In this document: positions 1-36,312 of the stretch, piece by piece | Layout of the letters: each line of letters opens with the position of its first letter | Position numbering within the stretch: the first letter of the stretch is position 1 | Origin: Thermoplasmata archaeon | Lineage (GTDB): Archaea; Thermoplasmatota; Thermoplasmata; Thermoplasmatales; B87-G9 | Assembly: GCA_003649695.1 (NCBI GenBank) | Contig: QMSR01000001.1 | Location: forward strand, 1-36,312 | DNA length: 36,312 nt | Direction: 5' to 3' | Made by a program: the position numbers and the translations under genes | Notes under the pieces: model-generated | Told to the model about the DNA's origin: nothing | What the model saw: only the letters and a program-made list of their open reading frames with translations | The model's database searches: none

Positions 1-40
1 ATATAAAAAGGTAGAGGGTTTTGGGTCCTCTACCTTCTTT
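1..40 (-). terminator. Rho-independent terminator closing the leftward gene array; flanked by A/T runs on both sides, so it could act in both directions
   Basis: 8-bp stem GGTAGAGG (10-17) / CCTCTACC (27-34) with a 9-nt loop. A-run at 5-9 gives a U-tract for minus-strand transcripts; T-rich run at 35-44. Confidence 0.6.
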
Positions 41-169
41 TTTCTATTTCATTCAGTAGATCATAATCTTTTGAATCGTACTAACGCAATATTCTGCCAC
101 CACATTTTTTGCATAAATGGTTTTCCAGTATCCACGTTTTCTTTTTATTACTCATAATCCCATTTCCTT

Positions 170-343
170 TCACTTTCCTCTATCCTTTTCCCAATGGCCT
201 TTCACAGTAGGAACCCAATGGTACCCATCTTCCATTTTGCAATAATTAAGATATTTATTGTATGCGACAACCGCGCAAATAAAAGCCGCGATTAGCACCA
301 AGGCAATAAAGCTCGCAATAACCTCTTTAAGTTCATCGCTCAT
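170..343 (-). CDS. Small membrane protein, 57 aa, below the ORF-track length cutoff
   Basis: Hand translation: MSDELKEVIASFIALVLIAAFICAVVAYNKYLNYCKMEDGYHWVPTVKGHWEKDRGK. The ATG at 343 overlaps the TGA of the upstream gene (ATGA). One clear hydrophobic helix. Confidence 0.45.
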   Translation of the reverse strand: MSDELKEVIASFIALVLIAAFICAVVAYNKYLNYCKMEDGYHWVPTVKGHWEKDRGK

Positions 344-525
344 AACTCACTCTCCTTTCCGTAAATCTCATCAAGTTTTTCCAAGTCAAGTTCTTGCGAT
401 ATTCGTTTGCCGCAATACGGGCAATAAATAAAGCCTTTACGTGTCAATTCCCAGCTAACATTATGACCGCAAGATGTTTCTTTTTGCCAGCCTAAAAAAT
501 GACTTTTCCAAAGACAGGTTTTCAT
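340..525 (-). CDS. Small zinc-ribbon protein
   Basis: The track ORF 340..543 starts at a TTG. An in-frame ATG at 525 has GAGGG about 7 nt upstream. Motif C-x-W...SCGHN...CPYCGKRI; paralogue of 2284..2538. Confidence 0.55.
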   Translation of the reverse strand: MKTCLWKSHFLGWQKETSCGHNVSWELTRKGFIYCPYCGKRISQELDLEKLDEIYGKESEL

Positions 526-642
526 TTCATCCCTCAAAGACAAACGCCTAAGAAAAAGGCTAGGATATTAATTATTGTTGCTGGGGTCATTATTCACTAA
601 AAAACTAACAAGAATTACAACAATACGTGTCTTCAACTGGCA

Positions 643-816
643 TTATTGCTCCTTTTTCTCAATCTCTATTAATTTATCTAGTTCTTGCTTTTCAAATCTT
701 CTTCGAGCCTTTGCTATTTGTTTTTTAGCAAATCTGGCAAAACCTTTTTTCGGATTGAAAAAAGTCTCGCTTCTCCAGTAGTACCAGCGCCCTTCCTGCT
801 TATTTATGGGCTTCAT
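643..816 (-). CDS. Small Lys/Arg-rich hypothetical protein
   Basis: The track ORF starts at GTG 840. The ATG at 816 is preceded by GGAGGGGG. Highly basic composition. Confidence 0.45.
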   Translation of the reverse strand: MKPINKQEGRWYYWRSETFFNPKKGFARFAKKQIAKARRRFEKQELDKLIEIEKKEQ

Positions 817-897
817 TTTCCCCCTCCGCTTTCGCTCCACATTTTGGACAAGTAAAATAATCCCAAAACATTTTCCCTTTTCGTTTGTGTGGCATAA

Positions 898-1095
898 TTA
901 TCCCTCCAATACATCAATAAGTTCACCAATCTCAAACACCCGTGCATATACTTCTTCATCATCATCTGGGCCGCCACGATTCAAGACAATACAAACCTCG
1001 CCCTTAACGCCTTCTTCTAGATGTACGGTGTACTCATGAAATACATCTTGCAAATCTTTACGCCAGACTGTCATGTGTACGTCATTGCTCATCAT
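898..1095 (-). CDS. Hypothetical small acidic protein
   Basis: The track ORF starts at GTG 1107. Tandem ATGs at 1095/1092 lie directly after AAGGAGGG. Confidence 0.45.
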   Translation of the reverse strand: MMSNDVHMTVWRKDLQDVFHEYTVHLEEGVKGEVCIVLNRGGPDDDEEVYARVFEIGELIDVLEG

Positions 1096-1288
1096 CCCTC
1101 CTTTCACTATCTATGCTTAGCAGAAATTGAAACCGGCTTCTTTTATTTTTGTTCTTCCACCGTTTTCCAAACTCATCTAGCTCGTTTTTCATGTGTGATA
1201 TGAAGTCATCTATATGTACCATTTTCATTTTATATCCGTCACAAAAGCCCAGCGGATAATTATTCTCTTTGTGATTTTGCCTTGGCAA
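1082..1288 (-). CDS. Small protein with a PLGFCDGYK motif; partial paralogue of 2535..2705
   Basis: TTG start at 1288. The motif NYPLGFCDGYKMKMVHIDDF matches NPLGFCDGYKPAKVIRLDAF in the other gene. The two DNA copies differ mainly at synonymous positions, which argues that the motif is translated. Confidence 0.4.
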   Translation of the reverse strand: MPRQNHKENNYPLGFCDGYKMKMVHIDDFISHMKNELDEFGKRWKNKNKRSRFQFLLSIDSERRDDEQ

Positions 1289-1472
1289 TTATGGTACGAC
1301 ACCTCGGACAAATATGTTTTACTTCCACATCGCCATAAGTCTTCTCTGGACGGAAATCCTCGTGTAGTTGTACCTTGACTTCAGTCCAATCAATCGGAAG
1401 CCATCTATCGCCACCACCTTCACCCTTCGTACCGCATAAGTCACAATAGTATAGTATTACTGTCTTTTTCAT
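1260..1472 (-). CDS. Zinc-ribbon protein (CDLCG ... CPRC)
   Basis: The ATG at 1472 overlaps the upstream stop (ATGA). Two CxxC pairs. Confidence 0.55.
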   Translation of the reverse strand: MKKTVILYYCDLCGTKGEGGGDRWLPIDWTEVKVQLHEDFRPEKTYGDVEVKHICPRCRTIIAKAKSQRE

Positions 1473-2287
1473 TCTTCGCCCTCCTTTTCCGCAACCTCAA
1501 GCCAGCGGTCGCCGTATTCTTGCTTCCACCGTTCAAGGATTTCTTTGCGACTGAATAGGCTGTCTTTCCAGTCGCCTTGCCAGTCTATTTCTTGAGTAAT
1601 AACTAAATACCTACCCCCGCACCAATTTTCAGCCATAGTCATAACAGGCTTTTTTTCGTGTATCTGCCATTCTCTACCCCCTGAATCCGTAATTTCCATG
1701 GCCACCCATCGGCCCAGTGGGATCCTGAGCGGATTGATGAGCGGCACGTCGCGCTTCTCACGTATCTTAACATATTCGGTATCAAGCAACTTCGCGGCAC
1801 CTTCTTTTGCGCAGGCGTCACAGCAGAAATAATACGTTTCTTCAATCGCCGCTTTCGGTATTGCCTTTTTACAATTCGCGCACGTAACCGTTTCATCCCA
1901 CGATTCCACTTCTGCTTCTAGCGCGGTGCAAGATTCGTTATCTTCCGGCTTCGGAAGCTCGCCCTTGTCATCCAATCGAAGGCGGTAACACTCTTTATCG
2001 TCCGCATAATCCTTGTTCTTACTTATTTGTGTAATCCAACTGGCTTTCCACGAAGGAATACGTGAATAATACTCAGCATCAGGATCAGCCTTGTGCGCCT
2101 CAACAAATTCATTCCAATCCCCGCCAGCATCAACCCATTGCTGTCCGGTGCACCATTCACCGGAGCCAGGGAGTTTACATGGCGTTGCCACCTTGTCAGT
2201 ATAACAGTATATTGACCCGCTATGCACGTGGACATACCGACCGGCCATCCCTTTCTTGATTTCTTTTCCACAATCATCACACTTCAT
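1469..2287 (-). CDS. Cys-rich hypothetical protein, 272 aa
   Basis: Long ORF with ATGA coupling at both ends. N-terminal CDDCG; central CANCKK-x15-CCDAC resembles a TRASH/FCS-type zinc finger (weak call). Confidence 0.65.
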   Translation of the reverse strand: MKCDDCGKEIKKGMAGRYVHVHSGSIYCYTDKVATPCKLPGSGEWCTGQQWVDAGGDWNEFVEAHKADPDAEYYSRIPSWKASWITQISKNKDYADDKECYRLRLDDKGELPKPEDNESCTALEAEVESWDETVTCANCKKAIPKAAIEETYYFCCDACAKEGAAKLLDTEYVKIREKRDVPLINPLRIPLGRWVAMEITDSGGREWQIHEKKPVMTMAENWCGGRYLVITQEIDWQGDWKDSLFSRKEILERWKQEYGDRWLEVAEKEGEE

Positions 2288-2538
2288 CTTCTCTCCTTTA
2301 TCTTAATCCGCTTACCACACCATGGACAGAATTTGTACTCAAAGAACGTATAATTATGACATGATGTTTTTGCCAAACCACCTTCGGTAACTAACCATTC
2401 ACACACCCCACGGTCACGCTTTCCCTTCTGATACGCTTTCCAAGAGATTTGGACAACGTCATAATAACCCCAACCAGTAAAAGGCATGGGGTATGTGCGC
2501 CTGCGCATAAAATCCCAAAACCATTGCGGTATTTTCAC
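2284..2538 (-). CDS. Zinc-ribbon protein, paralogue of 340..525
   Basis: The GTG start at 2538 overlaps the upstream TGA. C-terminal region VCEW...SCHN...CPWCGKRI. Confidence 0.55.
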   Translation of the reverse strand: MKIPQWFWDFMRRRTYPMPFTGWGYYDVVQISWKAYQKGKRDRGVCEWLVTEGGLAKTSCHNYTFFEYKFCPWCGKRIKIKERR

Positions 2539-2705
2539 ATCTTCCTCCTGTTTGCTATTTCAAAAAAAGCATCAAGCCGAATTACCTTTGCAGGTTTGTA
2601 ACCATCACAAAATCCAAGCGGATTCGCCGTGCCTTTCAATACTTTGCAGGTCAACTTTTTCCTATCGTATTCACTAAACTTACAAGTCCCGCAACACTGA
2701 ATCAT
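2535..2705 (-). CDS. Small Cys-rich protein (CCGTC ... C ... PLGFCDGYK)
   Basis: The track ORF starts at TTG 2738. The ATG at 2705 is preceded by AAGGAAGG. Confidence 0.55.
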   Translation of the reverse strand: MIQCCGTCKFSEYDRKKLTCKVLKGTANPLGFCDGYKPAKVIRLDAFFEIANRRKM

Positions 2706-2734
2706 TTTAATCCTTCCTTTGTCTAAAATATCTA

Positions 2735-2977
2735 TCAATCGCCATCCGTACCTGTCTCAGCCATCGCCTCATTGACAATGGCTCGTTCCGCTTCAGCTCT
2801 GGTGTTATAGAGACCTAGATATTTGGGGAAAAATAAATCATCACTGAAATGGTATGCGGCATATTCCTCAGTCAAAACAGAGACAGACTCAATTCTCCCA
2901 ATCAACTTGTCTTCACCATCTACCTCAGCTGAAACTGCCCAATCAGTTCTCACGACCTTCAATTTTATCTTCATCAT
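2735..2977 (-). CDS. Hypothetical protein
   Basis: ATG at 2977 after GAGGAGG; coupled to its neighbours on both sides. Confidence 0.55.
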   Translation of the reverse strand: MMKIKLKVVRTDWAVSAEVDGEDKLIGRIESVSVLTEEYAAYHFSDDLFFPKYLGLYNTRAEAERAIVNEAMAETGTDGD

Positions 2978-3177
2978 ACCTCCTCAATAGTCAGACGAGC
3001 CACCCTCAAAATCTGATGCTCTTTGGCCCAATAGGGATGCCTTCTGTCAAACATCTGAGCCTTCTCCATAGCGTATGCCGCAAGACCTGATATGGAGGAG
3101 ACATCAAGATATTCGCCACCTCCGGTCTGCCTTCTGACAACTCCATAGACCCTGTCCAAGATTTTTTCCTGTTCCAT
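2974..3177 (-). CDS. Hypothetical protein
   Basis: ATG at 3177 preceded by AAGGAGAAAGAA. Confidence 0.55.
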   Translation of the reverse strand: MEQEKILDRVYGVVRRQTGGGEYLDVSSISGLAAYAMEKAQMFDRRHPYWAKEHQILRVARLTIEEV

Positions 3178-3187
3178 TTCTTTCTCC

Positions 3188-4024
3188 TTATTCCTTATTA
3201 TCAGACTGAATTATTGACGCCCGGCTGGGACGCTTGCCAAATGCGAAATATTTGTCCCTGTCGCTCCTGGTCAATGTGGCAGTGAATTGGATCATATCAC
3301 CTACACGCACATCACAACTGATTGCCTGAGGAATGGTGCACCATACCCTCCACCCAGCCTCAGACCTGACCATCATTTTCCAGACCGTCTCATTGAAATA
3401 TCCTTCCTTTGCCTTGATGGCGAGGACTTCACCTGTGACTGTGACTTTGCCTTCTGGTGCAGATTCAGAAGGCTCTTGGATTTCTTCTGCGGGCTCCGGG
3501 TTCTTCACCTGCTCAATCAGCTTCTTGGCGAACTTTATTTGTTTTTCAGTCAGGGTGCCATACTGATTGAGCCTGTTCCACATATCAGCGAGGATGGGGT
3601 GTCCGAACCGTGCGCATTCCATACACGGAATTCCCACCTCTTTGGTGAGCTGCCTTGCATTGATCAGCATCTGCGCTCGTTTTCTCGCGGCCGCACACAA
3701 GTCTCTGGTTTTGCGAAAGGCTTGCTCATCACCCATGCTCAAATTACTTGCACAATCAAAACCAGTTTTGATTATTTGTCCGGTAGGTACATGTAAAAAA
3801 TAGGCGAGGTGGGATGCCCATGCTCCGCAGATGTGACAGGTCCCACCATGTTCATGCTGAGAAAAGGTGTGCCCACCGTCTCTTATGAATGTATGGAGAC
3901 TGGCTCGTCTTCGCGCAATCTCCATTGATGCGAATGGATCACCATAGTCATTCCCAGGAATGGCAATGATAAACATATATTCCTCAGGTTTGATATTCTT
4001 GGGGCAATGTATGTCAGTTCTCAT
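3188..4024 (-). CDS. Hypothetical protein, 278 aa; His/Cys cluster near the N-terminus, beta-rich OB-like C-terminus
   Basis: Long ORF with ATGA coupling at 4021-4024. HEHGGTCHICG motif. The fold call for the C-terminal 90 aa is only an impression. Confidence 0.6.
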   Translation of the reverse strand: MRTDIHCPKNIKPEEYMFIIAIPGNDYGDPFASMEIARRRASLHTFIRDGGHTFSQHEHGGTCHICGAWASHLAYFLHVPTGQIIKTGFDCASNLSMGDEQAFRKTRDLCAAARKRAQMLINARQLTKEVGIPCMECARFGHPILADMWNRLNQYGTLTEKQIKFAKKLIEQVKNPEPAEEIQEPSESAPEGKVTVTGEVLAIKAKEGYFNETVWKMMVRSEAGWRVWCTIPQAISCDVRVGDMIQFTATLTRSDRDKYFAFGKRPSRASIIQSDNKE

Positions 4025-4380
4025 TTTTCTTCCTCCTCATACATCATCGGCATGCGAAACCGGTGATTCTCCCGAAAATGACACTTCACCGCCCACCAAT
4101 CATTTCTGTTCTGGCTCTTCAGAAATGTGGTGATGAGCCTCCTGAGAGTCTTGTCCTCATACATTGTTCTCAACTCAATCACCTCCTGCATCGGACACAA
4201 CTGACCCCAGTCAGCACCAGTGAGCCGCTGTTTCTCCGTGACAAGTCTGCTCTGCGCAATGAGCCTCACCGAATTGCCTTCAAAAATAAGCTCACATTCG
4301 TAAGGGAGCTTTGATTTCACCACCATCCCAACTTTGCCATTGTCAACATGCACACACCTCTCCAATTTGTACTCTCTCAT
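4021..4380 (-). CDS. Hypothetical protein
   Basis: The ATG at 4380 follows the stereotyped leader TTTTACAAGGAGAAGACG. Confidence 0.6.
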   Translation of the reverse strand: MREYKLERCVHVDNGKVGMVVKSKLPYECELIFEGNSVRLIAQSRLVTEKQRLTGADWGQLCPMQEVIELRTMYEDKTLRRLITTFLKSQNRNDWWAVKCHFRENHRFRMPMMYEEEEK

Positions 4381-4418
4381 CGTCTTCTCCTTGTAAAAGT
4401 AAAAATGACTATAAAATC

Positions 4419-4628
4419 TTATGCGCCTTTGATTTCTGCATACGTTTTGAGAATCTTCCTCTCAAGATCATCCGACATCCCATATCCTGTAAAACGAGAA
4501 TACCCTCCCTCAGAATGCACTCTATGAATCCATTTGCCTGTACGCTTGCATATGCTTCCACTTTCAATCATTTTGTTGACCAGGTCCTTGACATCTTCTG
4601 TTATGATAATCTCTTTCGCTGTCTTCAT
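4419..4628 (-). CDS. Hypothetical small protein, first gene after promoter copy 1
   Basis: The track ORF starts at TTG 4649. The ATG at 4628 is preceded by TTTTACAAGGAGAAAAAG. Confidence 0.55.
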   Translation of the reverse strand: MKTAKEIIITEDVKDLVNKMIESGSICKRTGKWIHRVHSEGGYSRFTGYGMSDDLERKILKTYAEIKGA

Positions 4629-4646
4629 CTTTTTCTCCTTGTAAAA

Positions 4647-4788
4647 CAAAACATAAGCAATAACTACATTGTTATATTACTATAACACATTGCATAAAGC
4701 AAATAAAAAATTCAATTATTTTTGATTATTTTTTGGTGGAATGGTTTGATGCTAGAAAATAGGCTATTTTTCAATCATAATTTTTTGA
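4647..4788. repeat. Copy 1 of a ~140-bp dispersed repeat carrying a promoter; copy 2 is at 30132-30274
   Basis: The first 57 nt (4647-4704) match 30132-30188 with 1 mismatch. The remainder is roughly 80-85% identical by eye, with small indels. Confidence 0.85.
4672..4702 (-). promoter_or_regulatory. Sigma70-like promoter with conserved core GTTATAGTAATATAA
   Basis: Minus strand: TTGCTT (4702-4697), 17-nt spacer, TAATAT (4679-4674). It also contains an extended -10-like TGtTATAGT. A/T-rich phased tracts lie upstream. Confidence 0.55.
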
Positions 4789-5050
4789 AGATTCTTATTT
4801 TTCTCTTCTTTTTCAACCTGCGCTCCCGCCTTTTCTCCTCCCTCTTCTGCCTTCTCACCATCCATTCTGCGTCTACCTTATGGTATTTGCACCTGCGAAA
4901 GAATGATTGAGTAGACAGATATCGCCTTTGAGATTCTTCAGACATCGCCTCTTCTGCCAGATCCAATATTCTGTCCCATCCTTCCCCTTCTGAAGACTCC
5001 AACCATTTCTCCGGTGGGATTGGCCATCCTCTATATTGTGATCTCTTCAT
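4775..5050 (-). CDS. Hypothetical protein with a strongly basic C-terminus
   Basis: The ATG at 5050 overlaps the upstream TGA. The last few codons run into the dispersed repeat. Confidence 0.5.
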   Translation of the reverse strand: MKRSQYRGWPIPPEKWLESSEGEGWDRILDLAEEAMSEESQRRYLSTQSFFRRCKYHKVDAEWMVRRQKREEKRRERRLKKKRKIRIFKKL

Positions 5051-5616
5051 GATAGCTGAATTACCTTGCCTGTCTTGAGTTCATCGATGTGTGTCACAAA
5101 AATGAATTGCACTCCCATCTCAGTAGACAATGTCTGCAACAGGCTCACAATATTTTCCCGATATTCCTCACTCACAAATTTGAATGGCTCGTCCAGAATC
5201 AGAACCTTGCGTAGAGGTGGCGAGGACAACATAAGACATGCAAGCCTCAAAGCAAATGCAGCGACGTCTATCACCCCACCACCACTTGCGGTCATTGGGT
5301 CCACCTCAAGCCCCTCACGCTCAAATGACAGGCGAGCTTCTGTCCTGCCTCGTTTGCGCTCAAAATGGATAATGAATTTGTAGGGCTGATCAAATACAGT
5401 CTCTAGGCATCTGCTCACCACCCCTGCAATCTGTGAATGAGCCTGCTGCTGCACTTGTTGAGCGACATCTTGCGTAAGAGTCCGAGCGTCATTTAGATTG
5501 CTGATCTGCGCATTGATCGCAGCGAGAGCCTGCTTCTCAGCCCGATATGTCTTGCAGACAGCTCTATACTCAGCCATCTTCCGATCAATCGTCTTTCGTA
5601 TCTGTGTCAAATTCAT
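5047..5616 (-). CDS. Rad50/SbcC-like ATPase, C-terminal half (coiled coil plus signature motif, Walker B, D-loop and H-loop)
   Basis: ASGGG signature motif, Walker B VLILDEP, FVTH H-loop. The N-terminal ~70 aa are coiled-coil-like. No Walker A. Confidence 0.75.
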   Translation of the reverse strand: MNLTQIRKTIDRKMAEYRAVCKTYRAEKQALAAINAQISNLNDARTLTQDVAQQVQQQAHSQIAGVVSRCLETVFDQPYKFIIHFERKRGRTEARLSFEREGLEVDPMTASGGGVIDVAAFALRLACLMLSSPPLRKVLILDEPFKFVSEEYRENIVSLLQTLSTEMGVQFIFVTHIDELKTGKVIQLS

Positions 5617-5744
5617 AAGACCCTTTCAAAAACGAATGGCGCCAGCCGGTCTGTTCATAACCGCGATCCTTCCATAGGTTGAGAGCCGTCTAGGATACTG
5701 ACGCCATCCAGAAATCAAACTTGCACCATTCAAGCAATATGTCA

Positions 5745-5951
5745 TCATGTCTGCATGCAGCACCTTTTGAACCGGCGGCCGCTGCCACATGGACATTTGG
5801 AATTTCTGCCAAGCACCATCCGCCCCATCTTCCGCAATCTCTTCTGATTCTCCTTAGATAGGCCATTGAGAGATTGCGGAATAAATCGTTGACCAGGACT
5901 GATGCTGAAACCTCTTTGCTGTTTGGGTGCTTCATCCTTTTTGTCCATCAT
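5745..5951 (-). CDS. Small SEC-C motif (metal-binding) protein
   Basis: C-terminal CPCGSGRRFKRCC matches the SecA C-terminal/SEC-C motif. ATGA coupling with the upstream gene. Confidence 0.6.
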   Translation of the reverse strand: MMDKKDEAPKQQRGFSISPGQRFIPQSLNGLSKENQKRLRKMGRMVLGRNSKCPCGSGRRFKRCCMQT

Positions 5952-6376
5952 TTCTCCTTATTTTCTTTCCAACTCTCCATCCTGAATTTCCCTCGCATGC
6001 GCACTCGTTCGACGTCATGCTCCTGAGTCAGGAATGCTCTGCCTGTTGTGCTCCTGACTCTACGGATCATTTTTCCATCTTCATCAAATTCATGAATGAT
6101 TGGGTTTACCAGGTCAACGTATCCTTTATTAGAATACCAATCAGCACTATCAGCGAAGATGATGCTCTTGGCATGTCCAGTGGGGTAGAAGGTAGTGAGT
6201 ATTATTTTTTCATACCTGTCGGGCTCGCGTTCACGTTTCTTGCTGGCGATGGCGTCAGCCTTCTCAGGAGCCTCACCGAATTTGATAGATCCTTCGTGAA
6301 TGTAAGGACCAAGGCCCACACCCACAATAATTCCACTGAGCAAGAAGATAAGAAGGTGAATTCCTCGGCTTTTCAT
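5948..6376 (-). CDS. Membrane-anchored hypothetical protein
   Basis: N-terminal hydrophobic segment GIHLLIFLLSGIIVGVGLG. ATGA coupling at both ends. Confidence 0.55.
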   Translation of the reverse strand: MKSRGIHLLIFLLSGIIVGVGLGPYIHEGSIKFGEAPEKADAIASKKREREPDRYEKIILTTFYPTGHAKSIIFADSADWYSNKGYVDLVNPIIHEFDEDGKMIRRVRSTTGRAFLTQEHDVERVRMRGKFRMESWKENKEK

Positions 6377-6600
6377 TTTCTCTCCGATCTCTGAGCAATC
6401 TGCTTGCTGTCTCCAGGGACATGTACTGCCACCACTATCACCTCACATCCTTCCGGTAATGTCAGCTCTACTACATCATCACCGTGCTTTGCGTAGGTCG
6501 TGACTGATTGAAGAATGCGAAATCGTTCACCTGCACTCTGTGATTCACTACAACCACACAACCACAAGACCAGCATCATAGCGACAAATATTTTCATCAT
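6373..6600 (-). CDS. Putative lipoprotein, 75 aa
   Basis: Signal peptide MMKIFVAMMLVLWLCGC with a lipobox-like L-C-G-C. GAGGAG RBS. Confidence 0.6.
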   Translation of the reverse strand: MMKIFVAMMLVLWLCGCSESQSAGERFRILQSVTTYAKHGDDVVELTLPEGCEVIVVAVHVPGDSKQIAQRSERK

Positions 6601-6606
6601 ATCTCC

Positions 6607-6816
6607 TCAACCTTCAACATGAATGCAAACACTATTAGGAAAACACTGTAAAATGATTCGATTATCCATGCCCTTGGCCTTGGATTCATAGAAGGCAGGA
6701 CACCAATTGCCGCACAAAGATTCATCAGTTCTATGAGGACATCTCTTGGGGATGTATGTGTGCTGACTATTGTGCAAAGCAATCCCCGCCTGCTGAAAAC
6801 TATTATACGTCATCAT
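6607..6816 (-). CDS. Hypothetical small Cys-containing protein
   Basis: The ATG at 6816 overlaps the upstream TGA (ATGA). It competes with the alternative-frame ORF 6597..6782. Confidence 0.35.
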   Translation of the reverse strand: MMTYNSFQQAGIALHNSQHTYIPKRCPHRTDESLCGNWCPAFYESKAKGMDNRIILQCFPNSVCIHVEG

Positions 6817-7097
6817 TCTAATTCATCCCCCCATTTATCCAAAAATTCATCCAATGCCTTATCAAATTTCTTCTTCAGAGCTGCTTCCTTCTTCTCCAGT
6901 GTCTTGAGCATTGTTTTGGCTTCTGATATATTATCACAACCAAATTCGGCATGAAGAGATTTCATAGCCTCCTCCAATGCTCCGGCAGCCTTATCCGCTT
7001 CAGTCTGCCTCTTCTCCACCAATCTTTTCAACCTGGTAAGATCATCAATATTAGCCACGTCCCAAAGCCTCCAAAATGATTCTACGAATGTCATCAC
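6813..7097 (-). CDS. Small coiled-coil protein
   Basis: Heptad-like charged sequence (KRLVEKRQTEADKAAGALEEAMKSL...). Its start overlaps the end of the Mre11-like gene. Confidence 0.5.
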   Translation of the reverse strand: MMTFVESFWRLWDVANIDDLTRLKRLVEKRQTEADKAAGALEEAMKSLHAEFGCDNISEAKTMLKTLEKKEAALKKKFDKALDEFLDKWGDELE

Positions 7098-8052
7098 TGA
7101 CGACCCGCTTGGTCATTGCGTACTCGATCGCTTGCACAAAATCAAACCGAGTCTTCTCCAACTCACCAAGCCCTCTTACAAAATCCTTCATATCCCATAA
7201 TTCCATACTTTTCTTCGTACCATTGCAGTCTTCTTCTTTCCGCTCAAATTTATCACAATTGGTGTTCAGCTTGTGTGTGATGATATTGCCTGAACGACAT
7301 AACAATCCCACCTGAGGCTCATATTCTGCTTCATCCGTTTTCCGCCTCATGAGAGTTCCACAATTCAAGACCATCACCCCACCAACCACTGTCATAAATC
7401 CTCTATGGTTGTCCCCGAATATCACTGCATCATATCCTTTCACTCGGTCCAGATATTTACGAGATTCATGTTCTCGTGGTGCTCCTGGAAAGCAATGCCC
7501 ATCAACCCAGAAATAATCATGGACGAGTGCCACTTGCATTTTTTTGGATGCACTGTCTTTCAGCGGCCGTATTGGTTTGCCCCATGGAAATCCATGCACC
7601 ACCACATCCTCAGATATCATCGTGGCGACGCCATGAATGACAGGTTCTATCACCTGAGCCAGAACAAGAGTCCAATATGCTGACCTCTTCATCAACTCCA
7701 AATTATGCAGAGGTAGGTCATGCTGTCCTGGAATGGCATACATGCGAGGGAGATGATTGATGGCGAAATTGACCAACTCAGGTTCCGCTCTCCAATGATC
7801 AAACACATCTCCCGCACATAAGACCGGGACATCATAATGACTGGCAAGAGCACCAATCTCATTCAATGGCCGAGCCATCGCCTCAAACCAATCCGGCTCA
7901 TGTCTGCGAGCACGAGGTGGGCGTAATGTCAGATGGATGTCCGCACATACTATCGCGACGACTCTATCCTTGTCCCGCATAAGGGACAGGTCTCGCCTAG
8001 TCTCTCGTGAAATTTTGTTCTTGCCTGCTCCATAGACTCTTCTTTTTGGCAT
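7051..8052 (-). CDS. Mre11/SbcD-like metallophosphoesterase nuclease
   Basis: Calcineurin-like motifs in the expected order: VCADIHL, AGDVFDH, PGQHD, LVHD, FGDNH. The ATG at 8052 follows AAGGAGGAGG and overlaps the upstream gene by 103 nt. Confidence 0.8.
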   Translation of the reverse strand: MPKRRVYGAGKNKISRETRRDLSLMRDKDRVVAIVCADIHLTLRPPRARRHEPDWFEAMARPLNEIGALASHYDVPVLCAGDVFDHWRAEPELVNFAINHLPRMYAIPGQHDLPLHNLELMKRSAYWTLVLAQVIEPVIHGVATMISEDVVVHGFPWGKPIRPLKDSASKKMQVALVHDYFWVDGHCFPGAPREHESRKYLDRVKGYDAVIFGDNHRGFMTVVGGVMVLNCGTLMRRKTDEAEYEPQVGLLCRSGNIITHKLNTNCDKFERKEEDCNGTKKSMELWDMKDFVRGLGELEKTRFDFVQAIEYAMTKRVVSDDIRRIILEALGRG

Positions 8053-8972
8053 ACCTCCTCCTTTAGACCTTGAATGTCATCAAGCATCATCGTCAATCGA
8101 TCCCTCTCTGCTGCAACGGCACCCCAATCATCTGCGACCTTCTCAATCGTGACTAGGGATGGGACTGGAGCTTGAGCGATCTTCCGTAATTCTCGGATAT
8201 ACCCTACCTGATCACATAATTCTTTCTTCTTTTTCTGGGCTTCTTGCCATTCTATACCCGCATTCACTACGATCTCGCCACTGATCAACCATTCTCTCGC
8301 ATTCTTTTCAGTTCTTCTGTGTGATACTGCTCTCTCCAAAACAGAACGCAAGACAGACGCTCTCTGCAAAACCTCAGAATAATCAGTCTCAATAGCACAT
8401 ACCTTTTCAAAATCCTTGTCCATCTCTAATACATGCCGCAACCGAGATCGCTCCTCCTTGCTCTCTCGAACTCTATCTCCCACCACCTCCATCTCTACCT
8501 TGGCTTTGCGTGAAGCAGATGCCAGATTCGCCAGAGTGGTGTCTATGATTCCAAGATCAATTATCCGGTTCAGCTGCCTGCTCACCTCACCTGCAGTCTC
8601 ACTGAACCAGTATGGACTGTCGTGCTGCCCTTGAAAATTGACTGTATCCATATTGAATGCCTGAGACACATCGGGAGGGACATCATTCCCAAAGGCCTCA
8701 AGAATGACATCTCCAACCTCATATAAATTCTCTTTCCCTCTCACCCGGATGATAGATGTGTCATCCACCTCAACCGTAACAATAGCTTCCCGAGCGCCAT
8801 CACGAATAAAAGCTTCACCAGATGGTCTATTTGTCACTACCCATTTCAGAGCCCGGATGATAGATGACTTACCTGTATCACTCGGACCGATAATGGATGT
8901 GATTCCAGGAGCAAATTCAATGGACAATTCCTTATGAGCCTGGAAATTCTCAATTGTCAATGATTTGATCAT
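7950..8972 (-). CDS. Rad50/SbcC-like ATPase, N-terminal half (Walker A, coiled coil, CxxC zinc hook at the C-terminus)
   Basis: MIKSLTIENFQAH...GPSDTGKSS Walker A, a long charged coiled-coil region, and CPLCG 8 residues before the stop. No signature motif or Walker B. Confidence 0.8.
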   Translation of the reverse strand: MIKSLTIENFQAHKELSIEFAPGITSIIGPSDTGKSSIIRALKWVVTNRPSGEAFIRDGAREAIVTVEVDDTSIIRVRGKENLYEVGDVILEAFGNDVPPDVSQAFNMDTVNFQGQHDSPYWFSETAGEVSRQLNRIIDLGIIDTTLANLASASRKAKVEMEVVGDRVRESKEERSRLRHVLEMDKDFEKVCAIETDYSEVLQRASVLRSVLERAVSHRRTEKNAREWLISGEIVVNAGIEWQEAQKKKKELCDQVGYIRELRKIAQAPVPSLVTIEKVADDWGAVAAERDRLTMMLDDIQGLKEEVCQKEESMEQARTKFHERLGETCPLCGTRIESSR

Positions 8973-9264
8973 TCTTATCCTTCCATTGCTGCCATTTCTT
9001 CATATACCTCGTCGGATTGGCTATGCTCTGCAAATGCCTTCCAGTCTCTCTGTATAGCCTGATCATTCTCTTGCGCATCTTTCTCAGCCATTGCACTCGC
9101 AAATCATTATAGAACGAGACCATGGCGAATCCTGTCTTCTCCCGTCGCGGACTGCGAATATGAATGCTGACAATCAGACTATACGGATGATTCTTACGGA
9201 CATCATATATCCGCATCACCCCATCCTTTTCAATTGTCAGAAGACACGGTATTGGTTTCAGCAT
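8950..9264 (-). CDS. Hypothetical protein
   Basis: The track ORF starts at TTG 9306. The ATG at 9264 lies 1 nt after the upstream TAA. Confidence 0.45.
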   Translation of the reverse strand: MLKPIPCLLTIEKDGVMRIYDVRKNHPYSLIVSIHIRSPRREKTGFAMVSFYNDLRVQWLRKMRKRMIRLYRETGRHLQSIANPTRYMKKWQQWKDKNDQIIDN

Positions 9265-9265
9265 A

Positions 9266-9433
9266 TTAACACAATTCTCTCGTCCGTCTGGTGCGAGGAG
9301 CGTCAAACGTCCCGCATTCAGAGCATTGCCAACTATGATACTCCGGATTCCATGTCACAGATTTCTTGCCACACATCTTACATCCGAAGAACTTCGTCAT
9401 GAAATATTTTTCTGTCCCCACAATCTCCTTCAT
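9266..9433 (-). CDS. Zinc-ribbon protein (CKMCG ... CSECG)
   Basis: The second ATG, at 9433, is preceded by GAGAGGAGGAAGC. Confidence 0.5.
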   Translation of the reverse strand: MKEIVGTEKYFMTKFFGCKMCGKKSVTWNPEYHSWQCSECGTFDAPRTRRTRELC

Positions 9434-9454
9434 GCTTCCTCCTCTCATACCCTA

Positions 9455-9527
9455 TTATCTGAATTCAACCCTATATTTCTCAACCCTTTTAATATCAACC
9501 CTTTTGAATTCAACCCTTTTATCTGAA
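9455..9527. repeat. Iteron-like array: four CAACCCT(TTT) direct repeats at exact 15-bp spacing, bracketed by TTATCTGAA
   Basis: Repeats start at 9466, 9481, 9496 and 9511. TTATCTGAA occurs at 9455-9463 and 9519-9527. The array lies in the intergenic region upstream of 9266..9433. Confidence 0.85.
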
Positions 9528-10079
9528 ATTTTCAGGAGATACACGATCAAAGAAGTCCTGAAGAAGGCAACAATAGACATGAAGAGAACCACCCTCTTTC
9601 AAATCCACCCGGGCGATGATATGAGGACACTGGCGAAGAGCAGAATACGTGTCAATATGAGACATCATACGCAAAGGGAAAAAAGCCAACGTCTCACGCC
9701 TATCACGACGAGTAATCAGCATCCAAGCATCCAAACCAGCATTCTTTCTATCCTCATCTACCTGATGAAAAAATTGCTCCCACTGCTGCATTGCTGCAGT
9801 TTCCTTCTTATCCATCATATCCATGAATGTATATGCTGAATATCCACGTTTCACCTCTATCGTAAAATAATCCAGGAGAGGCTGACCAATAGGATCTGTG
9901 GCTTGAATGTCACCATACTGACCAAATGTGCTCTTGCCCGTCTTGGAACGAGTCTTCGCCATGGCACCAGAATTTGCGGACCTCCAGAAGACATCATCTC
10001 TCTGACCACCCGTCCACCATGCAGACAATTGTCTGCAGACCTGTCTCTCAAATTCGCTTCCTTTTCCGCTTTTTGCCAT
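9519..10079 (-). CDS. Hjc-type PD-(D/E)xK Holliday-junction resolvase-like nuclease
   Basis: KGSEFERQVCRQL ... GDIQA ... TIEVKRG follows the E / D / E-x-K order and spacing seen in archaeal Hjc-like resolvases. Confidence 0.6.
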   Translation of the reverse strand: MAKSGKGSEFERQVCRQLSAWWTGGQRDDVFWRSANSGAMAKTRSKTGKSTFGQYGDIQATDPIGQPLLDYFTIEVKRGYSAYTFMDMMDKKETAAMQQWEQFFHQVDEDRKNAGLDAWMLITRRDRRETLAFFPLRMMSHIDTYSALRQCPHIIARVDLKEGGSLHVYCCLLQDFFDRVSPENFR

Positions 10080-10938
10080 GTGCTCTCCTCAATCTCACTC
10101 TATTGCCAAATTCACCAGCAAATAGACGTGACCAATCTTTTCGCTTTGAACCTTCCAAAAAACTATCAATCCCATATTTTTCACAGAATGCAAAAAAAGC
10201 ATCCTCATCATATTCAGGATCTCGCAATTCAAATGGTCGGGTCTTATGATGAGGCAATATGGTGAGTTCTTTCCATAGACTATACCTGCCATCTTTGGGC
10301 ATGGGTCTGTCCCCTTTGATTATTTCTATGGCTCTCTTGACACCTATTCCTTTCAGCCCTGGGACACCATCAGTCGTACACCCTCCAAGAGCCTTCACCC
10401 TGCCCCAATATCTCGCCTCAATCCCCTTCTCCTCCTCAAAATTATCATTGGTGAGCAGCTTATGTCTCTGAGGATCATACCACTCCACATTATTCGAAAT
10501 GCATTGCCACAGATCTCCATCAGAAGATATGATAATAGCCTTGTCCAATAATACCATCTGATCTGCTGCATATGCTATGAGATCATCAGATTCCAAACCA
10601 GTCTGCCTATACACTGGGAATCCTATTGAAGGCAAGATATCCTTGCGCAAGAGATTCACCTGTTCATGCATTATCTTGATCCTGATCAGTTCCTCCTCCG
10701 TACGATCCTCTCTCCTCCTCCTCTTGTATTCCGGGAACGCCTTCTCTCGATAGCTCTTCTTTGAATCTGTGAATATCATGACTCTATTGGACCGTACAAG
10801 AGGGTCATTGCAAATGGTGAGGAGCTGGAGAAAGAACCCAAACATAATACCAGTCGGAATATCCTCATGGTCTAGACCATCCAATGAATGTCGGGCTCTG
10901 TGCGCCAAGAATGATAAGTCAATGAACACTCGCTTCAT
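10048..10938 (-). CDS. 5'-3' exonuclease / flap endonuclease (PIN plus H3TH; T5 D15 / Pol I 5'-exo family)
   Basis: Acidic clusters FTDSKKSYR, GLESDDLIA and SSDGDLWQ. H3TH motif GVPGLKGIGVKRA. Confidence 0.85.
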   Translation of the reverse strand: MKRVFIDLSFLAHRARHSLDGLDHEDIPTGIMFGFFLQLLTICNDPLVRSNRVMIFTDSKKSYREKAFPEYKRRRREDRTEEELIRIKIMHEQVNLLRKDILPSIGFPVYRQTGLESDDLIAYAADQMVLLDKAIIISSDGDLWQCISNNVEWYDPQRHKLLTNDNFEEEKGIEARYWGRVKALGGCTTDGVPGLKGIGVKRAIEIIKGDRPMPKDGRYSLWKELTILPHHKTRPFELRDPEYDEDAFFAFCEKYGIDSFLEGSKRKDWSRLFAGEFGNRVRLRRAHGKKRKRKRI

Positions 10939-12071
10939 TCATCCTCCTCCTCTTCCACCTTCGTGGAATATCGACCCTGACGATGGATGTCACAAGCTTC
11001 TCGGACATCATTCCAACATTCACCCACTACCCGCTGAAGCTTGCGTGACAAGCCATTCTCTTCAATGTGAGCAATGAGTTTTTGCCTGGTAAGAGTGACT
11101 TCAAATTCAGGAGCTTCAATGAGACTCTTCTTCTTCATCCACCATTTTTCAGCTACCAAATAATCAATGCAGGAACCAATATCATCAATGCCATATGATG
11201 GATATATGTCTGTCTGCACCTCGTGACTCTCTCCTGTGATCCGATTTTTCTTGACCTTCAATTTCACATGGATGCCTATCTGCCGATCTCTCCCCTTCAC
11301 CGTCTTCTTGATGGCTCCTGCCAATGAACTCCAGATCTCCACCGTAGCATAGAACTTGAGAGCATGGCCACCAGACCTTGTCTTTTTCTCAAATCCGAAT
11401 CCGATATTGTCCCGGGTCTGGGAAATGATTATCAATATGGACCCTGTATCACGCAAGCCTTTGAGGACCTTGCGTAACCCTTCTGAGTTGCGTTTCGCTT
11501 TACCATCGCCATACGACCCAGGAGTGTCCTTGCCTTTGCGATGTGCGTCTTTATGCTGCTCAAATTTGTCTGTCTCTGATTCACTGGTGAGAGAGTCCAT
11601 GGAATCCAGGACATAGACAAACGGTCTGCCGTCCTTCTTCGCCCGCTCAATGGCATCATCTACGTGATAGTAGAATTCTTCCACCAGGTAAGAATATACA
11701 GGACCATCCTCACCCATCTCTGGAGGCTCTACCCTGTCTCTGACCTCAGCATTGAACAGCTTCTCCAGATCAAGAAGACAACCATCCTCCACATTATCAT
11801 AGATGAGACGATAATTTTTGAATTGTGAGCTGATGAGAGCTTCCGCAAAGCAAGTCATCGCCAAAAATGTTTTTCCTGAAGTGGAGTCCCCTACCAGAAA
11901 ATAGTATTTCCCTTTGAGAAATGCTCCAAATGGATTATTGCTGCAGGCCAGGTTGAGCAAAGTGGAGCCTGATGACAAGAGATTTCGCCTGCTCACCTCC
12001 ATCGCCTTCTTACCACCAGACTTCTTTTCAGCTGCTGCAGATATTTGTCTGGCTCTCATTCTGATTTTCAT
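10935..12071 (-). CDS. RecA/UvsX-family recombinase
   Basis: Walker A GDSTSGKT, Walker B VYVLDSMDSL, and SGGHALKFYATVEIW resembling RecA GGNALKFYASVRL. Confidence 0.7.
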   Translation of the reverse strand: MKIRMRARQISAAAEKKSGGKKAMEVSRRNLLSSGSTLLNLACSNNPFGAFLKGKYYFLVGDSTSGKTFLAMTCFAEALISSQFKNYRLIYDNVEDGCLLDLEKLFNAEVRDRVEPPEMGEDGPVYSYLVEEFYYHVDDAIERAKKDGRPFVYVLDSMDSLTSESETDKFEQHKDAHRKGKDTPGSYGDGKAKRNSEGLRKVLKGLRDTGSILIIISQTRDNIGFGFEKKTRSGGHALKFYATVEIWSSLAGAIKKTVKGRDRQIGIHVKLKVKKNRITGESHEVQTDIYPSYGIDDIGSCIDYLVAEKWWMKKKSLIEAPEFEVTLTRQKLIAHIEENGLSRKLQRVVGECWNDVREACDIHRQGRYSTKVEEEEDE

Positions 12072-12084
12072 GTATGCTCCTTAT

Positions 12085-12121
12085 CAAAAGAAAAAGAAGG
12101 GCGAGCCTTCACCCGCCCTTC
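12085..12121 (-). terminator. Rho-independent terminator after the SSB gene
   Basis: Minus strand: GAAGGGCG (12121-12114), 10-nt loop, CGCCCTTC (12103-12096), followed by TTTTTCTTTTG. Confidence 0.65.
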
Positions 12122-12144
12122 CAGATCAATCTCCATGATGAATA

Positions 12145-13371
12145 TCAGTCACTCGCCTCTTCACATTCGTCCCAATAAGGGCAATCATCACATTCTTCAA
12201 AGGCGTCAATGTCCTTGCCGAATGTGCCGCCGCCTGGACACTTCTTCTTCCCAGAAGATTTTTTGGACGTGGATTTTGACTTTTTCTTGGACTTGGCCGG
12301 AGCTTCGTCCTCGTCGTCATCGTCATCCTCATCATCGTCATCTGCTGACTTCTTTTTGGACGTGGATTTTGACTTTTTCTTGGACTTGGCCGGGGGTTCA
12401 TCCTCGTCATCGTCCTCATCCTCGTCGTCGTCCTCATCTTCATCTGCCGGCTTTTTCTTCTTGGATGTGGATTTTGACTTTTTCTTGGACTTGGCCGGAG
12501 CTTCGTCCTCATCTTCATCATCCTCGTCATCATCGTCATCCTCGTCATCATCGTCGTCTGCCGGCTTTTTCTTCTTGGACCTGACCCTGGAGCGAGAGCG
12601 AGGCTCATCATCGTCTTCATCTTCATCATCCTCGTCGTCGTCGTCAATCTCCAAGAACATCGCCTTGATCTTCTCATAGCTGAAAACATTGAATATCTCG
12701 TCAAGGCAAGCCACCTTCTCCAGCACCTCCTCCTCGTCCATCTCATCCCGGTCTTTGAAGTCGATGCGTGTCGCCTCAATATACTTATTCCCTGCATATT
12801 GCGCATCACTGAATCGGACCTTCAGTGTCTTCCCGTCCTCCGTCACATCAAAGAAACTGAGATTTTCCTCCTCACCTTCTTTTAACTCCTGGTCCAGCAT
12901 GTTGGCAAATTTGCCGACCGACATGGCAAAAATGGCAACGGTGTCCTCTTCATCAGGATGCCAGATGTTGTAGGCGACATAATGCTGAGGGGACAGGTCC
13001 TTGATAGCTTCTTCGTTCTCCTTGTAATCCTTCTTCAGCCTGGTGATTTCTTCACAGATGGGGCATTTCTTGCCAACCGACCGTGGGCAGACAAGACTCT
13101 TCTGTTCCGGCCCGATTCCATGATGGACGTCAAATGGATATTTGTACCAGATGACACCAGGCATGATGCCATCATCAGGATGATGACTGGTCTTCACCTC
13201 ATAAGGCAAGATGTCAATCATGTACCTTCCCGCCTTGTCCGGTGTCCATTGCTCAATCCCTTCCGGGAGGTTGAAGAATGCACCTCCACCACCTTGACTG
13301 CTCGATGCTGCATTTGCTCTCACAGTCTCAGGACTGACTCGCTTTCTCTTTCTTCTCTTCGACATTTCCAT
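12145..13371 (-). CDS. T4 gp32-like ssDNA-binding protein with a long repeated acidic/basic C-terminal extension
   Basis: Zinc motif HHG-x9-C-x7-CPIC and flanking blocks (YMIDILPY, YVAYNIW, VGKFANM, LKVRF) parallel the T4 gp32 core as I recall it. Three and a half repeats of poly-D/E followed by PAKSKKKSKSTSKKK. C-terminal CPGGG-x13-CDDC-x5-C. Confidence 0.65.
   Translation of the reverse strand: MEMSKRRKRKRVSPETVRANAASSSQGGGGAFFNLPEGIEQWTPDKAGRYMIDILPYEVKTSHHPDDGIMPGVIWYKYPFDVHHGIGPEQKSLVCPRSVGKKCPICEEITRLKKDYKENEEAIKDLSPQHYVAYNIWHPDEEDTVAIFAMSVGKFANMLDQELKEGEEENLSFFDVTEDGKTLKVRFSDAQYAGNKYIEATRIDFKDRDEMDEEEVLEKVACLDEIFNVFSYEKIKAMFLEIDDDDEDDEDEDDDEPRSRSRVRSKKKKPADDDDDEDDDDDEDDEDEDEAPAKSKKKSKSTSKKKKPADEDEDDDEDEDDDEDEPPAKSKKKSKSTSKKKSADDDDEDDDDDEDEAPAKSKKKSKSTSKKSSGKKKCPGGGTFGKDIDAFEECDDCPYWDECEEASD
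12246..12650. repeat. In-frame tandem repeat with units of 93, 105 and ~114 bp, encoding alternating poly-acidic and Lys/Ser-rich blocks
   Basis: The anchor GGAYGTGGATTTTGACTTTTTCTTGGACTTGGCCGG starts at 12265, 12358 and 12463. A degenerate copy starts at 12577. Confidence 0.85.
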
Positions 13372-13510
13372 TCTCCTTTTTGTTCTCTTCCAAAGATCGA
13401 ATGACTCCTCTCGTTGCCATTCGGGCCATAATATATACCCATATCACCCCACATATCGCACCAGAAAGCAAGAGGAATCCGTATCCCATGACAGATAATA
13501 GAGTCATCAT
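13328..13510 (-). CDS. Small membrane protein
   Basis: The ATG at 13510 overlaps the upstream TGA. TM segment LLSVMGYGFLLLSGAICGVIWVYIM. Preferred over the alternative frame 13320..13532. Confidence 0.45.
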   Translation of the reverse strand: MMTLLSVMGYGFLLLSGAICGVIWVYIMARMATRGVIRSLEENKKENGNVEEKKEKASQS

Positions 13511-14019
13511 TTCCCTTTCTTGACCCGTACACGCGCTCTTGCCACTTGCTTCTTCGCCACTGCTTCTTTACGCTTGCTCGTCACCTCCTTCCATGCATCC
13601 ACCAAATTATGCGGAACAGACGGGCCGGCGAAATACTGCTGGCCATGCAAAGTGACCAGTATCTCTATCATCCGCTTCCTCTGCTCCATCGCTTCTACCG
13701 CTCTCTCCAACATATGAAAATCAGCCCTGGCACTGATATGCTCCTCTTGTGCCTCGAGAAATTCAGGGTGGATCTTAATTGCAGCGGCGATAGAACCTTC
13801 CGTGACTTTTGCAATCCCAAATGAATCAGGATCAAGTCGAGCCTTACTGCTCAACTTCGCTTCCAGCACATCCATCTTCAGCTTCGCATGATCAGCTCTT
13901 TCCTTAGCTTCTACCGCCCTCTCCGCCCACTTGAAGAATAGCTCGCCTTGCCGGCCAGCCTCTACCTCCAAATAATTAGGGTCAATCTTCAGATCTGATT
14001 CAAATTCATTCTTTTCCAT
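13507..14019 (-). CDS. UvsY-like recombination mediator (tentative)
   Basis: DLKIDPNYLEVEAGRQGELFFKWAE...LEAKLSSKARLD resembles my recollection of T4 UvsY (DVFIDSTKLQYEAANNVMLYSKWLN...KKVALKARLD). The gene sits next to the gp32-like and UvsX-like genes. Confidence 0.5.
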   Translation of the reverse strand: MEKNEFESDLKIDPNYLEVEAGRQGELFFKWAERAVEAKERADHAKLKMDVLEAKLSSKARLDPDSFGIAKVTEGSIAAAIKIHPEFLEAQEEHISARADFHMLERAVEAMEQRKRMIEILVTLHGQQYFAGPSVPHNLVDAWKEVTSKRKEAVAKKQVARARVRVKKGK

Positions 14020-14047
14020 TTTTTCTCCTCACTATATTATCTGAGTA

Positions 14048-14950
14048 TCAAGTGATCACAGCCTCATAACATGCACGAGCCAACCCTGCTGCCTTTGAGT
14101 CATAGAAATTATCCTCAAAGCATGTGATGACATGATATGCTTGAGGCTTGGACCCACTCAAAAGAACAGCTCTCGCATACCCCAATACGGACCATCTGAC
14201 AGATTCTGGATCCACTGTCAGACCCTTCAAAATCTTACTGACCTTTGACCAAGAATCCTTATTGATGAGAGCACGGCACAAATCAATACATTCTTGATCT
14301 GCCTGATGAGATGTGATGACCCCCTCCCTCTGATCCTCAGGGAGATTCGATATCTTGTCCAGCAATACGAGACAAGTCCGGGCCGAACCAGCTGCGGCAT
14401 CCACGATATCATCCACAATATCAGAAGCCACCTCAATCTTCTCTCGCTTACACACCATCCGAATCAATCGCTTGAGATCATTTTCGGACAGATATTCCAC
14501 TGGCATCTCACAACACCGAGTCCGAATAGTCTTCAAAATCTTTTGCGGATCTGTCGTGCATAAGAAGAAATACACATGAGAAGGAGTGTCCTCTAAGATC
14601 TTCAATGCTGCATTCTGCCCATCCTTGGACATCTGATGGACTTCATCCAATAACCAAATCCGACAATCTCCTCCTGTGGGAGCCATGTTCATCTTCCGTG
14701 CAATATCCCTCACCGTATCAATTCCACGAAAATCAGAACAGTTCAATTCATGGAAATCAATCTGATTGCAGTTCAGCTCCTTCATCAATATCCGTGACAA
14801 TGTCGTCTTGCCGCACCCACTCGGGCCATGAAATAGAATGGTGTGAGGCAAGGTGCCTTTGTCCAGCATATTACGAAGGGATTGGACTGTGGCTGTATTG
14901 CCAATCACTCTCTGCAAATTTCGCGGTCGATATTTCTTATATAATTCCAT
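14048..14950 (-). CDS. Clamp-loader AAA+ ATPase (DnaX / RFC small-subunit-like)
   Basis: KYRPRNLQRVIGN, Walker A GPSGCGKTT, Walker B LLDEVHQM, and sensor TIRTRC. Confidence 0.85.
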   Translation of the reverse strand: MELYKKYRPRNLQRVIGNTATVQSLRNMLDKGTLPHTILFHGPSGCGKTTLSRILMKELNCNQIDFHELNCSDFRGIDTVRDIARKMNMAPTGGDCRIWLLDEVHQMSKDGQNAALKILEDTPSHVYFFLCTTDPQKILKTIRTRCCEMPVEYLSENDLKRLIRMVCKREKIEVASDIVDDIVDAAAGSARTCLVLLDKISNLPEDQREGVITSHQADQECIDLCRALINKDSWSKVSKILKGLTVDPESVRWSVLGYARAVLLSGSKPQAYHVITCFEDNFYDSKAAGLARACYEAVIT

Positions 14951-14967
14951 GTCGTCATTCTCCTGAT

Positions 14968-15165
14968 TCAGTATGAACTATTGCATGCCTTCTCATACAA
15001 GGCATTGATCTTTGATGCCTGTCGATGTGAAAAATCTTCGTCGGAACAATGACTGTAGGTGATCTTCTTCTTCATGCTCTTAATGAAATCGACCTCCCAA
15101 TCATTCCCTATCAGATGCACCACCTCATCAATTTCCTCAATTTTCTGCTTCAGCGTCAATGACAT
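14968..15165 (-). CDS. Hypothetical small protein
   Basis: ATG at 15165 with AAGGAGG 7 nt upstream. The track start at 15192 would lie further inside the polymerase gene. Confidence 0.5.
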   Translation of the reverse strand: MSLTLKQKIEEIDEVVHLIGNDWEVDFIKSMKKKITYSHCSDEDFSHRQASKINALYEKACNSSY

Positions 15166-16547
15166 ATCTCCACCTCCTTCTTCTGCGACCAATTCCCATC
15201 TACTGGAGTGACCTCAGCTTCGATCTCTAATGGGACGTTGATCCATTTCCACCGCCTCGTCAATTTCTTCGTCATCACATAATTTGCCAATGCCAAAAAA
15301 TCATCTAGTTCTTCATGCGGGACATCAGCTACAATACTATCATGAATCTGCCCTACAATCAAAGTCTTCATGTGTCTCTTTCTCAATTCCTTCAGCACCA
15401 ACTGGATGAGCGACCATAAGAGACAATGAAACGCAGAGCCTTGGACCGGATAATTGATAATCTCATTCCTCTTCATGTATCCTTGGCAGATGAATCCGGT
15501 CTTTGTTTTCATCCACCCTCTTTCCTGATATTTCTTGACCCATCTCTGCTTCCATCTTGCATACACTGAGAATCGTTTTTCCCAGAAATGCTTCTCCACC
15601 TGCTGAATATGGTGCTCAAATGTTCCTTTCACAGGTTTTTCCTTTGGATCTAGATCACCCAATCTTTTGATTCCTTGAGACTTCAGATGCTCTTTCAATG
15701 GGGTTCCTGAAGCTGTTTCCAGATGCATCGAATCTATGGCCTCCCATAGACTTCTGGCGCAATCCAGATACCAGTCACCGTAGAATTGTGGAAAGACAAA
15801 CATATTCTTCCCGCAATATCTCACTTTTTTCGTCACTTCATCTTGCGAGAGCCGATAGCATTCCATCGCCATATCACGATGCATGTCCTTGGTCTCATCA
15901 CAGATGTATTCGATCATCACTGGGTCTTTATGGTAACAGGCTGCTACCCTCACCTCTATTCCCGAGTAATCCAGCTCCACCAAATGACGACCTTTTCTGG
16001 CAATGAATGCCGTGCGCACCAGCTTCCCTATCTCTTCATTGCGAATCGGGATATTCTGAAAATTTGGAGAGTCAGAAGAAGACCGGAAGGTAGATGCCAG
16101 ATGAAGATTGAATACAGGGTGAACATACCCATCCACCACCTCTCTCTTCACTCCCTTCAAATATGTCCCGACAGCCTTCTCTAATTTCTTGATCTCCAGA
16201 TAGGATTGGACAAAGGGATGGTCAATCGCTGTCAATGCCTTCTCGTCTGTCTTTGGTTTTCCTGACGAGGTCAATGCCGTAGATTTATACCCCATTTCAT
16301 TGAATAGGATATCACCTAGCTGAACAGTAGAATTGATGTTGGTTTTCCTCTTGTATTTCTTCCGCCATAATTTCATGATCTCACTGCTGTCATTCCTGGC
16401 CTTGAGCCTTTTAATTCTCCTCTGCGTCCTGATTATCGCATTATCCAAATATTTTTCATCAATCCGGAGCCCAGCACCTTCCACTCTCGCGAGAGCCAAG
16501 GATCCTTGATGAAGCAATTGGTATGCATTGATATCATATGGTATCAC
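15156..16547 (-). CDS. Family A DNA polymerase, polymerase (palm/fingers/thumb) portion only
   Basis: Motif A VELDYSGIEVRV, motif B RYCGKNMFVFPQFYG, motif C QIHDSIV. No ATG near the 5' end. GTG at 16547 (TTG at 16550) with AAGGAG 7 nt upstream. Confidence 0.9.
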   Translation of the reverse strand: MIPYDINAYQLLHQGSLALARVEGAGLRIDEKYLDNAIIRTQRRIKRLKARNDSSEIMKLWRKKYKRKTNINSTVQLGDILFNEMGYKSTALTSSGKPKTDEKALTAIDHPFVQSYLEIKKLEKAVGTYLKGVKREVVDGYVHPVFNLHLASTFRSSSDSPNFQNIPIRNEEIGKLVRTAFIARKGRHLVELDYSGIEVRVAACYHKDPVMIEYICDETKDMHRDMAMECYRLSQDEVTKKVRYCGKNMFVFPQFYGDWYLDCARSLWEAIDSMHLETASGTPLKEHLKSQGIKRLGDLDPKEKPVKGTFEHHIQQVEKHFWEKRFSVYARWKQRWVKKYQERGWMKTKTGFICQGYMKRNEIINYPVQGSAFHCLLWSLIQLVLKELRKRHMKTLIVGQIHDSIVADVPHEELDDFLALANYVMTKKLTRRWKWINVPLEIEAEVTPVDGNWSQKKEVEICH

Positions 16548-17736
16548 CAATAATCTCCTTCTGCCGTTCCATGATCATATATTCTATGAGGCTGTCCAAT
16601 CCATTATATACCAACAGATCTCTAGTACCTATCTGATCTATACTATTCAGGAGATTGGCATGCTTAGATTTGAGATATGGAAAGATATGAGAATTGTAAT
16701 CAGAAATGCCCAAAAGTGAGTAGGCTTGGAATTTGACGGAGGTGACATGCGAATGATTGGTGAGGACATGAGCCATCAGCATGGTGTCCCAATACCAGTT
16801 CTCCACTCTACATCCCAGTTTCGCCTTTGTCCATCGCTCCTCATATTTGATGTTGGCTGCTACCTTTCTCAGAGGTGATTGCACCACTCGCCTAAGAGCT
16901 CTATGCTCCTTTTCAGTGATCATACAGGCGAAGGTATCCTCACCATTCAAACAAAAAGAAACGCTGACAATGCGTTGCTCAGCTCGCTCTGGCTTCAATC
17001 CCGTCCCTTCGTAATCAAATGCGACGATGCCTTTCTTCTTTGCGAGATCAGCCATTCTCTTACGTGCCAGACGTGGTGATGTAATGATTTCGATCTTCGA
17101 CTCCAGGTCACTCAATGAAACAGGTGGCAAAGGCTCTTTCTCCAATGACATCGCATGCTCAAGATGACGGCGAAATATGCCCATGAGACATTCATCTTTG
17201 CCCATCCGCAAGATATATGAGGGGTGATATGTAGGACAGAGCCATGCGCGATGTGTACTGCTCGGAATGGTGAGACCAGCCCACTTTGAGATCGCACTTG
17301 TGTCCTTCTGATTCTCCCCTGTCAAAATACTACGTAGAGCGGAGCCTCCTAATAAGATGATGACTCTAGGTTTTAGGTCTCTTATGGTGTTGAGCAATGA
17401 TGCTCTGCAACATGAAATCATATAGGGTTCAATCTTATTCTCCGGAGGACGACATATTACAGCATTGGTCTTCCAGCAATCCTCCAGATCTACTCCTATC
17501 GACTTCAGGGTTCCTCTGAGCAAGTTTCCAGCATCACCGATCAATTGAACACCCTGACGGTCCTCTTGCTCTCCTGGAGCCTCGGCGACGAAGAGGACTT
17601 TATGCCTGCCCTTGCCAGTAGGTTTCATCTTGGGGCTGAGGCATTTTTTTGCCAGACCACATTCACCACATTTTGGAATGGTGGAAAGCCTGGGAGCCTT
17701 CCTTTCATAACTGTGAGGCGAGAAAAATCCTGCCAT
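16534..17736 (-). CDS. Family-4 UDG-like domain fused to the Pol A-type 3'-5' exonuclease domain
   Basis: UDG-like region: CGECGLAKKC, FVAEAPGEQED, GDAGNLL, HPSYILR. Exonuclease: ExoI AFDYEGTGL and ExoIII YNGLDSL. The ORF ends 14 nt inside the polymerase ORF. Confidence 0.85.
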   Translation of the reverse strand: MAGFFSPHSYERKAPRLSTIPKCGECGLAKKCLSPKMKPTGKGRHKVLFVAEAPGEQEDRQGVQLIGDAGNLLRGTLKSIGVDLEDCWKTNAVICRPPENKIEPYMISCCRASLLNTIRDLKPRVIILLGGSALRSILTGENQKDTSAISKWAGLTIPSSTHRAWLCPTYHPSYILRMGKDECLMGIFRRHLEHAMSLEKEPLPPVSLSDLESKIEIITSPRLARKRMADLAKKKGIVAFDYEGTGLKPERAEQRIVSVSFCLNGEDTFACMITEKEHRALRRVVQSPLRKVAANIKYEERWTKAKLGCRVENWYWDTMLMAHVLTNHSHVTSVKFQAYSLLGISDYNSHIFPYLKSKHANLLNSIDQIGTRDLLVYNGLDSLIEYMIMERQKEIIGDTI

Positions 17737-18780
17737 TTAATCATCCTTTTCTTGTGCTTCGAGGGATGCTACGAATCGCAGGCCATCTATCACTGCCAGC
17801 ATTCGTTCCTTGCTGATGATGACCCGATACGTCTTCTTAATCAGCTCCTTGAGGAAGAGAGGGTGAATGGTGAACACAATATCTGGCCCATCATACTTGA
17901 TCCTCTTGGTCTCACGAAACCACCCTCCGTCCTTGCGTGATGAGACTTTCAGCTGACCTTCAGAGAATGATAATGTCACCTGAGATTCCCAATCTCCTAT
18001 GGATGAAGATGGAGTGTCCATGACAGAAGCTCTGTCCAGTATTTCTACCAAATTCTTGGGAAGCGAAACTGTCTCTCCTTCCACTTCAAAAAATTCGTCA
18101 ATCATCTCTTTGTCGTAATATTTCTCTCTCGACACGATGGCTGAAATGATCATCTTATCGTCTGTCTGAAAATGACACCATCCTTCATTCTTGTCAACCC
18201 CGACCTTCACCAGATTCTGCTTGCATATTGCAAAGACAGAGGAGGCATGAAGGAGAACTGAACCAGGAAAACCTGTACTCAGAGTATACTGCAGAACCCG
18301 ATAACTATCAGTCGCCTCCACGCGATCTTTGGCAATATGGACATGAGTGGTCTTTGGTGCGGTCTCATCCTGGCCACACACTCGAGCACACTGCAATAGA
18401 GATTCCTGCAGATCCTTGTTGACCTTCTTCATCGTCCCGGGGCGAGGAACCTGATCATATGGGAGCAATATTTCTGACATGAGTGTGATTCCTGCTCGCC
18501 TGCGCCTTCCTTTGATAATCAACTCATTCCCTCGTGTGGATATGTCCACCTCATCATCGGGAAATCGCTGCAACATCTTGAGAAAATCAGAAGCTCTCAC
18601 TGCTCCAGTAATCTCATCATTGAATGGGGAGGGGGCTCTTGTCAACACTTCACCATCAAATGTGACCAGCTCACCCTCATTAAAGACGAAGCAACTGCTC
18701 TGCTCAAAAACCTCTTTCACAGTCAGAGCAATAGAGGCATCAGTCAGCCTTTTTCTTACCACCTCTCTTTTTACCTGCAT
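17737..18780 (-). CDS. Sliding clamp, DnaN (beta)-like, ~347 aa (tentative)
   Basis: Size and three-domain-like repetitive beta pattern, plus its position between the polymerase and the modification genes. ATG at 18780 preceded by TAGGAGAAAGA. There is no strong motif to anchor the call. Confidence 0.5.
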   Translation of the reverse strand: MQVKREVVRKRLTDASIALTVKEVFEQSSCFVFNEGELVTFDGEVLTRAPSPFNDEITGAVRASDFLKMLQRFPDDEVDISTRGNELIIKGRRRRAGITLMSEILLPYDQVPRPGTMKKVNKDLQESLLQCARVCGQDETAPKTTHVHIAKDRVEATDSYRVLQYTLSTGFPGSVLLHASSVFAICKQNLVKVGVDKNEGWCHFQTDDKMIISAIVSREKYYDKEMIDEFFEVEGETVSLPKNLVEILDRASVMDTPSSSIGDWESQVTLSFSEGQLKVSSRKDGGWFRETKRIKYDGPDIVFTIHPLFLKELIKKTYRVIISKERMLAVIDGLRFVASLEAQEKDD

Positions 18781-18897
18781 TCTTTCTCCTATCTTGTATG
18801 ATTTCCTCAAATTCACTGTCAAGATAATGGTACGACAATAGACGGTTACGAATGGATACATCAGGGGGCCAGCATCTTACTCCCGCAAAATAAATCT

Positions 18898-19836
18898 TCA
18901 TATGAGCCCTCTCTTCATCGACTTGAATGGGCGAGGCCATTCTATCCTCTTTTCCACCTCCTCCATATACCTCATATTGACCACTGCCCGAACCGCGACT
19001 GAATTAGACACTCCAGCCACCTCAATCTTCTCGACAATGACATGATCCTCATGCCGACAAAATATGTTTTCTTCGCCCCTGGCTGATACCTTGTATTTTC
19101 TCTCCTCTCTACGATATGACGATTTCCCTATCACCACTCCCATGTCCTTGAGATATTTATCCACCTGCTTCTTGTGTGCTGCATTCATAGAATCATAATG
19201 AGCACCCTTTTCTTTCCGCAGATCGTTCTTGGTGGAGAAATTCACCACACGAGGTGTCTTGAGATAATTTCGTTCTCCGTCTGGCTCAGTCCAAGGAATC
19301 ATCACCCCGCCATACATAGCACACCTCAACCATGATGCACTGTCACACGAATACCATGGATACCTCAGCATCAAAGGGACTGACGTCACCGCAAACCCAT
19401 GAAACTTGGCCTTGGGCATGCCTTTGTCATCACACACGATTCGCATGCATTGATCAAGCCACAACTGTCTCTGATAAGATGTGCGATCATTTGCAGGGGA
19501 TATTCCAAAGTATGGGACACCTCGACGAATAAATCGCCGCAGCCATTTGAAGTCATCGTTCTGATGGAAGACTGGAAGAACCTTTTCCACTGGCAGACCT
19601 GCCTTCAGCATACGCTGATAATTTTTCCATCCCAGCTCACAGGATGTCTCAATATTTTCTCTGGTGAGAGAAGCCTTGTCACCGGGCCTGCCTGGAATGA
19701 CGTCTAGTGCAACAATGACATCAATCACATCGAGGTGGTCTTTGCAGAATTCAATGTATGCGTCCAGGTCGACCTCAGACCCCTTTGTCCAGACCGAGAA
19801 CGCTCCAGAATCCATCATCAAAAGTTCGACGCTCAT
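18898..19836 (-). CDS. dpdA: DpdA-like DNA (7-deaza)guanine transglycosylase (TGT superfamily)
   Basis: MDSGAFS (compare TGT DSGGFQ), HGFAVTS, SCDSASW. Its ATG overlaps the queF stop by 1 nt (TAATG). Embedded in the preQ pathway genes. Confidence 0.75.
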   Translation of the reverse strand: MSVELLMMDSGAFSVWTKGSEVDLDAYIEFCKDHLDVIDVIVALDVIPGRPGDKASLTRENIETSCELGWKNYQRMLKAGLPVEKVLPVFHQNDDFKWLRRFIRRGVPYFGISPANDRTSYQRQLWLDQCMRIVCDDKGMPKAKFHGFAVTSVPLMLRYPWYSCDSASWLRCAMYGGVMIPWTEPDGERNYLKTPRVVNFSTKNDLRKEKGAHYDSMNAAHKKQVDKYLKDMGVVIGKSSYRREERKYKVSARGEENIFCRHEDHVIVEKIEVAGVSNSVAVRAVVNMRYMEEVEKRIEWPRPFKSMKRGLI

Positions 19837-20297
19837 TATTCCCTCAATTCCATTCTGATTGCAGGAGTATGGAACCCTTCTTTCTGACTCCATGTAGCAT
19901 GCACTCTGATGGCGAGTGCTCCCCTTGGTGCAAAATCACCTATGACATTCATGTAGACAGGATAAGATACCTGCACAAAATCACGCAGAATCTTTCCTGT
20001 GATACTCTCCATGAATGCTCCGAAATTCCGATAGGCGAACATGTAGAGCTTGATGCTCTTGCTCTCCAGACACACCTTATTCGGAATATATCGCACGGTA
20101 ATGGTGGCGAAATCTGGCTGGCCGGTCTTCGGGCAGAGAGAGGTGAACTCAGGGAAGCTCATCTCCACCATATAATCATCTCCGACATGACGATTTGGGA
20201 AGACCTCCAGCATCTCAACGCAAGGCTCTTCATACGTGTAATCCGTCTTATTGGACCCCAATGATTTCAATTTGCTCACATCATCCAATACAGCCAT
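19836..20297 (-). CDS. queF: NADPH-dependent 7-cyano-7-deazaguanine (preQ0) reductase, unimodular type
   Basis: EFTSLCPKTGQPDFATI (catalytic Cys/Asp) and the QueF motif ESKSIKLYMF. Close overall resemblance to Bacillus-type QueF as I recall it. Confidence 0.85.
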   Translation of the reverse strand: MAVLDDVSKLKSLGSNKTDYTYEEPCVEMLEVFPNRHVGDDYMVEMSFPEFTSLCPKTGQPDFATITVRYIPNKVCLESKSIKLYMFAYRNFGAFMESITGKILRDFVQVSYPVYMNVIGDFAPRGALAIRVHATWSQKEGFHTPAIRMELRE

Positions 20298-20306
20298 TCC
20301 TTCTCC

Positions 20307-21221
20307 TTATCCTCGAACAATAGTCAGAAATTCCTCTTTCACACCCTTCTCAGATTTGAAGACACCTTCGAGTGAAGATGTCACCATGATAGAATTTTGC
20401 TTCTCCACCCCTCTACTCGTCATGCAGAAATGTTGTGCCTCAAGAAGACATGCTGCTCCGAGTGGGCGAAGTTCTTTCATCAGAATGCTGGTGACTTGAC
20501 GACATATCCTCTCCTGGATCTGCAGACGGCGGGCGAAACACTCTAGCAATCGCGCCAGTTTGCTGATCCCCACCACCTTACCATCAGGAATGTAGGCTAT
20601 ATGAGCCTTGCCAAAGAATGGTAGAATATGATGCTCACAGGTGGAATAGAACTCGATGTCCTTCAGAACCACCATCTCATCTGATGAATCGTCCTCAAAT
20701 GTTTTGAGGATGTCTTTCGGATCCTGCCTGTATCCTCCATATAATTTATACCATGACCGAACCACTCTTTCCGGAGTCTCCAGCAACCCCTCCCTCTGAA
20801 CATCCTCACCAATATACTGCAGCATACGAACGACATTCTCCTCAGGACCTCGCTCCGCATTCATCCTCTCCCACGGGAACTCCACCCACCTATTCTTCCA
20901 TGATGAATTACGCTTGTCGATGAGACACATCCCTCGAGGATTTCCAGTGGTCTTTTTCCACATCTTCATGGTCCTTCCGGAATCATAGATGTCATCCACA
21001 ATGATATCAGCCAGACCACTATCCTCTGTGATGGATAATAGAGGTGAATGTTGAGCAATGGCCATCGCTGCATACACCCCTCCTCGAGGAATGCCAAAAA
21101 GACGGGCTCCTTCTGGCCATATGTCAAGAATGGCACGAGCACATTGTTTCGCTATATCCTTGACATCCTTCCAACTCAAGCGATAGATATCACTTTGTGC
21201 ATCTGAACACTCAGGCGCCAT
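20307..21221 (-). CDS. folE: Fusion protein: N-terminal type-I phosphoribosyltransferase-like domain (aa 1-120) plus GTP cyclohydrolase I (aa ~125-304)
   Basis: PRTase: LFGIPRGGVY, PRPP loop DIIVDDIYDSGRT, WVEFPWE. FolE: STCEHHILPFFGKAH, GISKLARLLECFARRLQIQER. AAGGAG lies 8 nt upstream of ATG 21221. Confidence 0.85.
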   Translation of the reverse strand: MAPECSDAQSDIYRLSWKDVKDIAKQCARAILDIWPEGARLFGIPRGGVYAAMAIAQHSPLLSITEDSGLADIIVDDIYDSGRTMKMWKKTTGNPRGMCLIDKRNSSWKNRWVEFPWERMNAERGPEENVVRMLQYIGEDVQREGLLETPERVVRSWYKLYGGYRQDPKDILKTFEDDSSDEMVVLKDIEFYSTCEHHILPFFGKAHIAYIPDGKVVGISKLARLLECFARRLQIQERICRQVTSILMKELRPLGAACLLEAQHFCMTSRGVEKQNSIMVTSSLEGVFKSEKGVKEEFLTIVRG

Positions 21222-21820
21222 AATGGGTTCTCCTTCACGAATTTGACTGCTGGCTGAAAATCTTCGGACAATGGCTGGATGTATAGGTGTCTGAATCGAT
21301 GCCGCAACATTGGTCCATACCTTCTCAATAGACCAATATCACCATTAGGATCCAGCACCACCTTCAGCTCATCTCCGCACCACTTCGAATCCACAAAATA
21401 TGACTCAATAATCTCATCAGATTGCACACCCAATTTCGGTGAGACCGTAATCCAATTGAGAATGTTACTCTGCCTCAAATCCTGCAATACAGGACGAGCC
21501 AGATTTGTCCCATTGGTCTCCATTGCTATCATGCACATAGGGAGTGATGTATGCAATGCAGTCACCAATTCTGCATATTTATGAATGGTAGGCTCCCCAC
21601 CAGTAATCACCACCAAAATATCCGAATGATCATGCGGAATCTGATGACTGATAGCCTTCACCACCTCATCTGCCGAACAATAGAATCTCGGAGGGACATG
21701 AGTATCACACCATGGACATTTCAGATTGCATCCCCATAGACGAAGGAATATTGCAGCTCTGCCTGTCCAATACCCTTCACCTTGAAGAGAGTAAAAGATT
21801 TCACTCACGGGATATACCAT
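21176..21820 (-). CDS. queE: 7-carboxy-7-deazaguanine synthase (radical SAM)
   Basis: EIFYSLQGEGYWTG, Fe-S cluster motif CNLKCPWCDT, and ITGGEPT. Confidence 0.85.
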   Translation of the reverse strand: MVYPVSEIFYSLQGEGYWTGRAAIFLRLWGCNLKCPWCDTHVPPRFYCSADEVVKAISHQIPHDHSDILVVITGGEPTIHKYAELVTALHTSLPMCMIAMETNGTNLARPVLQDLRQSNILNWITVSPKLGVQSDEIIESYFVDSKWCGDELKVVLDPNGDIGLLRRYGPMLRHRFRHLYIQPLSEDFQPAVKFVKENPLWRLSVQMHKVISIA

Positions 21821-22176
21821 GCTTTGTTCCCTTCGCTTTCCTGGACCTCCACCTGTTCCACGCGAGCTGATGAGTTAGAGAATGACAGGTGATTGTCAAC
21901 CTCCTCAGCAATCCACTTAGCGATATTCTCTGCCGTAGGGTTGATAATTTCTTCTGCGCCCACCACATCATTGATGCATTGATGATCCAGCTTATGCACT
22001 ATCTCCTTGAGAGATTTAAAGTCAATTACCATGCCTGTGCAATCCAATTCCTCTGCCTGCACTGTCACCACGATGATCCAATTATGTCCATGCATATTCT
22101 TACAAGCGGAATCATATGGCAAGTCCAGCCAATGAGCCCCTGCAACCTCGATTCGTTTTGACACTCGGAACATCAT
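21805..22176 (-). CDS. queD: 6-carboxy-5,6,7,8-tetrahydropterin synthase (PTPS family)
   Basis: AHWL...CKNMHGHNW, a size of ~120 aa, and its genomic context. Confidence 0.85.
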   Translation of the reverse strand: MMFRVSKRIEVAGAHWLDLPYDSACKNMHGHNWIIVVTVQAEELDCTGMVIDFKSLKEIVHKLDHQCINDVVGAEEIINPTAENIAKWIAEEVDNHLSFSNSSARVEQVEVQESEGNKAWYIP

Positions 22177-22835
22177 TTCTCCTCGTATGCGACCGGATCC
22201 GTCTTTCCAATGAGCCGAAATGCTTCAAGCCTCTCCTGACAGGCTCCACATTTACCACAGGCAAGAGGCTGATGCTTGTAACACGTCCTGGTCATCTCAT
22301 ATGGGACACCATGCTCATATCCCCACCTCAAGATGGACTCCTTGTCACTGTAGATGAAAGGAGCTTCCAGGCACACCTTATTATCTGTGCCAGCCATGAC
22401 TGCATCATTCATGGCTATCAAAAATTCGGGCCTGCAATCTGGATAGATGGCATGATCACCGCTATGAATGCCGAGAAATATCTTCCCAGCACCATTCGAT
22501 TCAGCAATGCCGGCCAAAATAGATGTGAATATCATGTTCCGGCCAGGCACCACCGTGAGCTTCATATTCTCATCCTCATAATGACCTTCCGGGATCTCAC
22601 CTCCACTGAGAAGCAGGTTGGACTTCAGCGCCTTTCCGACATTGCTCAGATCCAGCCGAATGAGATCAATTCCGAAATGCTGACAGAGACGGACAGCACA
22701 CTCACGCTCATATTCATTGTGCTTGCTGCCATAGGTAAAATTGACTGCCAGCGTCTTTCCCAAGATGTCCGAATACCTCAAAACAGTCGCAGAATCCATT
22801 CCACCTGATACGGATACCACGTGCTCATAACTCAT
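22173..22835 (-). CDS. queC: 7-cyano-7-deazaguanine (preQ0) synthase
   Basis: PP-loop SVSGGMDS and C-terminal zinc site C-x8-CGKCGAC. ATG at 22835 preceded by TAAGGAGGAGAATA. Confidence 0.9.
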   Translation of the reverse strand: MSYEHVVSVSGGMDSATVLRYSDILGKTLAVNFTYGSKHNEYERECAVRLCQHFGIDLIRLDLSNVGKALKSNLLLSGGEIPEGHYEDENMKLTVVPGRNMIFTSILAGIAESNGAGKIFLGIHSGDHAIYPDCRPEFLIAMNDAVMAGTDNKVCLEAPFIYSDKESILRWGYEHGVPYEMTRTCYKHQPLACGKCGACQERLEAFRLIGKTDPVAYEEK

Positions 22836-22850
22836 TATTCTCCTCCTTAA

Positions 22851-22904
22851 ATAAAACGCCTGAGAGCCCAGCACTTAATATCCATAAGGCTGGGCTGACT
22901 CAGG
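22851..22904 (-). terminator. Rho-independent terminator immediately upstream of the queC RBS
   Basis: Minus strand: CCTGAGTCAGCCCAGC, 16-nt loop, GCTGGGCTCTCAGG, then CGTTTTATTT, running directly into AAGGAGG. Confidence 0.6.
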
Positions 22905-22912
22905 TTGTAGAT

Positions 22913-23485
22913 TTACTTTTGAAACGACAGTTTCTTGTTGCTGTCCTCGACCAGCAGTTTCTCAAACGGATTGTAGGTAGGATTCTTCCCGTCCGACAGA
23001 TAAGTCCGAATGGTGGTTTCCTTTGCGTCCTCAACCATGTCTTGGACAAATTCCACCACCTCCGCCCGAGTCCGCTTCTTCTTCAGGGCCTTGACAATGG
23101 CAGCAAGGATCTCATTCTTCTTGGCAGTCCTGGCTGAACGAGTGGAAGACTCCTTATTGGCAGACTTTTTGGTGGAAGACTTCTTCTTGGACTTGGCCGG
23201 GGGTTCATCCTCGTCATCGTCCTCATCCTCGTTGTCCTCATCATTCTCTTCGTCCTGTCCTTCCTCACCATCGTTTTCGTCGTCCTCGTCGTCGTCTTCG
23301 ATCTGCACCTCAAAACCAATTGAGGCAAAATATTCAATTTCCTCATCTGTCAGATCGATGTCTTCCGGGACACCATTTTTCTCCACCTCTCGAATGATCT
23401 TCTTCTCTGCCCGGTCTGCGGAAATCTTTGCCGTGTAGTTGAGGCCGAGCTTGTCCATCAACTTCACCAATTTTGCACGAGTCAT
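22913..23485 (-). CDS. Acidic/basic low-complexity protein with small globular ends (possible DNA- or chromatin-associated protein)
   Basis: ATG at 23485 after GGAAAAGGAGAAGAA. Central D/E/N run followed by EPPAKSKKKSSTKKS. It shares a 49-nt identical DNA segment with the SSB gene. Confidence 0.6.
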   Translation of the reverse strand: MTRAKLVKLMDKLGLNYTAKISADRAEKKIIREVEKNGVPEDIDLTDEEIEYFASIGFEVQIEDDDEDDENDGEEGQDEENDEDNEDEDDDEDEPPAKSKKKSSTKKSANKESSTRSARTAKKNEILAAIVKALKKKRTRAEVVEFVQDMVEDAKETTIRTYLSDGKNPTYNPFEKLLVEDSNKKLSFQK

Positions 23486-23554
23486 TTCTTCTCCTTTTCC
23501 TTTCCTGAACAACAAAACAAAATAAAAATTCTTACACCACATTATCATCATGAA

Positions 23555-23806
23555 TCAATGAGAATGTGATAATTTTCTCATAATTTTTATTTTTCTCTTC
23601 GGAGGAGTATATTTGGAGCGCCATCTGTCTCCTCTCCTCTGACACCATTCCATGACCTCCTTCATGTGATTGTTCCATCGGGTGACACTAGCCACTCCAC
23701 GAATCTGATCATCTGTGCGTCCACGCATCGCCATATCACGCACAAAATCACGAGGAGTACGAGGCTTCGGTTTCTCTTGTTTGATGAATTCTTGATAAGT
23801 GAGCAT
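23555..23806 (-). CDS. Hypothetical basic protein
   Basis: ATG at 23806 preceded by TAGGAGGAGAT. The track start at 23875 would overlap the helicase gene. Confidence 0.5.
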   Translation of the reverse strand: MLTYQEFIKQEKPKPRTPRDFVRDMAMRGRTDDQIRGVASVTRWNNHMKEVMEWCQRRGDRWRSKYTPPKRKIKIMRKLSHSH

Positions 23807-23814
23807 ATCTCCTC

Positions 23815-25224
23815 CTAAAATACCGAACAACAATATGCCCGACCCAGCGTCAGACATTGTGCTACAGACAGACATTGATAAGAAGAAAAATTAGATTCGC
23901 GCAACACAATCCAATTCAATCTCATGACTCCTTGCTCTTTTTCCTCCTCATTCTGATTGAGGCCCAGCATACCTGTGACATGAGCAAATTTCCTCTTATC
24001 CTCACTGAAATTATCCATTGACATGGTCTCACTGGTGTATGCTGCTCTGTTCGCTTGTGTAGGCACTATCACCAGACAATGCCTTTCTTGACTCAATCTT
24101 CTCAATGCCTTCCATGTCGCATTGATCTGATCTCGCACTGCTTGATGGGTGGTATCTGGCTCAGGTGCAAGAATATCAGGATAATCAATGATGATCACAT
24201 CAGGAATAAACCCCTTCTCAATTTCCCATCTATTCAATATATTGTCAATGCCTTGAATATGAATAGATGAATTCGGATGAGTAGACACCATAAAATGAGG
24301 ATCATTGGATATTCCATATCTGCGCATGAACTTCTTCGTTGCCTTCTTGCACACCTCAGCTCGCGCAATCTTATCCTTCACCACCGTCTTCCATTCACAT
24401 TCAGCACTTCCACCGACCTTCTCAATACTGATAGGGATATTTATCTCACCCAAATCATTCCGAAATAGAGGTCGCGCACATAATCTCGCTCCTATCCTCT
24501 TCATGATCTGTGACTCACTCAGATCCCCCACCTCAAAAAACGCTACCTTCCTTCTATTGGCTAGGCCTCGGAATGCAAATTCCAGACACCACCACGTCTT
24601 CCCTCGTTTTTCCGGGCCCAATATACCTATCAGAGCATCACGAGTGAGAGCATGCTTGAAGAATTTGTCCGCTGATTCATGCCCAAATTTAATAATAGGT
24701 CTCTGAGATTCTGCGAATGCATTATCCCAGGCTTGATCATCATTCAAAGGGTCAATTCCATGGCCTTGCCCTATATTTATTGAGTTATAGGAAGATAAGG
24801 CGATCTCAGCAATCTCTGGGTCGGACTGGTGGATTGCATACTCGATGTCATTTGATAACTGCTTCAACCGCGAGATCGTTAGGTGCTGGGCCGTCATGTC
24901 GAGAAGGTAAGGCACATTCAGCTCCGAAGCTGATTCATATTGGTCCGACAAGTCCTCCAGCATGTCATGGACAGCTTCTATCACATCAGGCTTTGCATGG
25001 GTTTTCTCAGCCCATGCCTGATATATAGACTCAATTGTTTTGCCTGGAGCCTCTTTATATCGTTCATAATGGCGGAGGCACCATTTCACAATAGTCTTGA
25101 TATGACTGGCACTCAGCAATTTCAGGTCTATTGTGGAAGACACCTGACTGAGAAACTCAGATGATGTGATCATTCCAATCACCATCTGTCGTTCCGCATT
25201 ACTATCTACTTTCCTTCTCCTCAT
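23815..25224 (-). CDS. Replicative DNA helicase, DnaB / T7 gp4 helicase-domain family
   Basis: Walker A GPEKRGKTW, Walker B VIIIDYPDIL, and VIVPTQANR. The N-terminal helical domain is of the expected length. Confidence 0.75.
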   Translation of the reverse strand: MRRRKVDSNAERQMVIGMITSSEFLSQVSSTIDLKLLSASHIKTIVKWCLRHYERYKEAPGKTIESIYQAWAEKTHAKPDVIEAVHDMLEDLSDQYESASELNVPYLLDMTAQHLTISRLKQLSNDIEYAIHQSDPEIAEIALSSYNSINIGQGHGIDPLNDDQAWDNAFAESQRPIIKFGHESADKFFKHALTRDALIGILGPEKRGKTWWCLEFAFRGLANRRKVAFFEVGDLSESQIMKRIGARLCARPLFRNDLGEINIPISIEKVGGSAECEWKTVVKDKIARAEVCKKATKKFMRRYGISNDPHFMVSTHPNSSIHIQGIDNILNRWEIEKGFIPDVIIIDYPDILAPEPDTTHQAVRDQINATWKALRRLSQERHCLVIVPTQANRAAYTSETMSMDNFSEDKRKFAHVTGMLGLNQNEEEKEQGVMRLNWIVLRESNFSSYQCLSVAQCLTLGRAYCCSVF

Positions 25225-26123
25225 TCATTTCCCCTTATTGGTGTAAAGCGAACTTTGAAATGACCATTACCAAGATCAATCCTTTCCACCTCATGTCGAA
25301 ATCTGTTGGGGGTGGGGTTTTCTCTTTGCATGGCGGATTCTATCCTCAGGAATTTTTCTCGGAATGCTGCTCCAGAAAATGCTTCTGGAATGAATTCTGG
25401 GACTCCTCCTGTGATGGTCTTACAATACCAAAGCAATACTCTTTTGAGTCTTTTTATCTCAATTTTCTCAATGGTGTGTAATTGTTTGATGGACTGACCC
25501 CATGATCTCAATTTTGATTTGGAATTGACTTTGCGAAAGGTTGATATGGCATCTGATAACTTTTTGGCGTATCTTGTCCATCTCCTTTCATCAGTTTTTT
25601 GTGGGGTGTTGTTATTTGGAAAAGTATTTGCAGGATGTTCGACGGATGTCGAACGTTCTTTATTAAGTTCTTTTTTAATAGTTCTTGTACCCTCCTGTCC
25701 GAGTACATTTTTGTACTCAGTACTTAGTACATTTTTGTTTTTCTCCGAGTACATTTTTGTACTCAGTACATTTTTGTACTCAGTGACTAATTCTTCTAAT
25801 AGATCTATGTTCACATATATAAATCTTCTGCCATGCACACCTTTTCTCTCCACACTCAAAATCCCTTTATCATTCAAAGATTTTATAGAAGATTTGATTT
25901 GAACGTCCGTATAATAGATATTATTTCGAATTCGTTTGTTGGAAAGAGAAAACCATCCGTTTTTTTCTTCTCCTTTTTTGTGTTTCATATTTGCAATATT
26001 AAAGATCAATGATAGTAGAACAGCATCCCTGGGACTCATCACAAGTAAAAATTTTCTAGGGAATCTAAACCACTCACCATCATCATAAAAAGACATATGG
26101 TTCCAGTATTCTTCATAACTCAT
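25221..26123 (-). CDS. Winged-helix replication initiator / replisome-organizer-like protein (tentative)
   Basis: N-terminal wHTH-like segment (AVLLSLIFNIAN...SLSNKRIRNNIYYTDVQIKSSIKSLNDKGILS). Sits immediately upstream of the helicase and is coupled to it (ATGA). Carries the internal DNA repeats. Confidence 0.45.
   Translation of the reverse strand: MSYEEYWNHMSFYDDGEWFRFPRKFLLVMSPRDAVLLSLIFNIANMKHKKGEEKNGWFSLSNKRIRNNIYYTDVQIKSSIKSLNDKGILSVERKGVHGRRFIYVNIDLLEELVTEYKNVLSTKMYSEKNKNVLSTEYKNVLGQEGTRTIKKELNKERSTSVEHPANTFPNNNTPQKTDERRWTRYAKKLSDAISTFRKVNSKSKLRSWGQSIKQLHTIEKIEIKRLKRVLLWYCKTITGGVPEFIPEAFSGAAFREKFLRIESAMQRENPTPNRFRHEVERIDLGNGHFKVRFTPIRGNE
25701..25781. repeat. Four copies of AGTACATTTTTGT(ACTC); three form the palindrome GAGTAC-N6-GTACTC, inside the initiator-like gene
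   Basis: Copies start at 25702, 25726, 25748 and 25765. A separate perfect inverted repeat GTTCGAC-GGAT-GTCGAAC lies at 25637-25654, with an A/T-rich stretch at 25659-25690 between them. Confidence 0.85.
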
Positions 26124-26153
26124 CTCAAAACCTCCCTACAACAAAAGGCCCGG

Positions 26154-26195
26154 CCCCCTCCCACTAGAGGCTCTCCGTGGGGTAGTGAGAGGGGG
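26154..26195 (-). promoter_or_regulatory. GC-rich leader hairpin between the promoter and the initiator-gene RBS
   Basis: 12-bp stem with 1 mismatch: CCCCCTCCCACT (26154-26165) pairs with AGTGAGAGGGGG (26184-26195). On the mRNA it is followed by CCGGGCC and then TTTTGTTG. Confidence 0.5.
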
Positions 26196-26249
26196 CAGAC
26201 CAGAAATTTTTCTTTTTGCGGCGGATGGTGAGCCTCTGCATGAAAGACT

Positions 26250-26278
26250 ACTATACGAATTCCCTGCTACATATGCAA
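26250..26278 (-). promoter_or_regulatory. Sigma70-like promoter
   Basis: Minus strand: TTGCAT (26278-26273), 17-nt spacer, TATAGT (26255-26250). It lies directly after the primase stop codon. Confidence 0.55.
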
Positions 26279-26280
26279 GC

Positions 26281-27168
26281 TCAAAATCCAAGCTCGCGCA
26301 TTATATTATCAGCCTCGTCTTGCGATAGGTCCCCTGGATCGCATTTCAACCCATCTATCACCTCAGTCACTCCAGGAAAAGGAGACAGCCATTCAGCCAA
26401 CCCTTGTGCGCGAGATTGTGCCTGTATTTGCGGATCAAACATGATATATCGACGTGGAAATTGGCGGAGTATTGAAGCCTGTTCCTCTGTCCAGTCTATT
26501 CCTAATACCCCGACAGCACCCGGGCCCATACGCCACACATCACTCGGCCCTTCTACCACCAGGACCGATTCCATCACCTTTTCAATACCGTATATCAGCT
26601 GCCTGGGTTCCTGCACCATTTTTTCATTCGAGGTGGTCTTCCATCTTGGCTTCATCTGTTTGCCGAGTGCTCTGCCAGTATACGCGACGACCTGGCCCAT
26701 CCTGTCACGAATAGGAGCAATGATCCGCCAACTCCATTCACCCGATAGTCCTGCAGTCCCTTTCAGACCCCATTCCCGCCTCAATTTTTTTGGGTCAAAT
26801 CCACGCTCTATCAGATATTTGGTATGAGTCAATTTGAGGCGATCACAATTCGGAGGCGGATCAACAAATGTAGGTCTGGGTGATTGCTCTTTCTGCGTGA
26901 GAGCTGGTCGCCCTGTCTCATATTGCTGCAGAAGTTCTCTGATATTTACTCTCAGAAATACAGCATGCAAATATTCCCATATAGTATGCCGCCCACACCT
27001 CCAGCAATTCATCGCGCCATGCTCCTCATTCCACCCCAGATGCCACCCTTCAGTCCCGTCAGAACAGAATGGGCAATGCACTTGCACCCATCCTTCATGG
27101 CAATGGTGATGGCCCTCTGACATGTGAGCGATGCCTTTGTCATCACATAATTGGATGAAATCTATCAT
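26281..27168 (-). CDS. DNA primase (zinc-ribbon plus TOPRIM; DnaG / T7 gp4 primase type)
   Basis: Zinc-binding CPFCSD-x19-CWRCG and TOPRIM LVVEGPSDV. The acidic DxD-like segment IMFDPQ is less canonical. Confidence 0.7.
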   Translation of the reverse strand: MIDFIQLCDDKGIAHMSEGHHHCHEGWVQVHCPFCSDGTEGWHLGWNEEHGAMNCWRCGRHTIWEYLHAVFLRVNIRELLQQYETGRPALTQKEQSPRPTFVDPPPNCDRLKLTHTKYLIERGFDPKKLRREWGLKGTAGLSGEWSWRIIAPIRDRMGQVVAYTGRALGKQMKPRWKTTSNEKMVQEPRQLIYGIEKVMESVLVVEGPSDVWRMGPGAVGVLGIDWTEEQASILRQFPRRYIMFDPQIQAQSRAQGLAEWLSPFPGVTEVIDGLKCDPGDLSQDEADNIMRELGF

Positions 27169-27329
27169 TTGACAAAAGTCCTCATCAGGTTGATCAATGC
27201 TTCACGCATGGTGACACTCTTCTCCACACATTTGATCTTGAATTTCTCTTTGAGGGATTTGGGAACATTCCAAATCAATAATTCACAGCATCCATCTTCC
27301 CTCCTCACTGCAATTTTGTCTCTCTCCAT
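27165..27329 (-). CDS. Ribbon-helix-helix (Arc/CopG-like) protein, 54 aa, absent from the ORF track
   Basis: Hand translation: MERDKIAVRREDGCCELLIWNVPKSLKEKFKIKCVEKSVTMREALINLMRTFVK. Start overlaps the SNF2 stop (TAATG) and its stop overlaps the primase start (ATGA). Confidence 0.55.
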   Translation of the reverse strand: MERDKIAVRREDGCCELLIWNVPKSLKEKFKIKCVEKSVTMREALINLMRTFVK

Positions 27330-28708
27330 TATTGTCTCCTTTTCAAATGCCTGATAATTGCATCAAAATCCACATCAGTCCTGAGAGTAGATTTTCCGTC
27401 TATCACTTGGGACACCACATCTCGTTTCTTCTCTATGATCGCCCACACATATTCATCTATGGTGTCTCGTGCTATCATATGATATGCTGTAATCTTATCA
27501 GCTGCTTGACCGATTCTGTTCACTCGGTCCTCAGCTTGGTCATGCTCACCTGGAGTCCATCCATGCTCAACGAATAGAGTGGTGGATGCGGCAGTCAATG
27601 TAATGGCCTGCCCATCTGCTTTGATTGATCCAATGTATATTCTGCACTTGTCATCCTCCTGAAATCTACGGACGTCATCAGCTCGCCTTTTACTCCCTGC
27701 TCCGCCTACTGCAGCGATCTTTTTGTATCTCTTTTTCAATAGATCAAATATGACATGATGGTGACAAAACACTACGAGCTTTTGACCTGTCATTTCCAGG
27801 AAGTCATCAATCCATTCCATGGCGGCTCTCATCTTTCCTTCTGCTGCCAGACGTTTCAGCTGACCCAACTTGACGAATCCTTCAGCCTTAGCAGCCTTCA
27901 GAGCTTTTTTCTCACCCTTCTTTGAGGCGTACCATTCCAAGAAATGCTTTTTGGCTTGCTCATATTCCCTGCGATTGGACAATTCCACTGGAAGAACGAT
28001 CCGCCTTTTTGGTGGCAATTCTTTCAGCACATCTGTCTTCATTCTCCGAATCATGAAGGGTGAGACCATCTCATGCAGCTCCTCAGTATGAGAAGCACCT
28101 CGAAAATCCCATCCTTGTCCTCGCCATGCTCTTTTTGGGTCACAATATCTCATCGCATACTTCCAGAATGATGAAAATTGTTTAGGTCGCACCATGTTCA
28201 ATACGGGGAAAAATTCAATAGGTCTGTTGATGATGGGTGTGCCACTGAGACACATCACATGAGGACAGATCTTCGCAAGATTTTTGCAGACTTTTGTCCG
28301 TTTTATCCCTCGTGTCTTCACATAATGTGACTCATCAATAATGAGCACCTGAGGACACATCGCTAGCAATTCACTCTCCCAATTCACAATGATATCATAA
28401 TTGAGGATCACAATATCAGAGGAGATGGCATATGTGCTTCTGCCTGACAGAACCTCACAATCGAGATCAGTATGCTCTTCTATCTGTTCCTGCCAATTGT
28501 ATTTTCCATTCGCAGGACAGACGATCACGACAGGACGAGCCTCCGGGTGAATGGCAAGCCACCCCAGAGCTTGCAAGGTTTTCCCCACACCCATATCATC
28601 ACCTATGATGGCTCGTCCTGCATTCTTCTCCAGGAATCGGACCCCACGTATCTGAAATCTCATCATAGGTGTCTTGATGCAGGCACGAAGTCTAGAGCCT
28701 ACAGACAC
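27329..28708 (-). CDS. SNF2/RAD54-family DNA-dependent ATPase
   Basis: Motif I GDDMGVGKT, motif II LIIDESHYVK, motif III LSGTPIINR, motif VI QAEDRVNRIGQ. GTG start at 28708 with GGAGGGAGG 7 nt upstream. Confidence 0.85.
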   Translation of the reverse strand: MSVGSRLRACIKTPMMRFQIRGVRFLEKNAGRAIIGDDMGVGKTLQALGWLAIHPEARPVVIVCPANGKYNWQEQIEEHTDLDCEVLSGRSTYAISSDIVILNYDIIVNWESELLAMCPQVLIIDESHYVKTRGIKRTKVCKNLAKICPHVMCLSGTPIINRPIEFFPVLNMVRPKQFSSFWKYAMRYCDPKRAWRGQGWDFRGASHTEELHEMVSPFMIRRMKTDVLKELPPKRRIVLPVELSNRREYEQAKKHFLEWYASKKGEKKALKAAKAEGFVKLGQLKRLAAEGKMRAAMEWIDDFLEMTGQKLVVFCHHHVIFDLLKKRYKKIAAVGGAGSKRRADDVRRFQEDDKCRIYIGSIKADGQAITLTAASTTLFVEHGWTPGEHDQAEDRVNRIGQAADKITAYHMIARDTIDEYVWAIIEKKRDVVSQVIDGKSTLRTDVDFDAIIRHLKRRQ

Positions 28709-29223
28709 GCAGACACCTCCCTCCAGACAGTATTGACCTTCTCAGGATGCCAGTCCAGGACATCAATCATGTATGCTTTGAGAGCCTCAGCTCTCCTTTC
28801 TTGTTTTCCGCGAATGATCTCTTTTCGCAATTCATCGGGAGCTTCACACACAACTTTCACCAGAGCCCGGGCCTCATCACCAATCTCCTGCATGATGTCA
28901 CCAATCCAAGAAGAGGTGGAGGGCAATTGATGAGCCAGGTCATTATCATCTGTCAGGTCACTGAAATCTGTTGCTACATGTCTCTTCCGTTTTGGATTGA
29001 TGCAGTATGATTTCATTTCATCCCATGCTGAACGATAGACCCATGTACAGAGAGAGGATTTGGCAGAGTCATAGCGGGGGAGGTACTTCATCACTCCATT
29101 GATGCCTTCACTCACCAGCTCATCAAAATCCTCATTGTGCTGTTTGGCCATCTTCCAGGCGATATTATAGATCATTTCCTTGTACTGTTCCCATACACTT
29201 TCCATCGTGATTGTGGCTTCCAT
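28699..29223 (-). CDS. Sigma-70 family (ECF-like) factor candidate
   Basis: Region-2-like YKEMIYNIAWKMAKQHNEDFDELVSEGINGVMKYLPRYDSAKSSLCTWVYRSAWDEM. C-terminal HTH-like segment (LKAYMIDVLDWHPEKVNTVWREV). Confidence 0.5.
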   Translation of the reverse strand: MEATITMESVWEQYKEMIYNIAWKMAKQHNEDFDELVSEGINGVMKYLPRYDSAKSSLCTWVYRSAWDEMKSYCINPKRKRHVATDFSDLTDDNDLAHQLPSTSSWIGDIMQEIGDEARALVKVVCEAPDELRKEIIRGKQERRAEALKAYMIDVLDWHPEKVNTVWREVSACL

Positions 29224-29250
29224 GATTCCTCCTTAAGAATGAATTTGGTC

Positions 29251-29278
29251 ATTATATTACTATAACAAAGCAATGCAA
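29251..29278 (-). promoter_or_regulatory. Near-consensus sigma70 promoter sharing the GTTATAGTAATATAA core
   Basis: Minus strand: TTGCAT (29278-29273), 16-nt spacer, TATAAT (29256-29251). Core at 29252-29266. Confidence 0.6.
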
Positions 29279-29283
29279 GACTT

Positions 29284-29487
29284 TTATGCGATTTTCGCTC
29301 TCCACCTCTTCGCCAACACCTCTGCAATGAATCTCTTCAGCTCCTTCTCTGCATGCTCTCTCACTGCCTTCATGCTACGATGCTTCACTCCGTCTTTGGT
29401 CTGATACCTCCAATGGCTGTTACGTCCTCCGATCACCAATACCCCATATTTCCCTCCGGTGTAACTGATCGCCTTGATAGTTCCCAT
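29284..29487 (-). CDS. Hypothetical small protein
   Basis: The ATG at 29487 follows CTTTTACAAGGAGAATGAA. Confidence 0.5.
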   Translation of the reverse strand: MGTIKAISYTGGKYGVLVIGGRNSHWRYQTKDGVKHRSMKAVREHAEKELKRFIAEVLAKRWRAKIA

Positions 29488-29514
29488 TTCATTCTCCTTG
29501 TAAAAGTCCTTAAA

Positions 29515-29781
29515 TTACTGTTTCAATTCATCCACCCGGTAATCCGGATATACCCTGCGTCCGTCTATATCCAGCACCAGGTTGAGCGCCAGGATGGTAC
29601 GGCCGTATGCGTCCACCCCGCGCCGGATAATAGCCAACGCATCTTCCCTGGTGGAGATCAGTGTATCGTACCACAGTCGCCTATCACCTAGATCAATGTA
29701 CATCGCCGCGATTCCGACGATGTATGCGCCGGGATATGTTCGGCGCACAATCTCATCTTCATATGTTTCTATCATATTCAT
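29515..29781 (-). CDS. Hypothetical small protein
   Basis: The ATG at 29781 follows TTTTACAAGGAGAAGAAA. Confidence 0.5.
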   Translation of the reverse strand: MNMIETYEDEIVRRTYPGAYIVGIAAMYIDLGDRRLWYDTLISTREDALAIIRRGVDAYGRTILALNLVLDIDGRRVYPDYRVDELKQ

Positions 29782-29808
29782 TTTCTTCTCCTTGTAAAAT
29801 GAGGTGAA

Positions 29809-30093
29809 TTACAGTCCGAATCCAATCTCATCCAAAATCGGATGACCCCAAAATCTCCGCTGAAGATGCTCCTTCAACTCACTGACAGTCATTCCTGCGA
29901 CAATATCACCCATAGCGTATATGTCACGGGAATATGGCTTTGATTTTGGGGTGATCACCACATATGCATAGGTGATTGGCTTCGTTCTCAGCCATTTCTG
30001 CACCTCTGCCCACTTGGTGGTGACCAGGTGAACCTCACCCCACATATCAATAGGGGTGTTGAATTCCTTGTGAATTATCCGGTATTCTCTCAT
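29809..30093 (-). CDS. Hypothetical small protein, first gene after promoter copy 2
   Basis: The track start at 30144 reads through the leader. The ATG at 30093 follows TTTTCACAAGGAGAAGAAA. Confidence 0.5.
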   Translation of the reverse strand: MREYRIIHKEFNTPIDMWGEVHLVTTKWAEVQKWLRTKPITYAYVVITPKSKPYSRDIYAMGDIVAGMTVSELKEHLQRRFWGHPILDEIGFGL

Positions 30094-30131
30094 TTTCTTC
30101 TCCTTGTGAAAACAAAAACAAAACACAAACA

Positions 30132-30274
30132 AAAACATAAGCAATGACTACATTGTTATATTACTATAACACATTGCATAAAGCAAATGATTTTTTGAAG
30201 TTTTTTTGATTATTTTTTGATAGAATGGTTTGACACCAGAAAACAGGTTATTTCTCAATCATAATTTTTTTGAT
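30132..30274. repeat. Copy 2 of the ~140-bp promoter-bearing dispersed repeat
   Basis: See the 4647-4788 entry. Confidence 0.85.
30156..30186 (-). promoter_or_regulatory. Sigma70-like promoter (copy 2)
   Basis: Minus strand: TTGCTT (30186-30181), 17-nt spacer, TAATAT (30163-30158). Core at 30156-30170. Confidence 0.55.
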
Positions 30275-30289
30275 AAAATTATTTGCGAT

Positions 30290-30359
30290 GATAATAAAAT
30301 GGGCGGGGGCTCTTTTTGCAGGTGTCGGCAGCACCCGAGGAAAGGAGGCGGCCCCGCCC
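30290..30359 (-). terminator. Structured GC-rich 3' region, putative terminator ending the late/transferase transcript
   Basis: GGGCGGGG (30301-30308) pairs with CCCCGCCC (30352-30359), closing a 43-nt loop that has an inner 4-bp stem. On the minus strand it is followed by ATTTTATTAT. Confidence 0.4.
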
Positions 30360-30364
30360 GAATT

Positions 30365-30997
30365 CTACACTGATACAGATATTCCTCCTGCTGAATATTG
30401 CTGACCCACGAAACCAGAATAAGGTGGATGGGGTGGGAAAGGCTCTGGCTGCACCCAATGAGCAGGGCATGGCAGGTCCGCATGTCTCAGCAGACTATCC
30501 CTGATCTGTGGCAAAACACACTTCTGAAGATACTTCATATCATCCACCCGTCTCATTTTCATCCTGCAATGTTCCTTGAATTCATTGAACCTTTTCAGTT
30601 TCCCTTTCACTCCCCACATACCACCAAATAAAGGCAAGCACAAATGATGAGGATGATCATGCATGCAATGAGCCTTCTTCCCGGATTCAATCCATGCTTG
30701 CACTGCCGCAGCTTCTCTGACATTTATACGCGAATCTGCGTCCCTGAAAATCACACGCTCCACCCCATCTTCCCATGCAGGCAGAAAACGCCACATCATA
30801 CCAGTATGCTTGCGCGATTTCCCCATTCTTCTGATCTCACATCCAAGCCTCCGTAATTGTTGAGTAGGTGTGGTATCCTCACAAAAAACAATCATTTTCC
30901 ATCCAGGATATATCTCAGGCATGAGCTTGGCGTTCTCTTCAGCGCCTCTGACATACATAGGATCATCGCCATATACCGAGAAGCTAACATATTTCAT
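30365..30997 (-). CDS. Putative glycosyltransferase (GT-A-like, FRDADSR motif)
   Basis: ATG at 30997 with AAGGAG 7 nt upstream. DxD-like RDADS and GGMWG motifs. The family is not identified. Confidence 0.4.
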   Translation of the reverse strand: MKYVSFSVYGDDPMYVRGAEENAKLMPEIYPGWKMIVFCEDTTPTQQLRRLGCEIRRMGKSRKHTGMMWRFLPAWEDGVERVIFRDADSRINVREAAAVQAWIESGKKAHCMHDHPHHLCLPLFGGMWGVKGKLKRFNEFKEHCRMKMRRVDDMKYLQKCVLPQIRDSLLRHADLPCPAHWVQPEPFPPHPPYSGFVGQQYSAGGISVSV

Positions 30998-31592
30998 ACC
31001 GCCACTCCTTTGCAATAGGTTCACAATACTTGCGGACCATCTCATGCCCCCATTTAGGCAATGATTCTTGCCATGTGTTTGGATGAACAGGACCAATATG
31101 ATCACCATGAATCTGCATGTCATCAATCTCATTGAAATTCTTCAATTTTTCCGCCCTTGCTTTATTTGCCGCCAACGAATATTTTTCTTTGAGATGATTC
31201 CTCACATTCTCATGAATATCCAGATCAAAATGGATTTCCAACAAGTCAAAAATCCAGTCATAATTGGAATAGAATGTCTCATACCTGAGGAGCATATGAG
31301 GAGAGCATACAACATATTTGAGCCCTACATACATGGTTGACATGACATCCAATTCAGCTTCTAGGCCTATCATACCATCGACCCCCTCACCCCCACGACT
31401 CAAGCGAATTCTGTAACGAGAGGCTGCCACGTCATATGGATTGCGTATGGTGATGATGGAGACAAGACCATCTTCATATTCCCAGGCATCTGGGTGAGTC
31501 TTCCCTATCTGTTGATCAGGAAAAATCTCCTGGACCAATTGCCACACGAGAGTTGACCCACTACGAGGGATCCCGCAGACCTGCAATTTCAT
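30984..31592 (-). CDS. PAPS-dependent sulfotransferase family protein
   Basis: 5'-PSB loop GIPRSGSTLVW, 3'-PB motif ITIRNPYDVAASRY, and a downstream LLRYETF. ATG at 31592 with AAGGAGG 7 nt upstream. Confidence 0.7.
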   Translation of the reverse strand: MKLQVCGIPRSGSTLVWQLVQEIFPDQQIGKTHPDAWEYEDGLVSIITIRNPYDVAASRYRIRLSRGGEGVDGMIGLEAELDVMSTMYVGLKYVVCSPHMLLRYETFYSNYDWIFDLLEIHFDLDIHENVRNHLKEKYSLAANKARAEKLKNFNEIDDMQIHGDHIGPVHPNTWQESLPKWGHEMVRKYCEPIAKEWRYEIC

Positions 31593-32358
31593 CTTCAATC
31601 CTCCTTCTCCAATATCGCATGTCCAACTTTTGCATTGACTCCCATTCAAATCTCTTTTGCAATTCAGGCAGTTCAGCCTCCAATCTCTCCCTCGTCACCT
31701 CTGACCAATCATTTACTCTAAGACATGGCATGTCGTCTAGAATGTCTGTGACCGGAGAACGAAGCACAACAGGGATAGATCCTAAAGCAATAGACTCCCA
31801 ATGACGATGGCAGTCAATTCCAGCACCAGGAGGAGACAGAACATAGTCATGAGACTGAATGTCTTGATAGAACTCACCAATCTCCACGTAATTTTCAGCG
31901 AACCCTCCTTTCGCTGTCGTCCATTCGAGCCCAGCAAATTGTTCATATAGACCCTCACGAGGATTGGGAATTCTTGGAATCTGTCGCATGAAATTCACAT
32001 ACATCAGATTCTTCCTCTCTCTTCTGCCCTCTCGTATCAGCGCGAGACACAATTCTTGAGAATCCCGACTGAACCGGAATCCTATAGGCAGATTCGTGAC
32101 TCTCTGATCATCTACCATAGCATTGTTTGAGAACCAGTGAACCACATTCGGAGGGCATTGTCTCATCATCTCATGAGTAAGAGATGCGTCTGAGAATGAT
32201 GTGAGTAAAATACATGAGCCAAGAGATCTGATCAGATGCAATTTCTCCGCAATCACATGAGTCCGCCCATAGATGATAGGACCAGGAATGACTTCTTCTT
32301 GATCAAATGACTGTCCTGCTATATCAGCATATCGCTGGTTGTCAATCGGTTCAAACAT
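31561..32358 (-). CDS. Exostosin-like (GT47-like) glycosyltransferase candidate
   Basis: YVLSPPGAGIDCHRHWESIALGSIPVV resembles the exostosin C-terminal FCLxPxGxxxxSxRxxEAxxxGCIPV block. Confidence 0.45.
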   Translation of the reverse strand: MFEPIDNQRYADIAGQSFDQEEVIPGPIIYGRTHVIAEKLHLIRSLGSCILLTSFSDASLTHEMMRQCPPNVVHWFSNNAMVDDQRVTNLPIGFRFSRDSQELCLALIREGRRERKNLMYVNFMRQIPRIPNPREGLYEQFAGLEWTTAKGGFAENYVEIGEFYQDIQSHDYVLSPPGAGIDCHRHWESIALGSIPVVLRSPVTDILDDMPCLRVNDWSEVTRERLEAELPELQKRFEWESMQKLDMRYWRRRIEDEIAGLRDPS

Positions 32359-32378
32359 ATCTCTCCATACCTGTAATG

Positions 32379-33032
32379 TTATCCTCTCTTCCTTTCATGG
32401 CCGGGGAAATTGTGACGTTTACGACCTTCATACAGAGCCCTGTCTTTCTTCCATTCCTTCAATGCCCTCATCAAATGGGGTGGCCGTTCTCCTCCATCCC
32501 TCTGCCAATGATCATGGTATTGTGACAGATCTCGTCTCTGCTGAAAGGCGTCAAGCAACACCGCCACCTCTTGTAATTCAGCGTCGCAAAAATAATGGAA
32601 ATATTGATCATAATATGGACCATTGCCGCCATAAGCCTCATCAATAAACCCTCTGCCAATCCAGGGAGAAGGAGCACACTCGTCAATGGAGCCGAACCGA
32701 TCTCCTGTAGGTTGCATGACACCAAACAAATCAGGAAATCTCTCTGCAAATTGCCTTGCGATCGTCTGACAATCAGCTTCTCTCGCAGGGAAAAGGTCGT
32801 CCCCTATACAAACCACCATATCTGCCTTCACCATGCGTGTCAGTACATTGATCGCATTGGGGAAACCCTTCCATTCTCTTGCGACACATACCGCATTACA
32901 TTCAGAAGGTCTGTCCCCAACATTATCCAATAAGACGGCTGTCTTGTATCCTGCTGCCTTCCATCTCTTTGCAGTTTCATTCGCGAGCTTTGGATGAGCA
33001 GAAGGCCATATGGCCCATACATCATACGGCAT
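32379..33032 (-). CDS. Hypothetical protein, possibly another transferase
   Basis: Well-supported ORF (GGAGGAAGGAT RBS). Only a CIGDDLFP acidic motif hints at a function. Confidence 0.5.
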   Translation of the reverse strand: MPYDVWAIWPSAHPKLANETAKRWKAAGYKTAVLLDNVGDRPSECNAVCVAREWKGFPNAINVLTRMVKADMVVCIGDDLFPAREADCQTIARQFAERFPDLFGVMQPTGDRFGSIDECAPSPWIGRGFIDEAYGGNGPYYDQYFHYFCDAELQEVAVLLDAFQQRRDLSQYHDHWQRDGGERPPHLMRALKEWKKDRALYEGRKRHNFPGHERKRG

Positions 33033-33642
33033 ATCCTTCCTCCTTCTGTTTCTTGTTGATGATATTCTTGAACCGTTTCGCCCCTCTGGTGTGCATGATG
33101 ACAGGACTCAGATCCGGTTGGGTCTTTTGTGTGAGTTCTGTGATCCACGTGTACTCCTGCGGCAATTCATAGAACCTGACCTTCGGATTCTGTTTTATTG
33201 CCATCTCCAGAGTACGCTGATCCCAGGCTGCCCGTCCATCTGGCAATTTTTCAGGATATTGCTCATTCAGCTTGATCCAGTCTCTCACCAATATCATACA
33301 CATTTTAGAACCAGAAAAATAGAGCGTCCCAGACAGTAATTCATTTGTCCTGCAGAAATGGACAGCCGCCACATCACAGTCAATGTCTTCCAGTATCAAT
33401 GGAGGGTGGACCATGATAGCGTCGACGTCCAGATACAGAATTGGGAGGCCTCTGTACTTCTTCAGCATTGACAGGATGACCAATGCCTTGTATTGTGTGT
33501 TCTTCTGCCAGCTGCCTAGATTCGGCACTCCCTGGATATCATACTCATATCCATTCGCTTCCAATGACAATTTGAGGGTTTCTGCCTCATGCTCATACGG
33601 AGTATTCTCAGTGAAGTACCCTACCACTTTCACTCGTCTCAT
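33022..33642 (-). CDS. Nucleotide-diphospho-sugar transferase (GT-A fold, DxD)
   Basis: VVGYFTENTPYEHEAETLKLSLEANG ... ILYLDVDAIM, the pattern typical of the Nucleotid_trans-type family. AAGGAGGATATT RBS. Confidence 0.55.
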   Translation of the reverse strand: MRRVKVVGYFTENTPYEHEAETLKLSLEANGYEYDIQGVPNLGSWQKNTQYKALVILSMLKKYRGLPILYLDVDAIMVHPPLILEDIDCDVAAVHFCRTNELLSGTLYFSGSKMCMILVRDWIKLNEQYPEKLPDGRAAWDQRTLEMAIKQNPKVRFYELPQEYTWITELTQKTQPDLSPVIMHTRGAKRFKNIINKKQKEEGYAV

Positions 33643-33653
33643 AATATCCTCCT

Positions 33654-34616
33654 TTACCTATTATCATATACACCTCCACCAAATGCCGAGCCATAAGAAG
33701 GTGTGTCCATTGCCGAAGTCATTGTGTGTTGAACCACTGTAGAATTCCCATCATCAGCTCCATCTGAACTCCGTTTCACTCGCAGTAATACACGAACATC
33801 AGTATCAGCTGAGAAGGGCCCTAGTGCATATCCGAAGAATGCTATATCTACCCTGAACTTTATCTCTTCCTCAATCGGAGTATCCACCAATGGATCAGGG
33901 TCAACTCCTGTGGTGGTGTAATAGAGTTGCCAGGTGTCCGCCTTATCATCACCATCTTTGGCGTAGTGATATTCTGCGGTGACTGTCAATCTATATCCGG
34001 AGGCTTCGCGAACCAAAAGATCTTGAGGAGATGATGGGTCTTGTCTCACAATATTGCCACTGGTGTCTATAGTATATTTCGTAGTGAATTGATCTAGACT
34101 GACTAAATCATATTCATTACGATATCGAACAGTAATATAAACATCTTTCGTCCCCACCAATGGTGGAGTGATGGAATAGTCAAACGGCAATGAGGTGCTC
34201 GTGGCTGCTGGTGGAGCACTGAAGTCAGGGAGAGCATCTTCTCCTATATATAGTTCATATTGACCAACATCAGCCACCCTGTAATACCCATTCAATGTCT
34301 GTGTGTATTTCAGCCATTGCGGAGGCTTGGCAGGTGAGCGACGAGCATGGCCAACGAGCATGCTGGGATGGATTGGTTTTGACGGAAGGAACCTGCAGAA
34401 GACGGAGGGGACCTGCGCGAATATAGTCCCATCTATGGGCTCTGTCGTCTCTCTGCGAATAATTTTGCCGTCGAGGAGACGCATAGGCGGATATTGCGCA
34501 AACAATACCCGCCTGAATGCGTTGACGTTTTTGCCGGCCACATCATTATTCGGTGCGGATGGTTGGCCGTACCTGAAGAACTGTTTTCTACTTCTACGAT
34601 GTGTCCAGCTTGGCAT
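33654..34616 (-). CDS. Hypothetical virion-associated protein, 320 aa
   Basis: Beta-rich, Thr/Ser/Asp-rich composition. Positioned between structural-looking genes. No motif recognised. Confidence 0.55.
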   Translation of the reverse strand: MPSWTHRRSRKQFFRYGQPSAPNNDVAGKNVNAFRRVLFAQYPPMRLLDGKIIRRETTEPIDGTIFAQVPSVFCRFLPSKPIHPSMLVGHARRSPAKPPQWLKYTQTLNGYYRVADVGQYELYIGEDALPDFSAPPAATSTSLPFDYSITPPLVGTKDVYITVRYRNEYDLVSLDQFTTKYTIDTSGNIVRQDPSSPQDLLVREASGYRLTVTAEYHYAKDGDDKADTWQLYYTTTGVDPDPLVDTPIEEEIKFRVDIAFFGYALGPFSADTDVRVLLRVKRSSDGADDGNSTVVQHTMTSAMDTPSYGSAFGGGVYDNR

Positions 34617-34621
34617 TGGAA

Positions 34622-35068
34622 TTACTCCTCAAAGATCATACGAGCTACGGCATTGACGTCAGCCCCTGCAGTCACAGCAATACCCAGGCGATCACCGCCA
34701 TTGATGACGAGTTCACCCCCGAACGGAGCCTGCCAGGTATAGCCGCCTTGCGGGTGGACCTGCTCGCGCATATTGACGTTGCCAGAAGAGGGTTCTGCGG
34801 TCGCGGTGTGCTGAGCCGTGGTCTGCAGGGTCTCGTCTCCGTCCTCGTCGATTTTGACCGGGGTGAGACTGCTCATTGTCCCGGCGTCAGTCTGCTTCAG
34901 CACCTCGACGAGTATCGGTGCAGCGGTGTTTGAAGTCCCATCAAAACTGATTGAGATCTCCTTGACCTTTACTCTGTGATTCGCTGCAGCCACAAGTTGC
35001 AGCAAAGTTTTCTTCGAGGTTCCCGTTGCAACCTCTGCTGTCTGTGCTACTGCTAAAATACCAGCCAT
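34622..35068 (-). CDS. Hypothetical small structural-type protein, 148 aa
   Basis: Compact beta-rich sequence in a visibly more GC-rich segment, next to the fibre-like gene. Confidence 0.55.
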   Translation of the reverse strand: MAGILAVAQTAEVATGTSKKTLLQLVAAANHRVKVKEISISFDGTSNTAAPILVEVLKQTDAGTMSSLTPVKIDEDGDETLQTTAQHTATAEPSSGNVNMREQVHPQGGYTWQAPFGGELVINGGDRLGIAVTAGADVNAVARMIFEE

Positions 35069-35090
35069 TTTCTTCTCCTTTCAAATAAAA

Positions 35091-36312
35091 CTACCAAACT
35101 AAAACATCACTTGGAATTCTGTCTATCGGTCTCGCTATTCTATGCCGCTCCCGTTTATTCAGTAATACCGCTAGAGCTGAATATTCCTCCGTCGGAACGG
35201 TGAAATCAGCTGTCCATCGAGCAATACCATTTGAAATTCTCACCTCGTCAATCCATCCATTGAAATAATTTGTGCCATCTCCAACCTGTCCAATATATAG
35301 ACTGCCTGCAAGATTTGGGTATCCAGCATATGTCGCAGTCGTGCCTAGTTGCAGGCCATCCGCAAATAGATACCAGGTGGAGCCACTGCGAACGACCGCG
35401 ACATGATGCCAGGTGTCGGCAGATGGTGTCCATGCACGATACATATCCAGCACCCATACACCTCCGGAATAGATTGAAAATTCAAGACCATTTGTGGTAT
35501 TGTAATCAAATCGCAGTAGATTTGATGCGTCCTGATATTGTGCGATGAATACAGCACTCGTCGGCGTGCCGTTAAAGCGGACCCAACAATCCCAAGTGAA
35601 ATCACCGCTATGATACCAATCATCAGAATCAAGAACTGTCAGATAATCACCAGTCCCGTCAAACTTTCCACTCGCCCCACCGAATTTATATTGACTAGAA
35701 TCAATCTGTGCATCGCCATTCGCTGTTACAGTATGAGGTGAAAATGAGTCATCAACGAATGTTGTGGCACCTCCATTCAGGTGCAATAGTAATTTTGTAT
35801 TGGCATCAGAAGAATATTCCGCAGAAGGAACAGTGAAACCTGCTGTCCAACGCGCACTATCAGAGATTCTCACCTCATCCAGATATCCCTCAAATTTGTA
35901 TAGTGACCCACCACTCCAACCACCGATATAAAAATCTTGACCGGTCAGATTATTGACACTCTCGGTACTAGTCTGGTCGCCACCCTCTTGTGTCCCGTTG
36001 ACAAATAGTTTCCAGGTTGAACCTGTTCTGACTACAGCGACATGATACCACGTATCAATAGCCAATGTTGTCGTCCCTGTGATAATGACACCTACTCCAG
36101 CATTCTGAAAGAAAAACCGGAATTTGCCGAGGTTCACATCAAGGAATAATTGATTGTTGCTGGATAGATACCTGCTGAAAATAGTGTCCCCGCCTGAATC
36201 TGTCGTGGTACGTCGACACCAACAATCCAAGGTGAAATCACCTGTCCCAAAATCAAAATCTGTAGATGATGCAACAACCAGATCATCATTTGTCCCGTCC
36301 AATACCAAACTG
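35091..36312 (-). CDS. Tail-fibre / receptor-binding-type protein with two tandem LamG (concanavalin-A-like lectin) domains; 5' end outside the window
   Basis: The pattern is seen twice: GDFT(L/W)DCW ... W(Y/H)HVAVVR(T/S)GSTW(K/Y)LF(V/A)(N/D)G ... (L/I)DEVRIS ... RWTA(G/D)FTVP(S/T)(A/E)EYS. The reading frame stays open to the window edge. Confidence 0.75.
   Translation of the reverse strand, partial: SLVLDGTNDDLVVASSTDFDFGTGDFTLDCWCRRTTTDSGGDTIFSRYLSSNNQLFLDVNLGKFRFFFQNAGVGVIITGTTTLAIDTWYHVAVVRTGSTWKLFVNGTQEGGDQTSTESVNNLTGQDFYIGGWSGGSLYKFEGYLDEVRISDSARWTAGFTVPSAEYSSDANTKLLLHLNGGATTFVDDSFSPHTVTANGDAQIDSSQYKFGGASGKFDGTGDYLTVLDSDDWYHSGDFTWDCWVRFNGTPTSAVFIAQYQDASNLLRFDYNTTNGLEFSIYSGGVWVLDMYRAWTPSADTWHHVAVVRSGSTWYLFADGLQLGTTATYAGYPNLAGSLYIGQVGDGTNYFNGWIDEVRISNGIARWTADFTVPTEEYSALAVLLNKRERHRIARPIDRIPSDVLVW

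Follow-up and report, generated by a model that had tools for sequence, protein, structure and literature searches.

The gene at 20307..21221 (minus strand) of the window, the whole 36,312-nucleotide stretch of DNA analysed here, codes in a single ORF of 304 aa for a compact phosphoribosyltransferase (PRT) domain followed by a GTP cyclohydrolase I (FolE) domain. It is a phage gene, and its FolE step opens the synthesis of 7-deazaguanine, a protective modified base of DNA. The fusion, named here PRT-FolE, is a large, widespread and unannotated family that includes proteins of cultured phages and is not peculiar to this contig. Judging from its sequence, the most likely substrate of the PRT domain is guanine (guanine + PRPP -> GMP + PPi). 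Its role may be to salvage the guanine released by the DNA transglycosylase DpdA to GMP and on to GTP for FolE, a reading that we hold with about as much credence as doubt.

Organization of the PRT-FolE gene and of its neighbourhood

The PRT-FolE ORF begins at ATG 21221, which is preceded by the Shine-Dalgarno sequence AAGGAG (21230..21235, minus strand, read from the sequence) with a spacer of 8 nt, and ends with a stop codon at 20307..20309. A preliminary description of this DNA had reported both the single 304-aa frame and this ribosome binding site, and both are seen in the sequence. The 5' end of the gene shares 46 nt with the upstream QueE ORF. Public gene calls are shorter (290 aa for JGI, 185 aa for NCBI), but ATG 21221 is preferred because the amino terminus MAPECSDAQ aligns to the ME..S.DTQ starts of about one third of the homologues. 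More than 120 full-length homologues have 50–61% identity to the protein over 86–100% coverage. The two domains are joined by a short linker (residues 119–126; 20844..20867, minus strand) delimited in the AF2 model of the full-length protein (pLDDT 91.9, pTM 0.80; linker blocks pLDDT 82–91), whose high pTM suggests that the domains keep a fixed mutual arrangement. A split or frameshifted gene in the window was considered and rejected. The preliminary description had reckoned with a frameshift or stop between the domains; the window has none, and 79 of 82 related loci have none either.

The genes coding QueC, QueD, QueE, PRT-FolE, QueF and DpdA form an uninterrupted run on the minus strand. Upstream of PRT-FolE lie QueC, the preQ0 synthase (22173..22874; Pfam QueC, E 1e-54), QueD, a CPH4 synthase of the PTPS family (21805..22176; Pfam PTPS, E 7e-30), and a QueE-like radical SAM enzyme, the CDG synthase (21176..21820; Pfam Radical_SAM). 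The downstream neighbour is QueF (19836..20297; Pfam QueF, E 1e-27), a predicted preQ0-to-preQ1 reductase whose sequence ESKSIKLY we take to be the QueF NADPH motif. It is followed by a DpdA-type DNA guanine transglycosylase (18898..19893; phrog_887, E 4e-43) with 31% identity to the tgt/DpdA of PaMx25 (E 4e-33). The 7-deazaguanine base that this DpdA inserts is probably preQ1.

The amino terminus is a phosphoribosyltransferase domain

Profile searches, an AF2 model, Foldseek and a residue map on Gpt confirm the assignment of residues 1–120 (20862..21221, minus strand) to a compact type-I PRT of the Gpt/XGPRT class with a predicted Rossmann-like alpha/beta core, as was first put forward from the letters of the DNA. 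Single-sequence scores fall short of the curated thresholds. Pfam Pribosyltran (PF00156) gives 25.4 bits with the isolated domain and 21.6 bits with the full protein, missing its gathering score of 26.3, and the equivalog NF006613 (Gpt/XGPRT, EC 2.4.2.22), which has a cut-off of 138 bits, is likewise missed with a score of 26.5. The NCBIfam xanthine PRT and the phrog_8995 "phosphoribosyl transferase" families match the PRT half with E 4e-6 and 8e-6, respectively, both as single-sequence results. PF00156 is absent from the precomputed Pfam annotation of all homologues, where PF01227 is listed and, at times, PF14489.

A family profile is required to find solved structures by sequence: a single-sequence phmmer search of residues 1–125 against the PDB returned noise only. 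A profile of 34 sequences matches the P. horikoshii purine PRT 1vdm (E 2.7e-10) and, over the entire domain, the Yersinia and E. coli XGPRT (~2e-7). The AF2 model of the domain (pLDDT 91, pTM 0.83) has its best Foldseek match in 6kp5, the Yersinia XGPRT (E 4e-6, TM 0.66). Hits 1–43, all to solved purine PRTs, have probability 1.00 and TM 0.59–0.68. The top 50 PDB hits are purine PRTs throughout, 49 acting on 6-oxopurines and one being the Sulfolobus adenine PRT 4trb. None has the non-PRT fold that the preliminary description had named as the Foldseek outcome that would speak against its assignment.

The three motifs quoted beforehand for this domain (LFGIPRGGVY, DIIVDDIYDSGRT and WVEFPWE) are each present in the ORF. 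Their conservation was counted in 110 family members, with the E. coli sequence identical to 1a95 as the Gpt reference. The PPi-binding loop P45-R46-G47-G48 (21078..21089, minus strand; Gpt S36-R37-G38-G39) is nearly invariant (P45, G47 and G48 100%, R46 97%). The PRPP-binding loop I73–T84, IIVDDIYDSGRT (20970..21005, minus strand), on which the Pribosyltran match sits exactly, satisfies the expected pattern of a hydrophobic run, two acidic residues and D-[ST]-G-x-T. Within it D76/D77 align with Gpt D88/D89 (100% conserved) and D80 with Gpt D92 (97%), while S81-G82-x-T84 is the 5'-phosphate loop (G82 and T84 99%). The base-binding end (20868..20915, minus strand) comprises K103 (Gpt K115; 84%, with R in a further 5%), a shortened hood and W112-V-E-F-P-W-E118 (Gpt W134-IEQPW-D140; W112 and E118 98%, P116 and W117 99%). 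The Gpt purine contacts Lys115, Trp134, Asp92 and Asp140 are thus kept as K103, W112, D80 and E118; the roles of these residues, including D92 as the catalytic Asp, are those in the E. coli XGPRT structures. The catalytic Asp of 6-oxopurine PRTs acts on purine N7.

Compared with Gpt/XGPRT enzymes (1a95/1nul/4jls, 6kp5; the archaeal 1vdm and Sulfolobus GpT-2), the domain is alike in fold and class. It shares with Gpt the RGG PPi loop, the DDxxD[ST]GxT PRPP loop, the Lys before the hood and the carboxyl-terminal base-binding motif W-x-x-x-P-W-[DE]. It differs by its low identity (~17%), its length (~118 aa versus 152), the linker to FolE found in place of the Gpt carboxyl-terminal tail, and the loss of two Gpt segments. 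Residues 52–70 of Gpt, the flexible-loop hairpin with R69, have no counterpart in 90–100% of the 110 members, and residues 119–129, about 11 residues of the hood, are absent from the alignment, which bears out the early remark that the flexible-loop/hood insert is missing. In the 6-oxopurine PRTs studied the flexible loop closes over the transition state. Because of these deletions the activity of the PRT domain may be low or may need a neighbouring subunit. From the residues retained we nevertheless infer a catalytically competent, minimal 6-oxopurine PRT that would be active despite the lost loop.

The lost catalytic loop and hood segment would also suit a non-catalytic sensor that binds PRPP, guanine or a guanine nucleotide and tunes FolE activity or decamer assembly; PurR and PyrR are regulators with a PRT fold. 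The pTM of 0.80 for the full-length model suggests rigid packing of the domain on FolE. In addition, the fusion provides no direct channelling of the PRT product to FolE, since GMP is two kinase steps from GTP, and a relative from Dehalococcoidia keeps the PRT half next to a degenerate FolE half (CERH for CEHH). We regard a sensor as improbable all the same. Conservation reaches 97–100% at Asp80, at the Mg/ribose Asp pair, at the PPi-loop Arg and at the base-stacking Trp, above the usual need of binding alone. The stand-alone and split versions of the PRT argue for autonomous activity, and it is not evident why a lytic phage should control FolE allosterically.

The carboxyl terminus is a canonical FolE domain

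Residues 127–302 (20316..20843, minus strand) are a Zn-dependent GTP cyclohydrolase I of type IA, in agreement with the FolE region recognized beforehand at residues ~125–304. They are spanned by Pfam GTP_cyclohydroI (PF01227; E 1.1e-68), and the FolE equivalog TIGR00063 is passed with 221.7 bits for a cut-off of 181.6. The Zn ligands and catalytic His are intact (C195-E-H-H198, H264, C266): among 40 homologues C195, H198, H264 and C266 never vary, and H197 is found in at least 90% of them. Canonical bacterial and phage FolE proteins (~180–220 aa) differ from PRT-FolE in lacking the PRT domain. Residues S220, K221, R224 and R270, which presumably correspond to the triphosphate contacts S135, K136, R139 and R185 of E. 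coli FolE, are also invariant in the 40 homologues. GTP is therefore still the likely FolE substrate, and direct action of FolE on GMP, which would bypass the kinases, was rejected as a leading idea.

Distribution of the fusion

Clustered at 50% identity, the PRT-FolE proteins make up more than 1,100 clusters. PRT and FolE are in a single frame in 79 of the 82 viral loci fetched, which code for DpdA (77), QueD (81) and QueE (79); four of the five loci that miss DpdA are contig ends. The preliminary description had asked whether dpdA-encoding phages carry the same fusion or an adjacent stand-alone PRT: the fusion is common and stand-alone PRTs are found as well. Cultured carriers include Nipunavirus and other phages, several of them phages of Pseudomonas (such as NP1 and PaMx25 of P. 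aeruginosa), Vibrio and Stenotrophomonas, and their proteins are annotated only as "GTP cyclohydrolase". Among cultured phages, 391 records have FolE, and only 34 of these have the fused PRT domain. A scan of a genome collection with the generic pattern [VI]DDI[IV]D[ST]GxT led to at least six confirmed loci, a figure that tells little about frequency in cellular genomes. The Dehalococcoidia relative is chromosomal and has no dpdA or que neighbours.

A general salvage of purines apart from DNA modification, for instance from degraded host nucleic acid, with an accidental link to FolE, is most improbable given this distribution. The PRT is fused to FolE within a que/dpdA cluster in 79 of the 82 loci, those proteins inspected among the best 150 of 4,626 profile matches are nearly all PRT-FolE or its fragments, and in the phage collection the matches to the fused domain fall on FolE genes only. 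The Campylobacter matches to the stand-alone form are all in genomes of 160–210 kb or in partial genomes; we take this size class to be that of the dADG-containing Firehammervirus, not of the ~130-kb deoxyinosine-containing Fletchervirus. What would fit general salvage is a stand-alone relative (locus L069) on a 191-kb viral contig without que genes nearby, where an IMPDH/GMP-reductase homologue lies upstream of it at a distance of ~1.6 kb and two intervening ORFs, together with some jumbo phages that have a distant PRT copy far from folE.

Gat-QueC of phage 9g-type clusters, a glutamine amidotransferase joined to QueC, is a comparable case of an accessory domain on a core enzyme of the preQ0 pathway, and it alters the final base (to G+). 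PRT-FolE differs in that it occurs with every end product and does not appear to specify the modified base.

Putative function of the PRT domain

We infer a purine cycle in which DpdA, encoded two genes downstream, would swap the 7-deazaguanine base into phage DNA and free one guanine per exchange. The PRT domain would trap this guanine as GMP, host GMP kinase and NDP kinase would convert it to GTP, and the FolE half, probably a decamer like other FolE proteins, would return the GTP to the FolE, QueD, QueE, QueC, QueF pathway. Such a closed cycle would roughly halve the guanine-nucleotide cost of modification, and the PRT would at the same time clear guanine, a competitor of deazaguanine at the transglycosylase.

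Guanine salvage and phosphoribosylation of the preQ0/preQ1 base had both been put forward in the preliminary description as possible functions. Comparative data lean to guanine salvage for the fused form of the PRT. It is favoured by a profile and fold of the Gpt/XGPRT class, not of orotate, uracil or adenine PRTs, by the strong constraint in 110 relatives on all Gpt substrate-contact positions outside the deleted loops, and by the co-occurrence of DpdA in 77 of 82 loci. The conserved N7-directed Asp (D80) argues for a true purine over a 7-deaza base, CDG being an especially poor candidate. Pocket residues are identical in clusters without QueC, with QueC, with QueC and QueF, or with a long QueC of Gat-QueC size. 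A dependence of pocket residues or hood length on the cluster end product was rejected, as neither correlates with cluster type, which suggests that all clusters share the same substrate. The PRT is always tied to a GTP consumer, being fused to FolE or encoded directly upstream of it, and the distant immuto phage and the split versions are no exception. An accessory domain, present in 34 of 391 records, suits a booster or salvage role; in Iggy and CAjan, 16–32% of G is modified without a fused PRT domain. Salvage is also favoured by the window itself, in which no kinase, ribonucleotide reductase, or dNTPase or other dGTP-clearing enzyme was found. It is disfavoured by the deletion of the flexible-loop hairpin and of ~11 hood residues, by the single-sequence scores below curated family cut-offs, by the two kinase steps between GMP and GTP, by the Gpt/Hpt that hosts normally have of their own, and by the Dehalococcoidia relative outside a dpdA/que context.

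Alternatively, the PRT could make a 7-deaza-GMP analogue from PRPP and a base of the pathway (CDG, preQ0, preQ1 or one derived from them), and so open a pre-replicative route at the nucleotide level. This appears rather unlikely for PRT-FolE. A precedent is TubE, a proven CDG + PRPP transferase according to PMC6112128, which together with its homologue ToyH (ACF06639.1) belongs to the Streptomyces antibiotic pathways for tubercidin and toyocamycin. As in PRT-FolE clusters, these PRPP-dependent PRTs are encoded beside FolE, QueD and QueE homologues of a 7-deazapurine pathway (PMC6112128). They differ, in a comparison by description only, in being stand-alone 194-aa enzymes of secondary-metabolite clusters, in which a nucleic-acid transglycosylase is absent according to bioRxiv 2026.04.15.718813. 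For PRT-FolE itself, all sampled phages keep DpdA, so that a second route is unneeded and would draw on the same base; DNA is also modified in close relatives of these phages that lack the PRT domain. The pocket shows no adaptation to the final base, and Asp80 would find no N7 in a deaza base and would repel a 7-carboxylate. The enzymes that such a route would call for (a kinase, a reductase, a dGTP-clearing enzyme) are those missing from the window.

New, circumstantial support for the deazapurine route comes from stand-alone "phosphoribosyl transferase" genes of other phages, Cellulophaga phiST CGPG_00045, Campylobacter CP220 YP_009169316 and Flavobacterium immuto gp211. Related small PRTs are present in all three phage groups (CP220, phiST and immuto) reported to have 100% G replacement (Table 1 of Cui 2023). 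They belong to the same Gpt-like family, with R-G-G, DD, D80, T84, W112 and P116 invariant (alignment A3), and the best structural match of the PRT domain in BFVD is the phiST protein. Differently from the fused domain, they are encoded by separate genes, have 131–142 aa and more of the hood (phiST also keeps the loop), and come from phages that have DpdA3 and replace all of their G. Their neighbours recall nucleotide metabolism: the phiST PRT is followed by a weak dNMP-kinase-like protein, a hypothetical protein and ribonucleotide reductase, while immuto gp211 is directly upstream of folE, with a MazG-like NTP pyrophosphohydrolase and a P-loop kinase next in order. These neighbours (dNMP-kinase-like, ribonucleotide reductase, MazG-like) also suit a nucleotide-level route and so weigh against salvage. 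Cui 2023 adds that DpdA3/DpdL could not be reconstituted in E. coli and cites the ADG nucleoside in the cytoplasm of CP220-infected cells. However, the phages with 100% replacement also keep DpdA3 and would free the most guanine, and their PRTs suit salvage equally. That Gpt-like PRTs, both FolE-fused and stand-alone (CP220, phiST, immuto), make 7-deaza-GMP analogues, to be turned by kinases and ribonucleotide reductase into dNTPs for the phage polymerase, is in our view unlikely. According to Cui 2023, every phage 7-deazaguanine modification arises after replication through DpdA; a 7-deaza-dNTP route, if true, would explain 100% G replacement and overturn this view.

Relation to described pathways

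Work on phage 7-deazaguanine DNA modification is active and bears on anti-restriction, anti-CRISPR and new DNA chemistries. Published pathway maps, as far as their available parts go, show FolE, QueD, QueE, QueC, QueF, DpdA and DpdL/M/N, with no PRT. The words "phosphoribosyl" and "PRPP" are absent from the available text of Hutinet 2019, Cui 2023, the iggy paper and the 2017 review, which accords with the earlier statement that no PRT is part of the described phage pathways. More generally, no link between a PRT and phage deazaguanine pathways is made in the available text of the literature covered, a set outside which stand Iyer 2013 (NAR) and Crippen 2019 (J Virol). The "phosphoribosyltransferase" of virome papers, in the parts available, is NAMPT or purD. 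A PRT of the deazaguanine system would have been overlooked because annotation pipelines name only the carboxyl-terminal FolE half.

A conserved PRT domain is thus hidden in more than 1,000 "FolE" clusters, several of them in easily grown phages. Should the domain recycle guanine, a step of purine economy would be described for the first time in a base-exchange DNA modification, and with it a possible means of driving DpdA forward. If it uses deazapurines, whether incorporation precedes or follows replication would again be in question, chiefly for fully substituted genomes. A natural loop-less purine PRT of 118 residues is, moreover, of interest for enzymology and nucleotide-analogue biocatalysis.

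Variants of PRT-FolE

True split versions of the PRT and FolE genes are found at loci L025 and L084, while the apparent split in PaMx25 is an annotation error. Other fusion partners were considered as a clue to function and set aside. Proteins of 580 aa are PRT-FolE with an inserted intein and HNH endonuclease, those of 340–370 aa have longer linkers, and matches of 115–250 aa are mostly contig-end fragments. The sole recurring second fusion partner of the PRT is DUF6378, which is uninformative in this respect.

The PRT-FolE gene and its FolE half

The ORF at 20307..21221 (-) is uninterrupted and codes for 304 aa from an ATG at 21221 that has AAGGAG 8 bases ahead of it (21235..21230, (-)), as the preliminary description had stated. 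The QueE-like ORF upstream runs 46 nt into its start. In public annotation of the contig this gene is shorter: 290 aa (JGI) and 185 aa (NCBI, "GTP cyclohydrolase I FolE" of a Thermoplasmata-labelled MAG). ATG 21221 was accepted as start because the amino terminus MAPECSDAQ resembles that of about one third of the aligned homologues.

The carboxyl half, already recognized as FolE in the preliminary description, is by sequence an ordinary, intact enzyme. Pfam GTP_cyclohydroI spans residues 127–302 (E 1.1e-68) and TIGR00063 scores 221.7 bits (cut-off 181.6). C195, H198, H264 and C266 are invariant among 40 homologues and H197 is found in at least 90%. Likewise invariant are S220, K221, R224 and R270, which we take to be E. 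coli FolE S135, K136, R139 and R185, contacts of the triphosphate. The full-length AlphaFold2 model (pLDDT 91.9, pTM 0.80) suggests a defined mutual orientation of the two domains.

The PRT half

As a single sequence, the amino terminus half (residues 1–120) gives sub-threshold matches to Pfam Pribosyltran (25.4 bits, threshold 26.3), the NCBIfam xanthine PRT (E 4e-6) and phrog_8995 (E 8e-6), while phmmer against the PDB returned noise. In the PDB, a profile of 34 such domains matches the purine PRT of P. horikoshii (1vdm, E 2.7e-10) and the XGPRTs of Yersinia and E. coli at ~2e-7 over the entire domain; HPRTs score more weakly. The AlphaFold2 model built on the same alignment has pLDDT 91 and pTM 0.83. 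When it is compared with the PDB by Foldseek, the top 50 matches are purine PRTs without exception (best E 4e-6; TM 0.59–0.68 for matches 1–43). Forty-nine are 6-oxopurine enzymes, namely E. coli and Yersinia XGPRT, Sulfolobus HGXPRT, 1vdm, H. pylori XGHPRT and two Plasmodium HGXPRT entries; the only other match is 4trb, an adenine PRT from Sulfolobus. Profile and predicted structure agree in placing these residues among purine PRTs and in no other fold, which supports the compact type-I PRTase proposed earlier and assigns it to the Gpt class.

The E. coli Gpt sequence (identical to PDB 1a95) was aligned with 110 non-redundant family members. P45 (Gpt S36), G47 and G48 (G38, G39), and D76 and D77 (D88, D89) are conserved in 100% of them. 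Conservation is 99% for G82 (G94), T84 (T96), P116 (P138) and W117 (W139), 98% for W112 (W134) and E118 (D140), 97% for R46 (R37) and D80 (D92), 96% for S/T81 (T93) and 84% for K103 (K115), with Arg in another 5%. The Gpt counterparts presumably act as PPi loop, Mg/ribose Asp pair, N7-directed Asp, O6 Lys and stacking Trp. In contrast to Gpt, the domain lacks Gpt 52–70, the flexible-loop hairpin that includes R69, and 119–129, which is part of the hood; the absence of both elements had been noted correctly.

Family size and distribution

A word-indexed search found more than 120 clusters of ~300 aa with 50–61% identity to PRT-FolE at 86–100% coverage. Their precomputed Pfam annotation is PF01227, sometimes with PF14489, and never lists a PRT family. 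An exhaustive profile search of clusters at 50% identity yielded 4,626 representatives at E<=1e-3, of which 1,104 reach E<=1e-10. The longer matches are PRT-FolE too, with a longer linker or with an intein and HNH endonuclease inside FolE. The short ones are mostly contig-end fragments, with a few genuine stand-alone or split genes. These searches indicate that PRT-FolE is a large, unannotated family. Intein-bearing examples are the ~580-aa metagenomic proteins P0134, P0136 and P0154, with an HNH homing endonuclease; the insertion lies within the FolE domain. In a rare second architecture the same compact PRT is paired with DUF6378, a domain common in phages, which stands before it (P0245, P0248) or follows it as a DUF6378-like tail (P0179); the sole contig found for this architecture is 3 kb long (L083:2358-3029).

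Within the cultured-phage collection, 34 records have the PRT domain in a gene annotated as "GTP cyclohydrolase". Carriers are Pseudomonas Nipunavirus (PaMx25, NP1, JG054 and others), the Baskent_P4_1 and PSASB_03 group, phages of Stenotrophomonas, Variovorax and Xanthomonas, Sphingomonas MMDA13 and the Vibrio VpKK5 and 1.207.B groups. For PaMx25 (L001:5899-6792) GenBank lists "hypothetical protein PaMx25_38", read in a different frame, and a 191-aa folE. The folE frame itself reaches back to an ATG and includes a complete PRT domain (297 aa), so this split is an annotation error.

Genomic context was analyzed in 80 IMG/VR and 2 GenBank loci, whose stop-to-stop frames were searched with iterated HMMs seeded from window proteins. 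In 79 of the 82 loci a single frame encodes both PRT and FolE (exceptions: one contig end, one frameshift, one lone PRT). QueD is present in 81 loci, QueE in 79, DpdA in 77 (of the five loci without it, four stop at a contig end), QueC in only 65 and a separate QueF in about six; in five, QueC is long (~1.4 kb, Gat-QueC-sized). The usual order is QueE, QueC, QueD, [PRT-FolE], DpdA, sliding clamp, PolA. The window carries the same que/PRT-FolE/dpdA module, and the rest of it codes for replication and recombination proteins. Its DpdA shows 31% identity to the PaMx25 enzyme. Its QueF has the NADPH motif, so dPreQ1 is the predicted DNA base. No nucleotide kinase, ribonucleotide reductase or NTP pyrophosphatase was found in its 36,312 nt.

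Each half belongs to a known kind. Neither the fused architecture nor the minimal, loop-less PRT nor its regular place in phage deazaguanine clusters is described in the literature searched, whose coverage is incomplete; this agrees with the earlier statement that no PRTase figures in the described phage pathways, and Cui 2023 mentions none. PRT-FolE bears directly on an open question of the phage deazaguanine field, and its presence in cultivable phages makes concrete, cheap experiments accessible.

Possible roles of the PRT

The PRT is accessory to FolE clusters: the fused form occurs in only 34 of 391 cultured-phage records with FolE. Iggy (16.5% dPreQ0) and CAjan (~32% modification) do not have it. 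Pocket residues are constant across cluster end products and hood length is not linked to cluster type; the unchanged pocket argues for one substrate shared by every cluster. Because N7 is absent from a 7-deaza base, the 97% conservation of the N7-directed D80 counts towards a true purine, and a 7-carboxylate would clash with this residue. Accessory spread, company of DpdA, constant pocket, conserved Asp and physical tie to FolE, the GTP consumer, together favor a guanine (6-oxopurine) PRT. Guanine released by DpdA would be returned by the PRT to the GTP pool on which FolE draws. Free guanine is itself a substrate of the exchange reaction in TGT enzymology; its removal should thus also favor insertion of the deaza base. 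Such recycling, judged from sequence, has about an even chance of being the PRT function. Its weak points are the missing flexible loop and the two kinase steps that separate GMP from GTP. A non-catalytic sensor is rather improbable, and salvage independent of DNA modification very improbable.

In the main rival reading, the family would instead consist of deazapurine PRTs opening a nucleotide-level route, an unlikely role against which the constant pocket and D80 both speak. It is chemically precedented since TubE of tubercidin biosynthesis joins CDG and PRPP (PMC6112128). Among viral structures the domain is matched best by a Cellulophaga phage phiST "phosphoribosyl transferase", and tblastn with the stand-alone relative of locus L069 retrieved small Gpt-like PRTs in the Campylobacter CP220, CPt10, CP21 and F379 group (CP220, L091:8989-9402), in Cellulophaga phiST, phi13:1 and phi19:2 (phiST, L092:8980-9408) and in Flavobacterium immuto_2-6A, 3-5A and 13-6C (immuto_2-6A, L093:8971-9366). 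According to Cui 2023, exactly these three groups replace G fully (100%), with dADG, dDG and fdPreQ1, a coincidence that fits such a route. Neighboring genes in two of them also fit a nucleotide-level route: in immuto the PRT is directly upstream of folE in a cluster with a MazG-like pyrophosphohydrolase and a P-loop kinase, and in phiST it is followed by a weakly dNMP-kinase-like gene, a hypothetical gene and ribonucleotide reductase. Cui 2023 credits DpdA3 with complete replacement and concludes that all such modifications are post-replicative; its report that DpdA3/DpdL reconstitution failed fits the nucleotide-level route as well. The stand-alone PRTs fit guanine salvage equally well because complete exchange frees the most guanine, and both DpdA3 and the Asp80 equivalent are retained in these phages.

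Additional features of the loci

Clusters without QueC have a GT1-family glycosyltransferase and/or an extra ~435-aa radical-SAM protein between PRT-FolE and DpdA: both at L040:9217-11687, only the former at L018:9198-11745 and L010:9264-10535, only the latter at L073:9304-11633. These inserts hint at further, undescribed 7-deazaguanine derivatives. CP220, too, carries a radical-SAM gene, two genes past its PRT.

The window's family-A DNA polymerase is split between 16534-17736 (-), with a uracil-DNA-glycosylase-superfamily domain and 3'-5' exonuclease, and 15156-16550 (-), with the polymerase domain; this arrangement recurs in 28 related loci. Between QueC and the helicase module, a 212-aa ORF (22913-23551, (-)) has a long stretch rich in Asp and Glu and, after it, one rich in Lys and Ser; its only family match is a borderline PHROG. 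NCBI places the contig in the MAG of a Thermoplasmata archaeon, probably by mis-binning: its content, including a sigma-70 region 2 protein (28699-29223), DnaB, a DnaG-type primase, clamp, clamp loader, UvsX and SNF2 helicase, resembles the replication module of a bacterial tailed phage. Source labels of homologues are similarly mixed (Heimdallarchaeaceae, Clostridia, Peribacteraceae).

On a 191-kb IMG/VR contig, the lone 142-aa PRT relative (L069:7998-8426) has no que genes nearby; an IMPDH/GMP-reductase-family gene (L069:5451-6422, Pfam E 2e-46) lies ~1.6 kb upstream with two ORFs between, a pair that suggests purine interconversion in a jumbo phage. PRT-FolE-like genes are also found on chromosomes of Tepidiformaceae (L087:7947-8918) and Dehalococcoidia (L088, L090), with no que or dpdA neighbors within 8 kb. 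In the Tepidiformaceae gene the FolE half is degenerate (CERH for CEHH, GISKLAR motif absent) and the PRT motifs are retained.

Follow-up and report, generated by a model that had tools for sequence, protein, structure and literature searches.

A candidate glycan-assembly cassette with a predicted sulfotransferase at the 3′ end of a virion-gene transcription unit in a tailed phage

We uncovered a block of five genes in a stretch of phage DNA (the window; 36,312 nucleotides) that very probably codes for glycan-building enzymes together with an active sulfotransferase, as predicted from their sequences and structure models. The presence of sugar-transferring enzymes and a sulfate-transferring enzyme in a single block suggests that the phage probably makes its own sulfated sugar chain; hence, going by the gene context, a sulfated glycan is the rather likely product. 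We put forward, as an evenly balanced proposal, that the five genes form a phage-encoded cassette for the assembly of a glycan in the cytoplasm, placed at the 3′ end of a virion-gene transcription unit (Table 1), with a virion protein as its most likely acceptor.

Table 1. The putative cassette and its surroundings in the window
Feature	Coordinates	Strand	Description
LamG-domain fibre/baseplate-like gene	35091-36308 (cut by contig end)	-	Laminin_G_3, 1.8e-42
Gene G	34622-35068	-	same strand, abutting context upstream of the cassette
Gene F	33654-34616	-	has counterparts immediately before gene A in L001, L009 and L011
Gene A	33022-33642	-	206 aa; ORF with Shine-Dalgarno (SD) site
Gene B	32379-33032	-	217 aa
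Gene C	31561-32358	-	265 aa; predicted GT114-family (A075L-like) glycosyltransferase
Gene D	30984-31592	-	202 aa; predicted minimal PAPS-dependent sulfotransferase
Gene E	30365-30997	-	210 aa; modelled GT-A fold, DxD
Terminator-like hairpin	30291-30359	-	stem 30301-30359 and U-rich tract 30291-30300; closes the block
AT-rich intergenic region	30145-30290	-	from the hairpin to the next gene (29809-30144)

All five minus-strand ORFs were found where the first-pass annotation had placed them, and the motifs it had quoted are present and (nearly) invariant in the family alignments, where they read LDVD (A), GDD (B), GIPRSGST with IRNPYDVAAS (D) and FRDADSR (E). The mechanical ORFs of D and E extend further upstream, to 31649 and 31132, respectively. 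Based on the AGGAG/GGAGG SD sites 5-9 nt upstream of each ATG, the N-termini of homologues, which align from these ATG residues, and the gene calls of exactly 206, 217, 265, 202 and 210 aa on a second public contig (ENA k141_2289356), we judge the ATGs at 31592 (D) and 30997 (E) to be the right starts; other public gene calls give a D of 187 aa, in which the P-loop is lost, and an E of 197 aa. SD sites are present for all five genes. From gene G through gene E the intergenic distances run from -32 to +22 nt, with overlaps of 11-32 nt within the cassette (14-32 nt for those of D with C and E) and a gap of 11 nt between the structural gene F and A. Every gene of the window lies on one strand, and co-orientation is thus by itself uninformative.

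Upstream of the block, the LamG fibre-like gene that had been noted there was confirmed by the Laminin_G_3 match, along with matches to PHROG families of baseplate-wedge and virion-structural type; on the second contig, where it is complete, the LamG protein has 682 aa. The “GC-rich structured region” described as closing the block corresponds to the hairpin (fold -29.8 kcal/mol, z = -2.4; then AUUUUAUUAU) and its U-rich tract, for which no Rfam family was matched. A 220-nt AT-rich gap follows gene E, and its intergenic portion displays promoter-like hexamers at 30236-30209 and is likely the start of the next transcription unit. A consensus scan yielded no strong promoter inside the block (best minus-strand score at most 9/12 matches; total count 20 versus 13.1 ± 3.9 expected). 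Weaker signals are present, namely promoter-like hexamers (e.g., 33689-33660, just upstream of gene A) and a single weak terminator-like site at 33589-33573. Co-transcription with the virion genes, as had been suggested, is consistent with the gene spacing, the terminator-like hairpin, the gap after E and the strand switches and hairpins seen in relatives; we infer late co-expression with them.

Gene D, on the strength of its motifs, its profile matches to solved structures and a confident model, appears to be a genuine PAPS-type sulfotransferase, in line with its initial annotation. It features a 5′-PSB loop PRSGST (residues 9-14), a KTH motif with the catalytic His33, and R50 and S58 of the 3′-PB, all of which are invariant, along with a C-terminal GxW motif, in an alignment of 37 homologues. 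The D profile recovers solved sulfotransferases at 3e-10, aligning the key residues with their KTHLP, RDPRDVAVS and RKGxxGxW motifs, and the best 50 listed PDB matches in a fold search with the D model (pLDDT 95.7) are all sulfotransferases; the window protein itself scores under the Pfam gathering cut-offs. D shares the fold, the 5′-PSB/3′-PB motifs, the KTH histidine and the C-terminal GxW with the Sulfotransfer_1 and Sulfotransfer_3 families (cytosolic SULTs and retinol dehydratase). However, at ~200 aa, as against ~290 aa in these enzymes, it lacks the substrate-binding loops, and its C-terminal motif has HIG where theirs has RKG. The solved structures nearest to it are those of enzymes that sulfate small molecules (retinol dehydratase, the SULT1 family) rather than carbohydrates; hence, sulfation of a glycan is argued from gene context. 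A carbohydrate-sulfate setting is seen for a verrucomicrobial homologue of D, which has a sulfatase gene on either side and a GT2 gene two positions ahead of the first sulfatase. No homologue of D was found among 50,697 deposited phage records.

Gene C, originally annotated as exostosin-like, does match Exostosin_GT47 and RXYLT1_C below the Pfam cut-offs and can be placed more precisely: its profile finds the PDB entries of chlorovirus A075L (8avq/8asa/8q8i) at 2.2e-37, with profile positions 49-257 of 262 aligned to residues 67-280 of the 282-residue chain, a similarity by which it belongs to the GT114 family. The predicted catalytic base D57 and the predicted phosphate-binding R134 and R185, assigned by transfer from the study of A075L, a soluble enzyme of the virus PBCV-1 that assembles its capsid-protein glycan (PMC11571054), are invariant in the family alignment, and the mechanism would be an inverting one. 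Gene E has no Pfam or PDB match by sequence. Its AF2 model (pLDDT 95.8) retrieves with Foldseek GT-A glycosyltransferases, such as GT77 6mw5, AvpGT, glycogenin and LgtC (E down to 7.5e-7), as well as nucleotidyltransferases of the GT-A fold. It bears an invariant DxD (D86-A-D88) and a His-rich HCMHDHPHH motif; the model and the DxD uphold its earlier listing as an RDADS-type candidate, and it probably acts as a metal-dependent glycosyltransferase, one whose family is unclassified. Consistent with this, cyanophage S-SRM01 carries a homologue of E in an island of glycan genes.

Gene A codes for a soluble protein with an invariant DxD (LDVD; D72, D74). Of the five cassette families, that of A is the most widespread, with 109 homologous stretches in viral contigs. 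Three of ten homologues match PF03407 (best E 1e-4), and the best PDB match of a 43-sequence profile is the GT77 enzyme 6mw5, a non-significant hit that is aligned at the DxD. We regard A as a probable GT-A-type glycosyltransferase, weakly GT77/Nucleotid_trans-like: the earlier GT-A call is plausible by the DxD, but the family similarity remains sub-threshold. Gene B, likewise soluble, with the motifs GDD, QPxGD and HDHWQR, had been listed as unknown with GDD, which stands, as neither Pfam nor PDB gave a match even with a 32-sequence profile. Its homologues (1372 representative clusters at E-values up to 0.001) include longer proteins in which the B domain is fused to GT2 (5) or PglD_N (4), and further to sugar C-methyltransferase, epimerase/dehydratase, FkbM, MGAT4, GT1/GT4 and, in one protein, sulfotransferase domains; one homologue is named “glycosyltransferase family 2” by NCBI. 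These fusions tie B to glycan synthesis, probably as a glycosyltransferase.

The cassette is a conserved unit in a conserved position. Homologues of all five genes, at 37-65% identity, keep the order A-B-C-D-E on no fewer than nine further viral contigs. The cassettes of these relatives add sugar-tailoring genes (FkbM, Methyltransf_11, PIG-L and NAD-epimerase), the additions comprising O-/C-methyltransferases, a radical-SAM enzyme, a deacetylase and an epimerase, and they bear one to three D paralogues and a Sulfotransfer_2-like gene, amounting to up to four sulfotransferases. D and its paralogues always lie between C and E. The window is devoid of the c3, c6 and c8 families, which nearly all relatives have. 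Upstream of the cassette the relatives have same-strand genes, which are of tail-fibre or structural type, by annotation or inference, wherever they can be characterized (Mtd_N annotated in L001, F homologues in L001, L009 and L011, the others unannotated), and directly after it the coding strand switches in all those in which the cassette end is covered, except L009. The L009 copy is truncated and has no E. A matching hairpin, in which the inner sequence is conserved and the outer stem covaries, closes the cassettes of L001, L006, L007, L008 and L011. Two further phage lineages have A-family genes within head modules: in L053 the order is portal, protease, major head protein, k7, adaptor, a sialyltransferase-like gene and A; in L038 it is terminase, k20, k30, head decoration, k16 and A. 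Among these neighbors, k7 is an unannotated 72-aa protein, and k20, k30 and k16 matched only PHROGs of unknown function.

Under our proposal, the five soluble enzymes would be made late in infection alongside the fibre and structural proteins. As no donor-synthesis genes, including any for PAPS synthesis, were found in the window, they would draw on host nucleotide sugars and host PAPS, making the activity dependent on the host PAPS pool. A, C and E would add sugars stepwise to the acceptor, probably with B taking part, and D would then transfer sulfate from PAPS onto the sugar product. We assign the role of acceptor, with confidence close to but not beyond the halfway mark, to a virion protein (a fibre, baseplate or capsid protein), in which case the particle would acquire an anionic sulfated oligosaccharide coat. 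The relatives may elaborate a common core with their methyltransferases, radical-SAM enzyme, deacetylase, epimerase and multiple sulfotransferases. No report of a phage-made sulfated sugar chain in tailed phages was found in the searchable literature, which agrees with the first-pass annotation in regarding such a glycan as undescribed for phage virions; a parallel prediction exists for giant-virus fibril clusters.

A different reading, which we consider unlikely, is that the cassette modifies a polysaccharide or glycolipid of the host surface (a precursor of O-antigen, capsule or EPS at the cytoplasmic face), thereby blocking superinfection or keeping progeny off debris as a moron-like accessory rather than in virion maturation. 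The end of a structural operon beside fibre genes, where the cassette lies, is a classic site of host-acting “moron” genes; the neighboring modules vary among relatives, which makes the cassette look like a movable unit; and soluble glycosyltransferases are able to act on lipid-linked intermediates. Moreover, the island of cyanophage S-SRM01 that holds a homologue of E is large and surface-glycan-like, and the verrucomicrobial relative of D lies next to sulfatases with a GT2 gene nearby. However, the five cassette proteins have no membrane or hydrophobic segments (computed for the window proteins), and the gene tables of L001 and L003, as annotated with Pfam, list neither Gtr-like nor Wzx/Wzy-like nor acyltransferase genes. 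The block has no strong promoter of its own and begins just 11 nt from a structural gene. Neither an integrase nor a repressor was detected in the 23 searched ORFs of the window (many small ORFs fall outside this search); the window, part of an incomplete genome, encodes its own replication machinery, and the phage looks lytic. The A-family genes in head modules of other lineages and the capsid-protein glycan on which the closest characterized homologue of C acts also speak against a host-envelope target.

It is more doubtful still that D works independently of the glycosyltransferases, sulfating a protein side chain (a Tyr, Ser or Thr of the fibre) or a small molecule. D is a minimal 200-aa enzyme with small-molecule enzymes as its nearest solved relatives, its PRSGST P-loop resembles those of protein-tyrosine sulfotransferases in non-significant matches (E 0.16-1.6), and sulfation of tail-collar and collagen-like proteins has been predicted in bacterial operons (Iyer et al. 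2010; PMC2938197). Yet operons of the latter type need hydroxylases, and none were found in the searched window proteins or among the annotated genes of the L001 and L003 cassettes; furthermore, D and its paralogues never leave their place between C and E, with the overlaps described above in the window, and in one protein the B domain is joined to a sulfotransferase domain. The least probable option, and a very improbable one, is that the cassette decorates a modified DNA base, e.g., the amine of a 7-deazaguanine derivative. The window does encode a 7-deazaguanine pathway (DpdA/QueC/QueE/FolE genes at 18898-22874), and a preprint describes phage glycosyltransferases that put multi-sugar glycans on DNA (bioRxiv 10.1101/2023.12.21.572611). 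However, the cassette lies 7.5 kb from these genes, with the hairpin, an intergenic gap and replication genes in between; in every relative, deazaguanine genes are absent within 10 kb of the cassette, and L003 carries a different nucleotide-modification set. The cassette travels with structural rather than replication genes, and the characterized homologue of C acts on a protein-linked glycan.

The proposed virion-directed cassette can be compared with several known systems. Phage seroconversion systems (GtrA/GtrB/Gtr-type proteins and O-acetyltransferases) similarly place sugar-modifying genes near the end of the structural region, but they are built of membrane proteins acting on lipid-linked sugars, usually in temperate phages, unlike the cassette proteins. 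In mycobacteriophages, glycosylation genes are reportedly associated with the structural module, and we know of no sulfotransferase reported for their virion glycosylation. There, as proposed here, phage glycosyltransferases act on virion proteins, namely capsid and tail-tube subunits (Freeman et al. 2023, Cell Host Microbe, as summarized in PMC12619734); their families differ from those of the cassette, and their glycans were shown by mass spectrometry, whereas any glycan of the cassette is a prediction from genes. Some genomes of cyanophages and OM43 phages are also on record as containing sulfotransferase genes, whose function was called “unclear” (PMC10580990). In the T4-like jumbo cyanophage S-SRM01, the E homologue sits among GT25, GT2, fucosyltransferase, FkbM and GDP-fucose genes in an island arranged otherwise than the cassette. 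The Megavirinae fibril-glycosylation clusters (Moumouvirus australiensis ma457-ma468, Cotonvirus) likewise combine virus-encoded glycosylation of a virion surface structure with a predicted sulfotransferase, and their authors, too, propose sulfated sugars ahead of experimental validation (PMC10117803). These clusters belong to another virus realm, use other glycosyltransferase families and carry sulfate adenylyltransferase/APS kinase and nucleotide-sugar pathways, neither of which the window cassette has. Finally, the capsid-glycan machinery of PBCV-1 (A075L/GT114, A064R, A111/114R and FkbM-type methyltransferases) belongs to a giant algal virus rather than a tailed phage with bacterial-type replication genes; homologues of its enzymes other than A075L were not detected for the cassette, and no counterpart of the one to four sulfotransferases of the cassettes was found for it in the literature consulted. 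Nevertheless, it too consists of virus-encoded soluble cytoplasmic glycosyltransferases that make a glycan independently of the host's secretory machinery, as proposed here, and it shares with the cassette the homology of A075L and gene C, with the catalytic Asp and Arg kept, and with the cassette's relatives the FkbM-family methyltransferases.

The minus strand of the window carries every ORF of note; on it, downstream of a LamG fibre/baseplate-like gene and two further genes, G and F, lies a cassette of five genes, A to E (see the table), comprising a sulfotransferase and predicted sugar-handling enzymes. Our ORF calls recover all five where the first-pass annotation had placed them, and its description of a tight block, with no obvious internal signals and a GC-rich structured element at its end, is borne out by the close spacing, the paucity of internal signals and the closing hairpin. 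From G through E, the distance between neighboring genes ranges from −32 nt (an overlap) to +22 nt, and an AT-rich gap of 220 nt follows E. Within the block, no minus-strand promoter-like site matches more than 9 of 12 consensus positions, the number of promoter-like sites (20, with 13.1 ± 3.9 expected) is not clearly above expectation, and a consensus scan found a single, weak terminator-like site. The mechanical ORFs of D and E extend further upstream than the ATG starts earlier chosen for them; these starts are backed by AGGAG/GGAGG Shine–Dalgarno sites 5–9 nt upstream, by the N-termini of homologues, which align from the same residues, and by the identical gene calls of ENA contig k141_2289356 from a second public assembly. 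Two other public gene calls are too short (D, 187 aa, with its P-loop lost; E, 197 aa). All five proteins lack hydrophobic segments that could span a membrane, the maximum 19-residue Kyte–Doolittle hydropathy being ≤1.49.

Directly after the stop codon of E, the minus strand forms a long GC-rich hairpin (30301-30359; −29.8 kcal/mol, z = −2.4 versus shuffles), which is followed by AUUUUAUUAU and was missed by the consensus terminator scan because its loop is longer than the scan permits. Counterparts close the cassette in five related viral contigs: their inner sequence, CCTTCCCGAGTGTTCAGCC...AAAAGACC, is conserved, and the outer stem varies in sequence with its pairing kept. Rfam holds no family matching it. 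This element is best read as an intrinsic terminator, and it may be more than a plain one.

Coordinates of the cassette genes, of the hairpins that close the cassette and of further features of the window and of related viral contigs (L numbers)
Sequence	Feature	Coordinates	Strand	Length (aa)
Window	LamG fibre/baseplate-like gene	35091-36308	minus	
Window	Gene G	34622-35068	minus	
Window	Gene F (ORF)	33654-34616	minus	
Window	Gene A	33022-33642	minus	206
Window	Gene B	32379-33032	minus	217
Window	Gene C	31561-32358	minus	265
Window	Gene D	30984-31592	minus	202
Window	Gene E	30365-30997	minus	210
Window	Hairpin at cassette end	30291-30359	minus	
L001	Hairpin at cassette end	13580-13660		
L006	Hairpin at cassette end	7870-7935		
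L007	Hairpin at cassette end	12250-12325		
L008	Hairpin at cassette end	14005-14085		
L011	Hairpin at cassette end	12490-12560		
L001	D paralogues and Sulfotransfer_2-like gene	10001-12003		
L007	D paralogues and Sulfotransfer_2-like gene	9077-10310		
L008	D paralogues and Sulfotransfer_2-like gene	9983-11829		
L011	D paralogues and Sulfotransfer_2-like gene	9983-11231		
L053	Head module with A-family gene	2207-9352		
L038	Head module with A-family gene	3703-10543		
Window	7-Deazaguanine DNA-modification set	18898-22874		
Window	DpdA-like transglycosylase	18898-19893		
Window	GTP-cyclohydrolase-like ORF	19836-20297		
Window	FolE	20307-21221		
Window	QueE-like radical-SAM enzyme	21176-21820		
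Window	Small ORF of the deazaguanine set	21805-22176		
Window	QueC	22173-22874		
Window	Family A DNA polymerase, split ORF	16534-17736		
Window	Family A DNA polymerase, split ORF	15156-16550		

Gene D encodes a member of the PAPS-dependent sulfotransferase superfamily. The first-pass annotation had called it so from its motifs and had proposed a profile search to place its fold; motifs, profile match and a confident model now all agree. D belongs to a family of ~200-aa proteins, of which 76 clusters were found. Its 5′-phosphosulfate-binding P-loop, GIPRSGST (residues 7-14), is of the PKxGTT/PRSGST type and lines up with PKSGTT of SULT1A; G7, R10, S11, G12, S13 and T14 do not vary among 37 homologues. 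The likewise invariant K31-T32-H33 aligns with KTHLP of solved sulfotransferases, supplying the catalytic histidine, and the invariant R50 and S58, in an IRxPxDVAAS stretch, align with the 3′-phosphate-binding Arg and Ser of RDPRDVAVS. A YE motif and a C-terminal HIGxVxPGxW are invariant or nearly so in the 37 aligned homologues, and in the printed alignment the conserved residues fall on KTHLP, RDPRDVAVS, YED and RKGxxGxW of the solved enzymes. The family profile matches retinol dehydratase at 3e-10 and SULT1A family members at ~1e-6. The AlphaFold (AF2) model is of high confidence (pLDDT 95.7, pTM 0.91), and the best 50 listed Foldseek matches in the PDB are all PAPS sulfotransferases (TM 0.59-0.72 on the query). 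The single protein lies under the Pfam gathering cut-offs (16.8 bits versus 27 for PF13469; 15.2 versus 22 for PF00685); many of its homologues have precomputed matches to these two families, termed “faint” where marked in the two that were looked up (P0043 and P0038). A protein search with D found no homologue in cultured or deposited phages, DNA similarity against 50,697 deposited phage records was also empty, and neither search yielded a cultured relative of the window phage. Bacterial D-like genes with ~30% identity occur mainly in Verrucomicrobiota; one of these has a sulfatase gene on either side, and a GT2 gene is found two genes upstream of the first sulfatase. A bacterial gene cluster as the source of the cassette was rejected, as the D-like genes of Verrucomicrobiota and a few other MAGs have no A, B, C or E nearby.

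Gene C, earlier described as exostosin-like, can be placed by profile search as a predicted glycosyltransferase of the GT114 (A075L-like) family. As a single sequence it gives sub-threshold Pfam matches to Exostosin_GT47 and RXYLT1_C; a nine-sequence profile matches the structures of A075L (PDB 8avq, 8asa and 8q8i) at 2.2e-37, the similarity extending over most of the length (49-257 of the 262 profile positions, 67-280 of the 282 residues in the chain). A075L of the chlorovirus PBCV-1, the founding member of CAZy GT114, is a soluble β-xylosyltransferase that builds the N-glycan core of the major capsid protein Vp54, with Asp73 as catalytic base and Arg158 and Arg208 as phosphate binders (PMC11571054). 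These residues align with D57 (in TSFSDAS), R134 (NPR) and R185 (CHRHWES) of C, all invariant in the nine homologues; from this homology, C would adopt the GT-B fold.

Gene E has no Pfam, NCBIfam, PHROG or PDB sequence match, and no curated glycosyltransferase family takes it in; its sole apparent PDB sequence match was rejected as a His-tag artefact. Its family is large (2403 clusters at E ≤0.001), and the 120 homologues listed are all devoid of Pfam domains. The AF2 model (pLDDT 95.8) is matched in Foldseek by the GT77 Skp1 galactosyltransferase 6mw5 (7.5e-7), AvpGT, archaeal and bacterial mannosyltransferases, glycogenin and LgtC (E 7.5e-7 to 1e-4, TM ~0.5), and also by nucleotidyltransferases of the same fold, namely KdsB, CMP-NeuAc synthetase and IspD. 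R85, D86, D88 and S89 are invariant in 48 homologues, preserving a DxD motif; the GT-A-fold matches together with this R-D-x-D-S signature make E most likely a metal-dependent glycosyltransferase. A homologue of E lies in the middle of an island of cyanophage S-SRM01 that encodes GT25, GT2, fucosyltransferases, an FkbM methyltransferase and GDP-fucose synthesis. L014 (CAKLQH020000005.1, “Acinetobacter phage MD-2021a”), a record of the phage collection that looks like a bacterial chromosome (recN, yqgF and type II secretion genes), encodes a 436-aa protein that has an E-type domain and bears the annotation of a SPINDLY-family O-GlcNAc transferase.

Gene A resembles a glycosyltransferase family only weakly: its DxD motif (D72, D74) is invariant in 43 diverse homologues, PF03407 (Nucleotid_trans) hits three of ten homologues (up to 1e-4) and gives no hit to the window protein, and the best PDB hit of a 43-sequence profile is GT77 6mw5 at E 0.67, over the DxD strand only. 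Gene B (1372 representative clusters at 50% identity, E up to 0.001) finds no fold in Pfam or PDB profile searches. Its domain is fused in longer proteins to GT2 (5 of 34 scanned) and PglD_N (4 of 34), as well as to sugar C-methyltransferase, NAD-epimerase/dehydratase, FkbM, MGAT4 and GT1/GT4 domains and once to a sulfotransferase domain; B may thus be placed, by association, in glycan synthesis. In sequence searches, the profiles of E, A and B reach nothing significant among solved structures, and profile–profile comparison detects no relationship among the three, which are not paralogues at a detectable level. PHROGs and NCBIfam offered nothing useful for the five cassette proteins, and Pfam gave only the sub-threshold hits of C and D on single sequences. 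The expectation that the neighbors of D would fall in glycosyltransferase folds stands for C, through GT114, and for E, through its GT-A model; A gives a weak resemblance, and B matches no fold.

All five genes recur in the same order in related viral contigs (L001, L003, L006-L008, L010, L011 and L027), with partial copies elsewhere and protein identities of 37-65%; the closest relatives are IMGVR_UViG_3300023284_001815 and IMGVR_UViG_3300022707_001079. The relatives insert further genes, encoding the unknown families c6 and c3, a radical-SAM enzyme, a PIG-L deacetylase, an NAD-dependent epimerase/dehydratase, and FkbM and Methyltransf_11-type methyltransferases; they also have one to three tandem D paralogues (two or three in L001, L007, L008 and L011) and a Sulfotransfer_2-like gene. 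Up to four sulfotransferases occur in one cassette, which implies multiple sulfation sites. The window is the minimal five-gene version. In all relatives the cassette lies downstream of same-strand genes, which are structural where annotated (an Mtd_N protein in L001; homologues of F directly 5′ of A in L001, L009 and L011); the upstream families of the other relatives carry no annotation. A strand switch directly follows the cassette in every relative whose cassette end is present, except L009, a truncated copy without E. The modules on either side differ between the window and its relatives, and the cassette therefore travels as a module.

The F ORF itself is unusual at its 5′ end. Its homologues start with MATYTKTYRQ, aligned with residue ~103 of the window ORF, and an ATG-GCT at ~34318 is shifted by 1 nt relative to the frame read downstream. 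In frame, the ORF continues upstream for another ~300 nt (34318-34616) that find no homologues and have a higher GC content (0.53-0.55) and reversed GC skew; the 320-aa call is the same in a second public contig. No Rfam family covers this ~300-nt stretch, for which a frameshift, an extension specific to the lineage or the insertion of an element may each account.

The A family is the most widespread of the cassette, with 109 stretches in viral contigs. Its members are common in the head modules of other phage lineages (L053, L038 and ~25 similar loci), L053 and L038 representing two unrelated lineages. The gene order in L053 is portal, protease, major head protein, k7 (72 aa, unannotated), head–tail adaptor, sialyltransferase-like gene and A; in L038 it is terminase, k20, k30, head decoration, k16 and A, where the PHROG matches of k20, k30 and k16 are all to families of unknown function, and our guess from size and order is that they are portal, protease/scaffold and capsid genes. 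Many of these loci have the A domain within a longer protein (387-656 aa); a B-like gene is present in about a quarter, an E-like gene in only two, and C or D in none. Such loci point to a simpler form of this type of modification system that is widespread.

Taken together, at least three and probably four sugar-handling enzymes stand beside the D sulfotransferase; with the tailoring enzymes and multiple sulfotransferases of the relatives, this points to a sulfated, variably methylated oligosaccharide as the product. As the enzymes are all soluble, and no lipid-carrier, flippase or polymerase gene was found in the window or in the annotated relatives (L001 and L003), the glycan would be assembled in the cytoplasm, directly on its acceptor. 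With no genes for nucleotide-sugar or PAPS synthesis in the window, the host would have to supply both the sugar donors and PAPS. Our working hypothesis is that this acceptor would be a virion protein. It is favored by the gene order, in which the structural transcription unit of the window and of its relatives ends with the cassette, by the presence of A in head modules, and by the only biochemically characterized cassette homologue, A075L, which works on a capsid-protein glycan (PMC11571054). The glycosyltransferase genes are thus virus-encoded and linked to the structural module, as in virus-encoded virion glycosylation; the argument is one of guilt by association, not proof.

The position beside the fibre genes is also one where morons occur, and the cassette could possibly act in their manner by modifying a host-envelope polysaccharide. 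However, it has no membrane proteins and no promoter of its own, no lysogeny gene was found among the window ORFs searched, none of the five proteins hits a Gtr-related family of the seroconversion type, and elsewhere the A-family genes sit in head modules. An acceptor other than a glycan is suggested for D by its nearest solved relatives, which act on small molecules and not on carbohydrates, and by an earlier proposal that tail-collar proteins are sulfated (PMC2938197); against this, D invariably sits within the cassette, and a fusion to a sulfotransferase domain occurs in one B protein. DNA, the further decoration of whose dPreQ1 amine the first-pass annotation had rated much less likely, is an improbable target, as the deazaguanine genes lie 7.5 kb away, past the terminator, and no relative has such (dPreQ) genes within 10 kb of its cassette. 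The earlier interpretation is supported as far as sequence analysis reaches, the acceptor being a hypothesis. A fuller reading, in which an uncultivated clade of tailed phages coats its virions, on fibres or capsid, with a sulfated, methylated oligosaccharide made by phage-encoded cytoplasmic enzymes only, including an A075L homologue, is in our view possible rather than probable.

NCBI files the contig under a “Thermoplasmata archaeon” MAG (locus tags DRN14_...), and a relative of 68 kb under “Candidatus Heimdallarchaeaceae archaeon”. An archaeal host was rejected on the strength of sigma-70 region 2, DnaG, DnaB, PolA, a clamp loader, RecA and strong Shine–Dalgarno sites, along with a weak, sub-threshold beta-clamp match (PF00712, 17.5 bits versus a cut-off of 24.4); the window appears to be bacteriophage DNA that was wrongly binned with archaeal genomes. 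It further carries the 7-deazaguanine DNA-modification set and a split family A DNA polymerase, in which one ORF fuses a uracil-DNA-glycosylase-superfamily domain to a 3′-5′ exonuclease and the next bears the polymerase domain.

The literature that we searched describes no conserved glycosyltransferase-plus-sulfotransferase cassette in tailed phages, no GT114 members in phages and, in keeping with the earlier sense of novelty, no sulfated phage virion glycans. If the fuller reading holds, no sulfated glycoprotein would have been known before from a bacterial virus, and the finding would hint at a glycosylation toolkit that tailed phages and giant viruses have in common. A sulfated coat could alter particle charge, adhesion to mucus, EPS or marine particles, receptor recognition and protease resistance, and the five-gene cassette with its bona fide sulfotransferase provides a defined way to ask about sulfated phage glycans. 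Its small soluble enzymes, a 200-aa sulfotransferase, a predicted GT114 member and two unclassified families (B with ~1,400 50% clusters, E with ~2,400 90% clusters), may also serve glycoengineering. To our knowledge, phage-encoded virion glycosylation has so far been shown only for mycobacteriophages. At the level of genes, the cassette can be likened to the virus-encoded virion glycosylation of chloroviruses, of mycobacteriophages (as summarized in PMC12619734) and of the fibril clusters of Megavirinae. Through GT114 it is connected with the capsid glycosylation of chloroviruses, which suggests that virus groups very far apart have glycan-building genes in common. Phage genomes have been seen to contain sulfotransferase genes, whose role is called “unclear” (PMC10580990); for the sulfate part, the nearest precedent in concept is the cluster of Moumouvirus australiensis and Cotonvirus, which combines a sulfotransferase with an APS kinase and for which sulfated sugars are a prediction only (PMC10117803).
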